Source: an uncultured Bdellovibrionales bacterium (GTDB taxonomy: Bacteria; Patescibacteriota; Minisyncoccia; Moranbacterales; UBA9337). From it: a stretch of 64,000 nt of DNA. The notes beneath the pieces were generated by a model. The model was not told the DNA's origin and searched no databases. It was given only the letters and a program-made list of their open reading frames with translations. The translations under genes were made by a program, and so were the position numbers. Where the stretch lies: the NCBI GenBank assembly GCA_964605525.1, contig CAZSCV010000002.1, positions 5,888-69,887 of the forward strand, given 5' to 3'. Shown one piece after another: positions 1-64,000 of this stretch. Each line of letters opens with the position of its first letter. The stretch's first letter is position 1.

Positions 1-531
1 TTGATCTACACCAAGATAACTGGCGACAAGGAGGTTGTTGCGGTTTACTGGTATGACGAGGGAAAAAAGAATCAATGTGATTTTAGTTTGCATATTACTC
101 CAAGAGAAATATGCAGGCGGCTTGCGGCGGATCCGAAGATCTTCCGAGCAATGTTTCTGGGACAATTGAAGGATTTCCCAAGAAACAATGAATTTTTTTC
201 AAGCATTGCCAATAATTTCCATGGTGATGCAGAGAGGTGGATCCTGTTTGCGGTTGCTCCGGCCGGGATGGGCACTGAACAGGAAAATGGATTTGTCATC
301 CCGGCGAGTTTTATGTCAGAAGTTGCAATCAGCACAAAGGATGGAAAAATGATTTGCCCTGATAACTATGTGAAACTTGATGAGTGGGATTCAGCAGTGC
401 GTTCTTTGAATAGTGGTCGTTTTATTTCGGTCGCATACAATGTGGAAACAAGCATGATGAATTTGTCGCAGGGAATTCCGGATCTTATGGAGATCGAGCC
501 ATTGAGTTCAGATGAGATTGATGGCTGTTGA
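1..531 (+). CDS. hypothetical protein, 5' end outside window
   Basis: Open frame runs from the window edge to TGA at 529-531; no recognisable catalytic motif; followed by a hairpin plus T-tract. Confidence 0.4.
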   Translation: MIYTKITGDKEVVAVYWYDEGKKNQCDFSLHITPREICRRLAADPKIFRAMFLGQLKDFPRNNEFFSSIANNFHGDAERWILFAVAPAGMGTEQENGFVIPASFMSEVAISTKDGKMICPDNYVKLDEWDSAVRSLNSGRFISVAYNVETSMMNLSQGIPDLMEIEPLSSDEIDGC

Positions 532-560
532 TATTTCATTGCACGGATATTGTGCAAAGT

Positions 561-598
561 GCGGATTCTCTTTATCGAGAACCCGCTTTTTTATTTTT
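561..598 (+). terminator. rho-independent terminator-like hairpin (GCGGATTCTC..GAGAACCCGC) followed by TTTTTTATTTTT
   Basis: Near-perfect inverted repeat immediately followed by a T-tract, just downstream of the ORF 1..531 stop. Confidence 0.5.
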
Positions 599-759
599 GG
601 CAGTCTTAGATGAAAGTTGTATAATAAAAGAAAAAAAGGAGAAGATATTAAATAATAAAAAATATGTCTGAAAAAATAATTCAATTTAGCGGAGAGTGGA
701 AGGGTAAATAGTCGGATCCGACTGAATCTCGAAAAAATAAAAAAGAAACCGAGATTATA

Positions 760-999
760 TTGGATATGAAAAAGTATCTTTGGCTGATGGGTAAGTTAAG
801 CGAATTAAAAACAGAAAAACCAGGATTATTTAACGAAGAAAAAATTCGCTATGAAATGGGGGCGGTGCATGATTATGATGATTATGAATTGATAATGAAA
901 ATAAATAATTGTACCGAAAATATTATCAGAAGTAATCCTATTTTGTATATGGCAATAAATCGAGAAGCTTGGTTTAGGAATATTGCAGGGAATAAATAG
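760..999 (+). CDS. small hypothetical protein (79 aa)
   Basis: ORF only; no motif and no SD; could be non-coding. Confidence 0.25.
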   Translation: MDMKKYLWLMGKLSELKTEKPGLFNEEKIRYEMGAVHDYDDYELIMKINNCTENIIRSNPILYMAINREAWFRNIAGNK

Positions 1000-1042
1000 T
1001 TTTTTTTGAAATATTCGATGGAAAATTTCTGTAAATAATATT

Positions 1043-3034
1043 ATGAAGACTAGAAAAAGCAAAATTAAAAGAGGTTTCTTTTTTTATCTCAAACAAACAG
1101 TTTTGGGAATTTTTGATGCTGGGATGATTTTAGCAGGAGTACTTGTTGTCGTGGCAACGCTTTTCTATTTGGATACTCCTGCGATTGGAGATTTGTCAAA
1201 ACGCCAAATCGCACAAACATCAGTGATTTACGATCGAACTGGAGAGCATATTTTGTATGAACTTTTTGGAGAAGAAAATCGGGAAATTTTGAGTCATAAT
1301 GAAATTCCCGACATTGTGAGAATTGCGACTATTGCCGCTGAAGACGATGCTTTTTATTCGCACATTGGGATTGACTTAAAATCAATTTTGCGGGCGGCGA
1401 AAGTCAATGCCGAAAGTGATTCAATCGAACAAGGCGCATCAACCATCACCCAACAATTGGCGCGAAGTATTTTTCTCAATAACAAAAAAACTCTCGAACG
1501 AAAAATAAAAGAAATGATTCTGGCGATGAAAATCGAGAGAAAATATTCTAAGGATGAAATTTTGGATATGTATTTGAATGAAGTTCCATATGGATCAAAT
1601 GCCTATGGAATTGCCATGGCAGCGCAAACATTTTTTGGCAAACAGGCAAATGAATTGTCAATGGATGAGGCGGCTCTTTTGGCGGCGCTCCCAAAAGCGA
1701 CTACGCACTATTCTCCCCATGGGAAGAACAAAAAAGAATTGGAAATCCGCCGAAAAAAAATAATCAGAAGGATCGGAGAATTGAAATTGGTGAAAAATGA
1801 AGAAATTCAGAAAGCTTTGGCATGGGATACTCTTGGAAAAATCATTCCGTTGAAAAGAAAAATCAATGCCCCGCATTTTGTTTTTTATGTTTTAGATAAA
1901 CTGAAAAAAAATTATAGCCGGGATTTTTTGGAAAAAAGCGGATGGAAGATTTTAACAAGTTTGGATTGGGAAATGCAAAAAGAAGCGGAAAAAATTGTGA
2001 GGGATGGAGTGGCTGCAGATGAAAAAAGATACCGAGCGACCAACGGTTCGTTAGTGGCAATTAATCCAAAAACTGGAGAAATTTTGGCAATGGTCGGAAG
2101 CCGGAATTATTTTGACAGTGCGATTGACGGACAAGTTAATGTCACACTCCAGCTTCGCCAGCCCGGCAGCGCGTTCAAGCCGATTGTCTATGCCAGGGCA
2201 ATGGAAGAAGGTTACCAGCCGGAAACCATGCTTTATGACGAGCAAACTAATTTCGGCCCAGACGGGTCCGGTAGAAATTATACTCCTCAAAATTATGATG
2301 GAAAATTTCACGGCGCAGTTTCTGTTCGTCAGGCTTTGGCGATGTCACTTAATATTCCGGCGGTAAAGACTTTGCGATATGCGGGAATTGACGATGTATT
2401 GGAATTGGCGCGCAGAATGGGAATTACCACGCTCACTGACCGAAAAAATTACGGACTTTCCCTGGCGCTGGGAGGCGGAGCCATAAATCTTCTGGAAGGA
2501 ACTTCCGCTTTTTCGGTTTTTGCCAATGATGGAATTCGCAATGATCCTGTTTCAATAATAAAAATCAGCAATGCCAGTGGAAAAGTTGGGTATGAATTTT
2601 CTTCCAATGGAAAAAAAGTTATTGATCCGCAAATTGCCAGAAAAATAAATTCTATTCTTTCTGACAATAAAGCGCGCACTCCGATTTTCGGTCCAAATAA
2701 TATGTTGCATATTGATGGCGTCAACGTTGCTGCTAAGACCGGAACCAACCAGGATTATCGCGATGGATGGACAATCGGATATACGCCGAATTTGGCGGCT
2801 GGGGTTTGGATTGGAAATAACGACAACTCCTCAATGGCGTATGGAGCTGACGGAAGTTATGTCGCCGCGCCGATCTGGCACAGTTTCATGGTCAAATTTT
2901 TGGGCAGATTTTCCAATGATAAATTTGCCGAATATGATAAAAAAGATTTGCCAAAAAAGCTAGTCTTCGGAGAACCGCAAAAAAGAGAAATGACAAAAGA
3001 CAAAACAAAAAAGAACAAGAAAAGTAAAAAATAA
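1043..3034 (+). CDS. class A penicillin-binding protein (bifunctional transglycosylase/transpeptidase, PBP1A-type)
   Basis: N-terminal TM segment; GT51 motif EDDAFYSHIGID..QGASTITQQLAR; transpeptidase motifs SAFKP (SxxK) and KTGT; K-rich C-terminal tail. Confidence 0.9.
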   Translation: MKTRKSKIKRGFFFYLKQTVLGIFDAGMILAGVLVVVATLFYLDTPAIGDLSKRQIAQTSVIYDRTGEHILYELFGEENREILSHNEIPDIVRIATIAAEDDAFYSHIGIDLKSILRAAKVNAESDSIEQGASTITQQLARSIFLNNKKTLERKIKEMILAMKIERKYSKDEILDMYLNEVPYGSNAYGIAMAAQTFFGKQANELSMDEAALLAALPKATTHYSPHGKNKKELEIRRKKIIRRIGELKLVKNEEIQKALAWDTLGKIIPLKRKINAPHFVFYVLDKLKKNYSRDFLEKSGWKILTSLDWEMQKEAEKIVRDGVAADEKRYRATNGSLVAINPKTGEILAMVGSRNYFDSAIDGQVNVTLQLRQPGSAFKPIVYARAMEEGYQPETMLYDEQTNFGPDGSGRNYTPQNYDGKFHGAVSVRQALAMSLNIPAVKTLRYAGIDDVLELARRMGITTLTDRKNYGLSLALGGGAINLLEGTSAFSVFANDGIRNDPVSIIKISNASGKVGYEFSSNGKKVIDPQIARKINSILSDNKARTPIFGPNNMLHIDGVNVAAKTGTNQDYRDGWTIGYTPNLAAGVWIGNNDNSSMAYGADGSYVAAPIWHSFMVKFLGRFSNDKFAEYDKKDLPKKLVFGEPQKREMTKDKTKKNKKSKK

Positions 3035-3134
3035 CAGTTATTGTGCCAGGTTGATTTGTATTGTATAGTAAGCAATAGATGAGGTTTTATGCAGATCTAT
3101 TGAAACTTTCAGTTCAGATTTCTTATAAAATTTA

Positions 3135-3698
3135 ATGAATAGAAAAAGGGAAATAAAAATCAAAGATAAAAAGATTGATTATAACATTCGCAAAAGTTCA
3201 CGTATCAGCTATTTGCGCCTTACGATTTGTGATCAAGGGAAACTCACTATCACTGTTCCTTGCGGAGTGGGATTGGGAGAATTGGAAAAATTCATCTACC
3301 AAAAGGGAGATTGGATTTTGGACAAACTGGAATTTTTTCGAAGTAGGAGAAAGAATGCCAAATTTGTTTCCAGTCGGGAGGAATATTTGCAAAAAAAGTC
3401 CGAAGCGAGAAAAATTATTTCAAAAAAGGCGGATTTTTTCTGCCAAAAATTTGGTTTTACATATAATAAAATTTCCATCCGCAATCAGAGATCAAGATGG
3501 GGAAGTTGTTCGAGCCGTGGAAATTTAAGCTTTCATTATAAACTGGCGGATATGCCGGAGCGATGCGTTGATTATGTGGTGGCGCATGAACTTTGTCATT
3601 TGAAAGAAATGAACCATTCTAGAAAATTTTGGAATCTGGTATCCCGGATAACTCCTGACTACAAAAAAATAATCAAAGAAATGAAGAGTTTCAGTTGA
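3135..3698 (+). CDS. YgjP/DUF45-family zinc metallohydrolase (M48-like, HExxH)
   Basis: WGSCSSRGNLSFHYKL..VVAHELCHLKEMNHSRKFW matches the YgjP family signature. Confidence 0.7.
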   Translation: MNRKREIKIKDKKIDYNIRKSSRISYLRLTICDQGKLTITVPCGVGLGELEKFIYQKGDWILDKLEFFRSRRKNAKFVSSREEYLQKKSEARKIISKKADFFCQKFGFTYNKISIRNQRSRWGSCSSRGNLSFHYKLADMPERCVDYVVAHELCHLKEMNHSRKFWNLVSRITPDYKKIIKEMKSFS

Positions 3699-3715
3699 AT
3701 CAAGGCCCGGATATT

Positions 3716-3750
3716 TGACAAGTTTCCAAATGTTTTATACTATATACTTT
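3716..3750 (+). promoter_or_regulatory. sigma70-like promoter candidate upstream of rpsL (TTGACA-N17-TACTAT)
   Basis: Consensus -35 hexamer and a plausible -10 about 60 bp upstream of the rpsL ATG. Confidence 0.35.
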
Positions 3751-3811
3751 GCTAGGGAACTAGCGATTTTTAGTTTTGAATTTTTAAATAATTTTGATTA
3801 TTACCTAAATT

Positions 3812-4231
3812 ATGCCAACAATCAACCAGCTTAAGAGAAAAGCAAGAAAATCAATCAAGAAAAAGACAAAATCCCCTGCAATGACTTTTGTTTTCAATAC
3901 AATCAAAAATCGCCCAGTGGACTCGCAAGCTCCTTTCAAACGTGGAGTTTGTCTTAAGGTTTCAACAACTACACCGAAAAAACCAAACTCAGCTCTTCGA
4001 AAAATCGCCAGAGTGCGCCTTACGAACGGATCAGAAGTGACTGCTTATATTCCCGGAGTTGGACATAATCTTCAAGAGCATTCAATCGTGGTGATTCGCG
4101 GAGGAAGAGTAAAAGATCTTCCTGGAGTCCGCTATCATGTTGTGCGGGGAGTTATGGATACATCCGGAGTAGACGGAAGAAAAAGAGGCAGGTCGAAATA
4201 TGGAGCAAAAAGACCAAAAAGTAAAGAATAA
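3812..4231 (+). CDS. rpsL: 30S ribosomal protein S12
   Basis: [28 protein letters not shown], conserved S12 sequence; first gene of the str operon. Confidence 0.96.
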
Positions 4232-4276
4232 TCAATAGAAGTGTTTTCGTATAAGCAATTAAACTATTATAATAAG

Positions 4277-4375
4277 AATTTTCAATTTTCAATTTTCAAT
4301 TTTCAAACAATTTTCAATTTATGAATTCAATAAATTGGGATTTAATTAGAAATTAGAAATTAGAAATTAGAAATT
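4277..4375 (+). repeat. two blocks of tandem heptamers, (AATTTTC)x4 and (TAGAAAT)x4, in the rpsL-rpsG spacer
   Basis: Direct reading: aattttc repeated 4 times at 4277-4304 (plus a degenerate copy), and tagaaat repeated 4 times at 4347-4374. Confidence 0.8.
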
Positions 4376-4384
4376 GAGGTAAAT

Positions 4385-4855
4385 ATGGCAAGAAGAAAAA
4401 GAAAATTTGCAGAAACTTGGAAACCGGATCCTAAATATGGAAATATTTTGGTAGGCCGTTTTGTTGGAAGTATTTTGAGGGACGGAAAAAGAAGCGTAGC
4501 GGAAAAGGTTGTCTATGAATCTTTTGAAGCTATTCATGAAAAAACCGGAAAGGGAGGATTGAATGTTTTTGAACAAGCTATTAAAAATGTTTCTCCACTC
4601 CTTGCAATCAAATCCCGCCGAATCGGGGGAGCAAATTATCAAGTTCCTGTCCAGGTTTCCGGCGAACGGCGCCAGACATTGGCAATGCGCTGGATAAAAG
4701 ATGCTTGCCGGGCGAGAAAAGGAAAAGGTATGGCTCAAAAACTTGCTGATGAACTTATTGAAGCGGCCCAAAAAACTGGAGCAGCAATGAAAAAAAGAGA
4801 GGATACACATCGAATGGCCGAAGCAAACAAAGCTTTCGCGCACTTTGGAAACTAA
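4385..4855 (+). CDS. rpsG: 30S ribosomal protein S7
   Basis: MARRKRKF..PDPKYGN..conserved S7 core; GAGG SD-like sequence 8 nt upstream. Confidence 0.96.
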   Translation: MARRKRKFAETWKPDPKYGNILVGRFVGSILRDGKRSVAEKVVYESFEAIHEKTGKGGLNVFEQAIKNVSPLLAIKSRRIGGANYQVPVQVSGERRQTLAMRWIKDACRARKGKGMAQKLADELIEAAQKTGAAMKKREDTHRMAEANKAFAHFGN

Positions 4856-4931
4856 ATATAATATGCAAACTTCCGCCATTTGCTTGGCGGGCATAAATTT
4901 ACAAAACGTAAACTTGTTTTTATAAATATCT

Positions 4932-7016
4932 ATGGAAAATAAAATTGTTCCTATCGAAAAATTAAGAAATATCGGAATCATCGCTCATATTGACGGAGGA
5001 AAAACAACTACCACTGAGCGTATTTTGTTTTATACGGGAATCACTCATAAGATTGGAGAGGTTCACGAGGGAGAAGCGGTAATGGATTGGATGGAGCAAG
5101 AAAGAGAGCGCGGAATTACGATTACCAGCGCTGCAACTACTTGTTTTTGGAAGGAGCACCAAATTAATATTATTGATACTCCGGGACACGTGGACTTTAC
5201 TGTTGAAGTAGAGCGCTCACTTCGTGTTTTGGATGGAGCGGTTGTTGTTTTTGATGGAAAGGAAGGAGTTGAACCGCAATCTGAAACTGTTTGGCGCCAA
5301 GCTGATAAATATAACGTGCCGAGAATTTGTTTTGTGAACAAGATTGACAAAGAAGGTGCAGATTTTGACCAAGCAATGAAATCAATCTGGAACCGTCTTA
5401 CTCCGAATGCGGTTGCTATTCAAATTCCAATCGGAGAAAGAGGAGATTTTTCGGGAATTGTCGATTTGGTAAAAATGAAAGCTTATACTTTTGCCGGACA
5501 AATGGGAGAGGAAATTATTGAAAGTGAAATTCCGGCGGAACTTGCCCAAAAAGCCAAGCAAGCGCGTGAAAATATGGTGGAAAAAATTGCAGAAACTGAT
5601 GATGCGCTCACGGAAAAATTTCTTAATGGAGAAGAGATTTCCATTGATGAATTGATGAAATCATTACGAAAAGCCGTTATTGATGTGAAGCTGATTCCGG
5701 TTCTTTTAGGAACGGCTCTTCGAAACAAGGGAGTGCAATTGGTATTGGATGCGGTAGTTAATTATTTGCCAGCGCCGATTGATTTGCCTCCGGTAAAAGG
5801 AATTAATACAAAAACTGAAGAAGATATCACAATCAGTCCGAGAGATGAAAAATTTGTAGCTTTGGCGTTTAAGGTAGCTACTGATCCTTTCGTTGGACAA
5901 CTTACTTTTTTTCGAATTTATTCAGGAAAAGTAAAAGCCGGTTCATATGTCTATAATTCTATCAAAGAAGAGAAGGAAAGAATTGGAAGAATTTTGCGAA
6001 TGCATTCCAATCATCGTGAGGAAGTGGAAGAATTGGGAACCGGAGAAATTGGAGCGTTGGTAGGAATGAAAAATACAACCACCGGAGATACTTTGACGGA
6101 AATCGGAAATCCGGTAGTGCTTGAAAAAATTATTTTTCCCGAACCGGTTATTGATATCGCAGTTGAGCCAAAGACAAAAGCTGATCAAGAAAAAATGGGA
6201 ATGGCACTTAAAAAATTGTCCGAAGAAGATCCGACTTTCCGTGTACGAAGCGATGAAGAAACCGGACAGACAATTATTTCCGGAATGGGAGAACTTCACT
6301 TGGATGTGTTGGTTGACCGAATGAAAAGAGAATTCAAAGTGGAAGCGAATATCGGACAGCCGCAAGTTGCCTATCGAGAAACTATCAAGATATCAGCGGA
6401 AGCGGAAGGAAAATATATCAAACAATCTGGAGGACGTGGACAATATGGACATTGTTGGATTCGTTTGGAACCGCAAGAGCCTGGAAAAGATTTTGAATTT
6501 GTCGATGAAATCAAGGGAGGAGTTATTCCTCAAGAATATATCGCGCCGATTGGAAAAGGAATCAAGGAGGCGATGCTAAATGGAGTTATCGCCGGATATC
6601 CGATGGTGGATATCAAAGCGACTTTGTATGACGGGTCGTATCATGAGGTGGATTCATCGGAAGCAGCTTTCAAGATTGCCGGTTCAATGGCATTTCAAGC
6701 GGCAGCCAAAAGAGCTAATCCTATCCTGCTGGAGCCGGTAATGAAAGTTGTTGCAACAACGCCGGAAGGTTTTATGGGAGATGTTGTGGGAGATATCAAT
6801 TCCCGCCGAGGAATTATCAAGGAGATTAATGATCGTGGAGAGGGAAATGCGGTAGTAAAAGAAATTGAAGCGGAAGTGCCACTTGCAAATATGTTTGGAT
6901 ATGCAACTCAACTTCGCAGCATGACTCAGGGTCGTGCCAGCTACGCAATGGAATTCAATCATTACGCCGAAGTCCCAAAAAACGTTGCTGAAGAAATTAC
7001 TGGAAAAGGGAAATAA
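4932..7016 (+). CDS. fusA: elongation factor G
   Basis: G-domain motifs [18 protein letters not shown]; full-length 694-aa EF-G; follows rpsL-rpsG. Confidence 0.97.
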
Positions 7017-7051
7017 AAAATATTCTTGAAATACTTTCGATAAAAAATAGC

Positions 7052-7078
7052 TTCGCAGAAATGCGGGGCTGTTTTTTT
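7052..7078 (+). terminator. terminator-like motif TTCGCAGAAATGCGGGGCTGTTTTTTT after fusA; near-copy at 8568-8592
   Basis: Short stem cgca/tgcg followed by a G-run and T7; the same motif recurs upstream of tuf. Confidence 0.35.
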
Positions 7079-7149
7079 GGAAAACTGGTGATTACATAAA
7101 AAAAGATAAAAAATTTTACAACTAGGCGGTTTCGTGAAACAATTCAGAT

Positions 7150-8421
7150 ATGAAAAATAGTAGTAATAAAGAATATGACGTTATTGTTATTGGCGGCGGA
7201 CCGGCGGGAATGATGGCGGCGGGAAAAGCAGGGGAAACTGGCGCTCGGGTTTTGCTTGTGGAAAAAAATGAACAATTGGGCAGGAAATTGTTGCTTACCG
7301 GCAATGGACGTTGCAATATCACGCATGCGGAATTTGACAATAATGAGTTGGTGAAAAGTTTTGGAAAAAATGGCAAGTTTCTTTTTTCAGCGCTAAGTGT
7401 TTTTGGACCGGAAAAAGTGATGGAATTTTTTTCCGATTTGGGAGTGGCGACTAAAATTGAAAAAGGCGGGAAAGTTTTTCCAGTGAGCGACAATGCTCTG
7501 GATGTTTTGCAAGCGCTGGAAAAATACTTGAAAAAAAATGCAGTAGAAGTGATGACTGGCGCCAATGTTTTGGGGTTTGAAATGAAAAAAAGCAATGATA
7601 TAAAAAAAATAAAAGGAGTGCGATTAGATAGCGGAATTATTTTAGCGGATAAATTCATTCTGGCTACGGGCGGAAAATCTTATCCGGCGACTGGTTCGAC
7701 TGGCGATGGATATGTTTGGGCGCGTGAATGCGGACATGAAATAATAAATCCGCAGCCGGTATTAGCGCCGATTAAGACGCAAGAAATATGGGTCAAAGAA
7801 GCGCAGGGCGTGAGTTTGAAAAATATAAAAATCAGTTTAATGCAAAACGATAATAAGATTGGATTCCAATCGGGCGATTTGATTTTTACGCATTTTGGTG
7901 TGAGTGGTCCGGTCATCCTGAATCTCAGTCGAACACTGGCGGAATTGGAAAAAAAAGATGATCAATTTTTTCTCTCCATAGATTTGAAACCGGAAATGGA
8001 TAGAAATGAATTAGATGCGAGCATACAAAAAGATTTTGCACGTAATATTAATAAAGATATTGCTAACTATTTGCCGGAACTTGTGCCGCAAAAAATAGCG
8101 AAAATTATTTTGCATTTGGCGGGAATTCCAGCGGAGAAAAAAATAAATAACATTACTAAAAAGGAGCGTTTGGATATAGTAAGCCTGCTTAAAGATATGC
8201 GCCTTGGAGTTATTGGTAATACTGGATTTGCGCAAGCGATGGTGACCAAAGGAGGTGTGAATTTGAAAGAAGTTAATCCGAAAAATATGCAATCCAAAAT
8301 CGTGCCAAATCTTTTTCTGGCCGGTGAAATTCTTGATTTGGACGGTCCGACAGGTGGATATAATTTGCAGATATGCTGGAGTACCGGATATTCGGCCGGA
8401 ACAAGTTGCGCAAACTCTTGA
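7150..8421 (+). CDS. HI0933/BaiN-family FAD-dependent flavoprotein (NAD(P)/FAD oxidoreductase)
   Basis: N-terminal dinucleotide fold DVIVIGGGPAGMMAAGKAGE; overall HI0933-like architecture; inserted between fusA and tuf. Confidence 0.8.
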   Translation: MKNSSNKEYDVIVIGGGPAGMMAAGKAGETGARVLLVEKNEQLGRKLLLTGNGRCNITHAEFDNNELVKSFGKNGKFLFSALSVFGPEKVMEFFSDLGVATKIEKGGKVFPVSDNALDVLQALEKYLKKNAVEVMTGANVLGFEMKKSNDIKKIKGVRLDSGIILADKFILATGGKSYPATGSTGDGYVWARECGHEIINPQPVLAPIKTQEIWVKEAQGVSLKNIKISLMQNDNKIGFQSGDLIFTHFGVSGPVILNLSRTLAELEKKDDQFFLSIDLKPEMDRNELDASIQKDFARNINKDIANYLPELVPQKIAKIILHLAGIPAEKKINNITKKERLDIVSLLKDMRLGVIGNTGFAQAMVTKGGVNLKEVNPKNMQSKIVPNLFLAGEILDLDGPTGGYNLQICWSTGYSAGTSCANS

Positions 8422-8447
8422 CAGGATTTATTTTGATTGATATTATG
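8419..8447 (+). promoter_or_regulatory. sigma70-like promoter candidate for tuf (TTGACA-N17-TATTAT); a second candidate (TTGACA..TAAAAT) lies at 8486-8513
   Basis: Consensus -35 hexamer overlapping the flavoprotein stop, 17-nt spacer, near-consensus -10. Confidence 0.4.
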
Positions 8448-8637
8448 AGCAAGTTGAATTTTTTGTTTATACACATACGGAAGGGGTTGACAGTTGGTAG
8501 GATTCTGTTAAAATAGAAATACGTTAAAAAACGAAGTTAAAACATTATTATTTAAGTAATTAACAAGTTCGCAAGAATGCGGGGATTGTTTTGGCGCTTT
8601 GGTCGAAACCTCTGTAATACTTGCAAAAAATAAAACT

Positions 8638-9828
8638 ATGGCAGAGAAATTTAATCGCGACAAGACACATGTTAATGTAGGAACAATCGGACATGTTGAT
8701 CATGGAAAAACAACATTGACTGCTGCTATTCTTCATGTTTTGAGTTTGAAAGGAATGGCAAAAGAAAAAAATGTTAGTGAAATCGACAATGCTCCTGAAG
8801 AGAGAGAGCGTGGAATCACTATTGCTACTTCCCACTGTGAATATCAATCAGACAAGAGACACTATGCTCACGTTGATTGTCCGGGACATGCTGATTATAT
8901 CAAAAATATGATTACCGGAGCAGCTCAGATGGACGGAGCGGTCTTGGTTGTGAGCGCGACTGATGGTCCTATGCCACAAACACGAGAACACATTCTTTTG
9001 GCTCGTCAAGTTGGAGTGCCTGCAATCGTTGTTTTCATCAACAAAATTGATATGGTTGATGACTTGGAATTGATTGATTTGGTTGAAGCTGAAGTCCGAG
9101 AACTTTTGTCAAAATATGAATTTGACGGAGATAATGCGACTGTTGTTCGTGGAAGCGCAGTTAAAGCATTGGAAACTGCTTCCGTTGATGATGAAGCTGC
9201 AAAACCAATAATCGATTTGATTGCCGCTTTGGATGAAAAAATTCCTGATCCGATTCGAGATATTGAAAAACCTTTGCTTATGCCGATTGAAGATATTTTC
9301 TCAATCGAAGGACGCGGAACTGTTGCGACTGGAAGAATTGAAAGAGGTATTTTGAATTTGAACGACGAAGTTGAGATTATCGGAATTAAAGATACTCAAA
9401 AAACAGTTGTAACCGGAATCGAAATGTTTAACAAACAATTGGACAAAGGAATGGCTGGAGATAATGCCGGAGTTCTCTTGCGAGGAATCAAAAAAGAAGA
9501 TATTGAAAGAGGTCAAGTTATTGCAAAGCCTGGATCAATCACTCCGCACACCGAATTTGAAGGAGAAATTTATATTCTTTCCAAAGAAGAAGGTGGAAGA
9601 CACACTCCATTTTTCAAAGGATACAAACCTCAATTTTATATTCGAACAACTGATGTTACCGGAGAAGTTGAACTTCCAGAAGGAACTGAAATGGTTATGC
9701 CTGGAGATACTGTAAATTTGAAGATAAAACTGGGATCTCCTGTGGCTATGGAAGAAGGAATGAGATTTGCTATCCGCGAAGGAGGAAGAACTGTGGGAGC
9801 TGGTATTACTACTAAGATTATCAAGTAG
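8638..9828 (+). CDS. tuf: elongation factor Tu
   Basis: [42 protein letters not shown]; start taken at ATG 8638 rather than the upstream in-frame TTG at 8599. Confidence 0.97.
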
Positions 9829-9842
9829 ATTTGATGTTGCTT

Positions 9843-9867
9843 TGGGAGCGGATTGCTCCGCTCCCCG
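9843..9867 (+). promoter_or_regulatory. GC-rich hairpin (GGGAGCGG-attgct-CCGCTCCC) between tuf and rpsJ; possible attenuator or terminator
   Basis: 8-bp perfect stem directly after the tuf stop; no strong T-tract. Confidence 0.3.
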
Positions 9868-9898
9868 AGCGTTTAATTACAAAATTTGAAAACTTAAG

Positions 9899-10222
9899 AT
9901 GACGAACAAACCCGAAGAACAATCAAGAATAAGGATCAAGATCAAGGCTTATGACAACAAAGTAATTGATCAGTCTGCCAAGCAGATTGTTGAAACTGCT
10001 TTGCGAAGCGGATCTGAAATTTCCGGTCCAATACCGCTTCCGACTGAAATCCATAAGGTTACGGTAAACAAATCTACATTTGTACATAAAGATGCCAGAG
10101 ATCAATATGAAATGAGAGTTCACAAGAGATTGATTGATATCATAAACCCGAAGCCGAAAACGATTGATGATCTGACTAATCTTGATTTGCCGGCAGGAGT
10201 AGACATTGAAATTAAGATGTGA
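9899..10222 (+). CDS. rpsJ: 30S ribosomal protein S10
   Basis: [10 protein letters not shown]..conserved S10 sequence; heads the S10 cluster. Confidence 0.96.
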
Positions 10223-10425
10223 TAATATAAATCAATAGTCTTCGCTAAGTTTATTCTTAAATGTTTCCAGATGAGCTGTCGATAATTAGGAATTGAGTTA
10301 GCGAAGATTATAGATAATATCATTACTGGTTAAAGTCCCGATTTATTTTCCGGGATACTCAACTGGCCAATTCGAAAGAATAAAAACTGGCTTTGGGTAA
10401 AGCAGTTTTTTTATTGAAAAAGATT

Positions 10426-10986
10426 ATGAAATTTATTTTAGGAAAAAAAATTGGAATGACAACCATTTATGATGCGGAAAAAGGCGCATTGAATGTGACG
10501 TTGGTTGAATGCTCTCCTAATGAAGTGAGTTGTATTCGAAGCCGGGAAAAAGACGGATATTCCGCTGTTCAAGTTAAGACCGAAAAGACGCAAAATAAGT
10601 CGTTGTTTCGCGAAATTCGCATCATTGATTCTGAAGTCAAGAAAGATGACAAAATTTCCGTTGAAGTGTTTGAGATTGGAGACAATGTTAATGTGTGTGG
10701 AACGACAAAAGGAAAAGGATTTCAGGGAGTAATGAAGCGTCATGGTTTTCACGGATCTCCTGCAACGCATGGACATCGGCATGATCACCGCGCACCTGGT
10801 TCCATTGGAAGCGCTTTTCCTCAGCACGTAATCAAAGGAAAGAAAATGGCAGGAAGAATGGGAGGAAATACTTTTACAGTAAAAAATTTGGAGGTAGTTT
10901 TCATTGATAAGGATAAAAATATAATCGGGCTTCGTGGAGCAGTTCCTGGAGTGCAAGGAAGAATCGTTGAAATCTCAGGAAAATAA
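10426..10986 (+). CDS. rplC: 50S ribosomal protein L3
   Basis: MKFILGKKIGMTTIYD..; start set at ATG 10426 (the ORF track starts at TTG 10393). Confidence 0.94.
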   Translation: MKFILGKKIGMTTIYDAEKGALNVTLVECSPNEVSCIRSREKDGYSAVQVKTEKTQNKSLFREIRIIDSEVKKDDKISVEVFEIGDNVNVCGTTKGKGFQGVMKRHGFHGSPATHGHRHDHRAPGSIGSAFPQHVIKGKKMAGRMGGNTFTVKNLEVVFIDKDKNIIGLRGAVPGVQGRIVEISGK

Positions 10987-11013
10987 AGCAGGAATTTTAA
11001 AATAAGATATTTT

Positions 11014-11655
11014 ATGGCAAAAATAACCATTCAGAATTTAAAAGGTGAAAAAGTCGGAGAGCTTGAACTTTCAGATAAGGTTTTTGGGTTGCCGGCTAAT
11101 GATAAATTGGTTCATCAAGTTTTTGTTTCTATGTCAGGAAATCGCAGACAAGTAATTGCCCATGCGAAAGACCGTGGAGAAAGAACTGGATCAGGAAGAA
11201 AGCCTTGGAAACAAAAAGGAACCGGGCGAGCACGATCAGGAAGTGTAAGAAGTCCTCTTTGGCGAGGCGGAGGAGTAACTTTCGGTCCTACGAAGGATAG
11301 AAATTTCAAGACAAAGATCAACAAGAAAGTGAATCAGAAAGCGATTATGACTGTTCTTAGTGGAAAAGTTGCTGATAATTCCTTGATTGTTTTGGATGAA
11401 TTGGCATTGTCTGATAAAAAAACCAAACAAGCCGCTGCCGGATTGAAGAAGCTTGGAATGAAAGGAAATATTTTAATAGGATTTTCAGAAAAAGAACAGG
11501 ATTTCAGATTGTATTTTCGAAATATTGAAGGAGTATCAAGTCTTCCTGTAGACGGATTGAATGTATTTGATATGCTTTCTCGAAAAAATTTGATTGTAAG
11601 TAAGGATTCTGTGAAATATTTGGAGAAAAAATATTCAAAAGAAGAAATTAATTAA
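11014..11655 (+). CDS. rplD: 50S ribosomal protein L4
   Basis: KPWKQKGTGRARSGS motif; cluster position. Confidence 0.95.
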   Translation: MAKITIQNLKGEKVGELELSDKVFGLPANDKLVHQVFVSMSGNRRQVIAHAKDRGERTGSGRKPWKQKGTGRARSGSVRSPLWRGGGVTFGPTKDRNFKTKINKKVNQKAIMTVLSGKVADNSLIVLDELALSDKKTKQAAAGLKKLGMKGNILIGFSEKEQDFRLYFRNIEGVSSLPVDGLNVFDMLSRKNLIVSKDSVKYLEKKYSKEEIN

Positions 11656-11664
11656 AGAAAAATT

Positions 11665-12066
11665 ATGGTTTTATCTGAAGATATTAAAAATGATGAGAAG
11701 AAGAAAGCTGTTGCCGAAGGGAAGAAGTCTGATTTGAAGGTGAAAAGCGTAAAATTGGAAGAAGAAAGTAAAGATGGCGGATATTTGGCTTATCGTCATT
11801 TGATCCAGCCCTGGATTACAGAAAAATCCCACGCTCAAATGGCTTCGAATAAATATATTTTCAAGGTTTTAAAAGATTCAGATAAGAAAAAGGTGGCGAT
11901 GGCAGTAGAAACTTTATACGGAGTTAATGTTATTGCTGTCAATATGGTTAACATTCCAGCTAAGAACAGAAGATATGGGAAAAGTGTTGGCAAAAAAGCC
12001 GGATTCAAAAAGGCAATAGTGTCATTAAAAGAAGGCGACAGGATTGAGATTTTTGAAGGAGCATAA
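11665..12066 (+). CDS. rplW: 50S ribosomal protein L23, with a ~40-aa K/E-rich N-terminal extension
   Basis: Conserved L23 core LIQPWITEKS..KYIFKV..AVNMVN; cluster position. Confidence 0.93.
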   Translation: MVLSEDIKNDEKKKAVAEGKKSDLKVKSVKLEEESKDGGYLAYRHLIQPWITEKSHAQMASNKYIFKVLKDSDKKKVAMAVETLYGVNVIAVNMVNIPAKNRRYGKSVGKKAGFKKAIVSLKEGDRIEIFEGA

Positions 12067-12097
12067 TATTAAAAATTATTAATTTAAGAGTTAAAAT

Positions 12098-12439
12098 ATG
12101 TCACGAAGTTTAAAAAAAGGGCCTTATGTGGATGAAAGGATTCTGAAAAAGGTTTCCAATCGGCCAGCAGGGGATAATTCAAAAATAAAGACATGGTCAA
12201 GATCATGTACAGTTATCCCGGAAATGGTTGGTATTACGTTTGAAATCCATAATGGCAAGGTTTTTGTTCCCGTTTTTATCACCGAAGATATGGTGGGGCA
12301 TAAACTTGGCGAGTTTGCACCGACAAGAACGTTCTTCCGACATGGAGGAAAGATGCAGAAAGAGCAAGAGCTTGCTGCAAAGCAAAAAGAAATTGATGCA
12401 GCCAAAGCTTCAAAAGTCGACACTACTAAGAAAAAATAA
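12098..12439 (+). CDS. rpsS: 30S ribosomal protein S19
   Basis: [30 protein letters not shown] is unmistakably S19; lies directly after L23 with no L2 in between. Confidence 0.96.
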
Positions 12440-12474
12440 GACGTAAAGTATAAGAATCAATATACACAAACCCA

Positions 12475-13062
12475 ATGAAAGTTAACGTAAAATTGAAAAA
12501 TTTAAGAATATCTCCAAGAAAGGTCCGATTGACCGTTGATTTGGTAAAGGGAATGGAAGTTAATGACGCCCTGGATCAGATAAATGCCAACGTAAAACGT
12601 GCCAATGACCCGTTAGCGAAGTTGATTATGAGCGCTGTCGCCAGTGCTGAAAATGATTTCGGTCTGGATAGGGGCAATTTATATATTTCCGATATTCGAG
12701 TAGATGCAGGATTGACCTTGAAAAGATGGATGCCAAGAGCGTATGGAAGAGCTACTCAAATTTTAAAAAGAAGTTCCCAGGTGAGCCTTACTTTAGATGA
12801 AATTGTTGAAGGAAAAAATAGAAAATCCAAAGAACAAATTGAAAAAGAAAAAAAGGCGCGAGAAGATGCCCGAAAAAAGGAAGAAAAAGAGATGAAAAAG
12901 CAAATGACCGAAGGAACAAAAGAAACAAGCGAAAAAATTGATGATAAAAAGGAGGCTGTTCCAGCTGAAGCAAAAAAAGAACATCATGAGATTGAAGGAA
13001 AAAGAAAAGAAAGCCGACAATCAGGATGGACAAATAAAATATTCAGAAGAAAATCATCATAA
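12475..13062 (+). CDS. rplV: 50S ribosomal protein L22, with a ~80-aa K/E-rich C-terminal extension
   Basis: ISPRKVRLTVDLVKG..SAVASAENDFGLD..RWMPRAYGRA core. Confidence 0.94.
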   Translation: MKVNVKLKNLRISPRKVRLTVDLVKGMEVNDALDQINANVKRANDPLAKLIMSAVASAENDFGLDRGNLYISDIRVDAGLTLKRWMPRAYGRATQILKRSSQVSLTLDEIVEGKNRKSKEQIEKEKKAREDARKKEEKEMKKQMTEGTKETSEKIDDKKEAVPAEAKKEHHEIEGKRKESRQSGWTNKIFRRKSS

Positions 13063-13133
13063 GTCCCATTGGTTCTAAATATTCAAAGAAATGAAGCGAT
13101 AGAGCGAGTATAACGATTATAACAAGCATAAAT

Positions 13134-13961
13134 ATGGCAATTAAAGTCTACAAACGAAATACAGCAGGGCGAAGAAATATGTCAATCGTAAAGCCCGATA
13201 ATCTTACCGATAAAAAACCGGAAAAGTCTTTATTGGCGAAAAAAAGCAAGAAATCAGGAAGATCTCACGGAAAGATTTCTGTTCGGCATATGGGTGGAGG
13301 ACACAAGCAAAAATATCGTATTATTGATTTTAAGCAAGGCAAGATTGGAATTCCTGGACGGGTTGACGCAATTGAAAAAGATCCAAACAGAAGCGCATTG
13401 ATTGCTTTGATTGTGTATAAGGATGGAGAAAAACGTTATGTTATCGCAACTGAAAATATGAAGAAAGGGCAGGAGATAATTACTGATGAAAATGCTCCTT
13501 TGAAAGAAGGTAATCGGTTGAAATTAAAAAACATTCTTCCTGGAACGGTTATTTCCAATATTGAAATGATTCCCGGAAAGGGAAGTCAGATGGTTAGAAG
13601 TGCTGGTAGTGAAGCAACCTTGATGGGTGTTGATAATGATATGGCACAGATTAAGCTTTCTTCCGGTGAAATAAGATTGATTAATAAAGAATGTTATGCA
13701 ACAATAGGAAAGGTTAGTAATTTTGAGCATAATGCAATTAGGATAGGAAAAGCCGGAAAGAGCAGATGGTTAGGAAAAAGACCAGCAGTAAGAGGTAGCG
13801 CGATGAATCCAGTTGATCATCCTCATGGAGGAGGAGAAGGTCGACAAGGAATCGGACTCAAATATCCGAAAACTCCTTGGGGAAAACCAGCACTGGGAAA
13901 GAAAACTCGAAAACAGAAGAAGCATAGCAGTAAGTATATAATTAAACGAAGGAAGAAATAA
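13134..13961 (+). CDS. rplB: 50S ribosomal protein L2
   Basis: [36 protein letters not shown]; located after L22 rather than before S19. Confidence 0.96.
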
Positions 13962-13981
13962 ATAAGGATTTATATATTATT

Positions 13982-14623
13982 ATGGGAAAAAAAGTTAATC
14001 CAATAGCAATAAGACTGGGTATTACCACTTCTTGGAAATCAAAATGGTTTGGCGGAAGAAATTTTGCTAAAAATTTACAAGAAGATGTCCGAATTCGAGA
14101 AGCGATAATGAGCCACTGGAAATCAGCTGCGATTGCCGATGTCAGTATTGAGCGAAGATCTGGAATGACCAAGGTTATTATCCTTACTTCCCGTCCCGGA
14201 ATGTTGATTGGACGCGGAGGAACCGGAATCGAAGATATCAATCGTTTGATTAAAAATAAGTTTTTTGCCGGAAAGAAGATCGATCTTAAGGTTGAGGTGA
14301 AGGAAATTCGACAATTTGAAGAAAATGCGCAGTTGGTTGCCCAGCAAGTTGCAGAGCAATTGGAAAAAAGAATGCCATTTCGCCGAGTTTTGAAATCAAC
14401 ATTGGAGCAAGTTCAGAAAAATAATAAAATTAAAGGAGTAAAAATTGAAGTTTCAGGAAGGTTGGGAGGAGCGGAAATGTCCAGACGGGAATGGCTTGCA
14501 AAAGGGACCATACCATTGCATACTCTTCGAGCGGATATTGATTTTTCCCGGGCGACTGCCAGAACTACCTATGGAGCAATTGGAGTAAAAGTTTGGATAT
14601 ATAAAGGAGAAGTTTTTGAGTAG
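13982..14623 (+). CDS. rpsC: 30S ribosomal protein S3
   Basis: MGKKVNPIAIRLGITTSWKSKWF..conserved S3 (KH domain). Confidence 0.96.
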   Translation: MGKKVNPIAIRLGITTSWKSKWFGGRNFAKNLQEDVRIREAIMSHWKSAAIADVSIERRSGMTKVIILTSRPGMLIGRGGTGIEDINRLIKNKFFAGKKIDLKVEVKEIRQFEENAQLVAQQVAEQLEKRMPFRRVLKSTLEQVQKNNKIKGVKIEVSGRLGGAEMSRREWLAKGTIPLHTLRADIDFSRATARTTYGAIGVKVWIYKGEVFE

Positions 14624-14715
14624 TAGATGTTGTAATGTTTGAAGTCGTTTGAAATATCGATTAGAACGAGCAAAACAATATAACGCATAAAACAGTTTTT
14701 AACGTATATATTATT

Positions 14716-15129
14716 ATGTTGATGATGCCAAGAAAAGTTAAGCACCGAAAGATACACCGGGGAGGAGCAATCAAGGGATTGGCTACCCGCGGAGGCAGTG
14801 TTAGCTATGGAAAATTTGGATTGAAGGCTTTGAGCAGTGGATTGATTTCTGCCCGCCAGATTGAATCAGCCCGGCGTGCAATGACCAGATATGTTCAAAG
14901 AGGAGGAAAAATTTGGATCAGAATTTTCCCGAGCAAACCGATGACAAAAAAAGGGGATGAAACTCCTATGGGAAAAGGAAAGGGAAGTGTTGATCATTTT
15001 GTTTCCAAAGTCAGAGCGGGAAGAGTGATGTTTGAGATGGACGGAGTGGAAAAGGATATTGCAAAGAAAGCAATGAAATTGGCCGCATATAAATTGAGTA
15101 TTAAAACCAAATTTGTTGAAAGAGATTAA
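14716..15129 (+). CDS. rplP: 50S ribosomal protein L16
   Basis: MLMMPRKVKHRKIHRGG..RGGKIWIRIFP..GKGKGSVDHFV. Confidence 0.95.
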   Translation: MLMMPRKVKHRKIHRGGAIKGLATRGGSVSYGKFGLKALSSGLISARQIESARRAMTRYVQRGGKIWIRIFPSKPMTKKGDETPMGKGKGSVDHFVSKVRAGRVMFEMDGVEKDIAKKAMKLAAYKLSIKTKFVERD

Positions 15130-15151
15130 TATTTTGTAAAGCTGAAAAAAT

Positions 15152-15343
15152 ATGAAGATTAACGATATTAAAGAAAAAAATTCAAAGGAACTCGAAAAAC
15201 TTTTAGCTGAAAAGCGAAGTGAGGTTCAAAAACTGCGTTTTGATATTTTTTCCAAGCAGGCAAAAAATCACAAGAAATATTCCAATTGCAGAAGAGATAT
15301 TGCTCAGATTTTAACAGTTTTAAATAGCAGTAAATCAGAATAA
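15152..15343 (+). CDS. rpmC: 50S ribosomal protein L29
   Basis: 63 aa; ELEKLLAEKRSEVQKLRFDIFSKQ pattern; cluster position. Confidence 0.9.
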   Translation: MKINDIKEKNSKELEKLLAEKRSEVQKLRFDIFSKQAKNHKKYSNCRRDIAQILTVLNSSKSE

Positions 15344-15356
15344 CATTATAAATAAT

Positions 15357-15623
15357 ATGGCGAAAGTTATTGATAAACAAATTAATGATTCAAAGGATCC
15401 GATAAAAGGTATTATTACCGGCGTTGTTTTGAGTGATAAGATGGATAAAACGATTGTTGTTGCGGTTAATACACTGAAAACTCACCCCAAATATTTGAAA
15501 AAGTATCGATCAACGAAGAAATATAAAGTGCATGATGAAAAGAATGAGAAAAAAATTGGAGATACTGTTAAGTTTGTCGCATGCCGTCCGATGAGTGGCG
15601 GAAAAAAATTTCAAATTCTCTAA
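15357..15623 (+). CDS. rpsQ: 30S ribosomal protein S17
   Basis: GIITGVVLSDKMDKTIVVAV..KYKVHDE..GDTVKFVACRPMS. Confidence 0.94.
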   Translation: MAKVIDKQINDSKDPIKGIITGVVLSDKMDKTIVVAVNTLKTHPKYLKKYRSTKKYKVHDEKNEKKIGDTVKFVACRPMSGGKKFQIL

Positions 15624-15654
15624 GTTTATTTAGCAAGAATAAGTATAATTTATT

Positions 15655-16020
15655 ATGATACAATCAGAAACAAAATTGAAGGTAGCCGATAATTCAGGTG
15701 CGAAAGTCATCGAATGTTTTAAGGTTTTGGGCGGAAGCCGAAGGCGTTATGCTTATGTCGGAGATGTGATTGTGGCATCCGTAAAATCTTCCGAACCGAG
15801 AGGTAGTGTGAAAAAAGGAGACAAGGTCAAGGCTCTTATTGTAAGACAAAAACAGGCGTTGCGAAGAAAAGACGGATCACATATTAGATTTGATGAAAAT
15901 GCGGCGGTTATAGTTGATGGAATTGAGCCAAAGGGTACGCGTGTTTTTGGTCCGATTGCCCGGGAAGTGAAGGAAAAGGGATTTAATAAAATAGCTTCAT
16001 TAGCACCAGAAGTATTGTAA
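15655..16020 (+). CDS. rplN: 50S ribosomal protein L14
   Basis: [35 protein letters not shown]. Confidence 0.96.
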
Positions 16021-16043
16021 ATTATTGTAAGTATTAGAATATT

Positions 16044-16352
16044 ATGAAAATTAAAAAAGGCGACAAAGTTCAAATAATTTCCGGAAAGGACAAAGGAAAA
16101 AAAGGCGTTGTTTTGCGCGCTGTTCCGAGTTTGGGAAAAGTTGTTGTTGAAGGATTGAATATAGTTAAAAAACATTCCCGACCGAAAAAAGAAGGAGAAA
16201 AGGGGCAAAGAGTTGAAATTCCTGTTCCAATCCAAATTTCCAATGTTATGCTGGTTTGCCCGAAGTGCGGAAAATCAACGAGGGTTGAATATAAATTGAC
16301 AGATGATAGTAAATTGAGAATATGTAAGAAATGTAAGGAAGAAATCCAATGA
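16044..16352 (+). CDS. rplX: 50S ribosomal protein L24 (uL24) with a C-terminal C4 zinc-ribbon
   Basis: KIKKGDKVQIISGKDKGKKGVV KOW motif; C-terminus CPKCGK..x17..CKKC. Confidence 0.93.
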   Translation: MKIKKGDKVQIISGKDKGKKGVVLRAVPSLGKVVVEGLNIVKKHSRPKKEGEKGQRVEIPVPIQISNVMLVCPKCGKSTRVEYKLTDDSKLRICKKCKEEIQ

Positions 16353-16897
16353 AAATAACATCACTTAAAACTAAATATGGAGAGATAATTCCTGAATTAA
16401 AAAAAGAATTCGGACGTTCCAATATTATGGCGGTTGCGAAAATTCAGAAAGTTGTTGTTAATGTCGGAATCGGGAAGATAAATAAGGAAGCCGAGAAGAT
16501 TGAAGAATTGGTTAAGATTTTGGAAACAATAACTGGACAAAAACCAGTAAAAACCCGAGCAAAAAATTCAATCGCCAGTTTCAAGACAAGAAAAGGAATG
16601 GAAATCGGAGTTAAGGTTACTTTACGAGGAGAAAGAATGTGGAGTTTTTTAGACAGATTGGTAAATGTGGCATTTCCTAGAACGCGAGATTTTCAAGGAA
16701 TTAAGATAAGCGGCGTTGATGATCATGGAGATTTCAGTATCGGACTCAAGGAGCATCTCGTTTTTCCGGAAATTTCAGCGGAAAAAACCAAAAATTTGTT
16801 CGGAATGCAGATTAGTATTCAGACAACAGCCAAAACGAAAAAAGAAGGGGAAAGATTGTTCCAGTTGCTAAAATTTCCATTTAAAAAAGAGCAGTAA
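16349..16897 (+). CDS. rplE: 50S ribosomal protein L5
   Basis: Conserved L5 sequence; ATGA overlap with the rplX stop. Confidence 0.95.
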   Translation: MKITSLKTKYGEIIPELKKEFGRSNIMAVAKIQKVVVNVGIGKINKEAEKIEELVKILETITGQKPVKTRAKNSIASFKTRKGMEIGVKVTLRGERMWSFLDRLVNVAFPRTRDFQGIKISGVDDHGDFSIGLKEHLVFPEISAEKTKNLFGMQISIQTTAKTKKEGERLFQLLKFPFKKEQ

Positions 16898-16935
16898 TAA
16901 TTTTTTCAATAATTAAGGAAGTATAAGATAAAAAA

Positions 16936-17121
16936 ATGGCAAAAAAATCGACAGAAGCAAGAGCAAATAAGAAACCTAAATTTTCCACCAGAGAGGTGCG
17001 GCGTTGTTGGAAGTGCGGAAGAAAACATGGATATTTGAGGAAATTCGATATTTGCCGAATTTGTTTTCGGGAATTGGCAAGCAAAGGAGAGATTCCGGGA
17101 GTTACAAAGAGCAGCTGGTAA
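16936..17121 (+). CDS. rpsN: 30S ribosomal protein S14, zinc-binding type Z (61 aa)
   Basis: [24 protein letters not shown]; CxxC..CxxC short form. Confidence 0.94.
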
Positions 17122-17214
17122 TATAAAGTTATAAATGTTAAATACGTTCAAGGCGTTCAATTCGTGAGAATCGATAGAACGATTAGGACAATATAGAACG
17201 ATTAGAAAAAATTT

Positions 17215-17625
17215 ATGTTAGATCCAATTAGCGACATGTTAACAAGAATTAGAAATGCCCAGGTAGCCAAGCACCGGGTTGTAAAGATGCCTTTTTCAAA
17301 GGTTAAGCTTGCTGTTGCAAAAATATTAAGGGAAGAAGGTTTTGTTGATGCGGTTGAGAGGGTAAAAACTGAAAAGAAAATTGATTTTATCGAAATATCC
17401 CTAAAATATGATTTTGACAGAGAAAAAAATTCCAAAGTTCCTGTGATAAGCGGAATCAAGCGGGTGAGCAAGGAAGGGCAGCGGATTTATGTGAAAAAAG
17501 GAGAAATTCGAAAAGTGAAAAATGGTTTGGGAATTTCAATTGTTTCAACCTCAAAAGGTGTTGTTACGGGAGAAAATGCCAGAAAAGGAGGATTAGGCGG
17601 AGAATTAATTTGTGAAGTTTGGTAG
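17215..17625 (+). CDS. rpsH: 30S ribosomal protein S8
   Basis: MLDPISDMLTRIRNA..conserved S8. Confidence 0.96.
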   Translation: MLDPISDMLTRIRNAQVAKHRVVKMPFSKVKLAVAKILREEGFVDAVERVKTEKKIDFIEISLKYDFDREKNSKVPVISGIKRVSKEGQRIYVKKGEIRKVKNGLGISIVSTSKGVVTGENARKGGLGGELICEVW

Positions 17626-17667
17626 ATAATACGGGACAAATAAGTCCAATAAGACATATCTAAAAAT

Positions 17668-18207
17668 ATGAGCAGAATAGGCAAAAAACCAGTTGAAATA
17701 GTTTCAGGAGTCGAAGTTAAGGTCGAATCCAATATTGTTTCAGTAAAAGGTCCAAAAGGAAATTTGGAGTTTGTTTTCCGTCCGGAAGTTATTGTCAAAG
17801 TTGAAGAAAATATGGTTAAAGTTGAAAAGAAAACCAATTCGAAACTTGGGGCTTCTTTGTGGGGGACAACCAGCCGGATTATTGAAAATATGGTAAAGGG
17901 TGTTTCAGAAGGATTTGAAAAAAAACTTGAGCTGAACGGAGTTGGATATAGAATGGAAGTGCAAGGAAAGAAAATGAAATTGGCTCTTGGTTTTTCTCAT
18001 CCGGTAGAAGTTGAGATTCCCGAAGGAATTAGTGCCGTTGTTGAGAAAAATACATTGACTATTTCTGGAATTGACAAGCAGAAAGTCGGACAATTTGCGA
18101 CTGACATCCGTTTCCTCAAGCCAGTTGAACCGTATAAGGGCAAAGGATTTAAATATACCAATGAGATTGTTAGGCGCAAGGAAGGAAAGAAAGCGTCATC
18201 CAATTAA
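17668..18207 (+). CDS. rplF: 50S ribosomal protein L6
   Basis: MSRIGKKPVEI..VKGPKGNLEF..conserved L6. Confidence 0.96.
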   Translation: MSRIGKKPVEIVSGVEVKVESNIVSVKGPKGNLEFVFRPEVIVKVEENMVKVEKKTNSKLGASLWGTTSRIIENMVKGVSEGFEKKLELNGVGYRMEVQGKKMKLALGFSHPVEVEIPEGISAVVEKNTLTISGIDKQKVGQFATDIRFLKPVEPYKGKGFKYTNEIVRRKEGKKASSN

Positions 18208-18292
18208 AATTTAATAGTCGTTAGTTTGTAGTTGCACTGTCTATCAAAAACGTGATGGGTTGGTGAAACTGGCAACGATTGAAGTTGAGAAT

Positions 18293-18643
18293 ATGAACAA
18301 TAAAATAACCTTAAGATACCAAAGAGGAAAGCGAGTAAGATCGAAAATTTCCGGAACAGCTGAAAAGCCGAGGATTTCGGTTTTTCGAAGCTTGCGCGGG
18401 GTTTATGCTCAGGCAATTGATGATGTAAGTGGAAAAACCGTAGCTGCATCCAGTTGGAAAGAAGCTTTGAAAAAAACCAAGAAGAATGATATCGAGAGAG
18501 CAAAGGAAGTTGGAAAGATGCTTGCGGAAAAATGCGCGAAATTGAAAATAAAAAAAGCGGTTTTTGATCGGAACGGATATAAATATCATGGAAAAATAAA
18601 GGCAATGGCTGAAGGAGCGCGCGAAGGCGGATTAGAATTTTAA
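18293..18643 (+). CDS. rplR: 50S ribosomal protein L18
   Basis: KRVRSKISGTAEKPRISVFRSLRGVYAQAIDD; start set at ATG 18293 (the ORF track starts at GTG 18260). Confidence 0.93.
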   Translation: MNNKITLRYQRGKRVRSKISGTAEKPRISVFRSLRGVYAQAIDDVSGKTVAASSWKEALKKTKKNDIERAKEVGKMLAEKCAKLKIKKAVFDRNGYKYHGKIKAMAEGAREGGLEF

Positions 18644-18686
18644 TTTATTTTTGTATTCAATAAAGTTAAGACAATTAATTATAATT

Positions 18687-19202
18687 ATGGAGAATAATAA
18701 GGAAAAAAGAGGCAATAAATTCAGCAAAAGACCAAGAAGGGAAAAACCTGAATTCGAACAAAAACTTTTGGATTTGGCAAGAGTCACCCGCGTTGTAAAA
18801 GGAGGGCGACGTTTTCGCTTTCGCGCTACTTTGGTTATTGGCGATAGAAAAGGAAGGGTGGGTGTTGGAGTGGCAAAAGGTGCGGATGTTTCTGATGCGA
18901 TTGCTAAAGCGCTTAATGATGCTAAAAAAGAAGTTATTAATGTTCAATTGGTTGAAGGAACGCTCCCACATGATGTTTTCTTTAAACAGGGAAGTGCCAA
19001 GGTGCTTTTGAAGCCAGCCTCAAAAGGGCGCGGAGTTGTTGCCGGAGGAGCGGTACGGGCGGTTATGGAATTGGCCGGAGTGAGCGATGTGGTGTCGAAA
19101 TCATTGGGAACTTCAAATAAGTTGAATGTGGCGCGAGCTGCTATTGAAGCCTTGAAGCAATTGCGAAAGGTTCCGATGAGAAAAATATCCGCGAAGAAAT
19201 AA
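18687..19202 (+). CDS. rpsE: 30S ribosomal protein S5
   Basis: LLDLARVTRVVKGGRRFRFRATLVIGD..GVGVAKG; start set at ATG 18687. Confidence 0.94.
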   Translation: MENNKEKRGNKFSKRPRREKPEFEQKLLDLARVTRVVKGGRRFRFRATLVIGDRKGRVGVGVAKGADVSDAIAKALNDAKKEVINVQLVEGTLPHDVFFKQGSAKVLLKPASKGRGVVAGGAVRAVMELAGVSDVVSKSLGTSNKLNVARAAIEALKQLRKVPMRKISAKK

Positions 19203-19247
19203 ATTTTTATTAAATAGAATTCTTAGAATTTTGTAAAACTTAAAGCC

Positions 19248-19823
19248 ATGCAAATACACGAATTAAAAGTTAAGAGCAAGAAAAATCGAAAACGAATTGG
19301 ACGCGGAGGAAAAAGAGGAACATATTCCGGAAAAGGAAATAATGGTCAAAAAGCACGTTCAGGCGCTAAGAGAGATTATGTTTTTGAAGGAGGAAAGTCT
19401 TCTTTGGTTGACCGCTTGAAAAAAGTCCGTGGATTTAAGGCTATTTCGCCTAAGAAATTGGTTGTAAGTTTGGATATTTTGGAGAAAAGGTTCTCTGATG
19501 GGGAAACGGTTAATTTTGAAACTTTGGTAGTAAAAAAAGTTTTTCGAAAAAATGAAATTTCCAGCGGAGTAAAGATTTTGGGAACTGGAAAAATTACCAA
19601 GAAAATATCAGTAGATAAGGAAATTTTGACATCAGATTCAGCCAAAATTGCTATCGAAAAAGCCGGAGGAAAGGTTGTAGGGACCGCAAAAAGAGGAAGA
19701 GAAAGAAAAGCTGATATGATGCGAGATAAGAAGAAAGTGGAAAAAGTTGAGAAGGCTGAAGAGATTGAAAAAACTGAAAAGCCGAAAAAGAAAGAAGTGA
19801 AAAAGGCAGTTAGCAAAAAATAA
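19248..19823 (+). CDS. rplO: 50S ribosomal protein L15, with a K/E-rich C-terminal extension
   Basis: KRIGRGGKRGTYSGKGNNGQKARSG..VRGFKAIS; follows rpsE directly with no rpmD (L30) between them. Confidence 0.94.
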   Translation: MQIHELKVKSKKNRKRIGRGGKRGTYSGKGNNGQKARSGAKRDYVFEGGKSSLVDRLKKVRGFKAISPKKLVVSLDILEKRFSDGETVNFETLVVKKVFRKNEISSGVKILGTGKITKKISVDKEILTSDSAKIAIEKAGGKVVGTAKRGRERKADMMRDKKKVEKVEKAEEIEKTEKPKKKEVKKAVSKK

Positions 19824-19842
19824 ACAATATTTTTTAAATATA

Positions 19843-19877
19843 AAAAATCCAGATCATAAATCTGGATTTTTGCTTTT
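19843..19877 (+). terminator. rho-independent terminator (AAAAATCCAGAT-cataa-ATCTGGATTTTT plus GCTTTTG)
   Basis: 12-bp perfect stem followed by a T-rich tract, 20 nt after the rplO stop. Confidence 0.7.
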
Positions 19878-20076
19878 GCGCTATTGACTTTTTGCTTTTT
19901 TGGGTGTATTATTATAAAGTTGCGTTTAAAACATATGCAATTGGTTTTTTTATGTCTAAAGCGCAGTTTTTAATTATAAAAAAAGTTAGTAACACATTAG
20001 AATTTTTATTATAAATATTCGTGTATTCGTATATTTGTATCCGCCGCCTGGCGGAGATTCGTAATATTCGTAAAAT

Positions 20077-21858
20077 ATGGAAATCAGAAACATTGCAATT
20101 ATTGCCCATGTGGATCATGGAAAAACAACCATTACCGATGCTATTTTGCGCCAAACTGGAATGGTTAGCGATGAAGGTGTCACGATGGATAGCAATGCCT
20201 TGGAGAAAGAAAGAGGGATCACGATTTATTCAAAAAATACATCCATCTTTTATAAGGATACGAAAATCAATATTGTGGATACACCCGGACATGCCGACTT
20301 TGGAAGTGAAGTGGAGCGCGTTTTGAGATCGATCGACAGCGTTGTTTTGGTGGTGGATGCGCAAGAAGGACCGATGCCACAGACGCGTTTTGTGCTTAAG
20401 AAATCCCTAGAATTGGGACTCAAGCCTATTGTAGTGCTTAATAAAATCGACAAGCCAGCCGCTCAGCCGGAAATTGCCAAGGAGCAAGTTTTCGAATTGT
20501 TTTTGGATTTGGGAGCCAGTGATGAACAATTGGAATTTACAACTGTGTATGCGATTGGAAGAGAAGGAATTGCGAAAATGAATTTGGAGGACGATTCAAA
20601 GGATTTAACCCCGCTTCTAGATACGATTTTAAAAGAAGTGGCACCGGCCAAATCGGACATTTCCGTTCCATTTCGAATGCAACCTTTTTCTTTGGGATAT
20701 GATAATTTCTTGGGACGCTTGGCGATTGGAAGGGTATATGAAGGAAAGGTGAAAAGCGGAGAGGTAATAATCAAAAAACCGGATGGAGAAACTCGCAAAG
20801 GGAAAATTATCAAGATTCAAACTTTCAAAGGATTGGTAAAAGAGGATGTTTCCGAGGCGATTGCCGGTGATATTGTGATGGTGGCGGGACTTCCGGATAT
20901 TTTTATCGGAGAAACAATTTGTGAAAATGAAGACCAGCAACCGCTTCCAGCGATCAAGGTTGATGAGCCAACGATTTCTTTGAATTTTATGGTTAATGAT
21001 TCTCCTTTTGCTGGACGCGAGGGAAAATTTGTGACAAATAAGCAAATTCGCGAGAGATTAGAAAAAGAACTTGAGGTAAATGTAGGACTTCGAATTGATT
21101 TTTCCTCCGATTCATATAAAGTTTACGGAAGAGGAGAATTGCATATTGCTGTGCTTCTTGAGAATATGCGTCGGGAAGGATTTGAAATTCAAGCTTCTCA
21201 GCCACAGGTTATTATCAAGGAAGATGGTGGGCAGAAAATGGAACCATTTGAAGAGGTAACCGTGGATGTTCCCGAGGCATTGTCTGGATCGGTGATTGAA
21301 AAAATTGGAAAACGGCAAGGAATAATGACAGAAATGAAACAGCGCAATGGACAAACGAGGATGATTTTTGCCGCTCCGACGAGAGGAATTTTGGGTTATC
21401 GAAGCCAGTTTATTGTTGATACGAAAGGTGAAGGAATTTTTTCCAGCCGGTTTTTGGAATTTCGTCCTTATGTCGGAGAAATTAAGAAGCGCAATGTTGG
21501 TTCAATGATTTCAATGATTGGCGGAAAAGCATTGGGATTTTCTTTGGCAAATCTTCAAGAGCGTGGAGTTTTGTATATTGGAGCGGGAACTGAAGTGTAT
21601 GAAGGGATGGTTATTGGCAATGTTTCCAAGGGGGAGGATATGTCGGTTAATCCAATCAAGGGAAAGCAACTTACGAATATGCGCGCCAGCGGTACGGATG
21701 ATGCAATTCAGCTTGTTCCTCCGACGAAATTGGATATTGAGAAGGGAATGGAATTGATGGCGGAAGATGAGTATTTGGAAGTGACCCCGCAAAGCGTCCG
21801 CCTGAGGAAACAATATTTGACTGAAAATGACAGAATAAGAGCAAAGAGGAAGAAATAA
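20077..21858 (+). CDS. typA: translational GTPase TypA/BipA
   Basis: [44 protein letters not shown]; ~600-aa BipA architecture. Confidence 0.92.
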
Positions 21859-21950
21859 CCTTTACATTTTTTGAGATTGTTGTATTTTTATATTCAGTTG
21901 TTTTATGGTTCTTTTTTTATTTTATTCTTTTCTTAAAAGGAGGGGGAAGA

Positions 21951-22241
21951 ATGAAAATATGTATCACTAGCGAGAGCAATGAGGCAAAAAGATTAAAGGA
22001 AATTGCTGGCTCAACTGAGGGCATTGAGCTTTGTGATGTGGAAAAAATATATGAAGCAGACGTGGTCATATATTTTTCTTTAAACGATATGAAAAAATAT
22101 TTCGTCCATCCGGATGGAAGAATTATTTTTTTTGTTTATTGCGAATCTCCGATATGGTATTATACTCAGGTTTTAAAATGCGTAACCATTGAAGATTTGG
22201 AAAATAATTTTCCTAAATTCATCGCCGATTGTTGCGCGTGA
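21951..22241 (+). CDS. hypothetical protein (96 aa)
   Basis: Strong SD AAAGGAGGGGGAAG immediately upstream of the ATG; terminator follows; no known motif. Confidence 0.55.
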   Translation: MKICITSESNEAKRLKEIAGSTEGIELCDVEKIYEADVVIYFSLNDMKKYFVHPDGRIIFFVYCESPIWYYTQVLKCVTIEDLENNFPKFIADCCA

Positions 22242-22253
22242 TGATAGTTTCAG

Positions 22254-22290
22254 CAGGGAGGCGCTCACGTAGTGCCCCCTGTATTTTTTA
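22254..22290 (+). terminator. terminator-like GC-rich hairpin (CAGGGAGGCGC..GTGCCCCCTG) followed by TATTTTTTA
   Basis: Imperfect stem plus a T-tract just after the 21951..22241 stop, upstream of secY. Confidence 0.5.
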
Positions 22291-22364
22291 ACTTGAAATA
22301 ATCTTCTTTTTGGTTTATATTTATATAAGAAATGAGTGGGTAATTTTGAAATAATAATAAAAAA

Positions 22365-23636
22365 ATGATTGATAAAATAATGCAGGTTTTTCGGGTAAAA
22401 GAGCTTCGGAATAAGATTTTGTTTATTCTTGGTCTTTTGGTGGTTTTTCGTTTGGCGGCCAACATTCCGGTTCCAGGAGTGGACGTGATCCAATTGCGGA
22501 ATTTTTTTGATGCTAATCAGCTTTTTGGGCTTCTTAATATGTTTTCCGGAGGAGGTTTGGCGAATATCTCCATTGTGCTCTTGGGAGTCGGACCATATAT
22601 TACATCTTCAATTATTATGCAGCTCTTGACGATGATTATTCCTCGGATGGAGCAGCTTTACAAAGAGGAGGGAGAGGCGGGACGGCAAAAGTTCAATATG
22701 ATCACTCGTTGGATTACTGTTCCGCTGGCGGCAATGCAGACCTTTGCAATGATCAGCCTTTTGCGATCCCAGCAAGTTTTGAGTGAATTATCCCCTTTTA
22801 ATATGTTTGTGATTATTGTGGTGGCAACAGCCGGAACGGTGTTTTTGATGTGGCTTGGCGAGTTGATTACGGAAAAGGGAATCGGCAATGGAGTTTCAAT
22901 GATAATTTTCGCCGGAATTGTGGCGAGTATTCCAAGTTCATTTTCTCGCTTGATTGCAACTTTTAATTCAGCTGATTTTTTCAGTTATTTGCTTTTCTTG
23001 GTAATTGGATTGGCAACAATTGCCGGTGTTGTTTTGGTGAATGAGGGACAGCGAAATATTCCAGTTTCCTACGCCAAAAGAATACGCGGAAATCAAACGT
23101 TAGGAGGAACTTCGACGCATTTGCCGCTTCGGGTGAATCAAGCGGGCGTTATTCCGATTATTTTTGCAATTTCAATTATGCTTTTTCCAGGAGTGATTGC
23201 CAGTTTTTTTGCCAATTCTTCTCACCAAGCTGTGGCTAATGCCGCGCAATTTGTAAGTTCTCTTTTTCAAAATCAAATTTTTTACGGAGTGGCATATTTT
23301 TTGATGGTGGTTTTATTTACATATTTTTATACGGCAGTTGTTTTTGATCCGTATAAAATATCCGAGAATTTACAAAAACAAGGAGGATATATTCCGGGAA
23401 TTCGACCGGGTGAATCGACGGCCGTATATTTGAATAAGATTATTAATCGCATCACTCTTTCCGGGTCTTTGTTTTTGGGGCTAATTGCCGTGCTTCCGCT
23501 GGTAGTCCAAGGAATAACAAATATTGCGACAATGACAATTGGAGGAACTAGCATCTTGATTGCAGTTTCCGTGGTTATTGAAATGATCAAGCAAATAGAA
23601 AGCCAGATGGTAATGCGGGATTACGAGGGATTTTAA
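22365..23636 (+). CDS. secY: preprotein translocase subunit SecY
   Basis: 10-TM profile; N-terminal LRNKILFILGLLVVFRLAANIPVPGVD; conserved SecY. Confidence 0.95.
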   Translation: MIDKIMQVFRVKELRNKILFILGLLVVFRLAANIPVPGVDVIQLRNFFDANQLFGLLNMFSGGGLANISIVLLGVGPYITSSIIMQLLTMIIPRMEQLYKEEGEAGRQKFNMITRWITVPLAAMQTFAMISLLRSQQVLSELSPFNMFVIIVVATAGTVFLMWLGELITEKGIGNGVSMIIFAGIVASIPSSFSRLIATFNSADFFSYLLFLVIGLATIAGVVLVNEGQRNIPVSYAKRIRGNQTLGGTSTHLPLRVNQAGVIPIIFAISIMLFPGVIASFFANSSHQAVANAAQFVSSLFQNQIFYGVAYFLMVVLFTYFYTAVVFDPYKISENLQKQGGYIPGIRPGESTAVYLNKIINRITLSGSLFLGLIAVLPLVVQGITNIATMTIGGTSILIAVSVVIEMIKQIESQMVMRDYEGF

Positions 23637-23674
23637 TATAATTTTCAATCAATTTATAACGACCAAACTTCAAA

Positions 23675-24445
23675 ATGGCTATTTCGATTAAAAATGAAAA
23701 AGAAATTGCGCTGATGCGGGAAAGCGGACGGAGACTGGCTCAGGTTATGGTTGAATTGGGAAGGGCGGTACATCCAGGAGTATCAACGCTGGAATTAGAC
23801 AAGCTCGCCGAGGAGCTTGTTTTGCAAAAAGAAGGCATTCCCGCTTTTAAGGGTTATGGAAAAGAAACTGGAAACCCGTTTCCGGCGACTATTTGCGCAT
23901 CGATCAATGATGAAGTTGTACATGGAATTCCTTCTGAAAATGTTGTTTTGAAGGAAGGGGATATTTTGAAAATCGACATCGGGATGAAGTATCAAGGATT
24001 TTTTTCAGATATGGCACGCAGTTTTGGAGTGGGAAATATCGGTGAAAAAGAAAAAAGAATAATTGAAACGGTAAAAAATTCACTTTCTGATGGAATAAAG
24101 AAAATTAAAAAAGGAGGAAGACTGAGTGAATATTCAAAAGCGGTTCAATCTTGTGCGGAAGGTAATGGATATTCAGTGGTTCGAAATTTGGTGGGACATG
24201 GTATTGGAAGAAAATTGCATGAAGATCCTCAAATCCCCAATTATTATAATCGGAAAATGGGAGATTTGAAATTGGAAGTGGGAATGACTTTGGCATTGGA
24301 ACCGATGATAAATGAAGGAGGATATGAAACTCGCCTAGGAGATGATGGCTGGGTATTTAAAACTAAAGACGGAAAACTTAGCGCTCATTGGGAGGACACG
24401 GTTTTGGTGACAGAAAAAGGCGTGGAAATTTTGACAGCGTTATAG
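23675..24445 (+). CDS. map: type I methionine aminopeptidase
   Basis: Conserved MAP metal-binding region (..DIGMKYQGFFSDMARSF.., ..HGIG..); follows secY with no adk between them. Confidence 0.93.
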   Translation: MAISIKNEKEIALMRESGRRLAQVMVELGRAVHPGVSTLELDKLAEELVLQKEGIPAFKGYGKETGNPFPATICASINDEVVHGIPSENVVLKEGDILKIDIGMKYQGFFSDMARSFGVGNIGEKEKRIIETVKNSLSDGIKKIKKGGRLSEYSKAVQSCAEGNGYSVVRNLVGHGIGRKLHEDPQIPNYYNRKMGDLKLEVGMTLALEPMINEGGYETRLGDDGWVFKTKDGKLSAHWEDTVLVTEKGVEILTAL

Positions 24446-24520
24446 CCGTATTTCAAAAAATGCGCGGGGAAGTTTTTAATAATTGTTTGTGAAAAACCCG
24501 GGAAATAGTTGTTGAATTTT

Positions 24521-24931
24521 ATGAATGATGGGGGTAAAAAATATTTGGGAATTGATTGGGGAAGCGCTAAAATTGGATTGGCGGTTGCCGACAGTGAAAC
24601 GGCAATTTCTTTTGGATATGGAAAAATATCAAACGACAAAAATTTGCTGGATAATTTAATGAAGATAATTTCCGATGAAAAAATTGATGCGGTTGTGATT
24701 GGAATTCCTGAGCATATTGTTCGAAAAGGAGAAAATTTTGAAGGCAGAATTTTGGGAGATGAAATTGAAAAAAAAGCGAAGGTTAAAGTATGTTATCAAA
24801 ATGAAATGTTTACCACGAAAATGGCTAATATCAATTTGATTAAACAGGGAAAAAAGAAGCTCAAGGAGTTTGACGATAAAGAATCCGCCAGAATAATATT
24901 GCAAGAATGGCTGGATAATAACTTCAAATAG
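24521..24931 (+). CDS. ruvX: RuvX/YqgF putative pre-16S rRNA nuclease (Holliday junction resolvase-like)
   Basis: KYLGIDWGSAKIGLAVAD..DAVVIGIP motifs; start set at ATG 24521. Confidence 0.85.
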   Translation: MNDGGKKYLGIDWGSAKIGLAVADSETAISFGYGKISNDKNLLDNLMKIISDEKIDAVVIGIPEHIVRKGENFEGRILGDEIEKKAKVKVCYQNEMFTTKMANINLIKQGKKKLKEFDDKESARIILQEWLDNNFK

Positions 24932-24999
24932 TCTTTTATCTTATTTTGTGGTATATTATTTAAAGACAGGATAAATGTTTTAAATTTTAAAAAAAATCA

Positions 25000-25752
25000 A
25001 TGGAAAATAAACCATATTTGTCAGTTATTATTCCGGCATACCGGGAGGAAGAGAGAATTGGCAGGAATTTGATGGAGATTGAGAAATATCTCAAAGGAAA
25101 AAATTTTGATTATGAAATTTTGGTCGTTGTTGATGGTTCTCCGGATAATACTGCCGAAGTGGCAAGAAATTATTCCCAGCAGATTGATAACTTGAGAGTA
25201 ATTGACAATCCGGAAAATCATGGAAAAGGCTATGTTGTCAGACAAGGTCTTTTAGAAGCGAAAGGAAAATTCCGTCTTTTTTTGGATGCGGATGGGTCAA
25301 CTTCAATTAATCATCTGGATAAATTTTTGCCTGAAATCGAAAAAGAAGGCAATGACATTGTAATTGGATCGCGTGATATTGATGGAGCATTCATCCAAAT
25401 CCATCAGCCTAGGCATCGAGAGCTGATGGGTGATGCTGGAAATTGGTTAATTCGAATTGTTTTGGGATTGTGGTCATTTCCTGATACGCAATGCGGGTTT
25501 AAAATGCTCAGTGAAAAGGCGGCACAGGAAGTGGCAAGTCGAATGGTTGTTGATCGTTTCGGATTTGATTTTGAATTGATTATTCTGGCGAAGAAGTTGG
25601 GATTTGAGATTAAGCAATTGCCGGTGCGCTGGATGAATGAAGAGGGTTCAACAGTCGGTCTCACAGGGCCAAATGGTTTTATTCAGGTATTGATTGATTT
25701 GTTTAAAACTAAATGGAGATTGATTACGGGGAAATATAATATAAAAAAATAA
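25000..25752 (+). CDS. GT2 glycosyltransferase (dolichyl-phosphate / polyprenyl-phosphate glycosyltransferase-like)
   Basis: LSVIIPAYREEERI..VVVDGSPDNT..DADGS GT-A fold motifs. Confidence 0.85.
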   Translation: MENKPYLSVIIPAYREEERIGRNLMEIEKYLKGKNFDYEILVVVDGSPDNTAEVARNYSQQIDNLRVIDNPENHGKGYVVRQGLLEAKGKFRLFLDADGSTSINHLDKFLPEIEKEGNDIVIGSRDIDGAFIQIHQPRHRELMGDAGNWLIRIVLGLWSFPDTQCGFKMLSEKAAQEVASRMVVDRFGFDFELIILAKKLGFEIKQLPVRWMNEEGSTVGLTGPNGFIQVLIDLFKTKWRLITGKYNIKK

Positions 25753-25761
25753 TCTTTCTTT

Positions 25762-26823
25762 ATGGAGATAGAAATATCCGCTTCTGGCGGAAAAAAATCA
25801 AAAGAAAATCAAGAAGAATGTGAAAAAAACAATGACGCCTCTGAGCTGCGTCAGGATTTGGTGACCGGTGATTGGGTGGTGATTGCAACCGGGCGTGCCA
25901 AACGTCCTGAAGATTTTTCCAAAAACATTCGTCAGATTCCCGAAGACGATCTGAATAAATGTCTTTTTTGCGATCCGGAAAAAACCGGGCAGGAGAAAGA
26001 CGTTTTGATTTATCGCCAGGATGATGGAGAGTGGACGCTGCGAGTTTTTCCAAATAAATATCCAGCTTTTTCCCATTCTTGCGTTCCAAAATCTTTGTCA
26101 GAGGGGCCGTATTTTTCAATGACTGGATTTGGATATCATGAAGTTCTTGTGACACGGGATCATAGGCGGCATATGGCGCTTTTAAGTGAAATGGAAATTG
26201 CCGAGGTTTTTGATGCTTATCAAGACCGTTATCTTTCTTTAATGAAGGAAAAAAATGTGAATTATATCAGCATTTTCCATAACCACGGAAAAGAGGCCGG
26301 GGCTTCAATTGCCCATCCGCATTCGCAGTTGATGGCGATTCCGGCAATTTCTCCTTATGTGAAGTCAGAATTGGATGGAGCGGAAAATTATTTCCGTTCA
26401 AATGGAAACTTTGTTTATGGAATAATGGCGGAACATGAAAGCCAGGAAAAAACCCGGGTGGTTTTTGAAAATGACCGGTTTATTGCATTTTGCCCTTTTT
26501 CAAGTCGCGCCGCATTTGAAGTTTGGGTAATGCCGAAATACCAGCAGCCTTATTTTGAAAGAACTAACAATGAAGACAAATTGAAATTGGCGGAAGTTTT
26601 CAAAAAAGCCATGCAAGGAATATATGAAGCATTAAAAGATCCGGCTTATAATTTTTACATCCATACTGCTCCGTGCGATGGAAGAGATTACCCTTCGTAT
26701 CGCTGGCATATTGAGATTTTGCCTCATACTGCAAATTGGGCGGGATTTGAATTAGAAACCGGGATTGAAATTTCTACCATTCAACCTGAAGTAGCAGCGG
26801 AGTATATAAGAAAACAATTTTAA
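25762..26823 (+). CDS. GalT-like HIT-family nucleotidyltransferase (galactose-1-phosphate uridylyltransferase / ADP-glucose phosphorylase family)
   Basis: CLFCD zinc motif near the N-terminus and the HPHSQ histidine-triad active-site motif (FHNHGKEAGASIAHPHSQLMA). Confidence 0.6.
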   Translation: MEIEISASGGKKSKENQEECEKNNDASELRQDLVTGDWVVIATGRAKRPEDFSKNIRQIPEDDLNKCLFCDPEKTGQEKDVLIYRQDDGEWTLRVFPNKYPAFSHSCVPKSLSEGPYFSMTGFGYHEVLVTRDHRRHMALLSEMEIAEVFDAYQDRYLSLMKEKNVNYISIFHNHGKEAGASIAHPHSQLMAIPAISPYVKSELDGAENYFRSNGNFVYGIMAEHESQEKTRVVFENDRFIAFCPFSSRAAFEVWVMPKYQQPYFERTNNEDKLKLAEVFKKAMQGIYEALKDPAYNFYIHTAPCDGRDYPSYRWHIEILPHTANWAGFELETGIEISTIQPEVAAEYIRKQF

Positions 26824-26831
26824 TTTTAAAT

Positions 26832-27452
26832 ATGATTGCTGATTTAATTTCATTTTTGGCGCAGTTTATAATCTGGGGAATAGACCTGTTGGGATATGCG
26901 GGAGTGGCCTTGATGATGGCAATTGAGTCCGCTTGTATTCCGCTTCCATCTGAAATAATTATGCCTTTTTCCGGTTACCTGGTTTCTATTGGAAAATTTT
27001 CTCTGTGGGGAGTTTCTTTCGCCGGAGCGATCGGGTGCGTAATTGGAAGTGCAGTGGCTTATTGGGTGGGTTATTATGGCGGACGGCCGGCGGCGGAAAA
27101 ATATGGAAAATATATTTTGGTTACGCGCCACGATTTGGATATTGCGGATAATTTTTTCAAAAAATACGGCAATGCCGCAGTTTTTATTTCCCGGATGCTT
27201 CCTGTGGTACGAACTTTCATTTCACTTCCGGCAGGAATTGCCAAGATGAATTTTCCCAAGTTTATTGCCTACACTTTTGCCGGTTCGTTGCCATTTTGCT
27301 ATATTTTGGCATATATCGGAAAGGAATTGGGCGATAATTGGGATACGCTTGGTGTATATTTCCACAAATTTGACGCGGTAATCGGAATATTGATTTTTAT
27401 TAGCCTGATTTGGTTTGTGCGCCGGCATATAAATATAAAAAACCTCGCGTAA
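26832..27452 (+). CDS. DedA/SNARE-associated (TVP38) family membrane protein
   Basis: Conserved DedA core with multiple TM segments. Confidence 0.8.
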   Translation: MIADLISFLAQFIIWGIDLLGYAGVALMMAIESACIPLPSEIIMPFSGYLVSIGKFSLWGVSFAGAIGCVIGSAVAYWVGYYGGRPAAEKYGKYILVTRHDLDIADNFFKKYGNAAVFISRMLPVVRTFISLPAGIAKMNFPKFIAYTFAGSLPFCYILAYIGKELGDNWDTLGVYFHKFDAVIGILIFISLIWFVRRHINIKNLA

Positions 27453-27457
27453 ATAAT

Positions 27458-28234
27458 ATGAATACAAAAAAAATAATAGTTGGAAATTTGAAGATGAATC
27501 TCATAACCCTCTCCGAAAGAGATGGTTATTTGAAGTTGTTAAAAAGTGAGATAAAAAAAATGAAAAATGATGGAAGTTGGGAATTGATTTTGTGTGTTCC
27601 TTTTGTTCATTTGGATTTTTTTTCCAAAAATTTGAAAGGAAAAAATATTTATCCGGGAGTGCAGAATATTTTTTGGGATGAGCGAGGTTCGTTTACGGGA
27701 GAAATTTCTCCGGTTATGGCGAAAGAATACGGGGCGAAATATTCAATTGTCGGGCACAGCGAAAGGCGGAGATATTTCAATGAAAGCGACCAGGAAGTAA
27801 ATAAAAAAATAAAAATAGCGATTAAAAATCAAATAACTCCGATTTTATGTGTCGGAGAAACTTCGGATGAAAGGAGTAGGGGAATGACAAAGGAAATTGT
27901 TTCCCATCAATTGCTGGACGGACTTGAGGGAGTTTTACCTTTGCAATCGGAGAAAATAATTGTTGTTTATGAGCCTGCTTGGGCAGTGGGATCTGACATT
28001 GAACCTACTAGCAATGAAATAATGGAAGCGCGGATACTGGTTCGCAAGCTTTTGACTCAAAAATATGGGGAAGCTGTTGCCGGAAAAGTGAAAGTTTTGT
28101 ATGGAGGATCGGTGAAAGCGAAGTTGGTAAAAAAAGTTTGCCTTGATCCGCAAATGGACGGAGTTCTTGTCGGGAGAGAAAGTTTGGCGCCGGTTAATCT
28201 GATTGAAATAATTCAAAGTCTTGTCAAATGTTAA
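27458..28234 (+). CDS. tpiA: triosephosphate isomerase
   Basis: VGNLKMN..VGHSERR..CVGE..YEPAWAVGS catalytic motifs; start set at ATG 27458. Confidence 0.93.
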   Translation: MNTKKIIVGNLKMNLITLSERDGYLKLLKSEIKKMKNDGSWELILCVPFVHLDFFSKNLKGKNIYPGVQNIFWDERGSFTGEISPVMAKEYGAKYSIVGHSERRRYFNESDQEVNKKIKIAIKNQITPILCVGETSDERSRGMTKEIVSHQLLDGLEGVLPLQSEKIIVVYEPAWAVGSDIEPTSNEIMEARILVRKLLTQKYGEAVAGKVKVLYGGSVKAKLVKKVCLDPQMDGVLVGRESLAPVNLIEIIQSLVKC

Positions 28235-28258
28235 AAGTAAAATAAAAAAACAAAAAAT

Positions 28259-29131
28259 ATGATTGTCGGAGTAAATGAAATTTTGAGAAAAGCTAAAGAG
28301 GGGGGATATGCTGTCGGAGCTTTCAATGTCGTAAATATGGAAACTGTTCAGGCTATTTTGCAAGCCGCATCAGAATCTCGTTCTCCTGTAATACTTCAGG
28401 TAACGGAAAAAACAATGGATTACGCGGGAGGGCGGAATATTTTTCAGATTATCAAGAATACAGCCGAATTTTATCATAGCGAAGTTCCGGTAGGAATTCA
28501 CTTGGATCATGGAAAAAGTTTTGAGGTTGTTCAGCGGGCGGTAGAAATCGGATTTGATTCAGTTATGTATGACGGTTCGCGAAGGGAATATGAAGATAAT
28601 TTGGCGATGACAAAAAAGGTGGTGGATTTTTGCCAGAAAAATGCATCAGGAGGAGTGAGTGTTCAGGCTGAGCTCGGGAGCGTTCCATATCTTGGGGAAG
28701 TGGATATGAATGATATTGAATGGGAAAAGTATATGACTGATCCGGGACAGGCTGAGGAATTTGTGAGAGAAACCGGAATTTCTGCTTTGGCAGTGGCAAT
28801 TGGAAATGCTCATGGGTTTGCTAAAGAGCGCAAAGAGCCGGATTATGCGCGTTTGGAGATGATTAACAAAGCGGTGAATATTCCTTTGATTTTGCACGGA
28901 GCTTCCGATTGGGAAAATGGAAGAGTGAAGGAGGTTATTAAACGGGGAATTTGTTGTTTTAATGTGGATACTGCCACCAGAATGGCGTTTATTAATAATA
29001 TTATGTTGGCAATAAAAGATGAGGGTGGAGGTTCGTTTGATATGCGTCGGCTTTTGGGAAATGCCAGAGAGGCAATTAAAGAGGTGGTGAAGACAAAAAT
29101 GAAATATTTCGGAAGTGATGGAAAGATATAA
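28259..29131 (+). CDS. fba: class II fructose/tagatose-bisphosphate aldolase
   Basis: GGYAVGAFNV..PVILQ..IHLDHG..LHGAS class II FBA motifs. Confidence 0.9.
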   Translation: MIVGVNEILRKAKEGGYAVGAFNVVNMETVQAILQAASESRSPVILQVTEKTMDYAGGRNIFQIIKNTAEFYHSEVPVGIHLDHGKSFEVVQRAVEIGFDSVMYDGSRREYEDNLAMTKKVVDFCQKNASGGVSVQAELGSVPYLGEVDMNDIEWEKYMTDPGQAEEFVRETGISALAVAIGNAHGFAKERKEPDYARLEMINKAVNIPLILHGASDWENGRVKEVIKRGICCFNVDTATRMAFINNIMLAIKDEGGGSFDMRRLLGNAREAIKEVVKTKMKYFGSDGKI

Positions 29132-29146
29132 GTATAATTTTAATAT

Positions 29147-29353
29147 ATGTGTTTGGCATATCCTGGGAAAATTAAAAATGTAAAAGGAAAGACCGCCGAA
29201 GTGGATTTTGGCGGTATTTTAAAAGAGGTTAATATTTCTCTGATTGATGCTAAGAGGGGGGATTATGTCATTGTTCATGCCGGATTTGCGATTGAAGTTA
29301 TGAATAAAGAGGAAGGAATTGAAAGTCAGAAATTATTTAAAGGTGGCAAATAA
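29147..29353 (+). CDS. hypC: hydrogenase maturation factor HypC/HybG
   Basis: 68 aa; N-terminal MCLAYPGKI with the essential Cys2. Confidence 0.85.
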   Translation: MCLAYPGKIKNVKGKTAEVDFGGILKEVNISLIDAKRGDYVIVHAGFAIEVMNKEEGIESQKLFKGGK

Positions 29354-29389
29354 TCATCCACGTTTAAATAAAAGATGCCGTTTTTCCAA

Positions 29390-29527
29390 GAAATAATGAA
29401 TTTTTATTTTTCCAATTGTCCCCTTTGGTTAATGTATTTTTTCTTTGTCGACACTCGGTTGGCTCGTGCGTGAAGTTTTTGTTATATACGCACAAAGACA
29501 AGAGTAAAAATAAAAATTCATTATTTC
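29390..29527 (+). repeat. 138-bp element with 22-bp perfect terminal inverted repeats (GAAATAATGAATTTTTATTTTT / AAAAATAAAAATTCATTATTTC) and an internal GC hairpin, in the hypC-hypD spacer
   Basis: Arms at 29390-29411 and 29506-29527 are exact reverse complements; inner GTGCGT..ACGCAC stem. Confidence 0.8.
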
Positions 29528-29608
29528 TCGGAAAAGAATATAAAAATTATTTAAATGTGTAAATATTCTAGTTATTTGGTTAAGTCTTATATCGTAAAGG
29601 TAAAATAA

Positions 29609-30643
29609 ATGCAGCAAGAATCGATCAAAGAAATTAAAAAATTGGCCAAGGGAATCGGGCGGGAGGTGAATTTGATGGAGGTTTGTGGGACGCATACGCA
29701 GGCGATTAGTCGGAGTGGAATTCGCGGAATTTTGCCGAAAAATATCAACTTGATTACCGGACCGGGATGTCCGGTTTGTGTTACCTCGCAAAAGGATATT
29801 GATGCGATTGTGAGTTTGGCGCTGGCGGGAATTCCAGTGGCGACTTATGGCGATATGTTGAGAGTGCCGGGAAGGTTTGGAAGTTTGAATGAGGCGCGCG
29901 AAAAAGGGGCCGCGGTTTTTGATGTTTATTCGACCGAAGACGCTTTGAAATTGCAAAAAAAACATCCGGAGTTGGTTTTTTTCGGATTGGGATTTGATAC
30001 GACGGCGCCGATGACGGCGTGGGCGATTAAAAAAGGATTAACAACATATTCTACACACAAGACTTTTCTTCCGGCAATGAAAGCTTTGCTTGAGATGGGG
30101 GAAATAAGGATAGACGGATTCATCGATCCGGGACACGTGAGCGCGATAATCGGGAGCGAGCCGTATGAAGTTCTCAATGTTGCGCAGGTGATAACCGGAT
30201 TTGAGACGCAAGATATTTTGGAAGGAATTTTGATGTTGCTGCGCCAAATAAAAGATGAGCGAAAAGATGTGGAGAATCAATATTCCAGAGTGGTGAAGAA
30301 AGAAGGAAATGAAAAAGCGCGCGGTTTGATTTTGGAAGTTTTCGAAATCGGAAACGGTGATTGGCGCGGGTTCGGAATAATTCCCGGATCGGGATTGGAA
30401 ATCAAAAATGAATTTTCAAAATATGACGCGAAGAAAAAGCACAAAAATATCCTGGATAAAATCGATTTTGAAAAATCAAAAGACCCTGCCGGGTGCGCGT
30501 GCGGCGAGGTGATTCGTGGCTTGAAAACGCCAAAAAAATGCCCGATGTTCGGAAAAAGATGCACCCCGGAAAATCCAGTCGGACCGTGTATGGTATCGGT
30601 GGAAGGCGCTTGTAATAATTTTTTCAAAGAAAACAACCAATAA
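29609..30643 (+). CDS. hypD: hydrogenase maturation factor HypD
   Basis: CGTH, GPGCPVCV and the C-terminal CxxC..CxxC (CACGEV, CPMFGKRC) HypD motifs. Confidence 0.92.
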   Translation: MQQESIKEIKKLAKGIGREVNLMEVCGTHTQAISRSGIRGILPKNINLITGPGCPVCVTSQKDIDAIVSLALAGIPVATYGDMLRVPGRFGSLNEAREKGAAVFDVYSTEDALKLQKKHPELVFFGLGFDTTAPMTAWAIKKGLTTYSTHKTFLPAMKALLEMGEIRIDGFIDPGHVSAIIGSEPYEVLNVAQVITGFETQDILEGILMLLRQIKDERKDVENQYSRVVKKEGNEKARGLILEVFEIGNGDWRGFGIIPGSGLEIKNEFSKYDAKKKHKNILDKIDFEKSKDPAGCACGEVIRGLKTPKKCPMFGKRCTPENPVGPCMVSVEGACNNFFKENNQ

Positions 30644-30648
30644 AAAAT

Positions 30649-30690
30649 AAATATTACCATATTACGAAATATGGTAATATTTTAATCTGG
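30649..30690 (+). terminator. AT-rich 15-bp perfect hairpin (AAATATTACCATATT-acgaa-AATATGGTAATATTT) plus T-rich tail, 5 nt after the hypD stop
   Basis: Exact inverted repeat followed by TTAATCTGG; marks the operon boundary before the inserted island. Confidence 0.55.
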
Positions 30691-30767
30691 AACAATGAAT
30701 TTGTCCCAAAACAAGCCAAAATATTTACATTAGGGTTCAAAAAGAGTAATATGAAATCATACATAAT

Positions 30768-31343
30768 ATGAATGAAGGAATTCGGATAGACAATATTAAA
30801 TTGCATCCTATTTTTGAAGATATAGAAAGTATCTTTTGGTTTTTTATTTTAGCAAATAATACGCTAGCTAATCCAGAGACTAGGAATATTATAAAAAAGG
30901 GAAATGATCCCGTTATAATTTCAATGCTTGAGAAATATGAAAATAATGTAGGTTTAAAAACAAAAATAAATAATAGAAATAACAGATATAATTCTAAAGC
31001 TAATATAAAAAAAGAAACGATTGTTATTGGGAAAACAATGGCTATCCTTACGTATGATTATATCTTGTTATCGGAATATTTTTCAATTCTTTCTCCGTTG
31101 GAAGAATTTAAGTTTCTAAAATTTATTAGAAATGGCGCTGCTCATTGTAATAAGTTTAACCTGAAGGACGAAAAGGGGAATTGGAAGCTTAGCGAAAGAG
31201 AGTTAATTAGTTGGAATGAAAAAAATATTGATAGAGGATTACATAAGACCACGGTTTTCAATAATTTCGTGTTTTTTGGTGATATGTTTTTGTTGGCAAA
31301 TTTTTTCTCAGAAAAAATAAAAGAATTTAATGGGTCAAAATAA
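30768..31343 (+). CDS. hypothetical protein with an Rx4H (RNGAAH) motif; possible HEPN-domain RNase
   Basis: FIRNGAAHCNKF fits the HEPN R-x4-6-H signature; otherwise no similarity recognised; AT-rich codon usage. Confidence 0.4.
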   Translation: MNEGIRIDNIKLHPIFEDIESIFWFFILANNTLANPETRNIIKKGNDPVIISMLEKYENNVGLKTKINNRNNRYNSKANIKKETIVIGKTMAILTYDYILLSEYFSILSPLEEFKFLKFIRNGAAHCNKFNLKDEKGNWKLSERELISWNEKNIDRGLHKTTVFNNFVFFGDMFLLANFFSEKIKEFNGSK

Positions 31344-31474
31344 TTTATATCCTAATATAGTGAATTTTATCAAATCCAAGGGCTATAAAATTAGATAAAA
31401 TTTTATGTTACACAGAATTTTCATAAATATTAAAAAATCCCATGGAAGTGAAAGTCTATCGAAGTCAGTTTCCT

Positions 31475-31488
31475 TGTGGATATCCACA
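31475..31488 (+). promoter_or_regulatory. 14-bp perfect palindrome TGTGGATATCCACA (operator-like dyad) 59 bp upstream of the 542-aa gene
   Basis: Exact dyad symmetry in a locally GC-richer patch of the intergenic region. Confidence 0.35.
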
Positions 31489-31546
31489 CCGTCAAGAGGC
31501 GGACTAGATCAAAAATCAACCAATCAAAATTATTTTAGCACATATT

Positions 31547-33175
31547 ATGATAAAAAATAAAACAACAGATGAACAATTTAAAAAATGGCTTGAAGAGTCC
31601 GAAGGGATGAACTTGGAATTCAAAAAAGCGGAAAACAGTTTCAGTAAAACAAAAAATCTACCTGATTACTGTGCGGCAATTGCGAATGAAGGAGGAGGAA
31701 AATTAATATTGGGCGTTGATAATAACAAGAATATGTTCGGAACTAGCGCGTTTTTGGGAACATCTGACGGATTGTCGCACTATTTGTTGCAGAATCTTGG
31801 AATTAGGGTTGATGTTGAAGAAAAAATTTACCAGGAAAAAAGAGCGATTATTTTTCATATACCTGCCCGTCCGGTCGGAAGGATCGTGAGATCGACCGGG
31901 GAATATAATTATCCAATGCGAGCGGGTAGTTCTTTGGTTGAGATGAATCAAGATAAGATCAAAGAAATATTAAATGAAACAGAGCCCGATTTTTCTTGCC
32001 AGAATGTGAAAAATTTTTCATTGGCAGATATCGACGAAGAAGCGATAGATAATTTCAAGAAAATTTGGGCAAAAAAACAAAACAAGAAAGACTATCTGAC
32101 CTTTTCAATGGAGAAAACTTTAAAATCAATTGGCGCGATGGATGACGAGGGATTAAACAATGCCGCTTTGATACTTTTTGGTAAAAAGCGAAAAATTGAT
32201 CAACTGCTTCCTTGTGCTGAAATTATATTTGAGTGGAGACAGGTATCAAAAATTCGTCATGATTTTAGGAAGGATTGGAGAGAACCGTTTTTTAAGATTT
32301 ATGATGAAATTTGGGAAGTTATTAATGCAAGAAATTTAAGATTTCCATATCACGAAGGATTTATTCAGAAGGAAGTTGTTGCATTTAATGAAGAATCTAT
32401 CAGGGAAGCCATAGCGAATGCGATTGCGCATCGGGATTATAATGTTCAATCCTCTTCTATATTTATTAAGGCAACGTCGGAAAAATTTTCCATAAAGAGT
32501 CCTGGCGGGTTCGTTAACGGAGTAAATGCGGATAATATTCTCGAGAAATCGGAGTGGAGAAACCGGAGAATTGCGGAGATATTTCAGTTGGCTGGATTAG
32601 TTGAACGTTCAGGTCAGGGAATGGATATCATATTTGGTAATACTATACAGGAAGGAAAGGGTCTGCCTGATTTTTTGGGAACTGATAATTATTCTGTTAC
32701 TTTGAATATCCCAGCTACAGTAAAAGACAAGGAGTTTATAATGTTTTTGGAAAGAATAATAAATCAAAGACAAATCGCCTTATCTTTTGAAGAAATTTTG
32801 GAGTTAGAAAAAATAAGAGAAGAGAAAAAAGTTAAGGATATTGATTTTAAGGATAAATTTATAAAGCTTGGAATTGTGGAAAAAGTGGGAAAAACAAGCG
32901 GTTCTCAATATGTTTTATCTCATCGATATTATTCATTTAAAAATAAACTAGGTTTATATACTAGAATTGTTGGAATATCACGCGATGAAAAAAAACAATT
33001 AATTTTAACGCATCTCAAAAAGAACGAGAGGGGATTTGCACGAGATCTAAAAGATGCTTTTCCTGACTTGAAACCGAAAGACGTGTCAAATTTATTGCAA
33101 GAATTAAAAAAAGAGGGAAAAATTAAGCATAAAGGATCAGATAGAGGCGGTTATTGGATTTTATTAAACAAATAA
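31547..33175 (+). CDS. Schlafen-like AlbA_2 + HATPase_c_4 (RecG C-terminal-like) + wHTH protein; putative ATP-binding DNA-binding regulator/defence protein
   Basis: N-terminal EFKKAENSF..LPDYCAAIANEGGGKLILGVD matches the AlbA_2 (divergent AAA/Schlafen core) signature; AIAHRDYNVQSSSIFIK..SPGG matches HATPase_c_4; C-terminal winged-helix-like region. Confidence 0.65.
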   Translation: MIKNKTTDEQFKKWLEESEGMNLEFKKAENSFSKTKNLPDYCAAIANEGGGKLILGVDNNKNMFGTSAFLGTSDGLSHYLLQNLGIRVDVEEKIYQEKRAIIFHIPARPVGRIVRSTGEYNYPMRAGSSLVEMNQDKIKEILNETEPDFSCQNVKNFSLADIDEEAIDNFKKIWAKKQNKKDYLTFSMEKTLKSIGAMDDEGLNNAALILFGKKRKIDQLLPCAEIIFEWRQVSKIRHDFRKDWREPFFKIYDEIWEVINARNLRFPYHEGFIQKEVVAFNEESIREAIANAIAHRDYNVQSSSIFIKATSEKFSIKSPGGFVNGVNADNILEKSEWRNRRIAEIFQLAGLVERSGQGMDIIFGNTIQEGKGLPDFLGTDNYSVTLNIPATVKDKEFIMFLERIINQRQIALSFEEILELEKIREEKKVKDIDFKDKFIKLGIVEKVGKTSGSQYVLSHRYYSFKNKLGLYTRIVGISRDEKKQLILTHLKKNERGFARDLKDAFPDLKPKDVSNLLQELKKEGKIKHKGSDRGGYWILLNK

Positions 33176-33207
33176 ATTAGATGTAATTAGATGTAATTAG
33201 ATGTAAT
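33176..33207 (+). repeat. tandem 10-mer (ATTAGATGTA)x3 immediately after the 542-aa gene stop
   Basis: Direct reading of the sequence. Confidence 0.8.
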
Positions 33208-33500
33208 TTTTTTAATAAGGCTTATTTAACGCCGATATAAAACGATTGAAGTAGCAGAAAAATAGACAATTAAAAAATATAGCATTTTTTGATTCGGTTT
33301 AATAGCTCTGGTATTGATAAATTTAGATAGTAGAAGAAAGTTTATTGTTTCCGTAGGTATAAAAAAAGAAAACCCCCTGCTTTAACGAAACGCCTTACGG
33401 TATTTCAACGCAGGAGGAATTACTTCTATGTGTTAATACTACAATAAATGCAATTTTATTGCAATATCTGATATTTTTGCTAAAATAAGCCAAAATTATT

Positions 33501-34529
33501 ATGAAAAATGAAAATATTACTTTGGATGAGGGGGGTGGGGGGTATAAATCCGGGGAGTTGATTTCCGGGATTCGGAAGATTTTAGGCGTGGCGGGGAAAA
33601 ATGGAAAGTGGAAAAATTGCGAGGATGATGGGGCGGTGTTTCCGTTTGGCAGGGAAAAATTGGTATTCACGACGGATGCGTATATCGTCGATCCGATATT
33701 TTTTCCAGGCGGAGATATCGGGAAAATCGCGATGAGCGGGACGATCAATGACCTTTCGGTGATGGGCGCGCGTCCGATCGGGATTTCGCTTAGCATCGTG
33801 ATGGAAGAAGGTTTTCCCAAAAGCGATCTGGAAAAAATAATCCGATCGATTGCGGCGGTTTCCAAAGAATCGGGCGTGCCGGTAGTAACGGGCGATACGA
33901 AAGTGACGGAAAAGGGGAAAATAGACAAGATTGAAATCACCACGGCCGGAGTTGGCTTGGCGGAAAATGTTATTTCAAATAACGGGGTAAAACCCGGGGA
34001 TTTCATCATAACCAGCGGGGATTTGGGCGAGCATGCGGTGGCGCTTTTGGCGACAAGGTTTAATTATAGGACGAGAATAAAAAGCGACAGTAAACCGCTT
34101 AATAAGGAAATTGAAAAAGTCGGAAAGTGGCTCAATGCTTGCAAGGATCCGACGCGCGGAGGGTTGGCGGCGATATTGAATGAAGTGGCGGAAAAATCCC
34201 GCGTGAAAATTATTCTTGACGAGGAAACTTTGCCGTACAAAAAAGAGGTGGTGGCGGTGACGGAGCTTTTGGGCTTGGATATTTTTTCGCTGGCAAGTGA
34301 AGGAAGATTTGTAGCTAGTGTTTTGCCGGAAAATGTGGAGAAAGTTTTAAAAGTTTTAAGGATTTTTAACAAAGAAGCGAAAATTATCGGAAGGGCGGAA
34401 AATGGGAAGAAAAAAGGGAAAAATGGGGAAGAAAAAAGGGGAAAACCTGGCGTTTATTTGAAAACTAATCTCGGAAGTCTGCGTCCGATCGAAATGCCAA
34501 AAGGGAAGTTAGTGCCGAGGATTTGCTAG
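33501..34529 (+). CDS. hypE: hydrogenase maturation factor HypE
   Basis: AIR-synthase-related fold; DAYIVDPIFFPGGDIGKIAMSGTINDLSVMGARP and conserved C-terminal PRIC. Confidence 0.92.
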   Translation: MKNENITLDEGGGGYKSGELISGIRKILGVAGKNGKWKNCEDDGAVFPFGREKLVFTTDAYIVDPIFFPGGDIGKIAMSGTINDLSVMGARPIGISLSIVMEEGFPKSDLEKIIRSIAAVSKESGVPVVTGDTKVTEKGKIDKIEITTAGVGLAENVISNNGVKPGDFIITSGDLGEHAVALLATRFNYRTRIKSDSKPLNKEIEKVGKWLNACKDPTRGGLAAILNEVAEKSRVKIILDEETLPYKKEVVAVTELLGLDIFSLASEGRFVASVLPENVEKVLKVLRIFNKEAKIIGRAENGKKKGKNGEEKRGKPGVYLKTNLGSLRPIEMPKGKLVPRIC

Positions 34530-34602
34530 GTATTATTTTTAGTGCTAGTATTTTTTTAGTTGTTTCTGTGGGCTAAAAAATACAAAATAGAGGAGGTATC
34601 AA

Positions 34603-34875
34603 ATGTATTTTAATTGGGTTGATTTCGTAGCTCTTTGGTTGGGTAGGGGCATTATTTATGCGTCTTTGGCAGTTTTTATATATTTATCTCTGTATTGGGC
34701 GTATATTGATTTTTTTCGAAAAAGACCATATTGTCCGAAATGTGGTTCGCGAAAATTGGCGACGGTCTGTGGAAATTCTTCAGGAGGTTATAGGTGTGCG
34801 GATTGTAGCACGCATTATTGGTGGGTGGGTGGATTGTGGCGGAGAGGAAAAAGCACACTTCAAAAACCCAAGTAA
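34603..34875 (+). CDS. small membrane protein with a C-terminal zinc-ribbon (CPKCG..CADC)
   Basis: Strong SD GAGGAGGT 8 nt upstream; 2 predicted TM helices; C4 motif; its 3' end overlaps the hypF-like gene, which runs convergently. Confidence 0.5.
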   Translation: MYFNWVDFVALWLGRGIIYASLAVFIYLSLYWAYIDFFRKRPYCPKCGSRKLATVCGNSSGGYRCADCSTHYWWVGGLWRRGKSTLQKPK

Positions 34876-36224
34876 TAAACAATTTGCCCAAAACTTAATC
34901 CTGCGTCGCCTCGGGGGATGGCCGGTGTTTCCGAAATGGAGATGCCGGCTTTTTTATTTTGTTTGGAGAAATATTGCGAGATTATTTTGTTATTGGAAAT
35001 TCCGCCAGAGAGGATGATGGGTGGCAGTTTGGAGGATTTCTGGATTCCCGCCTCCGCGGGAATGACAAGAGAGTGTTTTTTTATGATTTCATGGAGTCCT
35101 TGCGCAATGTAAAGCTGGGCGGTGGCGGCGAGGCGTTTTTTGTCTTTGTTTATGTTTTTAATCAGGTATTCGAATAAAAAAGTTGTATTTAAAATTGAAT
35201 TGTTTTTTATAATATTGATTTTCGGTTTTAGATCCGTGTATGGCGCGGAAGAATTAATTTCCAATAGATATGTTGCCTGATGTTTTGATTTTCTTTCATT
35301 TTTGCAAAAACCCAAAAGCAATGACACGGCATCCAAAATCCTGCCAGTGCTGGAAGTTTCTATACAGTTGAAATTTTGCTCAAGTTGGTTATATAAAAGT
35401 TCAAACTGATTTCGCGAGTAATATTTTTTAACGAAGTGAAATATGAAATCTTTTTTGTTTTTAAATTTATAAATTTTGTCATTGTTTGAAAATTTAAAAT
35501 TGAAAATTGAAAATTTATCCAAAATTGATATCAGTATTCTCGCCGGTTCCCGAATCGCCAACTCCCCGCCAATCATTATTTGATTTTCAAGATGCCCGAT
35601 CCTTTCAATTCGCATTTTTTGTTTGAAAATTTTGTCATTTGAATTTGAAAATTGTTTGGAAATTGCCAGCCCTAGGCTGGTCCGCCTTGGGCGGAAAAAT
35701 TGGAAATTGGAAATTGCGAAGCATTCTCCTCCCCAAATTTTCCCATCAGTGCCATATCCCGTGCCATCGAGAGCGATGCCATAAAATAAATTTGGAATTT
35801 GAACATTGGAATTTGAAAATTGTTTGGAAATTGCCAGCCCTAGGCTGGTCCGCCTTGGGCGGAAAAATTGGAAATTGGAAATTATCATATTTTTTCCCAG
35901 CTGGGAAAAAATATGAGCTATGTGGTGCTGGACTTGGATGTGTTTCGCTTTGTATTTTTTGGAAAGCTCGATTCCCAGTCGCGTGGTTTTGAAATCCGGA
36001 TGCAGGTCGGTGAGAATGACATCCGGTTTTATTTTCTTATTTTTTAAATATTTATTTAACTCTGTTTCGTATTTAGTGAAATTCACTTCTTTCAGAAGGT
36101 CGCCGAAATTTTGGGAGAAATGAATAATCCCATTTTTGAAAATTGAAAAATTCCCTGCAGATTCTGCGCCGAGGGCGAGGATGGTTTTTTTTGATCGGAT
36201 GTTCGGAACGCTGAATGTTTGCAT
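34860..36224 (-). CDS. hypF: HypF-like carbamoyltransferase, Kae1/YgjD-like C-terminal domain only (lacks the acylphosphatase, Zn-finger and YrdC domains)
   Basis: ILALGAESAGNFSIFKNGIIHFSQNFGDL, HPDFKTT, GIALDGTGYGTDGKIWGGE, LSGGISNN and C-terminal PRGDAGLSFGQ all match the HypF C-terminal domain; no room for the N-terminal domains before the next gene. Confidence 0.7.
   Translation of the reverse strand: MQTFSVPNIRSKKTILALGAESAGNFSIFKNGIIHFSQNFGDLLKEVNFTKYETELNKYLKNKKIKPDVILTDLHPDFKTTRLGIELSKKYKAKHIQVQHHIAHIFSQLGKNMIISNFQFFRPRRTSLGLAISKQFSNSNVQIPNLFYGIALDGTGYGTDGKIWGGECFAISNFQFFRPRRTSLGLAISKQFSNSNDKIFKQKMRIERIGHLENQIMIGGELAIREPARILISILDKFSIFNFKFSNNDKIYKFKNKKDFIFHFVKKYYSRNQFELLYNQLEQNFNCIETSSTGRILDAVSLLLGFCKNERKSKHQATYLLEINSSAPYTDLKPKINIIKNNSILNTTFLFEYLIKNINKDKKRLAATAQLYIAQGLHEIIKKHSLVIPAEAGIQKSSKLPPIILSGGISNNKIISQYFSKQNKKAGISISETPAIPRGDAGLSFGQIVYYLGF
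35641..35883. repeat. two identical 75-bp GC-rich palindrome-containing repeats (35641-35715 and 35809-35883) inserted in-frame within the hypF-like CDS
   Basis: Identical 75-nt copies spaced 168 bp apart; each carries CCAGCC-cta-GGCTGG and CCGCC-ttg-GGCGG hairpins; they encode the duplicated peptide ISNFQFFRPRRTSLGLAISKQFSNS flanking the conserved DGTGYG..WGGE motif. Confidence 0.85.
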
Positions 36225-36514
36225 AAGTTTGCGGAGGTCAAATCTCCATATTTTGGATATTTTAAGTATATCAGTATTTTTTCCAATTTAAAAAGCCCTC
36301 AATTCAAGACGGCTCATGAATCCCGTTTAAGATAATATCGGAAAAAAATAAATTTTTTCCCTGGTAATCCAGGTGGGTTTCAACGTTTTTACCGCCTATC
36401 CTGAAGGCTTTGTTTTTAGTATACTGCAATTTTTGAAAAATTGCCACAAAAATTTACTTGTTGCTCGTTTTGCGTTAGAATGTAAGAGTAATTTCTGAAA
36501 AACAAAAAATAATA

Positions 36515-37249
36515 ATGAATAAGGCTAATTTGATATTTTTAGATACAGAGACGACAGGAAACGACTCGGAAGCGCGTCTTTGCCAAGTAGCATATAAATT
36601 TGGTGGTAAAGAGGTTGAAGGTTTTTTCAAGCCCCCGATTCCAATTTCCATTGAAGCGATGTCTATTTCACATATTACCAATAAAATGGTTGAAGACAAA
36701 GAATCTTTTTTCGATTCAAAAATGAAAAAAGATTTGGAAAGGATTTTTTCTGAGGGAAATATTCTAGTGGCTCACAATGCGGATTTTGATTCAAATATAC
36801 TTAAAAATGACGGGGTAATTATTGGAAAGAAAATTGATACTGTAAAAATTGCCCAGTATTTGGATGAGAAAGGGGATATTCCGCGATACAGCTTGCAATA
36901 TTTGCGGTATTATTTCGATATTGATCTTGATCCAAAAAATGCTCCGGCGCACAATGCATTGGGGGATATCCGCGTTTTGGAAAAACTTTTTGATTACCTT
37001 TTTGAAAAGATGGAGGAAAATCTCATTAGTGAAGAAGAAGTTTTGGAAAAAATGTTGGAGATTTCCGCTTTGCCGGTTTTGATGAAAAAATTTGGGTTCG
37101 GAAAATATAAAGGGGAAAAAGTGGAGGATGTTTTCCAGAGAGATCCGGGATATTTGAAGTGGCTTTGGGAGCAAAAGAAAAAAGCCCAACAGCAAGGAGA
37201 GGAAAATGATGAAAATTGGATTTATACCTTGGAATATTATTTGAGTTGA
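36515..37249 (+). CDS. DnaQ-like 3'-5' exonuclease (DEDDh family) with a C-terminal extension
   Basis: Exo I LIFLDTETTG, Exo II VAHNADFD, Exo III HNALGDIRV. Confidence 0.75.
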   Translation: MNKANLIFLDTETTGNDSEARLCQVAYKFGGKEVEGFFKPPIPISIEAMSISHITNKMVEDKESFFDSKMKKDLERIFSEGNILVAHNADFDSNILKNDGVIIGKKIDTVKIAQYLDEKGDIPRYSLQYLRYYFDIDLDPKNAPAHNALGDIRVLEKLFDYLFEKMEENLISEEEVLEKMLEISALPVLMKKFGFGKYKGEKVEDVFQRDPGYLKWLWEQKKKAQQQGEENDENWIYTLEYYLS

Positions 37250-37300
37250 TTTTTTTTGTCTCTTGTAATATGTCGTGGAATAAATAATAAAGCACTTGAA

Positions 37301-37876
37301 ATGAAAAAAACAAAAGCATTCACACTTATTGAACTTTTAATTGTTATTGCAATAATTGGAATTTTAGCAAGCGTGGTTCTGGTTAGTTTAAATAGCGCAA
37401 GGAAAAAGGCCAGGGAGGCGAAATATATCAGTTATGTTTCCCAGATGACGGGGGCGGTAAGATCTGCTATTCAGGCTGGATATTTTGACGGTATAAATAA
37501 TAATCAATCCGGGTGTTTGGGGGATTATAGCGGGGGTGGCAGTTGCTTTGGATCATTAAATAATAATGTTGTTATAAATAATGCATTGCAACAGATAGTA
37601 TCAAATATTCCTATTGGAGAGCGTCCACCTAATACACCCGACAGTTTCGGAGTTTATATGTCGGTTGTTACGAATGATGCTTTTAATCCCAATATTAATT
37701 ATGCCTGGGTTGGAGCTGTTATTGGGAATGACAGTTCCAGTGAAGATATATGTGAAAAATTCGGATGGGGGACAAAGGGAAATATGGGCAATGTCGATGA
37801 AGATGGTTTTTACGTTGTATATGAGCAATTAGGAATATCTGTTTGTATGGACTGGATTTTTATTAAAAATAAATAA
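37301..37876 (+). CDS. type IV pilin / pseudopilin-like protein
   Basis: Class III signal peptide and N-methylation motif KAFTLIELLIVIAIIGILASVVL; start set at ATG 37301. Confidence 0.85.
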   Translation: MKKTKAFTLIELLIVIAIIGILASVVLVSLNSARKKAREAKYISYVSQMTGAVRSAIQAGYFDGINNNQSGCLGDYSGGGSCFGSLNNNVVINNALQQIVSNIPIGERPPNTPDSFGVYMSVVTNDAFNPNINYAWVGAVIGNDSSSEDICEKFGWGTKGNMGNVDEDGFYVVYEQLGISVCMDWIFIKNK

Positions 37877-37932
37877 TTTTTTTGTTTTTTTTCTGAAATA
37901 TGTTAAAATGAAAATGTTATAAAAATAAAAAT

Positions 37933-38478
37933 ATGAAAAATAAAAAAGCGTTTACGTTGATTGAACTTTTGATCGTAATTGCGATCATTGGAATTTTGGC
38001 AAGTGTTGTGCTGGTGAGTTTGAATAGTGCACGACAGAAAACAAGAGATGGTGCGGTTCTAAAAATGATGCGAGGGGTTTCTGCTTCAGCTACTTTATGT
38101 TTGCAAGAAAGATCAACAACTATCACTCGAATAAATTATCCAACGAACGCGAATAGCAAGATAATCTGCAGAGATCAAGCTACGGGCGTTTATTTGCCCA
38201 CATATTCGGATTGGCCGTATAGTGGAGATCTGGATGGTAACGGAACATATGATCTTATAGATAAATATAGTTGGCGTTATTATTATTGGTGCACTCCGGG
38301 GTATTCCGGGACAACTGATCCTGGTAGTTGCGGCGGATATGCTAATGGAACTTGCGGGGGTAATTATGCCACGGGAGAGTTCTGTTACGCGGTTTATTCC
38401 GGCGGAGCGAATACTGCAGCTAATCATGCAAAGGCTGTATGGTGTACAGAAAAAGGATGTGGAAAATCTGGATTTTAG
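37933..38478 (+). CDS. type IV pilin / pseudopilin-like protein (second copy, Cys-rich C-terminus)
   Basis: KAFTLIELLIVIAIIGILASVVLVSLNSAR prepilin N-terminus; 10 Cys in the C-terminal half. Confidence 0.85.
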   Translation: MKNKKAFTLIELLIVIAIIGILASVVLVSLNSARQKTRDGAVLKMMRGVSASATLCLQERSTTITRINYPTNANSKIICRDQATGVYLPTYSDWPYSGDLDGNGTYDLIDKYSWRYYYWCTPGYSGTTDPGSCGGYANGTCGGNYATGEFCYAVYSGGANTAANHAKAVWCTEKGCGKSGF

Positions 38479-38491
38479 ACTTTATAATAAT

Positions 38492-39244
38492 ATGCAGAAA
38501 CAAAAAATTGCTATTGTCAGTCTGACTTCCTGCGAGGGTTGCCAGTTTGCTCTTTTGGATTTGGGGCAACGGTTTTTGGATTTGATGAACCAGGTGGAAA
38601 TGGTGGATTTCCGCCTTTTGGAGGATGAAGAAGATGCGGGAGGAAAATTGGATATCGGAATTGTGGAGGGAAATCCAACTACCAAAGAGAATGTTGAAAC
38701 GCTCAAAAAGCTTCGAAAACGGAGCAAGCTTTTGGTGGTTTTGGGGAATTGTGCAGCGATGGGAGGAGTGCCGGAAATTAAAAACTATCAAGAGCAAAAA
38801 AATACTATTAAGCATGTATACAAATACATTCAAGGAATCGAAAATCCGGAAATTAAAGAGGTGGATAATTTCGTGAAAGTTGATTTTGTTTTTCCCGGAT
38901 GTCCGATTAATGGAGAGGAATTTGTAAAATATTTTCCAGAGCTTTTGAACGGTGAAATTCCGACAATTCCCGATCAGCCGGTATGCGTGGAATGCAAAAA
39001 AAGAGGAAACAGATGCTTGCTTTTGGATAAGAAACCTTGTTTTGGACCAATGATTCAGGGAGGGTGCGATGCGGTTTGTCCAAGTTCGCGAATGATGTGC
39101 CAGGGTTGTCGCGGACTTCGTCCAACTGGAAACGTGAAAGCAATGCGAGCAACACTCAAAAATTTTATGACTGATGAAGAATTTGAAAATACAACGGAGA
39201 TTTTCGGACTCAGAGATGATATAGAAGATAGAGGAGGGAAATAA
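38492..39244 (+). CDS. [NiFe] hydrogenase small subunit (group 3-type, MvhG/HoxY/HydD-like) with a C-terminal Cys-rich FeS region
   Basis: IAIVSLTSCEGCQFALLD proximal-cluster motif; C-terminal CVECKK..CFGPMIQGGCDAVCPSS..CQGC; start set at ATG 38492 (TATAAT 5 nt upstream). Confidence 0.8.
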   Translation: MQKQKIAIVSLTSCEGCQFALLDLGQRFLDLMNQVEMVDFRLLEDEEDAGGKLDIGIVEGNPTTKENVETLKKLRKRSKLLVVLGNCAAMGGVPEIKNYQEQKNTIKHVYKYIQGIENPEIKEVDNFVKVDFVFPGCPINGEEFVKYFPELLNGEIPTIPDQPVCVECKKRGNRCLLLDKKPCFGPMIQGGCDAVCPSSRMMCQGCRGLRPTGNVKAMRATLKNFMTDEEFENTTEIFGLRDDIEDRGGK

Positions 39245-39286
39245 GACAAATCAGGCACATAAGACTTATTGGACATATAAAAAATT

Positions 39287-40549
39287 ATGCAAATAAAACT
39301 GAATCATATAAATAAAATTGAGGGACATGCTGGGTTTATGGCGAGTGTTCTTAATGGAGATGTGAAGTCGGCAAAGATTGAAGTAAAAGAGGGGATTCGC
39401 TTGATTGAAGGAATTTTGATTGGACGGCATTATGCCGATATGCCGGTGGTGGCGCAAAGAATTTGTGGGATATGCCCAGTAGTGCATAATCTCACCTCAA
39501 TCAAATCAATCGAGAACGCTATGGGGGTGAAAGTTTCACAGGAAACAATCAATTTGCGAAAGGCTTTGGAATGGGGGCAAATTATCCATTCTCATTCGCT
39601 CCATCTTTTCTTTTTGTCGTTGGCTGATTTTTTGGATATTGATAATGATTTGAAATTAGTGGAAAAGTATCCTGAGGAAACTCAAAAGGCGATTGCGCTT
39701 CGAGAATATGGGATGGCGATTGTGAAAATAATCGGCGGGCGCGTGGTGCATCCGCTTACCAATGAAGTTGGAGGTTTCAAAAAAGTTCCTCGATTGGAAG
39801 AAATTCAGGCTTTAATAAAACAAGGAGAGGCTACGCTTTTGACGGCATTTGAAGTGGCGGAATTTTTCAAAGGAATAAAATTGCCAAAATTTGAAAGAGA
39901 AACTGAATATGTTTGCTTGGACGCGCGTGGTGAGTATGCGATTTATGACGGAGATTTGGTTTCCAATCGCGGACTCAATGTTCCAGTTTTGGAATTTGAA
40001 AAGAATTTTCATGAAGTTCAACGTCCAAGGGAAATTATCAAAAGAGTGGAGTCGGACGGAAAAACCAGTTATATGGTCGGCGCAATTGCGAGAATAAATA
40101 ATCATCACAAAAAACTTCATTCCAAAGCCACACAATATCTTGATTCGCTCGGATTTTCTTTTCCGGATTACAACCCATTTCACAATGTTTTGTATCAAAT
40201 GGTGGAGGTTATCCATGGAATTGAAGAGTCGTTGCGGATTTTGCACATTTTAGCTAACAGTAATTTGGAAAATGCTATCACGAAAGAGTATCAGGTGCGA
40301 GAGGGGTTTGGAGTTGCCGCTGTGGAAGCGCCGCGCGGAACGCTTTATTATCATGTTGATATCGATAGTAAGGGTTATATCAAAGACGTGAATATTATCT
40401 CTCCGACAGCTCAATTTTTGAGTCATCTGGAAGATGATGTCAGGAAATATTTGCCGGAAATTTTAAATATTTCAGATAAGGATAAAGAAAAAAAAATGCG
40501 CGCTTTTATACGGGCATATGACCCGTGTATAAGTTGCGCAGTACATTAA
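39287..40549 (+). CDS. [NiFe] hydrogenase large (catalytic) subunit
   Basis: N-terminal RICGICPVVH (RxCGxCxxxH) and C-terminal DPCISCAVH (DPCxxCxxH) Ni-Fe ligand motifs. Confidence 0.9.
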   Translation: MQIKLNHINKIEGHAGFMASVLNGDVKSAKIEVKEGIRLIEGILIGRHYADMPVVAQRICGICPVVHNLTSIKSIENAMGVKVSQETINLRKALEWGQIIHSHSLHLFFLSLADFLDIDNDLKLVEKYPEETQKAIALREYGMAIVKIIGGRVVHPLTNEVGGFKKVPRLEEIQALIKQGEATLLTAFEVAEFFKGIKLPKFERETEYVCLDARGEYAIYDGDLVSNRGLNVPVLEFEKNFHEVQRPREIIKRVESDGKTSYMVGAIARINNHHKKLHSKATQYLDSLGFSFPDYNPFHNVLYQMVEVIHGIEESLRILHILANSNLENAITKEYQVREGFGVAAVEAPRGTLYYHVDIDSKGYIKDVNIISPTAQFLSHLEDDVRKYLPEILNISDKDKEKKMRAFIRAYDPCISCAVH

Positions 40550-40553
40550 ATTT

Positions 40554-40829
40554 ATGCATGATTTTTTGCTTGCTAAGGAGATAGTTGATGAGGTTTTGAA
40601 AATTGCCGAGGAAAAAAAATTGAAAAAAGTTTCTCGAGTCGATGTCGAGATTGGTCAGATTGCGATGGCGCACGACGGACACGATGAGCATATTGAAGAT
40701 ATTTCGATTGAAAATTTGAAGTTTGGATTGGAAGGAATTTCGAGAAATACCATTTTGAAGGATGCGGAATTTGGTATAAAAAAAATTGAAGGCGAACATT
40801 GGAAAATTGTTTTAATTGAAGGGGAATAG
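40554..40829 (+). CDS. hypA: HypA-like hydrogenase nickel-insertion protein lacking the zinc-finger cysteines
   Basis: Starts MHD (the Ni-binding His2 of HypA is normally MHE); N-terminal alignment to HypA is good, but the 91-aa product has no Cys. Confidence 0.5.
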   Translation: MHDFLLAKEIVDEVLKIAEEKKLKKVSRVDVEIGQIAMAHDGHDEHIEDISIENLKFGLEGISRNTILKDAEFGIKKIEGEHWKIVLIEGE

Positions 40830-40857
40830 GGTGTTTTTTTAATTGATTATTATAAAT

Positions 40858-40998
40858 AGGACTTACGCATTTAGATAATTTTCGTATGGTTTTCCGGAAA
40901 AATATTTTTTTCTCCGGTCCTTTCGAGGGACACGGACAGCTGCGAAAAAAACATTTTTCCGGGAAACCGAGAGTTTTGTTATCTAATTACGCAAGTCT
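40858..40998 (+). repeat. ~140-bp nested imperfect palindrome upstream of gap (outer arms 40858-40878 / 40979-40998; inner arms 40888-40905 / 40952-40968)
   Basis: Outer arms match at 16 of 20 positions; inner GGTTTTCCGGAAAAATA / CATTTTTCCGGGAAACC are near-exact reverse complements. Confidence 0.6.
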
Positions 40999-41010
40999 TA
41001 AATAAAAAAT

Positions 41011-42018
41011 ATGTTTGGAAAAAAGAAAGTTAAAATTGCAATTAATGGGTTTGGGAGAATTGGGCGGCCGTCGCTTAAGTTTGCTTTGGAAAAAGGAATC
41101 GAAGTTGTCGCAATCAATGATTTGACTGATATTGAAACTGTCGCGCATCTGCTCAAATATGATTCATCATATGGAGTGTATGCAAAAAATGTGGAAGTGG
41201 ACAAGGAAAAAAGCGAGCTTGTTGTTGATGGAAAAAGAATTAAATATTTTTCCGAGATGGATCCGAAAAATCTTCCCTGGGAAAAGTTGCAGGTGGACGT
41301 GGTTTTGGAGTGCACAGGAGCGTTTCTCACGAAAGAAAAGGTGCAAGCGCATCTCGATGCGGGAGCGAAGAAAGTTTTGATGTCCGCTCCTCCCAGGGAT
41401 GATGTGCCGGTATATCTTTTGGGCGTAAATGAAAAAGAATATCAAGGCGAAGCGGTGGTTTCCAATGGATCTTGCACGACCAATTGTTTGGCGCCGATGA
41501 TAAAGGTGTTGGACGGACTTTGCGGAATTGAAAAAGGGTTTATGACCACCACTCATTCATATACCAATGATCAAAGAGTGCTTGATCTTCCGCACAAAGA
41601 TTTGCGACGAGCCAGGGCGGCCGCGTTAAATATTATTCCAACTTCTACCGGAGCGGCAAAAACAGTAGGAAAGGTGATCAAGCATTTGGAAGGAAAAATT
41701 GATGGAATTTCACTCCGCGTTCCAACGCCGGTTGTTTCGATTGTTGATTTTGTTTGTACAGTGAAAAATCCGAAATCAGCTGAAGAAATTAATGCTGTTT
41801 TCCGCGAGGCATCCAAGGGGGAATTGGCAGGGATATTGGATGCGACTGATAAAGAATTGGTGTCGATGGATTACAAAATGAATCCAATGAGTGCAATTGT
41901 GGATCTTCCGCTCACGATGTCGCAGGACAATATGGTGAAAATCGTTGGATGGTATGATAATGAATGGGGATATTCCAACCGTTTAGTGGAAATGGCAGAA
42001 TATATCTCGAAATTGTAA
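41011..42018 (+). CDS. gap: glyceraldehyde-3-phosphate dehydrogenase
   Basis: INGFGRIGR NAD-binding motif; SCTTNCLAP active site. Confidence 0.95.
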   Translation: MFGKKKVKIAINGFGRIGRPSLKFALEKGIEVVAINDLTDIETVAHLLKYDSSYGVYAKNVEVDKEKSELVVDGKRIKYFSEMDPKNLPWEKLQVDVVLECTGAFLTKEKVQAHLDAGAKKVLMSAPPRDDVPVYLLGVNEKEYQGEAVVSNGSCTTNCLAPMIKVLDGLCGIEKGFMTTTHSYTNDQRVLDLPHKDLRRARAAALNIIPTSTGAAKTVGKVIKHLEGKIDGISLRVPTPVVSIVDFVCTVKNPKSAEEINAVFREASKGELAGILDATDKELVSMDYKMNPMSAIVDLPLTMSQDNMVKIVGWYDNEWGYSNRLVEMAEYISKL

Positions 42019-42154
42019 AATTATTTTTTCCAAAAAACCGCCTCGATTTTTCGAAGCGGTTTTTTATTTGCCAAAATATTGATGAGGGGGTAAAATTGAA
42101 GTAAGGAAAAAAAAGTGGCTTGTCATTTTGTGGCGAGAGAAACAAAAAACAAAA

Positions 42155-43756
42155 ATGTACGATATTATCATTAAAAATGGGACTGTTATTGACGGAACAG
42201 GGCGACCCATGGTCAAAGCGGACATCGGCATTCAGGAAGGCTTCATACAAAAGATAGGGAGCCTTCATAATGAACGCGCGAGTAAGATTATCGATGCCGA
42301 AGGGCAATACGTTGCTCCCGGGTTTATTGATGTCAATAATCATTCCGATACCTATTGGAGGATTTTCGTCGATCCTCAATTGGAAAGTTTGGTGTATCAA
42401 GGAATTACAACCATTATTGGAGGAAACTGCGGTTCATCATTGGCACCCTTGGTTGACCGGGAAATTATTCGATCCATTCAAAAATGGGTAAATGTTGATA
42501 AAGTTAATTTCAACTGGCTCAGTATGGAAGAATTTTTCCGGGAAGTGGAAGCGACAAAATTATCTGTTAATTTTGCCAGCCTTGTGGGACATAGCACATT
42601 AAGGAGAGGAATTATTCAGGACCAAATGCGAGAAATGACTCCTGATGAATTTGAGAAGATGAAAAAAATGCTCAAACGAGCAATGAAAGAAGGAGCTTTG
42701 GGATTTTCAACCGGATTGGTATATACGCATGCCAAGCAGGCAAAAATGGAAGAAATTGTGCAACTGGCTGAGATTGTCAAAAAATATGACGGAGTGTATG
42801 CTACGCATATGCGAGGAGAAGGAAAAGATCTTATTGAGTCCATTGAAGAAGCAATTGAAGTGGCGCAAAAAACCGGAGTAAAAATGCAAGTTTCCCATTT
42901 GAAAGTAATGGGTGAGGAAAATTGGAATTTGATGACTGAGGCGGTAAACTTGATTGAAACAGCCAGGGGAAATGGCATTGATGTGAATTTTGACGTATAT
43001 CCTTATACCATTACCGGATCCGTGCTGTATATTTTTCTTCCGGACTGGGTCTCTGAGGGAGGCAGAAAAATGATGCTTCACCGGCTAAAAGATCCAAGCA
43101 GAAGAAGGCAGATAATTGCAGAAATGCGAAGCAATAAATTTGATTTTTCAAAAATAACCATCTCCATTTCTCCTCTTAACAAAACCCTCACGAGAAAAAA
43201 AATTACAGAAATTGCCGCTTCGCAAGGGAAATCAGTCGAAGAAGCCATTATTGATATTTTAATTGCCAGTGAAGGTCAAGTAGTGACAATGACAGAGGCT
43301 CTCAGTGAAAAAAATGTTGCCAGAGCGATTCAACACCCATTTTCTATTATAGCCTCAAATGGATCAGGTTATTCCAGGGAATATCGAAATGCAGGAGAAT
43401 TGGTTCATCCAAGAAATTTCGGTTCTTTTCCTCGCGTACTCTCCAAATATGTCCGCCAGGATCGAATCTTGAGCTGGGAAGAGGCGATACATAAAATGAG
43501 CGGAAAACCAGCGGTTAAGTTTGGATTGAAAAAACGAGGAATATTGGAGGTTGGGAATTTTGCCGATGTAGTTGTTTTTGACCCGGAAAAAGTGGTTGAC
43601 CTGGCAACAGCCCAGGACCCATATAATTATTGCAAAGGAATTTCAACTGTCATTGTTAATGGAAAGATTTCCTTAGAGCAAGGGCGTTTCAATGGAATGA
43701 GATTCGGAGAAGTCATTCGTTCCGGCAATTTTAAAAAATACTTCAATCTTTTTTAA
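42155..43756 (+). CDS. metal-dependent amidohydrolase, D-aminoacylase (N-acyl-D-amino-acid deacylase) family
   Basis: YDIIIKNGTVIDGTG..GFIDVNNHSD..HMRGEG amidohydrolase motifs; start set at ATG 42155. Confidence 0.65.
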   Translation: MYDIIIKNGTVIDGTGRPMVKADIGIQEGFIQKIGSLHNERASKIIDAEGQYVAPGFIDVNNHSDTYWRIFVDPQLESLVYQGITTIIGGNCGSSLAPLVDREIIRSIQKWVNVDKVNFNWLSMEEFFREVEATKLSVNFASLVGHSTLRRGIIQDQMREMTPDEFEKMKKMLKRAMKEGALGFSTGLVYTHAKQAKMEEIVQLAEIVKKYDGVYATHMRGEGKDLIESIEEAIEVAQKTGVKMQVSHLKVMGEENWNLMTEAVNLIETARGNGIDVNFDVYPYTITGSVLYIFLPDWVSEGGRKMMLHRLKDPSRRRQIIAEMRSNKFDFSKITISISPLNKTLTRKKITEIAASQGKSVEEAIIDILIASEGQVVTMTEALSEKNVARAIQHPFSIIASNGSGYSREYRNAGELVHPRNFGSFPRVLSKYVRQDRILSWEEAIHKMSGKPAVKFGLKKRGILEVGNFADVVVFDPEKVVDLATAQDPYNYCKGISTVIVNGKISLEQGRFNGMRFGEVIRSGNFKKYFNLF

Positions 43757-43804
43757 TATTTTCCCGGATAAGAACAGATGGAATTTATAACCAGATAAAA
43801 ATCT

Positions 43805-45214
43805 ATGGATGTTTCGTATTTTAAAGGTAAAAAAATAACCGTATTGGGGCTGGGGCTTTTGGGCGGAGGATTGGGTGTGGTTAAATTTTTGATCAAACAT
43901 GGAGCGCGCGTGATTGTTACGGATATGAAATCCAGAGAACAACTGGAGTCTTCTTTGAAAAAATTGGAAGGAGTAAAAAACATCGAATATGTTTTGGGAC
44001 ACCATCGTCCGGAAGATTTTACGAAAGTAGATATGGTTGTTAAGAACCCGGCTGTTTCTTGGGATAATAAATATATAAAAATGGCGCTGGACAAAAAAAT
44101 TCCAGTAGAGATGGATTCAAGTTTATTTTTTCAATTATGTAAAAATCCAATTATCGGAGTTACCGGGACAAAGGGAAAAACCACCATTGCTTCAATGATT
44201 TTTGATTTGCTGAAGTTGGTAGGAAAAAATGCAATCACAGTAGGAATCGGAACGGCTTCGGTTTTGGATAAAATTGAAGAATTGAAAAAGGACAGCGTAG
44301 TGGTTTTCGAGCTTTCCAGCTGGAGGCTTTCAGCTTTGAGTAGAATTAAAAAAAGCCCGCATATTGCTGTGATGAAAAATATTCTTCCCGATCATTTGAA
44401 CTATTATAAGACAATGAAAGAATATATCGAGGATAAGAAAAACATTTTTGCTTTTCAGGGTCCAAAAGATTGTTTAATTGTCAATGATGATGATGAAAAG
44501 GTCCAGGAAATTATCAGCGATTCAAAAGCGAAAATAATTTCTTTTTCCGAAAAACCGATTAAGAAAAATTACTCTGTTTTTTTGGAAAACGGACACATAT
44601 ACTTAAACAATGGAATTGATGTCCGAAAATTGGTCGCCCTGGAAGACATAAAAATTATTGGCAGGCACAGTATCATAAATGTGATGGCGGCAATTGGGGC
44701 AGTATATGCTTTCGGGCTTAAGGTTTCGGAAATTAAAGATGCGGTAGTCAAATTGAAAGGAATTGCCCATCGCATGGAGTTTATTAGAGAGGTTTCCGAA
44801 GTGAGGTATTACAATGATACAGCGGCCACAATTCCACAGGCTGCAATTTCCGCTATCAATTCTTTCGAAAAAAAGGAAATAATTTTGATTGCAGGAGGAT
44901 CGGACAAAAATTTGGATTTTTCGGAATTTGCCAAAGAAATAGTTGCTTATTCAAAAGGGATAATTTTTCTAAAAGGAGATGCGACTGAAAAATTAATCTC
45001 TGAGATCAGAAAAAATCTTCCCAAAGAGGATAAAGATAAAAAGTTTATTGTCGTAGATTCAATGGATAAAGCGGTTGAATTTGCTTCTCGTAGTGCTGAA
45101 AAAGGGGATGTGGTTCTTTTATCTCCCGGAGCGGCGAGTTTTGGATTGTTCGCTAACGAATTTGAACGCGGAGACAGGTTTCGTAAAGCGGTGAATGAAT
45201 TAAAAATTCGATAA
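43805..45214 (+). CDS. murD: UDP-N-acetylmuramoyl-L-alanine--D-glutamate ligase
   Basis: N-terminal Rossmann motif KKITVLGLGLLG; GTKGKTT P-loop; Mur ligase architecture. Confidence 0.88.
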   Translation: MDVSYFKGKKITVLGLGLLGGGLGVVKFLIKHGARVIVTDMKSREQLESSLKKLEGVKNIEYVLGHHRPEDFTKVDMVVKNPAVSWDNKYIKMALDKKIPVEMDSSLFFQLCKNPIIGVTGTKGKTTIASMIFDLLKLVGKNAITVGIGTASVLDKIEELKKDSVVVFELSSWRLSALSRIKKSPHIAVMKNILPDHLNYYKTMKEYIEDKKNIFAFQGPKDCLIVNDDDEKVQEIISDSKAKIISFSEKPIKKNYSVFLENGHIYLNNGIDVRKLVALEDIKIIGRHSIINVMAAIGAVYAFGLKVSEIKDAVVKLKGIAHRMEFIREVSEVRYYNDTAATIPQAAISAINSFEKKEIILIAGGSDKNLDFSEFAKEIVAYSKGIIFLKGDATEKLISEIRKNLPKEDKDKKFIVVDSMDKAVEFASRSAEKGDVVLLSPGAASFGLFANEFERGDRFRKAVNELKIR

Positions 45215-45224
45215 AATTAAATAT

Positions 45225-46139
45225 ATGAAATATGATTTGGCAATTATTGGCGCCGGACCGGCTGGGCTTTCGGCGTCTGTGTACGCTTCGCGGTATGGAA
45301 TAAAAAATGTTGTCATTGGAGGAATTGCCGGCGGGTTGGTGACGGAAACCCACGAAATCGGAAATTGGTTGGGGGCGCAAAAAATATCCGGATTTGAATT
45401 TGCGCAAAAAGCAGTGGAACACGTCAAAAGTTTGGGAGTAAATATTGAGTCAGTTAATGTTGATCAAATTGAAAAGGAGAAGGATGCGTTTGAACTTTTT
45501 TTAAGTAGTGGAAAAAAGGTGCAAGCCAAGACAGTTCTGCTTACAATGGGAACAAAGCATCGGCACTTGGGAATTCCCGGGGAAAAAGAATTGGCCGGAA
45601 AAGGGGTTTCGTATTGCGCCACTTGCGACGGATTTTTTTATCGGGAAAAAATTACGGCGGTTGTCGGCGGATCTGACAGCGCTGCTTCGGCTGCGCTTCA
45701 TTTGGCGGGAATTGCGGAAAAAGTATATTTAATTTACCGCGGTGAAAAATTGCGGGCGGAAAATTTTTGGGTAGAATCTATTTTGAAAAATAAAAAAATC
45801 GAGGTTTTGTATAATACTAATATTAAAGAAATAAAAGGAGAGCAGAAAGTGGAAGAAATTGTCCTAGATAATCCATTTTGCGGTTCGGAAGTTTTGAAAA
45901 CAGATGGGATTTTTATAGAAATAGGATTGGAGCCGAATGTTAATTTGGTGGAAAATTTGAATATTGATTTGGATGAGGAGGGATATATTAAAATTGAATC
46001 CGATGGAAGAACAAGTGAAAAAGGAATTTGGGCAGCCGGAGATATTACAACCGGATCAAATAAATTCAAGCAAATAGTTACCGCCGCCGCTGAAGGAGCT
46101 ATCGCAACAGCCAGTATCCAAAAACACTTGAAAAAATAA
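45225..46139 (+). CDS. trxB: thioredoxin-disulfide reductase
   Basis: YDLAIIGAGPAG; redox-active CATC (CATCDGFFY); second NADPH-binding fold. Confidence 0.9.
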   Translation: MKYDLAIIGAGPAGLSASVYASRYGIKNVVIGGIAGGLVTETHEIGNWLGAQKISGFEFAQKAVEHVKSLGVNIESVNVDQIEKEKDAFELFLSSGKKVQAKTVLLTMGTKHRHLGIPGEKELAGKGVSYCATCDGFFYREKITAVVGGSDSAASAALHLAGIAEKVYLIYRGEKLRAENFWVESILKNKKIEVLYNTNIKEIKGEQKVEEIVLDNPFCGSEVLKTDGIFIEIGLEPNVNLVENLNIDLDEEGYIKIESDGRTSEKGIWAAGDITTGSNKFKQIVTAAAEGAIATASIQKHLKK

Positions 46140-46218
46140 TCAAGATATCTGCATAAATGCTCATACTTTCATCAATTGAGTTGTTTAAGATATTTGGCAA
46201 ATGGTGTAAAATATTAGC

Positions 46219-47340
46219 ATGAAAAGAATTGGAATTGATGCGCGTTTTTTCGGGTCTGTGGGTAAAGGACTTGGAAGATATACGCAAAAATTGATTGAGA
46301 ATTTGGAGAAAATCGATACTCAAAATGAGTATTATATTTTTTTGCGTAAAGAAAATTTCAATGAGTATCAGTCAAAAAAGGAAAATTTTCACAAAGTTTT
46401 GGCGGACTTCCGCTGGTACACTTTTTCCGAGCAAATCAACATGCCTCGATTGCTGAAAAAGTACGATTTGGATTTGATGCACTTTCCGCATTTTAATGTT
46501 CCCCTTTTGTATCGAAAGAAATTTGTCATAACTATTCATGATTTGATTTTGGTGCATTTTCCGACAATTCGCGGAACAACTCTCAATCCGTTTTTCTATT
46601 GGTTTAAATTTTTGGCGTATCGGATTGCAATAAAATCAGCAATAATAAGAGCAAAAAAAATAATCACTGTTTCAAAATTTACCAAAAACGATATCGAAAA
46701 GCATTATCCGCAAGCGCGCGGAAAAGTTTTTATTACATATGAAGCTTGCGAAGATTTTTGTTTTGTCGCTAGCGAGGAAAGCGGGAAGATTTTGCAAAAA
46801 TATGGTATAATTAAACCGTATCTGTTATATGTCGGCAATGCATATCCGCATAAGAATTTGGACGGATTAATCTCGGCATTTGCCAGATTGAAACAAAAAA
46901 TTTCTTCTCTTAATTTGGTGCTAGTCGGCAAGGAGGATTATTTTTACAAGAAGATAAAAGAAAGAGTGGAAAAAGAAGATATTTCCGGTATAAGCTTTCC
47001 TGGATTTATTCCGGACAGGGATTTGGATGCGGTTTATTGTTCTTCCAGGGCTTACGTTTTTCCTTCGCTCTATGAAGGATTTGGACTTCCCCCGCTTGAA
47101 GCAATGGCGAAGGGTATTCCGGTTGCAAGTTCTGATCAAGAGTGTATGAAGGAAATCTTGGAGGATAGTGCGTTGTTTTTTAATGGAAGGTGCCAGGCGG
47201 ATATTGAAGAGAAAATGCGGCAGATTTGCGAGGATTCAAAATTGAGAATAGAACTGGTAAAAAAAGGATACCGGCAAATTGAAAAATACAGTTGGAAAAA
47301 AATGGGAAAAGAAACCCTGGAGATATATCAAAATTCTTAG
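46219..47340 (+). CDS. GT4-family glycosyltransferase (GT-B fold)
   Basis: C-terminal E-x7-E-like region FPSLYEGFGLPPLEAMAKGIPV. Confidence 0.8.
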   Translation: MKRIGIDARFFGSVGKGLGRYTQKLIENLEKIDTQNEYYIFLRKENFNEYQSKKENFHKVLADFRWYTFSEQINMPRLLKKYDLDLMHFPHFNVPLLYRKKFVITIHDLILVHFPTIRGTTLNPFFYWFKFLAYRIAIKSAIIRAKKIITVSKFTKNDIEKHYPQARGKVFITYEACEDFCFVASEESGKILQKYGIIKPYLLYVGNAYPHKNLDGLISAFARLKQKISSLNLVLVGKEDYFYKKIKERVEKEDISGISFPGFIPDRDLDAVYCSSRAYVFPSLYEGFGLPPLEAMAKGIPVASSDQECMKEILEDSALFFNGRCQADIEEKMRQICEDSKLRIELVKKGYRQIEKYSWKKMGKETLEIYQNS

Positions 47341-47402
47341 AATTCTTGCTTTCAATGAATGTGGTTTTTATAAAATATTCTCGAAAGAAATTGTTATAAA
47401 TC

Positions 47403-49922
47403 GTGGAAAACAAAAAAAACAACATAATACCCCAGATGTTTGATGTCCGTCCGGCTTTCAAGGATGGTCGTTTGAATTGGGAAAAAATAAGAAAAGTTGA
47501 AAAAAGCTTGGAAATTTCCGGAAAAAAAAAGAAATATTTTGATTTAGGAGGTAATATCGATGCGGCTGAATTGGGAAAAAATTGGCGGGTTGAAATTGGG
47601 AAAAAAGAAAACGGAGTAAAGATAAAAAGGAGTTTGCGCAGTTTTTTGCCAGAAGGAGCAATTGACAGAAAAATTCCAGGATATGGTTTTAATAAAAGAA
47701 TATCTGTTAAAATTTCCGCTGACAAGGAGATGCAAATAAGCAGACCGCTGACCAGAGTAAATGTGCCTGCTTTAAAAAAAGAAAAAGTAGAACATTGTTT
47801 TTTTCTGGAAAAAAAGGGAATAGTTTCCAAAATTAAAAAAAATGACGGGGGTAAATTTTTCCATCAAGGAGCGGATTCTGACTGCAAGTTTTCATTGCGA
47901 GATTTGTTTTTGCCGTCGCGTTTTTCTTTTGGATTCAGTTTGAAAAAATCTTTACTGGCTTTTACTGCTTCGGGGTTTATGGCAGTTGCAGTCGTCGGCG
48001 GAGCATCTTATGCAGACAAAGGGATGGAGGTTAAAAGTGAAGTTATGAATGCCGGCGATCAAGCCTACGGGAATATGATGGAAGCAATAAATGGAATTAA
48101 AAACAGTGATTTTGAAAGTTCGCTTAAAAATTTTGAGCAAGCGCAAAAAAATTTCAATCAAGCCTCTGATGAGATGGAAGAGCTTGGAAATGCGGTTATT
48201 TCTATTTCGAAATATTTTCCATTTGCATCTAAGCTGTCGAGCGGAAAAAATTTGATTGAGGCGGGAAATCACTTGGCGGTTGCGGGAAAAAATTTGAATC
48301 TTGCGGCGGAAAAAATGTATAAATTTAAAAAAAAATCGGATGAAAACAATTTGCAAAATATTTCTTTGCTGGATATTTTTACCTCAATTCAAGAAGATTT
48401 GAAAGTGGCCGGAGGGGAATTGCAAAAAGCCAGGGAGAAAATAGATCAAGTGAAGTTGGATGATTTGCCGGAAGAAAAAAGGCAACAGTTTGCCGATATT
48501 AAATCAAAAATGATTTTCTTTTCCGGCATGGCGGATGATTTTTCGGAAAACAGCCATATTTTGGTAGATTTGCTCGGGGGAAATGGACCTCGAAAATATC
48601 TTTTTCTTTTTCAAAATAATAATGAAATGAGGGCGACCGGAGGATTTATTGGCAGTTATGGGCTTTTGGAGATTAGCAGTGGAAAGGTGCGGAATTTTTT
48701 TATTGATGGAATTTTTAATCCTGATGGGCAACTTAGGGAAAAAATAGTTCCCCCTAAGCCGATTCAAAAAATCAGCGCCGCTTGGAGCTTGCATGACAGT
48801 AACTGGTTTCCGGATTTTCCGGTGAGCGCGGAAAAAGCAATTTTGTTTTATGAAAAAACTGGCGGTCCGACAGTCGACGGAGTCATTGCAATTACTCCGG
48901 CCGTGATGGAAAAATTGCTGACCCTTGTTGGTCCGATTGAAATGCCAGAATACGGAACAACACTAACGGCAGATAATTTCACGGAAAATACTCAATATGA
49001 AGTTGAAGTTGATTATGACAAAAAAGAAAATAATCCAAAGAAAATTCTTTCGGATTTGGCTCCAATGGTTTTAAATCGATTGACTAGCTCTGGCGATCCA
49101 AAGATTATACTGGGCGCTTTGGACGTATTCTTACAATCTTTGTCAGAAAAACATATTCTCTTTTATTCTCGAAATGATCAGTTGCAAGATATGATTTCCA
49201 ATCGAGGATGGTCCGGAGAAATTTTGCAAACGCAAGGTGATTATTTGAGCGTTATTAATTCGAATATTAACGGATATAAAACGGATGGGGTAGTGGATGA
49301 AAATATCGAGCATACGGCTGAAATTCAAGCAGACGGGTCTATCATTGATACCATGGTAATAAACAGAAAGCATACCGGAGGAAATAGCCAATTTGATTGG
49401 TGGAATAAAGTAAATAGCAATTATATGCGGGTATATGTTCCGCTTGGCACGCAATTAATCGAGATTGAAGGGCAAACTGTGGAATTTGACAAATCCCCAT
49501 TGGACTATCAGGCGCTCAAATTCAATGAAGATCCTGATGTCAAAAAAGAAGAAGAAAATATGCAAATTGATCAAAATAATGGAATTCGAACGTATCAAGA
49601 TGCAGGAAAAACAGTTTTTGCTTTTTGGACATATGTGAGTCCGCAGGAAGAGATTGCTGTTAAATTGAAATACCGTCTTCCGTTTAAGTTGAATTTTGAG
49701 AATGATTATACTAATTCATATTCATTATTGGCGCAAAAACAGTCTGGAAGCAACGGCAGCGGTTTTTCGTCAACAATTAAATATCCGGATGGATATAAAA
49801 TCGAATGGAGTTATCCTGACAATATTGATAAATCAGAAGGCAAACTGAAACTTGATGAAAAATTAGACCAAGATCAATTTTTGGGAGCGGTAATGGCGGA
49901 TGACAAAATAAGCGTGAAATAA
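47403..49922 (+). CDS. DUF4012-domain membrane protein (large, secreted/anchored)
   Basis: LFLFQNNNEMRATGGFIGSYGLLEI matches the DUF4012 core; the true start may be ATG 47436. Confidence 0.55.
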   Translation: MENKKNNIIPQMFDVRPAFKDGRLNWEKIRKVEKSLEISGKKKKYFDLGGNIDAAELGKNWRVEIGKKENGVKIKRSLRSFLPEGAIDRKIPGYGFNKRISVKISADKEMQISRPLTRVNVPALKKEKVEHCFFLEKKGIVSKIKKNDGGKFFHQGADSDCKFSLRDLFLPSRFSFGFSLKKSLLAFTASGFMAVAVVGGASYADKGMEVKSEVMNAGDQAYGNMMEAINGIKNSDFESSLKNFEQAQKNFNQASDEMEELGNAVISISKYFPFASKLSSGKNLIEAGNHLAVAGKNLNLAAEKMYKFKKKSDENNLQNISLLDIFTSIQEDLKVAGGELQKAREKIDQVKLDDLPEEKRQQFADIKSKMIFFSGMADDFSENSHILVDLLGGNGPRKYLFLFQNNNEMRATGGFIGSYGLLEISSGKVRNFFIDGIFNPDGQLREKIVPPKPIQKISAAWSLHDSNWFPDFPVSAEKAILFYEKTGGPTVDGVIAITPAVMEKLLTLVGPIEMPEYGTTLTADNFTENTQYEVEVDYDKKENNPKKILSDLAPMVLNRLTSSGDPKIILGALDVFLQSLSEKHILFYSRNDQLQDMISNRGWSGEILQTQGDYLSVINSNINGYKTDGVVDENIEHTAEIQADGSIIDTMVINRKHTGGNSQFDWWNKVNSNYMRVYVPLGTQLIEIEGQTVEFDKSPLDYQALKFNEDPDVKKEEENMQIDQNNGIRTYQDAGKTVFAFWTYVSPQEEIAVKLKYRLPFKLNFENDYTNSYSLLAQKQSGSNGSGFSSTIKYPDGYKIEWSYPDNIDKSEGKLKLDEKLDQDQFLGAVMADDKISVK

Positions 49923-50003
49923 TCAACGTGCCTTTTGCTGTTGATTTGTAATGTTAATTATAGTATATTAACTAGGTATTTTTCGGATTAATTAAGGGGG
50001 AAT

Positions 50004-51644
50004 ATGATTCAAAAAATAATAAATAGCAAGCTTTTTAGCGGCTCTCCAGTCGAATCGGTGGCAGGGGCAGCTTTGGTGATTTCGGTGGCCGGAATTCTGA
50101 GCCGTATTTTGGGATTGGTGCGAGATAGAATTCTTGCTTCTCGATTTGGAGCCGGAGATGTGCTGGACGTCTATTATGCTGCTTTTCGTGTGCCTGATTT
50201 GGTATATAATCTTTTGGTTGTAGGCGCGCTCAGTGCGGCTTTTATTCCTGTTTTTACGCGCTTGATTACGAGCAAGAAAAAAGACGAAGCACGCAAGCTG
50301 TCTTCCGGAGTGATAACATTAATAGTGCTTGCCGTGTTATTAATATCATCGATGCTGGCTATTTTTGCGCCACTAGTGATGAGTTTGGTTACCCCCGGTT
50401 TTTCTCCGGAAAAAATGAGCGATGTTGTTTATTTCACTCGGATTATGTTTTTGAGCCCGATTTTTTTGGGGATTAGCGCTGTTTTCGGAGGAATGCTGGT
50501 TTCGTATAAAAGATTTTTGGTTTATTCGCTGGCGCCGATTATGTACAATATCGGAATTATTATCGGCGCCGTGTTTTTCGTCAGAATTTTCGGTCCCGTT
50601 GGATTGGCATGGGGAGTGGTTCTGGGCGCGGTATTGCATATGCTGATTCAATATCCGGCGGCAAAAAAAACCGGATTTAAATACAGCTTTTCTTTAATGA
50701 AATCCGTGTGCGATAAAAATGTGCGGAAAGTAATTGTTTTGATGATTCCTCGCAGTTTGGGAATGGCGGTTAATCAAATAAATTTGCTGGTAATTACGAT
50801 TTTTGCATCGACTTTGGCGGCGGGAAGTCTGGCGGTTTTCAATTTTGCCAATAATATTCAAAGCGTTCCATTAGGACTTTTTGGAGTATCTTTTGCGGTA
50901 GCGGCTTTTCCGCATCTAAGCGGTTTGGCAGGAGAAAAAAGCCGCAAAGAATTTGCCCGGGTATTTTCACGAACTTTTCGAAGGATAATATTTTTTGTGA
51001 TGCCGATGAGTGTGGCTATTTTTGTTTTACGCGCAGAAATTGTGCGTGCGGTTTTGGGAGCAGGTCAATTTGATTGGGAGGATACAGTGCGAACACTTCA
51101 AGTGCTGGGAATTTTGTCGCTCAGTCTTTTCGCCCAAAGCTTGATTCCTCTTTTGGCGCGCTCTTTTTATGCGATTCATGACACAAAATTTCCTTTTTAT
51201 ATTGCGCTGGTGAGCGAAGCGGTTAATATTATTTTGGTAATAACGTTGCTGGAAAAATATCAAGTGATGGGACTGGCGATTGCTTTTTCAGTTTCCAGCA
51301 TTTTGAATATGTTTTTGCTGGTTGCAATTCTCCGGAAGAGGGTGGGGTATTTGGATGATAAAAAGATTGTTTCATCTTTTGTTAAAATCGGACTGGCTTC
51401 GCTTTTTGCCGGAGGAGTTATTCAACTCGGGCGTTATTATTTGAGTAATTTTATTTCTCTGGATACTTTGGCGGAAGTGCTGGTTCAGATTGTCATTTCG
51501 GGAGGAATGGGAGTGGCAACTTTTCTTTTGGGTTGCTATTATTTCGGAATTGAAGAATTTCACGATTTCAAAAAATCCATTCTGGTAAAAATATTCGGAA
51601 TGCCGGCGGACATAATCAAAGATCCGAATTCGATGGAGCAATAA
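50004..51644 (+). CDS. murJ: lipid II flippase MurJ (MviN)
   Basis: ILGLVRDRILASRFGAGDVLDVYYAAFRVPDL and the 14-TM MOP-superfamily profile. Confidence 0.9.
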   Translation: MIQKIINSKLFSGSPVESVAGAALVISVAGILSRILGLVRDRILASRFGAGDVLDVYYAAFRVPDLVYNLLVVGALSAAFIPVFTRLITSKKKDEARKLSSGVITLIVLAVLLISSMLAIFAPLVMSLVTPGFSPEKMSDVVYFTRIMFLSPIFLGISAVFGGMLVSYKRFLVYSLAPIMYNIGIIIGAVFFVRIFGPVGLAWGVVLGAVLHMLIQYPAAKKTGFKYSFSLMKSVCDKNVRKVIVLMIPRSLGMAVNQINLLVITIFASTLAAGSLAVFNFANNIQSVPLGLFGVSFAVAAFPHLSGLAGEKSRKEFARVFSRTFRRIIFFVMPMSVAIFVLRAEIVRAVLGAGQFDWEDTVRTLQVLGILSLSLFAQSLIPLLARSFYAIHDTKFPFYIALVSEAVNIILVITLLEKYQVMGLAIAFSVSSILNMFLLVAILRKRVGYLDDKKIVSSFVKIGLASLFAGGVIQLGRYYLSNFISLDTLAEVLVQIVISGGMGVATFLLGCYYFGIEEFHDFKKSILVKIFGMPADIIKDPNSMEQ

Positions 51645-51706
51645 AGAAAAAAACAGATGCCCATCTTCTTGCCTAATCGGCAATTTTTTGAACCAAATAT
51701 AGTTAG

Positions 51707-51783
51707 TTAGCTGATGTATTAAAAAATTCTTTTCGCTTTCGTCGAATGACGAAAGATTTAATTGGGGCAAATTTATTTTTAAA
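51707..51783. repeat. left ~77-bp inverted repeat of the cassette (contains hairpin CTTTCGTC-gaat-GACGAAAG)
   Basis: Its outer 29 nt and inner 25 nt are reverse-complementary to 52675-52743 with 2 mismatches. Confidence 0.85.
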
Positions 51784-52666
51784 TATCATTTTCAATTAAC
51801 TTTTCAAATGTTATTTTTTCTAAATGCATAAAATCATCGATATCCATAAGAAAAACTCTGGAATTTCTTAGGGATAGCGCACCAGGAGAAAATCCTGAGA
51901 ATGATACCAAGAAGGCATAGTCTGCACTTTCGCTTACCAGCGTGCCAAATAATTCTCTAACAAAGTTTGGATTGATCGGTTTTGCATATTTCTTACATTG
52001 GATAATAATTTTCTTACCATTATGTTGAGCCACGACATCAACTCCCTTATCACCAGAGCCAGGAGTGGCGTATGCTTCTATCCCCATTTTATTAAGATGC
52101 GAAGCCACTTCTATCTCAAACTCTCTCCATGAAAGTAGTTTCCAATAGTCGACTTGTTTTTTCGCGTCATTTTGGATGCAAACCGCATAATCAACAAATT
52201 TTTTTATTGTAGGTGAGAAATTAAGATAAATTTTACTTAACATAGAATGTGTTATCATCATTAAAATAAATCCAGGAAAGAAAAAAGATATTACTAAGCT
52301 TGATAAAAATTCCGTAGATTTTGAGTCATTCATAAAAACAAAGACTACGTATAGACTAATCGCGTATCCAATAAGAACGCCAAATATACCCCAAAAAGCA
52401 TATGCTTTCGCAGTATTTTTTAGATTAATCAATTCAGGCTTCTCTAAATTAAATGTTTTTTGTTCAATAGTGTGATTTGAATTGTTTGATAATTGTTTTG
52501 ATTCTTCATCGATATGTCTAAAAATTTCCAAAGAACAATATTCGCTAATTTTTTTAGCTAAAAATGGATTAATATAAAACTTAGCTACATTATCGCTTGA
52601 TATATCGGAGCCAGCCAAACTTTTTGCCATCAAATATTTATCCACTGATACTTTAAATTTTTTCAT
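51779..52666 (-). CDS. membrane-anchored protein with a C-terminal Mrr-type restriction-endonuclease catalytic domain (Mrr_cat)
   Basis: 2 TM helices mid-protein; C-terminal WREFEIEVASHL..GDKGVDVVAQHNGKKIIIQCKKY..VRELFGTL matches the Mrr_cat signature (D..(D/E)xK core). Confidence 0.7.
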   Translation of the reverse strand: MKKFKVSVDKYLMAKSLAGSDISSDNVAKFYINPFLAKKISEYCSLEIFRHIDEESKQLSNNSNHTIEQKTFNLEKPELINLKNTAKAYAFWGIFGVLIGYAISLYVVFVFMNDSKSTEFLSSLVISFFFPGFILMMITHSMLSKIYLNFSPTIKKFVDYAVCIQNDAKKQVDYWKLLSWREFEIEVASHLNKMGIEAYATPGSGDKGVDVVAQHNGKKIIIQCKKYAKPINPNFVRELFGTLVSESADYAFLVSFSGFSPGALSLRNSRVFLMDIDDFMHLEKITFEKLIENDI

Positions 52667-52674
52667 CTGCCTGA

Positions 52675-52743
52675 TTTAAAAATAAATTTGCCCCAATTAG
52701 ATGCCCGTTAGGGCCGAAAAGAATTTTTTAATATTTCAGCTAA
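52675..52743. repeat. right ~69-bp inverted repeat of the cassette (contains hairpin GCCC-gtta-GGGC)
   Basis: Reverse complement of 51707-51783 apart from the central hairpin, which is replaced by a different hairpin. Confidence 0.85.
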
Positions 52744-52821
52744 CTAGTTATATGCGAACTGGTTGATTTTTTGGTTTGGATTGGCTATAATTTGAATATA
52801 AAATTCTAATCATAACGCCTT

Positions 52822-53029
52822 ATGAATGGAAATTATAAATTTCCAAGCAAGGATCCTATATACCAACTAAAACAAGAAATGAAGTTGCGGAAATTTAGTC
52901 CAAAAACTATCAAATCATATCTTTATTATATCACGGATCCGTTGAAATATTCAAACTGTACAGGAATTGCTGGGGCATGCTAATATTAGAACGACTCAGA
53001 TTTATGCGAAAGTGACCAATCCACGTTAA
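52822..53029 (+). pseudogene. decayed tyrosine site-specific recombinase (XerC/D / phage-integrase family) remnant
   Basis: Frame 1 encodes the SAM-like N-terminus ..KLRKFSPKTIKSYLYYI..; a shifted frame encodes the C-terminal box ELLGHANIRTTQIYAKVTN (the catalytic Tyr region); ~250 aa of core are missing. Confidence 0.6.
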
Positions 53030-53059
53030 GAAATATTAAAAGCCCATTGGAATGAAATT

Positions 53060-54910
53060 ATGAACAATATTCGAAATTTTTGCATAATCGCTCATATTGA
53101 CCATGGAAAATCGACTTTATCCGATCGGCTTTTGGAATTTACCGGAACCGTGGAAAAGCGAAAGATGAAAGAACAGCTTCTGGATCAGATGGATTTGGAA
53201 CGCGAGCGGGGAATAACCATCAAACTTCAGCCCGTTAGAATGAATTATAAAGAATATGTTTTGAATTTGATTGACACTCCGGGGCATGTGGATTTCGGAT
53301 ATGAAGTTTCGCGTTCGCTGGCGGCGGTGGAAGGGGCGATTTTGTTAGTGGATGCCACCAAGGGAGTGCAAGCGCAAACCCTTTCCAACTTGTATTTGGC
53401 GATTGAACAAGGTCTGGAAATAATTCCAGTAATAAATAAAATTGACCTGCCTAATGCCGAAGTGGAAAAAACCAAAAAAGAAATTGTGCATATTTTGGGA
53501 TGCGATGAAAGTGAAATTCTTTCAGCTTCAGGCAAAACCGGAATAGGCGTGGAGGAGATAATCCGACGAGTGATAGAAAAAGTTCCTTCTCCGAAAGGAA
53601 GCCTTGAAAAACCGTTGCGCGCGCTTATTTTCGATTCAAAATACGATATTTACAAAGGCGTTTTGGCTTACGTTCGAATCGTGGACGGGCAAGTAAAAAG
53701 AGATGACAAAATTTTTATGATGGCGACAGAGCGCGGAACTTCCGTGGTGGAGGTGGGAAGTTTCCGCCCGGCTCTCAAAAGTGAAGAGAATTTGAAAGCG
53801 GGGGATATCGGATATGTGGCAACCGGATTTAAGAGCGTGGAATATTGCCGGGTGGGCGATACGATAACCGCTCAGGGTATTCAAATTGTTAAAAATATCG
53901 AAAACGTTCAAAGTGAAAAAGACCAGTTAAACAGATTGGAACAATTAAAACAGCCTGGCGCAGTGATGGCGCTACCCGGGTACAAGGAAGTGCGTCCGAT
54001 GGTATATGCCAGTTTTTATCCGGTTGAAGGAGATGAATATACCTTAATGCGCGACGCTTTGGAAAAATTGCGCCTTAATGATGCAGCTTTTGTTTTCGAA
54101 CCGGAAAGCAATCCGGCGTTGGGAAAAGGCTTTCGCTGCGGATTTTTGGGAATGCTTCATTTGGAGATTATTCAGGCGCGGCTTGAACGTGAATTTGAAA
54201 TTTCACCCACCATCACAACTCCTAGTGTTGTGTATCGGGTAAAAATCAAAGATCAAGAAACAGAAAAAATAATTTATTCCGCTTCTGATATGCCGGACGC
54301 TTCAATGATTGAATCAATTTCTGAACCGCATGCAAAGCTGGATATCATTACTCCTTCCGGATATCTTGGCGCGGTAATGGATTTGATGACTTCCATAAGA
54401 GCGGAATATAGAAATACGGAATATATTGATCAAGAAAGAGTTTTGCTTAGTTACGAAGCGCCACTTACGGATATTATTGTTAATTTCCATGATGAACTTA
54501 AAAGTGCTTCCTCGGGTTTTGCTTCAATGAATTATGAAGTGATTGGATATCGGCAATCAGACTTGGTAAAAATGGATATTTTAGTGGCGGAAGAAAAAGT
54601 GGAGGCGCTTTCTCGAATTGTTCCAAGAGAAAAAGCTCTTTCGCAAGGAAAATCGGCCGTTTCCAAACTCAAAGATTCTATTCCGCGCCAGAATTTTGTT
54701 ATTGCGATTCAGGCGGCAATTGGCGGAAAAATTATTGCCAGAGAAACAATCCGTCCTTTCCGCAAAGATGTTATTTCGAAATTATATGGCGGAGATGTTA
54801 CGCGAAAGAGAAAATTGTTGGAAAAACAAAAGAAGGGAAAGAAAAAGATGAGGAATATTGGAAAAGTTTCCATTCCGCCGGAGGCGTTTTTATCGGTGCT
54901 GAAGAAATAG
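53060..54910 (+). CDS. lepA: elongation factor 4 (LepA)
   Basis: [34 protein letters not shown]; conserved LepA C-terminal domain. Confidence 0.93.
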   Translation: MNNIRNFCIIAHIDHGKSTLSDRLLEFTGTVEKRKMKEQLLDQMDLERERGITIKLQPVRMNYKEYVLNLIDTPGHVDFGYEVSRSLAAVEGAILLVDATKGVQAQTLSNLYLAIEQGLEIIPVINKIDLPNAEVEKTKKEIVHILGCDESEILSASGKTGIGVEEIIRRVIEKVPSPKGSLEKPLRALIFDSKYDIYKGVLAYVRIVDGQVKRDDKIFMMATERGTSVVEVGSFRPALKSEENLKAGDIGYVATGFKSVEYCRVGDTITAQGIQIVKNIENVQSEKDQLNRLEQLKQPGAVMALPGYKEVRPMVYASFYPVEGDEYTLMRDALEKLRLNDAAFVFEPESNPALGKGFRCGFLGMLHLEIIQARLEREFEISPTITTPSVVYRVKIKDQETEKIIYSASDMPDASMIESISEPHAKLDIITPSGYLGAVMDLMTSIRAEYRNTEYIDQERVLLSYEAPLTDIIVNFHDELKSASSGFASMNYEVIGYRQSDLVKMDILVAEEKVEALSRIVPREKALSQGKSAVSKLKDSIPRQNFVIAIQAAIGGKIIARETIRPFRKDVISKLYGGDVTRKRKLLEKQKKGKKKMRNIGKVSIPPEAFLSVLKK

Positions 54911-54977
54911 TTGACTTTTTTGGCGATAAGGCGTAAGATATCTTTTGTATAACTCGCATTTAATTTATTTGAAAAAT

Positions 54978-55286
54978 ATGTTGGCAATTATTAAAACAGG
55001 CGGAAAACAGTACAAAATTGAAGAAGGGGATAAAATTAAAATTGAAAAGATTGAAGGAAAAGAAGGGGATGTGATCTCTTTTGATGAAGTCCTGTTCGTT
55101 GGGGATGAAAAAGATGTAAAAATTGGAAATCCAATGGTTGCCGGTGCAAAAGTTGAAGGAAAGATTGTCCAGCAAACACGAGATGAAAAAGTTTGGGGAA
55201 TCAAGCACAAGGCCAAAAAGCGATACAAAATGAAATTCGGACACAAACAATTTCGAACTGAAGTGGAAATTACAAAAATAGCCTAA
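54978..55286 (+). CDS. rplU: 50S ribosomal protein L21
   Basis: MLAIIKTGGKQYKIEEGD..; start set at ATG 54978; no rpmA follows. Confidence 0.9.
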   Translation: MLAIIKTGGKQYKIEEGDKIKIEKIEGKEGDVISFDEVLFVGDEKDVKIGNPMVAGAKVEGKIVQQTRDEKVWGIKHKAKKRYKMKFGHKQFRTEVEITKIA

Positions 55287-55306
55287 TAAAAAAACTTTCA
55301 GAATAA

Positions 55307-55340
55307 AAAATACCTTGCAATTTGCGCAAGGTATTTTTGT
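55307..55340. terminator. bidirectional terminator hairpin (ATACCTTGC..GCAAGGTAT) flanked by A- and T-runs, between rplU (+) and recR (-)
   Basis: 9-bp stem; AAAAAAT 5' and TTTTTGTT 3'. Confidence 0.6.
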
Positions 55341-55930
55341 TATAATTCTTTTCTATTAGAAAGGGCACTGCAGAGCGTGGTTTCGTCGGCATATTCAATG
55401 TCGCCCCCGGTAGACATTCCGCGACCAAGCCGGGTGATTTTTATTTGAGCGGGTTGAAGTTTTCTTTTTAAGTAAAGGGCGGTAAGGTCGCCTTCGGTTG
55501 TTGGGTTGGTTGCCAGGATAACTTCTTTAATTTTTTCAGTGGCAACCCGCGTTAGAAGCTGGGGAATTTTCAGTTCATTCTTTTCCGATTTTCCGGATGA
55601 TTGCATCGTCCCTCCCAATACATGGTAAAGTCCGCGATAAATTCCCGTGCGTTCAATCGAGATAATATCCAGAGAATCTTCAACAACACAAATAACATCC
55701 TGAACTCTTTGTTTGTCGCGGCAAATGTGGCAATGGGCATTTTCAGAAATGTTGAAACATTTTTGGCAAACTGTCAGATTTTTCAAGGCGAGCAAGCTCT
55801 TTGAAAAGTCGTCCAGGTTTTCTCTGTCTTTTTTGAACAAAAACAAAACCAGCCTTTCGGCCATTTTTGGACCGACAGAGGGAAGGGAAGCAAAATGTTC
55901 AATTAAATCTTTGAATACTTTCGGGTACAT
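55340..55930 (-). CDS. recR: recombination protein RecR
   Basis: HhH motif LPSVGPKMAERL; C4 zinc finger CQKCFNISENAHCHIC; Toprim domain. Confidence 0.92.
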   Translation of the reverse strand: MYPKVFKDLIEHFASLPSVGPKMAERLVLFLFKKDRENLDDFSKSLLALKNLTVCQKCFNISENAHCHICRDKQRVQDVICVVEDSLDIISIERTGIYRGLYHVLGGTMQSSGKSEKNELKIPQLLTRVATEKIKEVILATNPTTEGDLTALYLKRKLQPAQIKITRLGRGMSTGGDIEYADETTLCSALSNRKEL

Positions 55931-55975
55931 AATTTTTTAGAATAAGCCTCATAGGTCTTATGTGTCGTATGTTTT

Positions 55976-57337
55976 TTACGTGTGGATTTTTTCCAGGTTT
56001 TTGAACGTGGTGGATTCTTCTTTGAAATACAATTGCGCTTTTCCGAGCGGTCCGTTTCTGTGTTTTGAGATAATCACCTCCACGATATTTTTATTTGGCG
56101 TATCCGGTTTTTCCCGGTCTTCCCGATAAAGAAAGAGCACCACGTCGGCATCTTGCTCGATGGATCCGGATTCACGCAAGTCGGAAAGTTTTGGAATTTG
56201 GGGACTGCGTGATTCAACTGCGCGAGAAAGCTGGGAAAGTGCCAGCACGGGAACGTTGAGTTCGCGCGCCAATTGTTTGAGAGCGCGAGAAATTTCTGAA
56301 ATTTCTTGAACACGACTGTCTCCCTGCGTTTTTCTTCCTTCCATTAATTGCAAATAATCGATAATAATCAAGCCGACACCATGTTCTGATTGCAATCGTC
56401 GCGCCATGGTGCGAATTTCCATAATATTGGCGCTTCCGGCATCGTCAATGTATATCGGTGCTTCACTGAGTGACCCCATCGCATTTCCAATCCGCTGGAA
56501 ATCATCGTTGCCCGCATCACTGCGAAGCCTTCCAGTGCGGAGACGCCAAAGATCAACATCCGCTTCAGCAGCAATCATCCTATCAATTAATTGGTCTGAT
56601 GACATTTCCAGTGAAAAAATTCCTACCGGAGTTTTTGTTTTGGTTCCGATTTGGCGGGCGATATCCAATGCGAATGTTGTTTTTCCAATAGAAGGCCTGG
56701 CAGCTAAAATAATCAAATCTGATTTTTGAAGGCCGGAAAGAATATTATCTAAATCCGTGAATCCGGTAGGAATTCCGCGAAAATCATGTTCTCCTTTGTG
56801 AAGTTCGTCAATGCGATTAAAAGCGCTTTCAAGAATTGATTTGATCGGAGTAAAATCTTTTTTGGCATATTTTTGAGAAACGCTGAAAAGTCTTTGCTCT
56901 GCCATGTCGAGAGTCTTTTCCACATCTTCAGATTCTTGGTAGCCGATTTCAGAAATATCATTAGCGACATTTATGAGGCGACGCAGAATTGCTTTTTTTT
57001 GGACTACCTTTGCGTAATGAGCGATATTGGCAGCCGAAGGAACAGTATTTACCAAAGAAGCCAGATAGCTGGAACCGCCGATGAGTTCAAGTTTTTTGCT
57101 TTCTTCCAGTTTGTTGGAAAGGCTCAAAACATCTATTGGTTCCTTGTATTCATAAAGCTTCAACATTAATTCATAAATAATGTTGTGAGTTTCTTTGTAA
57201 AAATCTCCGACAGCCAAAAAATCCGCCACTTTGATAATGGCGTCTTTGTCCAGCATTAGTGATCCAAGGACTGACTGTTCCGCTTCAATATTATGAGGAG
57301 GAACGCGTAAATTTTCGCTTGATTTTTTTCCAGCCAT
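55976..57337 (-). CDS. dnaB: replicative DNA helicase DnaB
   Basis: PHNIEAEQSVLGSLML N-terminus; Walker A ARPSIGKTTFAL; RecA-like H1-H4 motifs. Confidence 0.93.
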   Translation of the reverse strand: MAGKKSSENLRVPPHNIEAEQSVLGSLMLDKDAIIKVADFLAVGDFYKETHNIIYELMLKLYEYKEPIDVLSLSNKLEESKKLELIGGSSYLASLVNTVPSAANIAHYAKVVQKKAILRRLINVANDISEIGYQESEDVEKTLDMAEQRLFSVSQKYAKKDFTPIKSILESAFNRIDELHKGEHDFRGIPTGFTDLDNILSGLQKSDLIILAARPSIGKTTFALDIARQIGTKTKTPVGIFSLEMSSDQLIDRMIAAEADVDLWRLRTGRLRSDAGNDDFQRIGNAMGSLSEAPIYIDDAGSANIMEIRTMARRLQSEHGVGLIIIDYLQLMEGRKTQGDSRVQEISEISRALKQLARELNVPVLALSQLSRAVESRSPQIPKLSDLRESGSIEQDADVVLFLYREDREKPDTPNKNIVEVIISKHRNGPLGKAQLYFKEESTTFKNLEKIHT

Positions 57338-57544
57338 AAAAAATATTGAATTTGAAGTTAATAAGTGGAAAAATCGATCATCTGTTTGCTTATTATATCA
57401 AGCTGAAATTTAAAATCAATCTCTTGACAATTAAGGGCGATATGTGTTATTCTAGTTTGACAACAAATATTAGAAATCAGCCTGCTTAAGGGCTGTTTGA
57501 AAGAGTTGTGAATTTTAAACAATTTTTTATTTTTAGTTAAAAAT

Positions 57545-58588
57545 ATGAATAAATCAAAAAGCGTAAAAATATCTGAAAAAAATGAACCTTTGGCAATCAA
57601 GTCCATGAAGGTTGTTTTGGATTTTCTTCCAGAAAGAGCGGAAAAAATCTTGAAAATGAGATTCGGAGTTATTAATGGTCATCCAGCAACACTGGAGGAA
57701 ATAGGAAAAAAATATGGAATAACCAGGGAAAGAGTTCGCCAGATTATAAAAGAGGCATTAAATAAGGTAAAAAGAAAAAAAGTCAAAAGCGGAGCTTCCA
57801 TTGAACAGGAGATTAAATTTGCAATCAATAAAAGTAATGGTATAATCAGAGAAGAAAAGTTATTGAACCAAGTAAGTGATAATGTCAAAGCTCAAGGAGC
57901 CGTCAAGTTTTTTTTGAAAGTTATTGACGGGGTGAATTCCAGGTCTGCCAGCGCGGAGATGGAAAAAGTTTTTTATGTGAAAGATTTTGATTTTTCAAAA
58001 TGGAAAGATTGCAAGGATATTGCAAAAAAGATATTGGAAAAGAAAAATGTTTCAATTCCGTCTGATGAAATCGTAAAAGAGATTTCCGCCGCAGATGCAA
58101 ATATTGAAAAATCCGCAATTTTGGATTATTTGGATGTTTGCAAGGAGGTAAAAATCAATAATTTTGGAAAATGGGGAATGATTCAATGGAGCGATATTAC
58201 TCCAAAAGGAACAAGAGAAAAAGCTTTTCTCGTAATGAAAGAACATGGAGAACCTCTTCATTTTACTAATGTAGCGGAGTTTATTGACAAATACGGGTTA
58301 AGCAAAAGAAAATCTCATCCGCAAACAGTGCATAATGAATTGATTAAGGACACTCGGTTTGTTTTGGTTGGCAGGGGCGTTTACGCTTTGGCAGAGTGGG
58401 GATACAAGAGAGGGACGGTTAAGGATGTGCTCGAGGAAATTTTTCGAGAAAGCGGACAGCCGATGAGCCGGGATGAAATTCTGAACAAGGTTCTGTCCAG
58501 TCGAAAAGTCAAGAAATCCACTATTATGATAAATCTGAACAATTTTTTTGTTCGAGTTGATAAAGATAGATATGCAATAAAAAAATAA
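57545..58588 (+). CDS. sigma-70 region-4-like HTH protein with a C-terminal winged-helix-like domain (putative transcription regulator)
   Basis: LPERAEKILKMRFG..TLEEIGKKYGITRERVRQIIKEALNKV is a textbook sigma-70 region 4.2 HTH; no regions 2 or 3 are present. Confidence 0.55.
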   Translation: MNKSKSVKISEKNEPLAIKSMKVVLDFLPERAEKILKMRFGVINGHPATLEEIGKKYGITRERVRQIIKEALNKVKRKKVKSGASIEQEIKFAINKSNGIIREEKLLNQVSDNVKAQGAVKFFLKVIDGVNSRSASAEMEKVFYVKDFDFSKWKDCKDIAKKILEKKNVSIPSDEIVKEISAADANIEKSAILDYLDVCKEVKINNFGKWGMIQWSDITPKGTREKAFLVMKEHGEPLHFTNVAEFIDKYGLSKRKSHPQTVHNELIKDTRFVLVGRGVYALAEWGYKRGTVKDVLEEIFRESGQPMSRDEILNKVLSSRKVKKSTIMINLNNFFVRVDKDRYAIKK

Positions 58589-58629
58589 AGCAGTCTAGCG
58601 GTTTATTTTTTATACCAAAAACAAAATAA

Positions 58630-59910
58630 ATGTTTGAAATAATCAGGGAATCTTTTCTGAATTTAGGCGAAAGCATTTCAGGTGGGTGGCAAATATTGTC
58701 CCATATCTGGTTTATTGTGCTTCCGCCTGTTTTGTATTATTTGTTTAAATTGATTTGGATGGATTTTGTCCAAAATAAATTTCTCGGATCATTGCAATGG
58801 GTGATGCTGGAAATTATTCCTCCGCGGGAAATTGAAAGAAGCCCCCAGCCGATGGAATCAATTTTTAACGGATTGACCGGGGTGTACAAAGGTCTTAATG
58901 CGAAAGACTTGTATGTTGACGGCGCGCTCACATTGAGTTTCAGTCTAGAATTGGTAAGTGACGCCGGACAAGTGCATTTCTATATCCGCACCACAAAACA
59001 AAACAGGGGGCTTGTCGAATCCCACATATACGCGCAATATCCGGATGCAGAAATTCTGGAAGTTCCCGATTATACAAATGATGTTCCGAAAATTATTCCA
59101 AACAAGACTTGGGAGCTTTGGGGAACTGATTTTATGCTTATTAAACCGGATGCTTATCCGATCAGGAGTTATAGCTGGTTTGAAGAAAGTGTAACCGGAA
59201 AAATGATTGATCCTTTGTCCTCATTGGTTGAAGCGATGGGAACAGCTGGTCCTGGACAACAACTCTGGTTTCAAATTATTATTATCCCCGAAGAGTTGAA
59301 TTATTATAATTCCGGAAGAGTATTGATAGATAAGCTGGCAGGAAGAGTGAAAAAAGAAAATCCAGGAATTTTGAGCGGTGTTGGAAAAGATTTCGTTGAT
59401 GTTATAAAAGGAGTTTTTCAGGGAATTTTTTCTCCGGTAGAATTTTCTCCAGCAAAGGAAAATAAAAAAGAGGAGGTTCCATTGGAATTCCGCCTTACTC
59501 CAGGAGAGAAAGACGCAATGAAAGCAATTGAAGAATCAATGGGGAAGGCTGTTTTCCTGACAAAAATTCGTTTCCTTGTGGTTGGAAAAAGACAAGGATT
59601 CGACCGTTCGATAATCGGTGCTTTTATGGGAGGCGTCCGTCAGTTTTCTGATTCCAATTTGAATGGATTCAAGCATGATAATACTTCGAAAACTTACGGA
59701 ATTCATTGGGGCGGAAAAATGCGCACACTTTATCGTCAAAGAAAAATATTTCAGCGTTACAAGGATCGTGATCCTACCGGAACGAAATTTTTTCTCAATA
59801 CTGAAGAGTTGGCGACAATTTTTCATTTTCCGGATATGGCCGTGGTTGCGCCTTCAGTGAGAAAAGTTGAATCCAAACGTGGAGGAGCTCCATCAAATCT
59901 GCCAATTTAA
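58630..59910 (+). CDS. hypothetical membrane protein (N-terminal TM hairpin, large soluble domain)
   Basis: TM segments IWFIVLPPVLYYLFKLIWMDF; no known motif; 44-bp gap to the downstream ATPase, same strand. Confidence 0.55.
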   Translation: MFEIIRESFLNLGESISGGWQILSHIWFIVLPPVLYYLFKLIWMDFVQNKFLGSLQWVMLEIIPPREIERSPQPMESIFNGLTGVYKGLNAKDLYVDGALTLSFSLELVSDAGQVHFYIRTTKQNRGLVESHIYAQYPDAEILEVPDYTNDVPKIIPNKTWELWGTDFMLIKPDAYPIRSYSWFEESVTGKMIDPLSSLVEAMGTAGPGQQLWFQIIIIPEELNYYNSGRVLIDKLAGRVKKENPGILSGVGKDFVDVIKGVFQGIFSPVEFSPAKENKKEEVPLEFRLTPGEKDAMKAIEESMGKAVFLTKIRFLVVGKRQGFDRSIIGAFMGGVRQFSDSNLNGFKHDNTSKTYGIHWGGKMRTLYRQRKIFQRYKDRDPTGTKFFLNTEELATIFHFPDMAVVAPSVRKVESKRGGAPSNLPI

Positions 59911-59954
59911 TGGTGAAGTTTATTGATTTGATTTAATGTTTTAATAAAAATAAT

Positions 59955-61772
59955 ATGTCTGATATAACATTTTTTGCCAAAACAAATTTTCGCAATAAAG
60001 AAACTGAATTTGGGATAAAAACCGATGATCGACGGAGGCATATTTATGTGATTGGAAAAACCGGTATGGGAAAAACCAATTTGCTTGAGCATTTGGTTAT
60101 TCAGGATATTCGTAATGGACATGGAGTGGCATATATTGATCCGCATGGTGATACGGCGGAAAAAATTCTCAAAGCTGTTCCATCGGAAAGAATTAATGAT
60201 GTGATTTATCTCAATCCGTCAGACGCGGAATTTCCAATTGCTTTTAATATCTTGGAGGCAGTCGACGAGGATAAGAAAAATTTGGTGGCATCCGGAATGA
60301 TGGGAGTATTTAAAAAGATTTGGCCGGATGTGTGGAGTCCTCGAATGGAGTATATTTTGAACAATACAATTTTGGCGCTTTTGGATTATCCAGGGTCAAC
60401 AATGCTTGGAGTGAGCCGGATGATGTCAGATAAGGATTATCGGAAGCGGGTTTATGTAAAAATCAAAGATCCGGTGGTAAAATCTTTCTGGATTAATGAG
60501 TTTGACAAATGGGAAGATCGTTTTCGAAAAGAGGCAGTGGCGGCGATTCAAAATAAGGTTGGACAGTTTCTTTCTTCATCCGTAATCCGGCACATTGTAG
60601 GACAGCCGAAATCGACGATTGATATGCGCGATATTATGGATAATAAGAAAATTTTAATTGTCAATCTTTCCAAAGGGAGAATCGGAGAAGATGCAATGCG
60701 CCTTTTGGGAGGAATGATTGTGACAAAAATTCAGCTGGGAGTAATGGGGCGCGTGGATATTCCGGAGGAGGAAAGAAAAGATTTTTACTTGCATGTGGAT
60801 GAATTTCAAAATTTTGCCACTGAATCGTTTGCCAGCATTCTTTCCGAGGCGCGAAAATACCGCTTAAGCTTGACCTTGGCGCATCAATATATCAGCCAGC
60901 TTGTTATTGATGGAAACGCGACAGTTCGCGATGCGATTTTCGGAAATGTTGGAACGCTGATCGCTTTTCGTGTTGGAGCTGAAGATGCTGAACAATTGGA
61001 AAAAGAATTTGAGCCGATTTTTACTGCTAATGATATTATTAATTTGCCGAAATATCACGTTTATTTGAAACTGATGATTGATGGTGTGGCGGGAGATGCT
61101 TTTTCTGCGACTACTTTGCCTCCGGTTGAAATAAAATCAACAGAAAAGAATTTTGAAAAGATTATTCGAAATTCCCGCGAAAGATATGGAAGCAATAAAA
61201 AAGAGGTGGAAGATCGGATTGCAAGATGGAGCGGAATGGTTATTGACAGCGGAGTGACTTTCGACGGCGGAGAAAATATGTATGAAGATAGGAACACAAA
61301 TCCACAAAGAAATTATCCGAAAGAACAAAGACCTGAAAAACAGCCATCCGTTCAGGCGGTAAAAGATCTTCCGGAAAAAGTAGTTGCGCCTCAAAAATCT
61401 GAAACTGAAGAAGTTGAGCGCGTTTTGTATGATGCCAAATGCGCCACTTGTGAAACCACCATCAAAGTTCCTTTTCGTCCGGATGGAAAACGTCCAACTT
61501 TTTGCAAGGATTGCCTCAAAGACTATCAACGGACGGTGGCGAAATCTAAACAGCAAATGGAAGAAAAGGAGAATTTCAAAAAAGAATCAAAAAAAGAGGT
61601 TGAGGATCCGCGGATAATTGAACGGGTAGCATACAAGGCGCCTGAAAATCCGGTCAAGCTCTCCCAATTGAAAAATGTCGCTCCGAAAAAATTCAAGAAT
61701 CTTCGCAAGAAACCTAATGTTGATTTGAAAGGAATACGCGACTTAATCAGTAAAAATCAAGAAAAAAAATAA
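59955..61772 (+). CDS. TraD/TraG/VirD4-like (TrwB-type) P-loop ATPase lacking TM segments, with a C-terminal C4 zinc ribbon
   Basis: Walker A RHIYVIGKTGMGKT, DPHGD, Walker B HVDEFQNF, and ARKYRLSLTLAHQYISQL (TraG-D_C-like); C-terminal CATC-x17-CKDC. Confidence 0.5.
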   Translation: MSDITFFAKTNFRNKETEFGIKTDDRRRHIYVIGKTGMGKTNLLEHLVIQDIRNGHGVAYIDPHGDTAEKILKAVPSERINDVIYLNPSDAEFPIAFNILEAVDEDKKNLVASGMMGVFKKIWPDVWSPRMEYILNNTILALLDYPGSTMLGVSRMMSDKDYRKRVYVKIKDPVVKSFWINEFDKWEDRFRKEAVAAIQNKVGQFLSSSVIRHIVGQPKSTIDMRDIMDNKKILIVNLSKGRIGEDAMRLLGGMIVTKIQLGVMGRVDIPEEERKDFYLHVDEFQNFATESFASILSEARKYRLSLTLAHQYISQLVIDGNATVRDAIFGNVGTLIAFRVGAEDAEQLEKEFEPIFTANDIINLPKYHVYLKLMIDGVAGDAFSATTLPPVEIKSTEKNFEKIIRNSRERYGSNKKEVEDRIARWSGMVIDSGVTFDGGENMYEDRNTNPQRNYPKEQRPEKQPSVQAVKDLPEKVVAPQKSETEEVERVLYDAKCATCETTIKVPFRPDGKRPTFCKDCLKDYQRTVAKSKQQMEEKENFKKESKKEVEDPRIIERVAYKAPENPVKLSQLKNVAPKKFKNLRKKPNVDLKGIRDLISKNQEKK

Positions 61773-61805
61773 AATAAAAAATTAATATAATTTTTTTAAA
61801 ATAAA

Positions 61806-62435
61806 ATGGATAAAAAATCAAAGGTACTGATAGCAGTTTTTGTTGCGTTAATTTTTATTTCCGTCGGAGCGACATATTGGAGAATAGTGATTAAAAAGGA
61901 CTATATCATTGAATCGCAAGTTGATTGTGATCCATATGAAGAAGAGTGTTTTGTTTGGGAATGTGATCCGCAGTCTTCTGTTGAGGGAGAAGCGTGCACC
62001 GGAAAACCCGAAGAAGATGTTTGGTATTTCAAAGTTGTCAGAAGAAATGCCGGCAACATTCCTCTTTGCGATCCGGATGCGGATGAAGAATGTGAGCCGT
62101 TTTTGTGCTCTGAGGATGAGAAAGATTGCGAGGAGGAATTCTGCGCCGAGGAAAATATGGAAAATTATTCCGCGGCAAGTTGCAATGATCCTGCTATTTT
62201 TTCCGCTCAAAATCCGATTGAAGAAACCGACGAATGCCTCGAGGAGGAAGATGATTGCGTAAAAGATGCGGAAGTTTTGGAAGAAATTGATAATGAAAAG
62301 GAGATTGATGTGCTGGAAAATCAGGAGGGGATTTTGGATGCCGAAAGTGATACTTTAAAAGATGATGATGCAGAGGAGAATATGCCAATGGAAAATGCTG
62401 ATCAAGCCGTGCCAATAGAAATAATTCCTTTGTAA
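61806..62435 (+). CDS. acidic, cysteine-rich secreted/anchored protein (hypothetical)
   Basis: N-terminal TM/signal anchor; 18 Cys and more than 35% D+E in the mature part. Confidence 0.5.
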   Translation: MDKKSKVLIAVFVALIFISVGATYWRIVIKKDYIIESQVDCDPYEEECFVWECDPQSSVEGEACTGKPEEDVWYFKVVRRNAGNIPLCDPDADEECEPFLCSEDEKDCEEEFCAEENMENYSAASCNDPAIFSAQNPIEETDECLEEEDDCVKDAEVLEEIDNEKEIDVLENQEGILDAESDTLKDDDAEENMPMENADQAVPIEIIPL

Positions 62436-62579
62436 ATATTTATAAAAGTTAGAGAATCTAAATAAATATAAAAAGGAGGTATGTGATTAGGAATAAACAA
62501 TATTATCCTTGTTTTGTTTGACTTTTGCCTTGCTTAATGATACTTTGAATAAAGTTAAATGGAGTATAATTTTAAATTT

Positions 62580-63212
62580 ATGAACAAGAAAAATATCATT
62601 ATTTTAGCAGTTGTTCTGACAATCATCATTGTCGGAGGTTTTTTGGTCTGGAAAGGTGATCAGAAGGTTGAAGTTATTGAGGAACAGGGTCAAGATCAGA
62701 ATCAACAGCAAGGAGAAGATCAGCAGACGGTGGTTGATACAAGTGATTGGAAGACTTACAGAAATGAAGAATATGGGTTTGAGATTGAATTGCCTGGGAA
62801 TATGAACAAATGGAATATAGAAAAAAAAGTTTTCCCTAAGAGCGATATATATAGTGCGGAAACAGTAGCCTTGTATTTAAATTATGATTTAGATACGAGT
62901 ATTCAGCGCGCAGAGAATGATTCAGCATTAGGAATGATAAATGAGATGGGTTTGTATTATATAAGTATTATACCTATAGAGATATGGAGACAAGATATTT
63001 GTGATTCTGTGAAGGATGGTCCATGCTATCAGGGAGAAGTGTTGGGAAAAAATAATTTGTACGTTTTTGAGTCAGGGTTTACAAGTATCGAAGGTGCTGG
63101 CTATTTGTGTTTAGAGAAAGGCAATATGCAAAAAGAATTTTGTGCCGTAGATAAAAATTTTGGCAGAGATGATATTATAAGTCGGTTAAATTTTAGATTA
63201 ATAAAGGAGTGA
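62580..63212 (+). CDS. hypothetical secreted protein (signal anchor, Q/D/E-rich linker)
   Basis: ORF with an N-terminal hydrophobic segment; start ambiguous (62559 or 62580). Confidence 0.45.
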   Translation: MNKKNIIILAVVLTIIIVGGFLVWKGDQKVEVIEEQGQDQNQQQGEDQQTVVDTSDWKTYRNEEYGFEIELPGNMNKWNIEKKVFPKSDIYSAETVALYLNYDLDTSIQRAENDSALGMINEMGLYYISIIPIEIWRQDICDSVKDGPCYQGEVLGKNNLYVFESGFTSIEGAGYLCLEKGNMQKEFCAVDKNFGRDDIISRLNFRLIKE

Positions 63213-63275
63213 GTAAATAGATATAGTAGTATCTTGAAAATTTAATAAAATCAGGGAGGTGCTTATTGAGATTGA

Positions 63276-63743
63276 AAGGACGTTGCCATTTTTGATTCAA
63301 CCTCCACAAATCCATACGGTCATGTTGCTGTTATTGATAGTATCAATGGGGATCAAATAACTATCAGTGAGTGGAATTATGGATCGCTGTCTTCTGATTC
63401 AGCAAAACGTGCCTGTGGTGTGACTAATGAATTTGGTGTGTTGCATAATCCTGTTCGCACAATATCCAAAAGTAGTGTGTCCAAATTTTGGAGGCCAAAT
63501 TTTTCTAGTGATTCTATCTCTATGGAAGCTCAAATGCGCGTTGTCGGTCAAATCGGCTGGTATCCGGCTAATAAAACCTGCATTAACGCGGATTACTGGG
63601 CGCGAATAGTAGATAATAAAGCTGTTCAATCTCTTGGAGACTATTCCGCTTGTTATGAGGTTGGGTTGGGATATATAACCAATCCTGAATACGCGGATAT
63701 TCTTTTTGGAACTGGCGATTTGCCGGAAATTTGCATTCAATAA
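63276..63743 (+). pseudogene. truncated CHAP-domain (peptidoglycan amidase/peptidase) fragment lacking the N-terminal Cys half
   Basis: Frame opens after a stop at 63273; translation ..FDSTSTNPYGHVAVIDSINGDQITISEWNYG matches the His-containing CHAP C-terminal half; first ATG only at 63420. Confidence 0.45.
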
Positions 63744-63760
63744 AACGAGGAGGATTACCA

Positions 63761-64000
63761 ATGAAAGTAAAAATAATTTTACTGATGATACTTTTTGTAT
63801 TATCAATCCCTCTGTTCATATTTGCAGCGGAGTGTGGAAATATGGAAATAGTTCAGTTAGGTTCGGAAAATTCCGATAACGACAGTATTTCTATCCCCAC
63901 CAAAAATTCCTCAGTCAAAGTCCGCGAGATCCAAATCTCTGACGATGACGACAAGATGATTTCTCATTCCCTCATCAAAGAGCCGGATCAGAAATATCAC
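63761..64000 (+). CDS. hypothetical secreted protein, 3' end outside window
   Basis: MKVKIILLMILFVLSIPLFIFAA signal peptide; ORF continues past the window end. Confidence 0.4.
   Translation, partial: MKVKIILLMILFVLSIPLFIFAAECGNMEIVQLGSENSDNDSISIPTKNSSVKVREIQISDDDDKMISHSLIKEPDQKYH

What the first reader, a model, noticed from the sequence alone, without database searches (positions are those of the whole stretch)
30649..33500. Two-gene AT-rich island splitting the hyp operon: HEPN-like (Rx4H) protein plus Schlafen-like AlbA_2/HATPase_c_4/wHTH protein; candidate defence/abortive-infection module
hypC-hypD and hypE are separated by 2.8 kb holding two genes unrelated to hydrogenase maturation. 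The first encodes a 191-aa protein whose only recognisable feature is RNGAAH, fitting the HEPN RNase R-x4-6-H motif. The second encodes a 542-aa protein with an N-terminal AlbA_2 (Schlafen-core) domain, a HATPase_c_4 (RecG-C-like) domain and a C-terminal wHTH. The island is bounded by a perfect hairpin terminator right after hypD and a (ATTAGATGTA)x3 repeat. It looks more AT-rich than its neighbours and has a 14-bp perfect palindrome (TGTGGATATCCACA) upstream of gene 2 that could be an autoregulatory operator. Schlafen-like/AlbA_2 ATPases recur in prokaryotic defence islands, and HEPN RNases are common abortive-infection effectors. I am not aware of this pairing being described as a system.
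Basis: inference. Interest (0 to 1): 0.75.

Follow-up and report, generated by a model that had tools for sequence, protein, structure and literature searches.

The report
Two orphan defence RNase genes
A small AT-rich insert between two hydrogenase-maturation genes of a Parcubacteria genome carries two predicted RNA-cutting defence genes, a Schlafen-type nuclease of a described class and an unannotated HEPN-like protein; each usually sits inside restriction-modification operons, and the two are not a conserved pair.

Summary
hypD and hypE are separated by a 2.86-kb AT-rich insert with two co-directional genes, a strong hairpin after hypD, a 14-bp palindrome and an (ATTAGATGTA)x3 repeat.

Gene 2 (542 aa) is a known kind: Schlafen nuclease plus GHKL ATPase plus C-terminal wHTH ("Schlatpase-HTH", pSlfn HisKinase-HTH). 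Its Ex4ExK and ExxxN motifs are invariant.

In 19 of 40 other distinct loci, gene-1 homologues lie in or beside R-M operons, typically type III Mod-gene1-Res. None has a gene-2-type neighbour. Two have a different Schlafen-domain protein adjacent.

Close gene-2 homologues occur alone, once between type III Mod and Res and otherwise inside housekeeping operons. They carry the same 10-bp repeat at their stop codon.

Verdict: an orphan mini defence islet of two "backup RNase" genes, not a new two-gene system. Interest is moderate to low.

The parts
29609..30643 (+). hypD, the left flank of the insert (context).
   Evidence: Pfam HypD, E = 1e-126. GC 0.450.
30649..30682 (+). Perfect 15-bp-arm hairpin just after the hypD stop codon. 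It is probably a terminator or stabiliser of hypD, but the stem is AT-rich and there is no canonical T-tract.
   Evidence: -14.4 kcal/mol, z = -4.8. (4 such hairpins in the window against 0.07 expected). The terminator scan does not call it.
30724..30752 (+). Promoter-like site (TTTACA-17-TAATAT, 9 of 12 matches) 16 nt upstream of the gene 1 start. This is a weak consensus match only.
   Evidence: The number of such sites in the region is not above the shuffle expectation.
30768..31343 (+). Gene 1: a 191-aa stand-alone HEPN-like protein and a predicted metal-independent RNase. It belongs to an unannotated family found mostly in Patescibacteria.
31128..31145 (+). Codons for R121-N-G-A-A-H126, the putative HEPN Rx4H active-site motif.
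   Evidence: R121 and H126 are the only invariant columns in the 33-member divergent alignment A2. N122 and N128 are nearly invariant. The motif lies at the C-terminal end of helix 112-125, as described for HEPN helix 3 (PMC3710099).
31389..31404 (+). AATTAGATAAAATTTT, about 158 nt upstream of gene 2. It is a -10-like element (TAGATAAAAT) and a copy of the core of the downstream repeat. It is the candidate promoter of gene 2.
   Evidence: Repeat family D10. A matching AATTAGATATAAT lies at -153 in L065. This is an inference.
31475..31488 (+). The 14-bp perfect palindrome TGTGGATATCCACA in the gene 2 leader. It is not distinguishable from chance and is not conserved.
   Evidence: 10 such palindromes in the window against 5.1 +/- 2.4 expected.
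31547..33175 (+). Gene 2: a 542-aa prokaryotic Schlafen nuclease with a GHKL ATPase and two C-terminal wHTH units (Schlatpase-HTH, pSlfn HisKinase-HTH class).
   Evidence: Pfam. PHROG 12156, E = 2e-37. The PADLOC pAgo model matches the N-terminal region. PDB chain 3lmm_A at 1.9e-25 and mammalian SLFN11/12/13/14 at 1e-5 to 3e-3. AF2 model. More than 2,500 homologues.
31601..31624 (+). Codons for E19-x4-E24-x-K26, the Schlafen catalytic motif Ex4(E/D)xK.
   Evidence: These residues are invariant in 57 homologues. The motif is defined in 10.1101/2025.07.24.666596, and the E17/D22/K24 triad of CbCash is described in PMC13462974.
32390..32698 (+). GHKL (HATPase_c_4) region. It includes the N-box E287-x3-N291 (REAIANAIAHRDY) and the SPGG loop.
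   Evidence: Pfam PF13749. E287, N291, H295, R296, P319 and G320 are invariant. The correspondence to RzAgo E314/N318 rests on motif spacing only and is an inference.
32729..33166 (+). Two tandem winged-helix units, residues about 395-457 and 479-540.
   Evidence: Secondary structure of the AF2 model, helix-helix-helix-strand-strand repeated twice. Sub-threshold Pfam matches to DsrD and SelB-wing.
33175..33208 (+). (AATTAGATGT)x3.4 tandem repeat with a 10-bp period. It starts at the stop codon of gene 2 and is followed by a T-run. The element is conserved and travels with gene 2.
   Evidence: The same arrangement is found at the stop codon of gene 2 homologues in unrelated genomic sites: L068 (AAATTAGATG x3) and L067 (a degenerate x3).
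33321..33340 (+). Distal copy ATTTAGATAGTAGAAG, 146 nt after the stop codon. It is the counterpart of TAGTAGAAATTAGATG at +80 in L067 and L068.
33459..33486 (+). Promoter-like site (TTGCAA-16-TAAAAT, with an extended TG) upstream of hypE. It could restore hypE expression downstream of the insert.
   Evidence: This is a consensus match only.
33501..34529 (+). hypE, the right flank of the insert (context).
   Evidence: Pfam AIRS and AIRS_C. GC 0.462.

Best explanation
The 2.86-kb AT-rich stretch between hypD and hypE is a small, horizontally acquired defence islet. It carries two separate single-gene modules, and each encodes a predicted suicide or backup RNase.

Gene 2 is a prokaryotic Schlafen of the common Schlafen-GHKL-wHTH architecture. 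By analogy with characterised relatives, ATP binding to the GHKL domain would drive oligomerisation. That would assemble the Ex4ExK nuclease sites, which cut tRNA and stop translation in an infected cell. The wHTH units would act as the nucleic-acid sensor or autoregulator.

Gene 1 is a stand-alone HEPN-like protein. Its invariant R-N-x3-H would form a metal-independent RNase site.

Elsewhere both families sit mostly as accessory genes inside DNA-targeting defence operons, especially between the Mod and Res genes of type III R-M systems. There they are thought to be held latent and released when the primary system fails (PrrC-type logic). Here both are orphaned, with no R-M, BREX or mobility gene within 10 kb. 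They lie next to each other because defence genes accrete in the same permissive spots, not because they form an obligate pair.

Shown here: the domain identities, motif conservation, genomic contexts and compositional anomaly. Inferred: RNase activity, tRNA as target, the ATP switch, latency, the trigger and defence itself.
For: Gene 2:
- The Pfam SLFN_AlbA_2 and HATPase_c_4 matches are above their cut-offs.
- E19, E24, K26 and E287, N291 are invariant in 57 homologues. The motifs match the published Ex4(E/D)xK and GHKL residues.
- The profile hits mammalian SLFN nuclease domains and PDB chain 3lmm.
- This exact architecture is described as 19.2% of prokaryotic Schlafens, as the 'Schlatpase' supradomain with a C-terminal HTH, and as a backup effector in BREX and R-M loci alongside HEPN.

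Gene 1:
- R121 and H126 are the only invariant columns, and N follows R.
- The model has pLDDT 93.5, with the motif at the end of a helix. This matches the HEPN description.
- Weak hits to PF18736 in 5 of 33 members, and one each to Abi_2 and HEPN_Cthe2314. hhalign aligns the motif helix to PF18736 at E = 0.0037.

Context:
- 19 of 40 distinct gene-1 loci have R-M parts within 3 genes. Five of these are type III Mod-gene1-Res, in places with overlapping start and stop codons.
- The closest gene 2 homologue (81% identity) lies between type III Mod and Res.

Independence of the two genes:
- No gene-2-type protein occurs in any gene-1 locus. Gene 1 occurs in none of the gene-2 loci.
- Gene 2 carries its own conserved flanking repeats, and these exclude gene 1.

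Foreign origin: the GC values.

Orphan status: the annotated +/-10 kb shows only housekeeping, hyp, hydrogenase and pilin genes.
Against: - A second conserved acidic residue (Ex3[KR]) is not evident.
- Gene 1 is directly adjacent to a Schlafen-domain protein in three independent architectures: the window, the L050 group and L043. This hints at more than random co-location (P about 0.05 for the two non-ascertained cases).
- No activity, trigger or phenotype is known for either gene in this lineage. About 30% of prokaryotic Schlafens are not near any defence gene.
- The host is an uncultured Parcubacteria organism, so defence cannot be assumed.
Confidence: 0.6

Rival explanations
1. This is a dedicated two-gene HEPN-Schlafen system. 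The two proteins would work together, for example with one sensing and the other executing, or with one restraining the other. The pair would be the unit of selection.
For: - The genes are adjacent and co-directional in the window.
- Gene 1 homologues are directly adjacent, on the same strand, to other catalytically intact SLFN_AlbA_2 proteins in two further independent loci. In the L050 group (Moranbacteria) gene 1 is followed by a 349-aa SLFN protein after an 81-bp gap. In L043 a DndB-SLFN fusion is followed by gene 1 after a 60-bp gap.
- Both of the only 2 AlbA_2 ORFs among 309 neighbour ORFs are immediately adjacent (P about 0.05).
- HEPN-Schlafen fusions exist in the MAE_18760 HEPN family (PMC3710099).
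Against: - 0 of 40 other gene-1 loci carry a gene-2-type (Schlafen-GHKL-wHTH) protein.
- 0 of 4 loci of close gene 2 homologues (70-81% identity) carry gene 1.
- The three Schlafen partners have three different architectures, and gene order is not fixed.
- The dominant partner of gene 1 is an R-M system (19 of 40 loci).
- The conserved flanking repeats of gene 2 and its putative promoter lie between the two genes, which marks gene 2 as its own unit.
- Both families are R-M satellites, so occasional adjacency is expected without functional coupling.
Confidence: 0.12
2. Gene 2 is a DNA-binding transcriptional regulator, as it is annotated in GenBank. Gene 1 is an unrelated protein of unknown, non-nuclease function, and the RNxxxH motif is structural. 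The insert would have nothing to do with defence.
For: - GenBank names gene 2 'transcriptional regulator'.
- It has two wHTH units and conserved DNA repeats next to it that could be operators.
- Close homologues sit within housekeeping operons: scpA|scpB, rmlC|rmlB-like and yqeY|ybeY.
- About 30% of prokaryotic Schlafens are not near defence genes.
- Gene 1 has no significant match to any characterised family.
Against: - The nuclease triad and the ATPase N-box of gene 2 are invariant in all 57 aligned homologues. That is not expected for a pure DNA binder.
- Relatives with the same supradomain cleave tRNA and protect against phage.
- In the gene 1 family, R and H are the only invariant residues over deep divergence. 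This is the signature of catalysis, not of fold maintenance.
- Nearly half of the gene-1 loci are R-M operons.
Confidence: 0.12
3. This is a toxin-antitoxin or addiction module. Gene 1 (a HEPN toxin) would be neutralised or transcriptionally repressed by gene 2 through its wHTH, or the reverse. The module would stabilise the insert rather than defend against phage.
For: - One gene 1 homologue follows a MazE-family antitoxin gene (L007).
- Another is followed by a small HTH_24 protein (L004/L005).
- Gene 2 has DNA-binding domains.
Against: - No MNT nucleotidyltransferase or other recurrent small antitoxin accompanies the family.
- Gene 1 usually overlaps the MTase and Res genes, not an antitoxin.
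- Gene 2 is a 542-aa enzyme and is itself a predicted toxin. It occurs alone in 4 of 4 close loci.
- The pair is not conserved.
Confidence: 0.06
4. Gene 1 is a non-catalytic accessory subunit of R-M enzymes, for example an assembly or control factor for type III, type ISP or type I complexes. In this window it would be a functionless relic of a lost R-M system.
For: - In five type III operons gene 1 lies between Mod and Res, and in the L001-L003 group its start and stop codons overlap those of Mod and Res. This suggests translational coupling and complex formation.
- Gene 1 is also linked to type ISP MTases, HsdS and EcoRI-like MTases.
- The window has no R-M partner.
Against: - The family serves at least four mechanistically different R-M types. 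That fits a generic piggy-backing effector better than a dedicated subunit.
- The window copy is full-length with every invariant residue intact. That argues against a decaying relic.
- The invariant R/N/H pattern is catalytic in all studied HEPN enzymes.
Confidence: 0.1

Closest known systems
Prokaryotic Schlafen proteins of the HisKinase-HTH class, also called the 'Schlatpase' (Schlafen-GHKL) supradomain with a C-terminal HTH. Sources: Taboada et al. 2025 bioRxiv 10.1101/2025.07.24.666596; Kuzmenko et al. 2026 bioRxiv 10.64898/2026.05.29.728809; NAR 2026 PMC12839542.
   Same: Gene 2 has the same three-part architecture. Both Pfam domains score above their cut-offs. The Ex4ExK nuclease motif and the GHKL ExxxN motif are invariant. 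Its closest homologue has the same linkage to R-M. The family is spread horizontally across phyla at about 60% identity.
   Different: - No stand-alone member of this exact class is reported as biochemically characterised in the passages I read. The mechanism is transferred from SLFN-pAgo, Cash and Ig-like-Slfn proteins.
- Here the gene is orphaned inside a hyp cluster of a Parcubacteria genome.
- It carries a conserved 10-bp triple repeat at its stop codon. I did not see that repeat mentioned in the parts of those papers I searched.
R-M-linked stand-alone HEPN clades, such as pEK499_p136-like (PF18736), ApeA, AbiJ and HEPN-T solos (Anantharaman et al. 2013, PMC3710099).
   Same: - Gene 1 is a small protein with an invariant R-[N]-x3-H motif.
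- The motif lies at the end of a helix, followed by a beta-hairpin and a C-terminal helix. In the PF18736 protein the motif likewise sits about two-thirds of the way along the sequence.
- The gene is embedded in R-M operons next to RhuM/Fic, HNH and similar genes.
   Different: - No significant sequence or profile match to any of these families. The best PF18736 score is 15.8 bits against 26.6, and hhalign aligns only the 17-column motif.
- The N-terminal half is family-specific.
- The named members of the family are all Patescibacteria or Saccharibacteria metagenome bins.
PrrC anticodon nuclease within the EcoprrI type Ic R-M locus. This comparison rests on established knowledge and is discussed in PMC3710099.
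   Same: The genomic logic is the same. A HEPN RNase gene is inserted between the modification and restriction genes of an R-M operon. It is presumed latent and released when the R-M system is attacked. This is the pattern of the gene 1 family in type III loci.
   Different: - PrrC has an N-terminal ABC-type ATPase, and gene 1 is a single domain.
- In this window there is no R-M system at all.
- No activator analogous to the T4 Stp peptide is known for gene 1.
HEPN-MNT type VII toxin-antitoxin systems (PDB 5yep, 7ae2, 8xdj).
   Different: No MNT partner gene accompanies gene 1 in any of the 40 loci. Gene 1 is about 50-60 residues longer, with beta inserts.

Membership tests
HEPN superfamily (gene 1) | A conserved Rx4-6H motif, typically with a polar residue (N, D or H) immediately after R. 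| tested here: met
   RNGAAH is present. R121 and H126 are the only invariant columns in the 33-member divergent alignment. N122 is conserved in at least 90% of members. The definition comes from PMC3710099.
HEPN superfamily (gene 1) | A four-helix up-and-down bundle with the motif at the end of helix 3, at the start of the loop to helix 4. Inserts are tolerated. | tested here: inconclusive
HEPN superfamily (gene 1) | A statistically significant sequence or profile link to an established HEPN family. | tested here: inconclusive
   5 of 33 members hit PF18736 (best E = 0.001), one hits Abi_2 (0.022) and one hits HEPN_Cthe2314 (0.041). All are below the gathering scores. hhalign against a PF18736 alignment gives E = 0.0037, 17 columns and probability 9%.
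HEPN superfamily (gene 1) | Metal-independent endoribonuclease activity that depends on R and H. | not testable with these tools
   This needs biochemistry.
Pfam PF18736 (HEPN pEK499_p136) | A score at or above the gathering threshold of 26.6 bits. | tested here: not met
   The window protein gives no hit. The best family member scores 15.8 bits over profile positions 70-116 of 152. Gene 1 is therefore not filed as a member.
Prokaryotic Schlafen nuclease (gene 2) | A SLFN_AlbA_2 domain carrying the catalytic motif Ex4(E/D)xK. | tested here: met
   PF04326 scores 39.2 bits against 25.3. E19, E24 and K26 are invariant in 57 sequences. The profile hits the SLFN11/12/13/14 nuclease domains.
Schlatpase / pSlfn HisKinase-HTH class (gene 2) | A GHKL ATPase domain (PF13749) follows the Schlafen domain, with a conserved ATP and Mg-binding N-box. 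| tested here: met
   PF13749 scores 42.4 bits against 26. E287-x3-N291 is invariant. The PADLOC pAgo model aligns residues 44-347 to the N-terminal part of SLFN-pAgo-type proteins. The equivalence to RzAgo E314/N318 is by motif only.
Schlatpase / pSlfn HisKinase-HTH class (gene 2) | A C-terminal helix-turn-helix domain. | tested here: met
   The AF2 model has two helix-helix-helix-strand-strand units at 395-457 and 479-540. Pfam wHTH matches are sub-threshold.
Schlatpase / pSlfn HisKinase-HTH class (gene 2) | tRNA cleavage and phage protection. | not testable with these tools
   This is transferred from relatives.
   0 of 40 distinct gene-1 loci hold a gene-2-type protein, by tblastn and by a family HMM. 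0 of 4 close gene-2 loci hold gene 1. Only a looser link exists: in 2 of 40 gene-1 loci a different SLFN_AlbA_2 protein is adjacent.
R-M-embedded backup RNase (PrrC-like logic) | The gene lies inside or directly beside an R-M operon. | tested here: not met
   The feature is met for the gene 1 family (19 of 40 loci) and for the closest gene 2 homologue. It is not met in this window, where no MTase, REase, BREX or mobility gene lies within +/-10 kb.
HEPN-MNT toxin-antitoxin | An adjacent minimal nucleotidyltransferase antitoxin gene. | tested here: not met
   No MNT appears among the annotated neighbours of 40 loci.

The most novel reading that the evidence does not exclude
In Patescibacteria, the gene-1-type HEPN-like protein is a genuine functional partner of Schlafen-domain nucleases. 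Together they would form a two-RNase module in which one protein gates or complements the other. The module would be assembled repeatedly with different Schlafen architectures: Schlafen-GHKL-wHTH here, a 349-aa Schlafen in Moranbacteria, and a DndB-Schlafen fusion in L043. Separately, the 10-bp AATTAGATG triple repeat that travels with gene 2 would be the DNA ligand of its wHTH domains, controlling expression or activation.
Probability: 0.12. Interest if true: 0.55.

Novelty: new member of a known kind. Interest (0 to 1): 0.36.

Why it matters
- Gene 1 defines a small protein family with no model in Pfam, PADLOC, NCBIfam or PHROGs. It is recurrently embedded in type III, type ISP, type I and EcoRI-like R-M operons of Patescibacteria. 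If it is an RNase, it adds another clade to the R-M-linked HEPN 'second line' effectors, and current defence-finders would miss it.
- Gene 2 shows that the abundant but still uncharacterised stand-alone Schlafen-GHKL-wHTH class is present in ultra-small CPR genomes. There it turns up as a solitary insert inside conserved operons (hypD|hypE, scpA|scpB, rmlC|rmlB-like) and takes a conserved 10-bp triple repeat with it. That repeat is a concrete, testable candidate for the DNA site recognised by the wHTH domains, whose role in this class is open.
- None of this overturns current views. It extends known themes to a poorly studied lineage.

Tried and rejected
- Rfam on 29-35 kb gave nothing relevant.
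- Foldseek of the gene 1 model against PDB and BFVD found no match with E <= 0.001. The afdb50 library was not available.
- PDB profile searches with the gene 1 alignments A1 and A2 returned only chance-level hits.
- tblastn of gene 1 against the plasmid and phage collections found no match.
- Gene 2 against viral contigs gave no relatives. Against plasmids it gave only 26%-identical Acidovorax proteins next to HsdS.
- I tested whether the two small ORFs (103 and 91 aa) upstream of the 81%-identical gene 2 homologue in L068 are a split gene 1. They are not.
- I tested whether the type III systems that host the closest gene 1 and gene 2 homologues are the same system. Their Mod proteins are only about 32% identical over 231 residues, so they are different systems.
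- Palindrome as operator: rejected as unsupported, since it occurs at chance frequency and is not conserved.
- Direct repeats flanking the island as target-site duplications: the best pair (30699-30727 and 33473-33501, 79% identity over 29 nt) is no better than many other AT-rich pairs in the region, so it was not pursued.
- The stretch 33340-33440 shows no significant RNA structure (z = -1.25).
- The triple repeat occurs exactly once in IMG/VR, on a contig from a giant-virus bin that has no gene 2. The bare repeat can therefore arise independently, and its link to gene 2 rests on position, not on uniqueness.
- The 51-aa ORF at 31405-31560 overlapping the gene 2 start has no conserved counterpart in the other loci and contains the palindrome. 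I treated it as spurious.

Full report
**Source and layout**

Gene 1 is 100% identical to a protein named 'Athens071425_26' of 'Parcubacteria group bacterium Athens0714_25'. All of the following genes lie on the + strand:
- hypC, 29147-29353
- hypD, 29609-30643
- gene 1, 30768-31343 (191 aa)
- gene 2, 31547-33175 (542 aa)
- hypE, 33501-34529

A hypF that contains only the C-terminal Kae1-like domains lies on the - strand.

An annotated copy of the same locus shows the wider neighbourhood:
- upstream: secY, map, ruvX, tpi and fba
- the hyp genes and the insert
- downstream: an ExoX-like exonuclease, two pilin-like genes, the small and large subunits of a NiFe hydrogenase, hypA and gap

No methyltransferase, restriction enzyme, BREX component, integrase or transposase lies within +/-10 kb.

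**Observation check**

- The hairpin after hypD (30649-30682) has 15-nt perfect arms. Its energy is -14.4 kcal/mol with z = -4.8. Such perfect hairpins occur 4 times in the window against 0.07 expected.
- The hairpin stem is AT-rich, and the terminator scan does not call it.
- The repeat (AATTAGATGT)x3.4 lies at 33175-33208.
- The palindrome TGTGGATATCCACA (31475-31488) is one of ten perfect 14-bp palindromes in the window, against 5.1 +/- 2.4 expected. It is absent from all related loci. It carries no weight.
- The insert is compositionally foreign. Its GC is 0.312 against 0.381 for the window. Gene 1 (0.273) is the lowest of 56 ORFs, about 3.5 sd below the mean. hypD and hypE are the two highest.

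**Gene 2**

Pfam finds SLFN_AlbA_2 and HATPase_c_4 above their cut-offs. PHROG 12156 matches at 2e-37. PADLOC's pAgo and Aga models match the N-terminal 350 residues.

The family is very large, with more than 2,500 hits. It is about 60% identical across CPR, Deltaproteobacteria, Planctomycetes, Elusimicrobia and Spirochaetota, which indicates horizontal spread.

In a 57-sequence alignment the following are invariant:
- E19-x4-E24-x-K26
- E287-x3-N291, within REAIANAIAHRDY

The first is the Schlafen catalytic motif Ex4(E/D)xK (10.1101/2025.07.24.666596) and corresponds to the E17/D22/K24 triad of CbCash (PMC13462974). The second has the spacing of the GHKL residues E314/N318 that bind Mg-ATP in RzAgo (10.64898/2026.05.29.728809). 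This equivalence is inferred from the motif, not from an alignment to RzAgo.

A family profile hits PDB chain 3lmm_A at 1.9e-25 and the nuclease domains of SLFN12, 14, 11 and 13 at 1e-5 to 3e-3. The AF2 model (pLDDT 83.6) ends in two winged-helix units.

This architecture has been described several times:
- HisKinase-HTH fusions make up 19.2% of 5,930 prokaryotic Schlafens.
- The Schlafen-GHKL 'Schlatpase' supradomain occurs in 58.6% of 103,533 Schlafen proteins, mostly small proteins with a C-terminal HTH.
- Schlafen plus a minimal histidine kinase plus wHTH is catalogued as a backup suicidal effector in BREX and related loci of at least 1,017 taxa, alongside HEPN and PIN RNases (PMC12839542).

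Gene 2 is therefore a member of a known kind, and it is not merely a transcription factor.

**Gene 1**

Gene 1 has no hit in any of the four profile libraries. Homologues are few: 46 clusters in the 90% library and 49 representatives in the 50% library. All are about 190-200 aa and stand-alone. Those that carry a source name are Patescibacteria or Saccharibacteria bins.

In the close alignment, R121, N122, G123, A124, H126, N128, F130 and N131 are invariant. In the divergent alignment, which goes down to about 22% identity, only R121 and H126 remain invariant. N122 and N128 are conserved in at least 90% of members.

The AF2 model is confident (pLDDT 93.5, pTM 0.87). It is a helical bundle with two small beta elements. 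RNGAAH closes helix 112-125 and is followed by a beta region and a long C-terminal helix. This matches the published description that the Rx4-6H motif sits at the end of helix 3, that the residue after R is usually N, D or H, and that inserts are frequent (PMC3710099).

The sequence links are all weak:
- 5 of 33 members hit PF18736 (HEPN pEK499_p136), best E = 0.001, 15.8 bits against a cut-off of 26.6.
- There is one hit each to Abi_2 and to HEPN_Cthe2314.
- hhalign against an alignment built from the pEK499 protein itself aligns only the 17-column motif helix (E = 0.0037, probability 9%).
- Foldseek finds nothing.

I conclude that gene 1 is HEPN-like at superfamily level with about 0.7 confidence. 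It is not a member of any named family.

**Where gene 1 lives**

I collected 63 loci, which reduce to 40 distinct ones. Recurrent neighbours were annotated.

R-M components lie within three genes in 19 of the 40 loci:
- Type III Mod-gene1-Res in five loci (L046 group, L008, L016, L019, L055). In the L001-L003 group the start and stop codons overlap those of Mod and Res. In L008, the closest homologue at 74% identity, the downstream gene is a Res helicase.
- A type ISP methyltransferase immediately upstream in L017, L044 and L062, and two genes upstream in L039 and L058.
- HsdS immediately downstream in L025, L029, L033 and L058.
- An EcoRI-like methylase upstream together with a RhuM/Fic protein downstream in L027, L018 and L026. 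In L056 the same methylase lies two genes upstream.
- HNH, GmrSD-HNH or LexA-methylase neighbours in L056, L030 and L004.

The other loci sit in mobile or defence-type surroundings (resolvase, HigB, AlwI, AbiEii, MazE, DUF2726, a AAA_15 ATPase) or are uninformative. This is the classic context of R-M-linked HEPN clades. At least 16 such clades are listed in PMC3710099.

**Is the pair a system?**

tblastn and a family HMM for gene 2 find nothing in any gene-1 locus. A gene 1 HMM finds nothing in the loci of four close gene 2 homologues. Those four homologues sit in different places:
- P0097 (81% identity) lies between a type III Mod and Res, preceded by two small unrelated ORFs.
- P0104 lies between scpA and scpB.
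- P0105 lies between rmlC and an rmlB-like epimerase.
- P0100 lies between yqeY and ybeY.

There is one qualification. A domain-level HMM and Pfam show a different Schlafen-domain protein immediately beside gene 1 in two independent loci:
- a 349-aa Schlafen protein downstream of gene 1 in the Moranbacteria L050 group, in a small Fic / gene 1 / Schlafen islet next to miaA and miaB
- a DndB-Schlafen fusion upstream of gene 1 in L043

Both carry an intact Ex4ExK motif. These are the only two AlbA_2 ORFs among 309 neighbour ORFs, and both are adjacent (P about 0.05).

Both families are R-M satellites, so some adjacency is expected without coupling. I rate a true functional partnership at about 0.12.

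**A cis element that travels with gene 2**

The triple repeat is not an island boundary. In L068 the stop codon of the homologue is followed by AAATTAGATG x3 and a T-run. In L067 it is followed by a degenerate triple (AACTAGATGTA, AATTAGATATA, AGTAGATGTA). Both have a further copy at +80, preceded by TAGTAGAA. The window has ATTTAGATAGTAGAAG at +146. L065 has instead a different 22-nt direct repeat, whose first copy also overlaps the stop codon.

At 70-81% protein identity, and in unrelated genomic sites, neutral flanks should not be alignable. The element is therefore probably functional.

An AATTAGATA copy also lies at -158 in the window and at -153 in L065. There it reads as a -10 box (TAGATAAAAT and TAGATATAAT), so it is likely the promoter of gene 2. 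In the window it falls between genes 1 and 2, which again marks gene 2 as its own unit.

The 10-bp period suggests a protein-binding array for the wHTH units. This is an inference.

One caution applies. The exact triple repeat occurs once in IMG/VR, on a contig from a giant-virus bin that has no gene 2.

**Mechanism (best-supported reading, 0.6)**

The insert holds two independent latent RNase modules.
- Gene 2: the ATP-bound GHKL domain drives oligomerisation, which assembles Schlafen active sites that cut tRNA. The wHTH units sense nucleic acid or autoregulate through the flanking repeats. These steps are transferred from RzAgo, Cash and RorSlfn5.
- Gene 1: a dimeric HEPN RNase that uses R121, N122 and H126. 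In its usual setting it is held in check by an R-M complex, as PrrC is.
- In this genome both genes are orphaned.

Shown here: identities, motifs, contexts and composition. Inferred: all activities, the trigger, and defence itself.

**Novelty and score**

Gene 2 is already known as a class. Gene 1 is a new, unannotated family of a known kind (R-M-linked stand-alone HEPN-like proteins). The pairing is not a system.

Three points are worth recording:
- the gene 1 family and its R-M embedding in Patescibacteria
- the repeat associated with gene 2
- the habit of gene 2 homologues of sitting alone inside conserved operons

Interest is 0.36.

Noticed in passing
window 33175-33208 and 33321-33340; L068 4951-4980 and 5036; L067 5746-5775 and 5820; L065 about 8640-8740: The 10-bp AATTAGATG triple repeat begins at the stop codon of gene 2 homologues that sit at unrelated genomic sites, and a further copy lies 80-146 nt downstream next to TAGTAGAA. 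Within each locus the three units share the same variant base (T in the window, A in L068), which suggests concerted evolution. L065 has a different 22-nt direct repeat in the same position.
   Followed up: partly
L065 7001-8647 (scpA|scpB), L067 4112-5740 (rmlC|rmlB-like), the locus of P0100 (yqeY|ybeY), window 31547-33175 (hypD|hypE): Close homologues of gene 2 (68-81% identity) occur as solitary, co-directional inserts that split conserved housekeeping operons. No integrase or transposase is nearby. The means of mobility is unknown.
   Followed up: partly
window 35628-35715 and 35796-35883 (inside the hypF ORF 34860-36224, - strand): Two copies of an 88-nt element, 95% identical and 168 bp apart, each contain two GC-rich palindromes (GCCAGCCCTAGGCTGG and TCCGCCTTGGGCGGA). 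They lie in frame within hypF and give the duplicated peptide FQFFRPRRTSLGLAISKQFSNSN. The element occurs nowhere else in the window. It looks like a small MITE-like or REP-like insertion that the ORF tolerates.
   Followed up: partly
window 34860-36224 (-): The hypF ORF is 454 aa and matches only the C-terminal Kae1-like domains (HypF_C, HypF_C_2). No match was found to any N-terminal domain. From general knowledge, full-length HypF proteins also carry acylphosphatase, zinc-finger and YrdC-like parts. The gene may be a truncated or split hypF.
   Followed up: no
window 29147-41000: The hyp and hydrogenase cluster is broken up by more than this insert. Its order is hypC, hypD, [gene 1, gene 2], hypE, hypF on the opposite strand, an ExoX-like exonuclease, two type IV pilin-like genes, the small and large subunits of a NiFe hydrogenase, then hypA. 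hypD and hypE have the highest GC of the 56 ORFs in the window, so the hyp genes themselves may be acquired.
   Followed up: no
L068 2698-3290: In the type III R-M operon that hosts the closest gene 2 homologue, two small ORFs sit between Mod and the Schlafen gene. One is a 103-aa protein that looks membrane-spanning from its sequence (weak DUF308 match). The other is 91 aa, begins MKTYLISYDL and has no Pfam hit. They are further unannotated cargo in the Mod-Res slot.
   Followed up: partly
L039 7590-8630; L026 3387-3932; L004/L005 downstream genes: Other effectors sit immediately beside gene 1 homologues within R-M-type islands: a RelA/SpoT-domain protein, a NYN-domain RNase, and an HTH_24 protein followed by a AAA_15/AAA_21 ATPase.
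   Followed up: no
L070 1626-1654 (IMG/VR contig from a giant-virus bin): The only exact match to the triple AATTAGATG repeat in 2.9 million viral contigs follows a 165-aa ORF and has no gene 2 relative nearby.
   Followed up: partly

What the first reader, a model, noticed from the sequence alone, without database searches (positions are those of the whole stretch)
35641..35883. Two identical 75-bp palindromic GC-rich elements inserted in-frame inside the hypF-like coding sequence (RPE-like behaviour)
Identical 75-nt copies (25 codons each) lie 168 bp apart inside the hypF-like CDS. They flank the universally conserved DGTGYGTDGKIWGGE motif and each adds the peptide ISNFQFFRPRRTSLGLAISKQFSNS. 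Each copy holds two perfect hairpins (CCAGCC-cta-GGCTGG and CCGCC-ttg-GGCGG) and is far more GC-rich than the surrounding gene. The flanks are made of TTGAAAAT/TTGGAAAT oligomer repeats. This is the signature of a small palindromic mobile element that inserts in-frame into genes, as described for Rickettsia palindromic elements. Such elements are not, to my knowledge, reported for this kind of genome.
Basis: seen in the sequence. Interest (0 to 1): 0.7.

Follow-up and report, generated by a model that had tools for sequence, protein, structure and literature searches.

The report
Tiny twin-hairpin insert inside hypF gene
Two identical GC-rich 30-base "twin hairpin" inserts sit in frame inside a hydrogenase-maturation gene of a candidate-phyla-radiation (CPR) bacterium, and the same 30-base module turns up in many unrelated genes of many bacterial phyla, behaving like a very small selfish DNA whose mover is unknown.

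Summary
Two 75-nt identical copies (35641-35715 and 35809-35883) lie 168 bp apart inside a 454-aa HypF C-terminal-domain gene. They bracket the DGTGYGTDGKIWGGE motif, and each holds two perfect hairpins.

- The AT-rich flanks are heptamer-repeat inserts. Many Moranbacteria homologs share them at the same two loops.
- The recent, lineage-specific piece is a 30-nt module, CCAGCC-NNA-GGCTGG-T-CCGCC-TNN-GGCGG-A. It is exactly 10 codons and folds completely into two 6-bp hairpins.

A close relative has the same flanks but lacks exactly these 30 nt. The module occurs in more than 120 species-representative genomes: many CPR classes, Omnitrophota, Planctomycetota, Bdellovibrionales, Pseudomonadota and others. 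It sits mostly inside housekeeping genes, commonly read as SAxGGPAxGW.

Comparisons of filled and empty sites (hypF, tgt, tRNA fragments) show exact 30-nt insertion with no target duplication, next to an A-run. In Tgt the same codon position was gained or lost at least 20 times among 120 homologs.

It behaves like a Rickettsia palindromic element (RPE) but is not one. The mobilising enzyme is unknown. I found no published description.

The parts
34860..36224 (-). Host gene: short HypF made only of the Kae1-like C-terminal domain, 454 aa (protein P0001, Parcubacteria group bacterium Athens0714_25)
   Evidence: The ORF is listed. Pfam matches are HypF_C (3.8e-22) and HypF_C_2 (1e-45). Solved HypF structure 4g9i matches at 1.7e-30. 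A family of 364-517-aa homologs in Moranbacteria appears.
35834..35863 (+). Twin-hairpin module, copy at protein site 1. Sequence CCAGCCCTAGGCTGGTCCGCCTTGGGCGGA on the + strand. The gene reads its reverse complement as (F)RPRRTSLGLA, residues 121-131.
   Evidence: Relative L001 lacks exactly these 30 nt.
35666..35695 (+). Twin-hairpin module, copy at protein site 2 (residues 177-187). Identical to the other copy, loops included.
   Evidence: Absent from L001 and from P0009 at the same site.
35809..35883 (-). 75-nt identical composite, site 1: heptamer-derived AT-rich flanks plus the core. Encodes ISNFQFFRPRRTSLGLAISKQFSNS.
   Evidence: L001 has the same flanks without the core.
35641..35715 (-). 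75-nt identical composite, site 2
35613..35665 (-). Downstream half (in gene orientation) of the AT-rich insert at site 2, CAATTTCCAAACAATTTTCAAATTCAAATGACAAAATTTTCAAAC..., encoding ISKQFSNSNDKIFKQK. It is shared with distant homologs.
   Evidence: One search shows ISNFQFPISNQFSNSNDKISKQK in P0005, P0006, P0009, P0011 and others. One search gives 88% nt identity to the P0009 gene, against 57-65% in the flanking coding sequence.
35715..35807 (-). Segment between the two inserts. It encodes NVQIPNLFYGIALDGTGYGTDGKIWGGECFA, the conserved beta-hairpin of the active site.
   Evidence: The AlphaFold2 (AF2) model places strands at residues 146-151 and 167-172. This segment is deleted in variant L002.
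35459..35527 (-). Third AT-rich heptamer-derived insert, without a core. Encodes SIFNFKFSNNDKIYKFK.
   Evidence: Family D3, the period-7 array, and the alignment.
35044..35063 (-). A different in-frame GC palindrome, ATTCCCGC-CTCC-GCGGGAAT, read as IPAEAGIQ, in the same gene
   Evidence: Absent from P0003. pLDDT is below 50 at residues 391-396.

Best explanation
The two 75-nt repeats are composites of two layers.

Layer 1 (older). AT-rich inserts derived from tandem heptamers (AATTTCC/AATTTTC) occupy two surface loops on either side of the catalytic beta-hairpin of this short HypF. Many Moranbacteria homologs share them.

Layer 2 (recent, seen only in this strain among the homologs examined). 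A 30-nt twin-hairpin module, CCAGCC-NNA-GGCTGG-T-CCGCC-TNN-GGCGG-A, has entered each heptamer array.

What the module is. It belongs to a widespread family of tiny selfish DNA.
- It is inserted as an exact 30-nt block with no target-site duplication.
- It lands at sites of the form Y[C/G/T]^A-R-A-M. Read on the other strand, that is just 3' of a T-run such as TTTT, TTCT or GTTT.
- Such sites are frequent in A-rich heptamer arrays, in codons for Gly/Asp-Phe, and in T-loop-like sequence.

Why it survives inside genes.
- Thirty nt is 10 codons, so it can never shift the frame.
- It persists where the frame through it has no stop codon and the site is a loop.
- It is then translated as a short unstructured peptide, here FRPRRTSLGLA and most often SAxGGPAxGW. 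Afterwards it decays like any weakly constrained loop.

Inferred, not shown.
- The module most likely moves as folded single-stranded DNA, handled in trans by an enzyme that recognises the two stems. The nearest model is an HUH/Y1 transposase of the IS200/IS605 or REP-associated tyrosine transposase (RAYT) kind, because the stems are invariant in young copies while the loops are free.
- One copy in hypF probably arrived first and was copied into the second heptamer array by intragenic gene conversion. That would explain 75 nt of perfect identity, loops included.

Consequence. The resulting direct repeat makes the gene prone to a 168-bp deletion that removes the active-site motif. This deletion is seen in L002, as a real allele or as an assembly collapse.
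For: Shown.
1. Exact presence or absence.
 - Window versus L001: identical AT flanks and a 30-nt difference.
 - tgt of L007 versus L145: ggtttt|30 nt|gatggt against ggtttt|gacgga.
 - In L060 and L087 a tRNA fragment differs from a tRNA-like copy in the same locus by exactly 30 nt, not 29 or 31. In L060 that copy is the intact tRNA-Pro.
2. Spread. It gave 128 copies in unrelated genes and taxa. The exact window 30-mer, loops included, occurs in tgt of another metagenome in the same FRPRRTSLGLA frame (L134) and in L077, L091 and L137.
3. Conservation beyond what the search pattern demanded. The spacer is T in 113/118 copies and the 3' base is A in 113/118. The next positions are R, A, M (A 90 and G 21; A 106; A 73 and C 25). 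Position -2 is a pyrimidine in 110/118. Loop 1 ends in A in 107/118 and loop 2 starts with T in 110/118.
4. Coding context. 81 of 128 copies lie in open spans of at least 150 codons. All six frames are used, and 43 are in the SAxGGPAxGW frame.
5. Turnover in Tgt. Of 120 Moranbacteria Tgt proteins, 52 carry a 10-aa insert at one identical position and 57 carry none. At least 20 gain/loss steps are needed on a neighbour-joining (NJ) tree. Peptides that fit intact stems sit on isolated tips inside clades without the insert, and decayed peptides (SVKEEPALEW, SDKSGSVLGW) sit in older clades.
6. Loop location. The AF2 model gives pLDDT below 50 exactly at residues 113-142 and 176-202, between well-modelled strands. 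Alignment to solved HypF structures shows the same two gaps.
7. The heptamer layer is older. Homologs carry ISNFQFPISNQFSNSNDK without the core. Only P0001 and P0002 among 120 homologs have the core.
8. Heptamer arrays attract GC palindromes in general. P0010 carries a different one, CCTGCCTGCCGGCAGGCAGG, in two arrays of its hypF. Composites of the form GAAAATTG-core-AAAATTG occur in gatA, lepA, ligA, mnmA, tgt, metG and other genes.
Against: - No mobilising enzyme was identified, so the single-stranded-DNA/HUH mechanism rests only on analogy: no duplication, terminal hairpins, a fixed flank.
- Only two copies occur in 64 kb, both in one gene. This genome therefore shows no burst of copies.
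- Flanking 7-mer direct repeats are more frequent than chance (15 observed against 2.9 expected at 6 or more of 7 matches). This could mean a duplication in some events rather than insertion into pre-existing arrays.
- Empty sites could be precise excisions rather than sites that were never filled.
- Stem invariance is partly a product of ascertainment, because the search pattern required exact stems.
- Translation of the inserts is inferred from open frames and the decay pattern, not from protein data.
- Taxon labels on some third-party (TPA) assemblies may be wrong.
Confidence: 0.72

Rival explanations
1. Assembly artefact: a single insert was duplicated, or a repeat was mis-joined, so the gene really has one copy.
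For: An independent ENA contig (L002, 100% identical elsewhere) has only one copy and lacks exactly one 168-bp period.
Against: - The one-copy version deletes DGTGYGTDGKIWGGE, which is nearly invariant across the aligned homologs and matches solved HypF structures. It is therefore the defective or collapsed form.
- Relatives from other samples (L001, L144) have AT-rich inserts at both sites with the motif between them.
- The two-copy ORF is intact and gives a confident model outside the insert loops and the C-terminal ~25 residues.
Confidence: 0.03
2. No mobile element: the inserts are ordinary lineage-specific low-complexity loop expansions of this protein family. They arose by replication slippage and were then shaped by selection on the protein.
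For: - The AT-rich flanks are tandem heptamers.
- They are shared by many homologs at the same loops.
Against: - This does not account for the GC core. The identical 30-mer occurs in unrelated genes and phyla.
- The core is absent from the closest relative, with exact 30-nt boundaries.
- It appears and disappears at least 20 times at one Tgt codon position.
- Slippage does not create a conserved twin palindrome.
Confidence: 0.06
3. A host-functional nucleic-acid signal rather than selfish DNA. The twin hairpin would be a binding or processing site kept by selection, for example an RNA stability or cleavage element, a site for a nucleoid or repair protein, or a segment removed from the RNA.
For: - The stem sequence is identical across phyla while the loops are free.
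- Orientation is biased in genes, 56 copies against 25.
- There is a weak bias relative to GC skew, 58 against 32.
- The module occurs in tRNA-like sequence.
Against: - In older Tgt clades the peptide, and therefore the stems, decays freely. The hairpins are thus not maintained once inserted.
- The tRNA-context copies checked lie in partial duplicates or beside the intact tRNA gene, never inside it, so no RNA removal is needed.
- No Rfam family matches. The best hit is a CRISPR-repeat model at 22.6 bits against a threshold of 38.
- No terminator or promoter signal was found.
- Copy number is very low here, 2 in 64 kb.
Confidence: 0.1
4. Two independent insertions of the module into the two heptamer arrays of hypF, instead of one insertion followed by gene conversion.
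For: - The module is strongly site-specific and repeatedly hits the same site in orthologs.
- Both arrays offer the same ATTG^RAAA target.
- P0010 likewise has one type of palindrome in two arrays.
Against: - Both loops and 75 nt of flank are identical in the two copies.
- Copies elsewhere in one genome usually differ in their loops: L038, L104, L016, L049 and L134.
- The two arrays in relative L001 differ from each other.
Confidence: 0.25

Closest known systems
Rickettsia palindromic elements (RPEs; Ogata et al. 2000, as summarised in review PMC10969869)
   Same: Both are palindromic selfish DNA found inside protein-coding genes, inserted in frame, read through, and placed so that the host protein keeps its fold. 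Both also occur between genes.
   Different: RPEs are about 150 bp, form ten families and are confined to Rickettsia. Here the moving unit is 30 nt (10 aa) and has two abutting 6-bp hairpins. It is found across CPR and several other phyla. It is nested in a second, AT-rich layer. Copy number in this window is only 2.
REP / REPIN sequences mobilised by RAYT (REP-associated tyrosine transposase) enzymes
   Same: Similar size class (20-40 nt). Both are GC-rich hairpins with conserved stems and freer loops, and both are presumably handled as single-stranded hairpins. Neither has terminal inverted repeats of the classical kind.
   Different: REPs are extragenic, carry a conserved 5' GTAG, come in hundreds of copies, often as inverted pairs, and sit in genomes that have a RAYT gene. 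This module is mostly intragenic, has no GTAG, is low-copy here, and has no known enzyme.
IS200/IS605-family elements and their non-autonomous, palindrome-associated derivatives
   Same: Hairpins at both ends, no terminal inverted repeats, no target-site duplication, and insertion next to a short fixed sequence. Excision is exact in that family (general knowledge of the family), and here empty sites differ from filled ones by exactly the element.
   Different: Known members are at least about 100 nt and carry guide sequences beside the hairpins. Here 30 nt leaves no room for these. A TnpA gene was not looked for genome-wide. Strand bias is weak and confounded.
[quoted passage not shown]
   Same: Both are small non-autonomous repeats that can lie within ORFs and add peptides.
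   Different: MITEs have terminal inverted repeats and target-site duplications and are 50-500 bp. Here there is no duplication, and the ends are two separate hairpins.

Membership tests
Rickettsia palindromic elements (RPE) | Element of about 100-150 bp belonging to one of the Rickettsia RPE sequence families | tested here: not met
   The unit that is present or absent is 30 nt, and the composite is 75-88 nt. The host is a CPR bacterium. The RPE size is taken from PMC10969869. Sequence similarity to RPE consensus sequences was not tested.
Rickettsia palindromic elements (RPE) | Inserted in frame in protein-coding genes and read through | tested here: met
   The 454-aa ORF is intact through both copies. 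81 of 128 family members lie in open spans of at least 150 codons.
Rickettsia palindromic elements (RPE) | The insert lies in a loop or on the surface and does not disrupt the fold | tested here: met
   The AF2 model has pLDDT below 50 only at the inserts, a short loop at residues 157-161 and the C-terminal ~25 residues, and the strands flanking the inserts are modelled well. Solved HypF structures show gaps at the same two places. This rests on prediction, not experiment.
Rickettsia palindromic elements (RPE) | Many dispersed copies within one genome | tested here: not met
   Only 2 copies occur in the 64-kb window, both in one gene. The rest of the genome could not be scanned.
REP/REPIN (RAYT-mobilised) | GC-rich palindrome of 20-40 nt | tested here: met
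   30 nt, two perfect 6-bp stems
REP/REPIN (RAYT-mobilised) | Extragenic location | tested here: not met
   63% of copies lie in long open frames. Hosts include dnaJ, cca, miaA, tgt, hisS and gap.
REP/REPIN (RAYT-mobilised) | Conserved GTAG at the 5' end | tested here: not met
   The position table shows no GTAG at either end.
REP/REPIN (RAYT-mobilised) | RAYT gene present in the same genome | not testable with these tools
Classical MITE | Target-site duplication flanking the element | tested here: not met
   Exact 30-nt differences in hypF, tgt and tRNA fragments. The excess of flanking 7-mer repeats is explained by insertion into heptamer arrays, but is not fully resolved.
Classical MITE | Terminal inverted repeats | tested here: not met
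   Each end pairs within its own hairpin. The two termini, CCAGCC and TCCGCC, match each other at only 4 of 6 positions.
IS200/IS605-type non-autonomous element | No terminal inverted repeats, no duplication, hairpins at both ends | tested here: met
IS200/IS605-type non-autonomous element | Insertion immediately 3' of a fixed tetra- or pentanucleotide | tested here: inconclusive
   There is a strong flank bias, A-R-A-M on one side, which reads K-T-Y-T 5' of the TCCGCC end on the other strand. It is degenerate, and no cleavage data exist.
IS200/IS605-type non-autonomous element | Cognate Y1 HUH transposase in the genome, and a lagging-strand bias | not testable with these tools
   The enzyme could not be searched genome-wide. 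Orientation relative to GC skew is 58 against 32 and is confounded with gene orientation.
HypF carbamoyltransferase (host gene) | Kae1-like C-terminal domain with the DG.GYG.DG..WGGE motif | tested here: met
HypF carbamoyltransferase (host gene) | N-terminal acylphosphatase, zinc-finger and YrdC-like domains in the same protein | tested here: not met
   The ORF covers only the region matching residues of about 392-759 of 4g9i. All 120 best homologs are 325-517 aa with only the two C-terminal Pfam domains.

The most novel reading that the evidence does not exclude
The 30-nt twin hairpin would be the smallest known actively mobile DNA. It has no coding capacity and no room for guide sequences. 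It is inserted without duplication at a short A/T-run target and hits the same codon position again and again in essential genes (tgt, miaA, cca, dnaJ). It is shared with identical stems by CPR bacteria, Omnitrophota, the Planctomycetota-Verrucomicrobiota-Chlamydiota (PVC) group, Bdellovibrionales and Pseudomonadota. This would imply a still unidentified enzyme that handles hairpins, is either horizontally mobile or universal, and continuously writes 10-residue loops into bacterial proteins.
Probability: 0.4. Interest if true: 0.85.

Novelty: new variant of a known kind. Interest (0 to 1): 0.66.

Why it matters
If the reading holds, in-frame selfish DNA, so far best known from Rickettsia, is common in the reduced genomes of CPR bacteria and reaches other phyla in a far smaller form: 30 nt, always 10 codons.

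- Annotation. It would explain many odd 10-residue inserts (SAxGGPAxGW and its other reading frames) and part of the length variation in CPR housekeeping proteins. It also gives a practical flag for such insertions and for repeat-driven deletions or assembly collapses.
- Strain tracking. Presence or absence of the module is a fine-scale marker for following strains.
- Mobile-DNA research. It defines a testable problem: find the enzyme that recognises two 6-bp stems and pastes them beside a T-run without a duplication.
- This gene. The pair of identical repeats brackets the active-site hairpin of HypF and creates a ready-made 168-bp deletion allele.

Tried and rejected
1. RNA-level removal (a mini-intron). 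The idea came from copies in T-loops, anticodon loops and D-regions of tRNA-like sequence. I rejected it because ARAGORN and direct reading show that these copies lie in partial tRNA duplicates or beside the intact tRNA genes, never inside them.
2. Known RNA family. Rfam gave nothing at gathering score over the whole window. Only sub-threshold hits appeared, for example CRISPR-DR58 at 22.6 bits against 38. With two copies and a coding spacer, this is not a CRISPR array.
3. Promoter or terminator role. No terminator-like site at the elements, and the promoter-like matches (6 found against 2.8 expected) are weak consensus hits.
4. Target-site duplication. Flanking 7-mers match more often than chance, but every filled/empty pair differs by exactly 30 nt.
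5. Replication-strand bias. It is weak (58 against 32) and confounded with gene orientation.
6. The AT-rich 72-nt unit as a dispersed repeat. Apart from short heptamer-array matches, it was found only in hypF homologs, plus a 41-nt partial match in the intergenic region at 4277-4317.
7. Phage or plasmid vectors. One hit in 2.9 million viral contigs and none of substance in plasmids.
8. Many copies in 'Candidatus Moanabacter' as evidence of a burst. They are passengers about 150 nt downstream of a DDE transposase gene in a multicopy insertion sequence.
9. Literature. Searches by sequence string and by topic found no description. The library is partial, so prior description cannot be excluded.
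Full report
**The observation**

- The repeat finder gives an 88-nt direct repeat (35628-35715 and 35796-35883, 95% identity). All four mismatches are in the first 13 nt, so 35641-35715 and 35809-35883 are identical over 75 nt. The spacing is 168 nt, or 56 codons.
- The GC core occurs exactly twice in the window and never in shuffled sequence.
- A scan for perfect GC-rich hairpins finds five in 64 kb against 0.3 in shuffles. Four of the five are these.
- The 30 nt CCAGCCCTAGGCTGGTCCGCCTTGGGCGGA fold completely into two abutting 6-bp hairpins with 3-nt loops, about -12 kcal/mol as DNA, z about -4.7, on either strand.

**The host gene**

- The copies lie in ORF 34860..36224 on the minus strand, 454 aa. 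It matches the Pfam families HypF_C and HypF_C_2 and the C-terminal Kae1-like half of solved HypF structures.
- It is identical to a protein of 'Parcubacteria group bacterium Athens0714_25'. It belongs to a large family of short HypF proteins (325-517 aa among the 120 best) in Moranbacteria-like candidate-phyla-radiation (CPR) genomes.
- Alignment to the solved structures shows two extra stretches of about 30 residues on either side of GIALDGTGYGTDGKIWGGE.
- An AlphaFold2 model built on 22 homologs has pLDDT below 50 at residues 113-142 and 176-202, exactly the two inserts. They lie between confident strands at 146-151 and 167-172.
- The inserts are therefore predicted loops on either side of the catalytic beta-hairpin.

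**The 75-nt unit is a composite**

- In the alignment of 22 homologs, many proteins carry ISNFQFPISNQFSNSNDKISKQK at the second site. Some carry a similar peptide at the first site. None of these has the central FRPRRTSLGLA.
- At the DNA level, the closest independent relative (L001, protein P0003, 81% aa identity and about 95% nt identity nearby) has AATTTCCAATTTCCAATTTC|CAATTTCCAAACAATTTTCAAATTC at site 1. That is the same AT-rich sequence minus exactly 30 nt. It also lacks the core at site 2.
- A homolog at only 56% aa identity (P0009) has the AT-rich insert at site 2 without the core. The insert is 88% identical in DNA, against 57-65% for the flanking coding sequence.
- Among the 120 best homologs only P0001 and P0002 carry the core. 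45 carry NFQF-type peptides.
- The flanks are period-7 tandem arrays. Similar arrays occur between genes in this window: at 4277-4375, and around a single hairpin at 20040.
- So the flanks are an older, widely shared layer, and the 30-nt twin hairpin is the recent, lineage-specific layer.

**The 30-nt module elsewhere**

- The genomes are mostly CPR of many classes. They also include Omnitrophota, Planctomycetota, Lentisphaerota and Kiritimatiellia, Verrucomicrobiota, Bdellovibrionales, Pseudomonadota and one Leptospira. Some labels from third-party assemblies may be unreliable.
- Positions the pattern left free are nevertheless conserved:
  - the spacer is T in 113/118 copies and the base after the second stem is A in 113/118;
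  - the next three positions are R, A, M;
  - position -2 is a pyrimidine in 110/118;
  - loop 1 ends in A (107/118) and loop 2 starts with T (110/118);
  - the other loop positions vary freely.
- The unit is therefore CCAGCC-NNA-GGCTGG-T-CCGCC-TNN-GGCGG-A, 30 nt.
- In the fetched loci, single TCCGCC-NNN-GGCGGA hairpins also occur (16 times). GC-rich hairpins with 6-bp stems are about 17 times more frequent than in shuffles.

**Where it sits**

- 81 of 128 copies lie in open spans of at least 150 codons, against 82% of random positions. All six frames are used, but 43 are in the frame giving SAxGGPAxGW.
- Host genes, identified by reading the flanking peptides rather than by domain searches, include the G/F region of dnaJ, the CCA-adding enzyme, miaA, hisS, tgt, gap, polA, uvrC, RNase R, an epimerase, aminoacyl-tRNA synthetases and a full-length hypF.
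- The window copies use a rarer frame, FRPRRTSLGLA, because loop CTA would read as a stop codon in the common frame.
- A metagenome scan for the composite RAAATTG-core-ARAAATTG found 19 loci: in gatA, lepA, ligA, a mur ligase, mnmA, tgt, lgt, a prepilin peptidase, metG and prmC, and between genes. One of these, tgt in L134, has the identical 30-mer in the same FRPRRTSLGLA frame.
- P0010 carries a different GC palindrome, CCTGCCTGCCGGCAGGCAGG, nested in two heptamer arrays of its hypF. Heptamer arrays therefore seem to be general landing sites for GC palindromes.

**How it gets in**

Every filled/empty comparison I could make differs by exactly 30 nt.
- hypF, window versus L001.
- tgt of L007, ggtttt|tccgcc...ggctgg|gatggt, versus L145, ggtttt|gacgga.
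- tRNA fragments versus a tRNA-like copy in the same locus, L060 and L087. Removing 30 nt restores the match, and removing 29 or 31 does not. In L060 the matching copy is the intact tRNA-Pro.

So there is no target-site duplication. The insertion point lies between Y[C/G/T] and an A-run. On the other strand that is just 3' of TTTT, TTCT or GTTT.

Flanking 7-mer direct repeats are in excess (15 against 2.9 expected). I attribute this to insertion into pre-existing heptamer arrays, but it is not fully resolved.

The tRNA-context copies first suggested removal at the RNA level. The copies checked lie in partial tRNA duplicates or beside the intact gene, never inside it, so that idea is not needed.

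**Turnover**

- Among the 120 best Moranbacteria Tgt homologs, 52 have a 10-residue insert at one identical position (IGF|DGY), 57 have none, and 11 have a short unrelated peptide.
- The inserts range from perfect (SAQGGPALGW, SAKGGPALGW) to decayed (STKGGPAVGW, SVKEEPALEW, SDKSGSVLGW).
- On a neighbour-joining tree that excludes the insert, presence or absence needs at least 20 changes. Random labels need 39 on average and never fewer than 32.
- Perfect copies sit on isolated tips inside clades that lack the insert, for example P0121 next to P0122.
- This fits repeated site-specific gain, with or without exact loss, followed by ordinary decay. It argues against a maintained host function for the hairpins.
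- One protein, P0186, has a second decayed copy nested inside the first.

**Interpretation for the window**

- One twin hairpin entered a heptamer array of hypF in this strain's recent ancestry. The second copy, identical over 75 nt including both loops, is best explained by conversion between the two arrays. Copies elsewhere in one genome usually differ in loop sequence.
- Two independent hits remain possible, at about 25%.
- The direct repeat now brackets the active-site hairpin. An otherwise identical ENA contig (L002) lacks exactly one 168-bp period and with it the motif. This is either a real deletion allele or an assembly collapse, and I cannot tell which.
- The two-copy form is the functional-looking one.

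**Mechanism**

- What is shown: an exact 30-nt block, no duplication, hairpins at both ends, a short preferred flank, stems invariant in young copies, and loops free.
- The closest known way of moving such DNA is the single-strand 'peel and paste' of IS200/IS605 Y1 transposases and of the REP-associated tyrosine transposases (RAYT) that mobilise REPs. I adopt this as the most likely mechanism at about 30-35% confidence.
- No enzyme was identified. Thirty nt leaves no room for the guide sequences those systems use.
- Orientation relative to GC skew is only weakly biased and is confounded with gene orientation.
- The many copies in 'Candidatus Moanabacter' are passengers in a DDE-type insertion sequence and say nothing about the module's own mobility.
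- Phages and plasmids do not carry it.

**Comparison with known elements and novelty**

- It works like a Rickettsia palindromic element (RPE): palindromic, in frame, in loops. It fails membership on size, on taxon, and on copy number within the 64-kb window (for the RPE definition).
- It resembles REPs in size and hairpin nature, but it is mainly intragenic and lacks GTAG.
- Full-text searches by sequence and by topic found no description. The library is incomplete, so I rate it a new variant of a known kind rather than categorically new.

Noticed in passing
window 35044-35063 (minus-strand gene): A third, unrelated in-frame GC palindrome, ATTCCCGC-CTCC-GCGGGAAT, lies in the same hypF gene and is read as IPAEAGIQ. 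The other frames of the same DNA give WIPASAGMT and LDSRLRGNDK. It is absent from relative P0003. A similar peptide occurs in P0005. pLDDT is below 50 at residues 391-396.
   Followed up: partly
window 20040-20055: A single hairpin, TCCGCC-gcct-GGCGGA, with the same stem as the second hairpin of the module. It lies between genes, just upstream of an ORF that starts at 20078 and carries a GTPase-type HVDHGKT motif, and is flanked by ATTCGTA-type heptamer repeats.
   Followed up: partly
window 4277-4375: An intergenic composite upstream of the ORF that starts at 4385 (MARRKRKFAE…): four AATTTTC repeats, an AT-rich imperfect palindrome, then four to five AATTAGA repeats. Its left part is 90% identical over 41 nt to the AT-rich insert in hypF.
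   Followed up: partly
window 34860-36224 and homologs P0001-P0120: HypF here is only the Kae1-like C-terminal half, with no acylphosphatase, zinc-finger or YrdC domain. This short form is conserved in Moranbacteria next to hypE and NiFe-hydrogenase genes. Where the carbamoyl-adenylate-forming half is encoded was not examined.
   Followed up: no
L002 3001-4197 (ENA contig k139_711985): A contig 100% identical to the window across the aligned region, except for a 168-bp deletion between the two repeats. It gives a 398-aa HypF without the active-site motif. This is either a real recombination allele or an assembly collapse.
   Followed up: partly
L031, L043, L060, L063, L082, L085, L020, L086, L064, L111, L016: Many intact tRNA genes have, 20-100 nt away, a partial duplicate of their own 5' or 3' part. 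The twin hairpin sits in the duplicate (T-loop, anticodon loop or D region), never in the intact gene. The origin of these short tRNA-fragment duplications is unexplained.
   Followed up: partly
L146 (tgt, protein P0186): A decayed second twin hairpin, TCAGCCCGAGGCTGATGAGCCTTGGGTTCA, is nested in opposite orientation inside the first copy. The result is a 20-residue insert.
   Followed up: partly
L143 (hypF of P0010): A different palindrome, CCTGCCTGCCGGCAGGCAGG (peptide LPAGR), is nested in two separate heptamer arrays of one hypF gene. This parallels the arrangement in the window.
   Followed up: partly
L033 1536-3206 and 3847-5517, plus 12 other loci of 'Candidatus Moanabacter': A multicopy insertion sequence encodes a 556-aa DDE_Tnp_1 transposase and carries one twin hairpin about 150 nt downstream of the gene.
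   Followed up: partly
window 35613-35716 versus L144 956-1027: The AT-rich insert at hypF site 2 is 88-93% identical in DNA between genes that share only 56% protein identity (57-65% nt identity in the flanks). The cause may be AT-biased codons on a conserved peptide, homogenisation, or separate acquisition. It is not resolved.
   Followed up: partly
window 31547-33175: A 542-aa ORF lies next to hypE, where relative L001 has hypD and hypC. The gene table for the identical contig L002 lists Pfam SLFN_AlbA_2 and HATPase_c_4 for it. This is a local gene-order difference.
   Followed up: no

Follow-up and report, generated by a model that had tools for sequence, protein, structure and literature searches.

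Region 51690-53055 of the 64-kb stretch of DNA analyzed here (the window) is interpreted, with a probability of about three in four, as an integron-like gene-capture array of CPR/Patescibacteria that has decayed and holds a single cassette. The region lies between murJ (plus strand, 50004-51644; Pfam MurJ, E=1.7e-99) and lepA (plus strand, 53060-54910; Pfam GTP_EFTU and LepA_C) and comprises a truncated spacer module, one gene cassette, an attI-like landing site and the remnant of a tyrosine recombinase. The original prediction, made from the window alone, had described a membrane-anchored Mrr-type nuclease gene between inverted repeats, next to a decayed tyrosine recombinase and inserted between murJ and lepA. 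The two flanking genes were confirmed by Pfam, and the notion of a discrete, mobilizable single-gene cassette with defence-type cargo was supported. In layout and logic the system resembles an integron, but it does not qualify as a canonical one. No description of arrays of such kind in CPR was found in the literature outside subscription-only sources.

The window cassette and its family

The gene cassette spans 1,039 bp (minus strand, 51706-52744), with limits that were refined by comparison with other cassettes and ends that fit the grammar of 17 cassettes. Read on the minus strand it is 5' GTTAGCTGAAAT ... ACATCAGCTAAC 3'. The 5'-end terminal repeat ('B type', about 71 nt, minus strand, 52674-52744) reads GTTAGCTGAAAT..., contains a 4-bp hairpin at 52703-52714 and stops 7 nt short of the ATG. 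The 3'-end terminal repeat ('A type', about 79 nt, minus strand, 51706-51784) reads GTTAGCTGATGT... as reverse complement, contains an 8-bp hairpin at 51736-51755 and overlaps the stop codon. The inverted repeats reported around the 295-aa minus-strand gene are real: the outer arms (51697-51735 and 52715-52753) are 39 nt long and 90% complementary, the inner arms (51756-51784 and 52674-52702) 29 nt long and 97% complementary. Each arm sequence occurs twice in the 64-kb window versus 0 occurrences expected from 100 shuffles. The central hairpins, CTTTCGTCgaatGACGAAAG at 51736-51755 and GCCCgttaGGGC at 52703-52714, differ in sequence and are both still hairpins, as had been noted. The tight fit of the repeats to the gene was correctly described on the stop codon side, where they overlap, while the distance on the start side had been given as 9 nt instead of 7 nt.

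The Mrr cassette recurs in locus L010 from another sample, with a protein 92% identical and a different 5' flank. The 3' repeat shows 0 differences to the L010 copy over 76 nt, at a dS of 0.17 for the gene. The 5' hairpin in L010 carries the compensatory change GCCC/GGGC to GTCC/GGAC, and pairing is preserved by compensatory changes in the hairpins of both ends. The cassette ends are under constraint. When the repeat copies are folded singly, the small central hairpin alone forms (z-scores -0.2 to -2.6), so that one repeat copy is not a self-contained palindromic (attC-like) site. A hand-built hypothetical circular junction folds at -56 kcal/mol, a value that serves to illustrate the inverted repeat and adds no independent evidence. 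An Rfam search of the arrays and the window region gave no match for repeats and modules.

The inner-arm pattern matched eight metagenome contigs, and a search with the repeat profile revealed inverted pairs that bracket single genes of differing cargo. Copies of the repeats, which the original prediction had proposed to look for in relatives, are thus found in other metagenome contigs around at least seven unrelated cargo genes; the cargo types are SAM methyltransferase, inositol monophosphatase, Bro-N, HNH, unknowns and Mrr. When 185,579 species genomes were scanned for the exact inner arm there were 0 matches, and the inner arm was not found in viral contigs either. The outer arm gave a single viral match (L011), with an E value of about 1 against the repeat profile, and five viral matches to the module junction lie in coding sequence, lack the grammar and are considered chance matches. 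Arm and junction patterns in viral contigs thus provided no evidence of phage carriage.

Seventeen complete cassettes, 365-1125 bp in length, follow one grammar, 5' GTTRNNNGAAAT ... ACATCNNNYAAC 3'. They start with GTTRNNNGA-AA-T and end with A-CA-TCNNNYAAC; therefore the ends of one cassette are inverted repeats, 22-115 nt long, with a fixed 2-nt mismatch. Across the 17 cassettes the 4-nt cores match and positions 10-11 show an AA versus TG asymmetry. The polarity of the ends follows the direction of the array in 17 of 17 cassettes, and in the approximately ten repeat-family cassettes AA with a short hairpin at the gene start and TG with a long hairpin at the stop are never mixed.

The cargo gene of the window (minus strand, 51779-52666) encodes a 295-aa protein in which an N-terminal region is followed by two transmembrane helices and, at the C-terminus, by an Mrr_cat (PD-(D/E)xK) nuclease domain. 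The nuclease assignment held up in the profile check: Mrr_cat (PF04471) matches residues 178-282 with E=4.5e-22 and 78.8 bits (cutoff 21) over profile positions 4-114 of 115, and the catalytic motif GSGDKGVDVV...IIQCKKY is intact. According to the hydrophobicity profile, hydrophobic segments are located at residues ~90-112 and ~120-142. Tethering of Mrr_cat to the membrane had been regarded as unusual, but membrane-anchored Mrr_cat proteins proved to be common, with hydrophobic segments in 136 of the 150 best cluster representatives. The protein shares the C-terminal Mrr_cat fold with GxxDxGxD...QxK with Mrr/type IV restriction nucleases and PDC-S02, and with PDC-S02 also the similar size and the position of the nuclease at the C-terminus. 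It differs from Mrr/type IV enzymes in lacking the N-terminal winged-helix DNA-reading domain, the place of which is taken by a region of ~85 aa plus the two membrane helices. The PADLOC candidate system PDC-S02 (E=2.5e-11) and the nuclease domain of ZorD were matched, and a homologue with 83% identity adjoins a bSEFIR defence gene. The full-length family is small, with nine clusters at E<1e-30. The gene is under purifying selection (dN/dS 0.16-0.21). The cargo would probably act as a defence against phages or foreign DNA that consists of a single gene.

Recombinase, landing site and spacer modules

Array cassettes are arranged head to tail and co-oriented, with structured spacer modules between them. 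The 12-mer end motifs give 4-5 co-oriented matches per 3-5 kb in the arrays and 3 per 64 kb in the window, the latter being the chance level. Arrays begin at a conserved attI-like site, TTCGCATA-N6-7|GTT, and point away from the intact recombinase; the site consists of two TTCGCATA boxes about 41 nt apart, followed by |GTT. In loci L018, L027, L029, L030, L036 and L037 the attI-like motif and the first cassette are located directly upstream of, and divergent from, the recombinase. The attI-like landing site of the window (minus strand, 52745-52821) has the two-box layout ending in |GTT and reads ...TTCAAATTATA (decayed box, 52786-52796) ... CAGTTCGCATA-TAACTA|GTT on the minus strand, with the TTCGCATA box at 52751-52758. 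It is followed by the remnant of the array tyrosine recombinase (Xer-like 'Cand' type, plus strand, 52822-53055), which is divergent from the cassette. The remnant thus shows the same attI-like/cassette layout as the loci with an intact recombinase, which supports the functional link between remnant and cassette that had been suspected from their proximity.

The remnant retains residues ~4-37, 238-263 and 265-273 of a tyrosine recombinase of ~273 aa in three frames, the result of an internal deletion of ~200 residues plus frameshifts; decay by deletion and frameshift had been recognized from the window alone. Searches by tblastn with intact recombinases gave 81% identity at residues 238-263 and 47% at residues 4-37, with LRNIKSPL in another frame, and Pfam Phage_int_SAM_4 matched the remnant weakly. 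About eight recombinase loci were examined, from a family with over 6,400 members. The intact enzyme, as recovered from relatives, has ~273 aa and matches Pfam Phage_int_SAM_4 and Phage_integrase; its best NCBIfam match is recomb_XerA_Arch (NF040815) with 218.6 bits, borderline versus the cutoff of 220. The number of relatives at E<1e-30 exceeds 6,429, most of them labelled Patescibacteria, and the family is highly conserved (65-71% identity). In alignment the recombinase is collinear with XerA (4A8E) and the IntI insert is absent: the 19 aa at residues 175-194 of the L018 enzyme span 62 aa, residues 177-239, of IntI4 (2A3V). TIGR02249 matched the L018 enzyme in two stretches with 207 bits, below the cutoff of 265 bits. 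The array recombinase belongs to the Xer-related simple tyrosine recombinases of candidate phyla, the window copy being a fragment only. The 'Cand' simple tyrosine recombinases of candidate phyla were classed as Xer-related and discussed beside groups that replace Xer in other taxa (Smyshlyaev et al. 2021, PMC8138268). The array enzyme shares with this subgroup the format of a simple tyrosine recombinase of ~273 aa from candidate phyla; an adjoining cassette array or landing site is not mentioned in PMC8138268.

The spacer modules of the arrays are characterized by a covarying 11-bp stem, a loop of 34-209 nt and a constant 1-nt/4-nt bulge beside the invariant AAC and GTT, which the stem brings side by side. 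The 11 pairs of the stems are 89% paired and eight of them show compensatory changes; none of 500 shuffles came up to these values, and pairing in slid controls was 15-40%. Five of the 16 modules contain an extra G, and the spacing is unlike the attC consensus. The interior architecture is conserved, with several hairpins and a CACCCAAAT motif. Since the stems covary over distances of 34-209 nt, recognition of the site may take place in folded form, like that of attC in integrons. The window contains a truncated last module (minus strand, 51690-51705), recognized by comparison with the 16 modules, in which the 3' partner stem is absent. It reads AAC|TAACTATATTTGGTTC on the minus strand and resembles the 5' half (A-CGGCATATCTGG-TTC) of inter-cassette modules.

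A possible, if doubtful, alternative is that the same elements are moved by classical double-strand chemistry of the Xer/lox type and not by folded-single-strand integron recombination. The ends of a circular cassette would then form a core of 9-bp inverted arms, TCAGCTAAC / GTTAGCTGA, around an overlap of ~6 bp, and a host Xer-like recombinase would integrate the circle at a similar site, as in IMEX or the pdif modules of Acinetobacter. The collinearity with XerA and the missing IntI insert speak for such a reaction, as does the high conservation of the family, which is treated as the Xer of candidate phyla in PMC8138268. A 3-nt difference in spacer length between the two junction types would block inversion and allow excision, and the 6-bp direct repeat TAGTTA that flanks the window cassette (51700-51705 and 52745-52750) is the expected trace of a shared overlap region; however, other cassettes lack a flanking direct repeat. 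Furthermore, multi-cassette junctions hold modules of 61-209 nt with covarying stems, for which a double-strand core site has no need, and the arrays are co-oriented, whereas pdif modules alternate. In the systems XerS/difSL and XerH/difH the chromosomal dif is located beside xer at the terminus, where the GC skew switches. The GC skew is positive over all 64 kb of the window and over the 20.8-kb L036 locus, without a sign change, and a dif-like palindrome (TTCGCATA-N5-9-TATGCGAA) is absent from the window; this argues against the Xer reading and rules out the attI-like site as the chromosomal dif.

Turnover of cassettes and history of the murJ-lepA locus

The integron-like interpretation is supported by the turnover of cassettes among related loci. 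The recombinases of L018 and L027 are 97% identical, yet the cassettes beside the attI-like site and the order of the modules differ. Methyltransferase cassettes in L015 and L016 are 91% identical, with homology that stops at the cassette borders. In L020, the closest relative (MurJ 91% identical), another cassette occupies the same junction after murJ, and the junction itself, ATATAGTTA|GTTAG, is common to the window and L020. Against this interpretation, the same cassette can have different spacer modules on both sides, which leaves the limits of the mobile unit blurred.

A MITE- or transposon-like passenger cassette had been among the original interpretations. In the form of a mobile insertion cassette, with IS-derived terminal repeats around the passenger gene and a DDE transposase acting in trans, it would account for the long terminal inverted repeats, the non-transposase cargo and the TAGTTA direct repeat of the window, features of which mobile insertion cassettes share the terminal inverted repeats around a non-transposase gene. 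It is nevertheless very improbable. A direct repeat was seen in the window copy only, with no target-site duplication at L012, L013, L015 and L016, and the TAGTTA repeat is accounted for by the attI-like spacer plus the truncated module. No transposase was detected in any locus examined; instead, a tyrosine recombinase and its conserved site always adjoin the elements. The ends follow a recombinase-site grammar, being polar, asymmetric and co-oriented in the arrays.

A fossil inverton, also considered originally, is very improbable too; there the gene would be switched on and off by recombinase-driven inversion of the segment between the repeats. The repeats flank the whole gene, a tyrosine recombinase adjoins and 7 nt separate the repeat from the start codon, as such a switch would have it. 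In contrast, the two end types are never mixed in the repeat family, their polarity tracks the array in the 17 cassettes, many different genes lie between the same repeats, and one orientation is found in all four independent assemblies (L001-L003 and L010).

The window genome belongs to Candidatus Moraniibacteriota. The synteny DUF4012-murJ-...-lepA is common to the window and its relatives, and a recombinase upstream of lepA is also present in L030 and L036. The G+C content is 0.26-0.33 over 51600-53050 compared to 0.40-0.47 in the flanks. In a Portnoybacteria genome the order is murJ, cassette, intact recombinase of 273 aa and lepA. The arrangement that the original prediction had proposed to look for as the empty site, murJ directly followed by lepA, occurs in five other relatives. 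The Portnoybacteria order points to a conserved array locus that was lost in some relatives and decayed in the window. Of the proposed insertion between murJ and lepA the position therefore stands, while a recent insertion is not required.

A native immobile gene, whose 5' and 3' untranslated regions would share a palindrome of promoter or terminator type (symmetric terminators or UTR pairing), is largely refuted by the comparative data and hardly probable: the 3' hairpin is terminator-like on the plus strand, the repeats sit tight on the ORF and a 5'-3' RNA duplex is conceivable, but relatives lack the gene at the site or have another cassette there, the same ends surround unrelated genes in arrays, and with just two copies in 64 kb the repeats are not generic bidirectional terminators, the reading that the original prediction had set against its own. 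Promoter-like and terminator-like matches in the region show no excess over chance (10 promoter-like matches found, 8.2 expected), and no convincing promoter or RBS could be placed in the 5' repeat. A TTGAAT-18-TATAAT match (minus strand, 52954-52925) is directed into the cassette and is a possible counterpart of the cassette promoter (Pc) that integrons have in or near intI.

Known systems, proposed mechanism and significance

With integrons, in particular sedentary chromosomal ones such as the Vibrio superintegron, the arrays share a tyrosine recombinase at the head that is divergent from the array, an adjoining landing site with direct-repeat boxes, and co-oriented, mostly single-gene cassettes of ~0.4-1.1 kb with borders at invariant AAC...GTT. 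The start of a cassette is complementary to its own end and not to the neighbouring cassette, the sites resemble imperfect, bulged hairpins whose loop varies, the cargo consists of accessory or defence genes, and array content varies among related strains. In contrast to integrons, the arrays have a recombinase without the IntI-specific insert that is equally close to XerA and IntI, and their cassettes carry long inverted ends (22-115 nt), with a fixed mismatch of 2 nt, where those of integrons carry 7-bp core sites; nothing comparable to such long terminal repeats is known from integron cassettes. The hairpin module, with its 1-nt/4-nt bulge, 11-bp stem and conserved multi-hairpin interior, also differs, and it is not strictly tied to one cassette.

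In Acinetobacter, pdif modules are bounded by 28-bp sites of the dif type (11-6-11), which serve XerC/XerD and alternate in orientation. Gene modules between inverted recombinase sites, a presumed Xer-type engine, shuffling of modules among replicons or arrays and cargo of the defence, toxin-antitoxin or resistance type are common to pdif/IMEX and the arrays described here. The arrays differ by the lack of 28-bp XerC/XerD sites, by the single recombinase encoded at the head, by their polarity with long covarying hairpin modules, where pdif modules alternate, and by a chromosomal locus in mid-replichore.

The recombinase would cut and rejoin DNA at AAC|GTT junctions, so that cassettes would be excised as circles, with or without the neighbouring module, and inserted elsewhere, with either the attI-like site or another junction as the target. 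Cassette mobility is something we infer from the comparison of loci. Excision would leave an empty site with TTCGCATATAACTA joined to TATTTGGTTC. Junction sites might be recognized in folded form in the fashion of attC, as suggested by the stem covariation. Integron integrases read folded attC sites through the IntI-specific insert; since this insert is absent from the array recombinase, a conventional double-strand reaction is equally possible. No second recombinase copy, further cassettes or complete spacer modules were found in the 64-kb window. The window holds an array of one cassette that is frozen, its recombinase being dead and its last spacer truncated. With the loss of ~200 residues from the recombinase and the truncation of the last module, the cassette is fixed in place, barring a paralogous recombinase elsewhere in the genome.

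Integrons are the textbook platform of gene capture, with the origin of the integrase and the formation of cassettes as two open questions. CPR bacteria form a very large and poorly known branch with tiny genomes and few accessory and defence genes. It is quite conceivable, with about as much for it as against it, that CPR/Patescibacteria carry a widespread, previously unrecognized counterpart of integrons, built from the Xer-like 'Cand' recombinase, asymmetric inverted cassette ends and alternating AAC...GTT modules. If true, this would be a second, structurally distinct cassette-and-array system, driven by a Xer-like engine without the integron-specific domain. One repeat 'chassis' holds many unrelated ORFs, tight against start and stop codons, and the system might therefore show how cassettes are made and how IntI arose from Xer-type enzymes; both questions would become open to comparison. 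CPR metagenomes could also be searched through the arrays for accessory and defence genes, and a new family of compact parts for site-specific recombination is suggested. In the window itself, an odd gene between inverted repeats is now readable as a fossil one-cassette array that carries a probable membrane-associated defence nuclease.

The Mrr cassette and its repeat family

The cargo ORF of the cassette (51779-52666, minus strand) lies between murJ and lepA and encodes 295 aa with a C-terminal Mrr_cat domain (profile match, E=4.5e-22). The repeat search placed two nested inverted-repeat pairs around this one gene, with outer arms at 51697-51735 and 52715-52753 (39 nt, 90%) and inner arms at 51756-51784 and 52674-52702 (29 nt, 97%). 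Each arm sequence occurs in exactly two copies in the 64-kb window and in 0 of 100 shuffles. The hairpins between the arms differ in sequence, with stems of 8 bp (51736-51755) and 4 bp (52703-52714). In all these points, from flanking genes to dissimilar hairpins, the original prediction holds. The G+C content is 0.26-0.33 over 51600-53050, compared with 0.40-0.47 outside. Apart from the cassette repeats, the window contains a single long inverted repeat, a 154-nt palindrome at 29382-29535 whose 39-nt arms are 90% complementary and separated by 76 nt. It is intergenic (one ORF ends at 29131, the next starts at 29609), and its sequence is unrelated to that of the cassette repeats.

Locus L010, from another sample, carries a 92%-identical copy of the cassette gene with both repeats. 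Its repeat hairpin shows a compensatory change from GCCC/GGGC to GTCC/GGAC, and the upstream flanks of the two copies diverge exactly from GTTAGCT outward. The 3' repeats show 0 differences in 76 nt, although the genes have diverged to dS=0.17, and the cassette ends are thus under constraint. A degenerate inner-arm pattern matched eight contigs in JGI metagenomes, and with a repeat-copy profile inverted pairs enclosing single genes were found in L012-L016 and L019. The cargos inside this repeat family include a SAM methyltransferase, an inositol monophosphatase, a Bro-N protein, an HNH nuclease and proteins without Pfam match. In all cases the end just 5' of the start codon reads GTTAGCTGAAAT... 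with a short GCCC-type hairpin, and the end abutting the stop codon reads GTTAGCTGATGT... with a long CTTTYGTC-type hairpin.

Cassettes with unrelated internal repeat sequence also obey the general 5' end GTT-R-NNN-GA-AA-T (AA end); the 3' end, read as reverse complement, is GTT-R-NNN-GA-TG-T (TG end), and the four variable bases of the two ends match within one cassette. Applied to the window, the rule sets the cassette borders at 51706-52744. Among the loci compared there are 17 complete cassettes of 365-1125 bp with terminal complementarity of 22-115 nt, and the gene runs from AA end to TG end in about 20 of 22 cassettes. The end 12-mers occur at chance frequency in the window (3 per 64 kb), compared with 4-5 co-oriented matches within 3-5 kb in the arrays. 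'Mini-cassettes' of terminal repeats without ORF are present in L018 (2120-2280; GTTATGCAAAAC-loop-GTTTTGCATAAC, ~37 nt) and L027 (2756-2950; GTTAGACAAAAT...ATTTTGTCTAAC, ~62 nt), each followed by a GC-rich variant module, GTGTGCGCCT...AGGCGCACAC.

Recombinase, landing site and spacer modules

The predicted tyrosine recombinase remnant is present at 52822-53055, which encodes pieces in three reading frames. The C-terminus of the intact 272-aa recombinase of L018 matches the remnant with 81% over residues 238-263, and the remnant carries LRNIKSPL in a shifted frame. As only residues ~4-37 are kept besides the C-terminal piece, about 200 residues are gone. The L018 protein contains the domains Phage_int_SAM_4 and Phage_integrase; its best NCBIfam match is recomb_XerA_Arch (218.6 bits, cutoff 220), and the integron-integrase model matches it in two pieces only. 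In the comparison with solved structures, IntI4 (2A3V) and XerA (4A8E) give about the same score, and the IntI-specific insert of ~43 residues is absent. With >6,429 proteins at E<1e-30 that are 65-71% identical, this is a large family in Patescibacteria; it is equivalent to the Xer-related subgroup named 'Cand' by Smyshlyaev et al. (PMC8138268). Genes upstream of intact recombinases are mostly on the opposite strand and accessory in type (GNAT, Fic, nucleotidyltransferase, HepT/MNT, GmrSD_N, a beta-lactamase-fold protein, DNA methyltransferase, RibD_C, GDSL lipase and HIT).

Between recombinase and first cassette, L018, L027, L029, L030, L036 and L037 possess a landing site of two TTCGCATA-type boxes ~41 nt apart, read in the direction away from the recombinase start codon; |GTT and the first cassette follow 7 nt after the second box. 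The window has the same layout between remnant and cassette, CAGTTCGCATA-TAACTA|GTTAGCTGAAAT, with the first box decayed and a spacer 1 nt shorter than in intact loci. Within the remnant, a good sigma-70-like match (TTGAAT-18-TATAAT, with TG; 52954-52925, minus strand) points toward the cassette, reminiscent of Pc in class 1 integrons; across the cassette region promoter-like matches are overall not above chance. A weak Rfam match to AsrC overlapping the lepA start (53059-53135, minus strand; 28 bits, gathering score 111; E=9.6e-6 for a 4-kb search) is probably spurious.

Consecutive cassettes are separated by modules of the form AAC | A + 11-bp stem + 34-209-nt interior + stem + A(A/T)AC | GTT. 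In an alignment of 16 modules, with interiors replaced by a linker and a bulged G removed from five, AAC and GTT are invariant and the stems covary: pairing over the 11 stem positions is 89%, and at eight of them both sides have changed. None of 500 shuffles gave as much pairing or covariation, slid controls gave 15-40% pairing, and the four variable bases of neighbouring cassettes are paired in only 48%. The interiors have a common plan of GGTTM, hairpin 1, YCWCCCAAAT motif, hairpin 2 and ACTTC, which is kept across distant CPR lineages with YCWCCCAAAT single-stranded (e.g. L015 1277-1388, L016 2030-2126, L030 8617-8776). If the array is transcribed, the interiors could also serve as an RNA element; Rfam contains nothing resembling the cassette repeats or spacer modules.

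Cassette turnover and proposed mode of exchange

Related arrays differ in content. The recombinases of L018 and L027/L028 are 97% identical and the flanks 91-93% identical; L027 has two extra cassettes adjoining the landing site, and mini-cassette plus module occupy different positions in the two arrays. In L020, the closest genome found (Candidatus Moraniibacteriota JALNYX010000004.1; MurJ 91% identical), the ATATAGTTA|GTTAG junction follows murJ as in the window and leads into another cassette, whose repeats differ and whose cargo has 179 aa. The methyltransferase cassettes of L015 and L016 are 91% identical; homology does not extend past the cassette borders, and the modules on both flanks are different. 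L013 and L027 have common repeats and a common downstream module (80% over 184 nt) with unrelated cargos. From these differences, AAC| and |GTT both behave as exchange points.

We infer that cassettes are excised and inserted through strand exchange by the recombinase at AAC|GTT. Recognition probably involves the folded junction, as with integron attC sites, since covariation links stems that lie as far as 209 nt from each other. Conventional double-strand recombination at a lox/dif-like core, with two 9-bp arms around a ~6-bp spacer, is a serious alternative to this folded recognition, given an enzyme without IntI insert and the TAGTTA direct repeat flanking the window cassette, as such a reaction would leave. 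The earlier readings as MITE or transposon, inverton or terminator do not stand up to specific tests. A terminus dif as landing site is likewise ruled out, since GC skew is positive throughout the window and throughout L036, with no switch, and a search of the window found no dif-like palindrome.

Layout and logic of the CPR cassette arrays, with their common polarity, match those of integrons, but the defining integrase domain is absent from the array recombinase and the sites differ. With pdif modules and Xer-exploiting elements the arrays share a Xer-type engine and inverted module borders, whereas site structure, polarity and location differ. No description of such arrays in CPR was found in the open literature searched, which included PMC8138268.

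Cargo and history of the murJ-lepA locus

The 295-aa cargo has two hydrophobic helices, an intact nuclease motif and dN/dS of 0.16-0.21 against two homologues. PADLOC ties its Mrr_cat domain to the candidate system PDC-S02 and the ZorD nuclease. In L004 (6001-8363; also in L005) an 83%-identical homologue precedes, with a gap of 33 nt, the gene of a 481-aa bSEFIR defence protein (PADLOC E=2e-109). A defence role of the cargo is plausible. In L004 the bSEFIR start codon lies inside the counterpart of the 3' hairpin of the window cassette and only a shortened 5' repeat is left, GTTAGGAGATTT...ATTTAATTGAGG; the pair may represent either two genes in one cassette or a cassette in decay. In L007 (1052-3421) a 39%-identical homologue (P0004) and two small genes are enclosed by 39-nt inverted repeats. 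A REP-like element (CCCAGGTTCGCTTATCGCCGACGATCT) is present there in several copies, and the surrounding island encodes a primase, an HTH_17 protein and a phage-type integrase, so that this protein family also occurs in a mobile setting of another type.

The word-indexed search gave six relatives of the cargo, a small family; the exhaustive search gave 10,960 at E<1e-3 but no more than 9 at E<1e-30. Strongly hydrophobic segments, one or more per protein, are present in 136 of the 150 top cluster representatives. Membrane-anchored Mrr_cat proteins are therefore common, contrary to the original prediction, and this full-length family alone is rare.

In five relatives murJ is directly followed by lepA, as had been envisaged for an empty site, with a gap of 80-125 nt; these are L021, L022, L024, L025 (Komeilibacteria) and L026 (Saccharibacteria). 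L036 (Portnoybacteria) has the order DUF4012, murJ, one cassette, complete module, intact recombinase, a 273-aa gene and lepA, and in L030 a long array is followed by recombinase, 273-aa gene and lepA. The 273-aa gene, without Pfam match, is conserved in these two lineages (L036 10893-11714; L030 10868-11689). The window lacks it, and there the remnant stops 5 nt short of lepA. In the window the last module is truncated and the recombinase destroyed, so that the cassette is a fossil unless another recombinase copy acts in trans. From the comparison with relatives, the murJ-lepA site is a conserved array locus, which was lost in some lineages and has decayed here.
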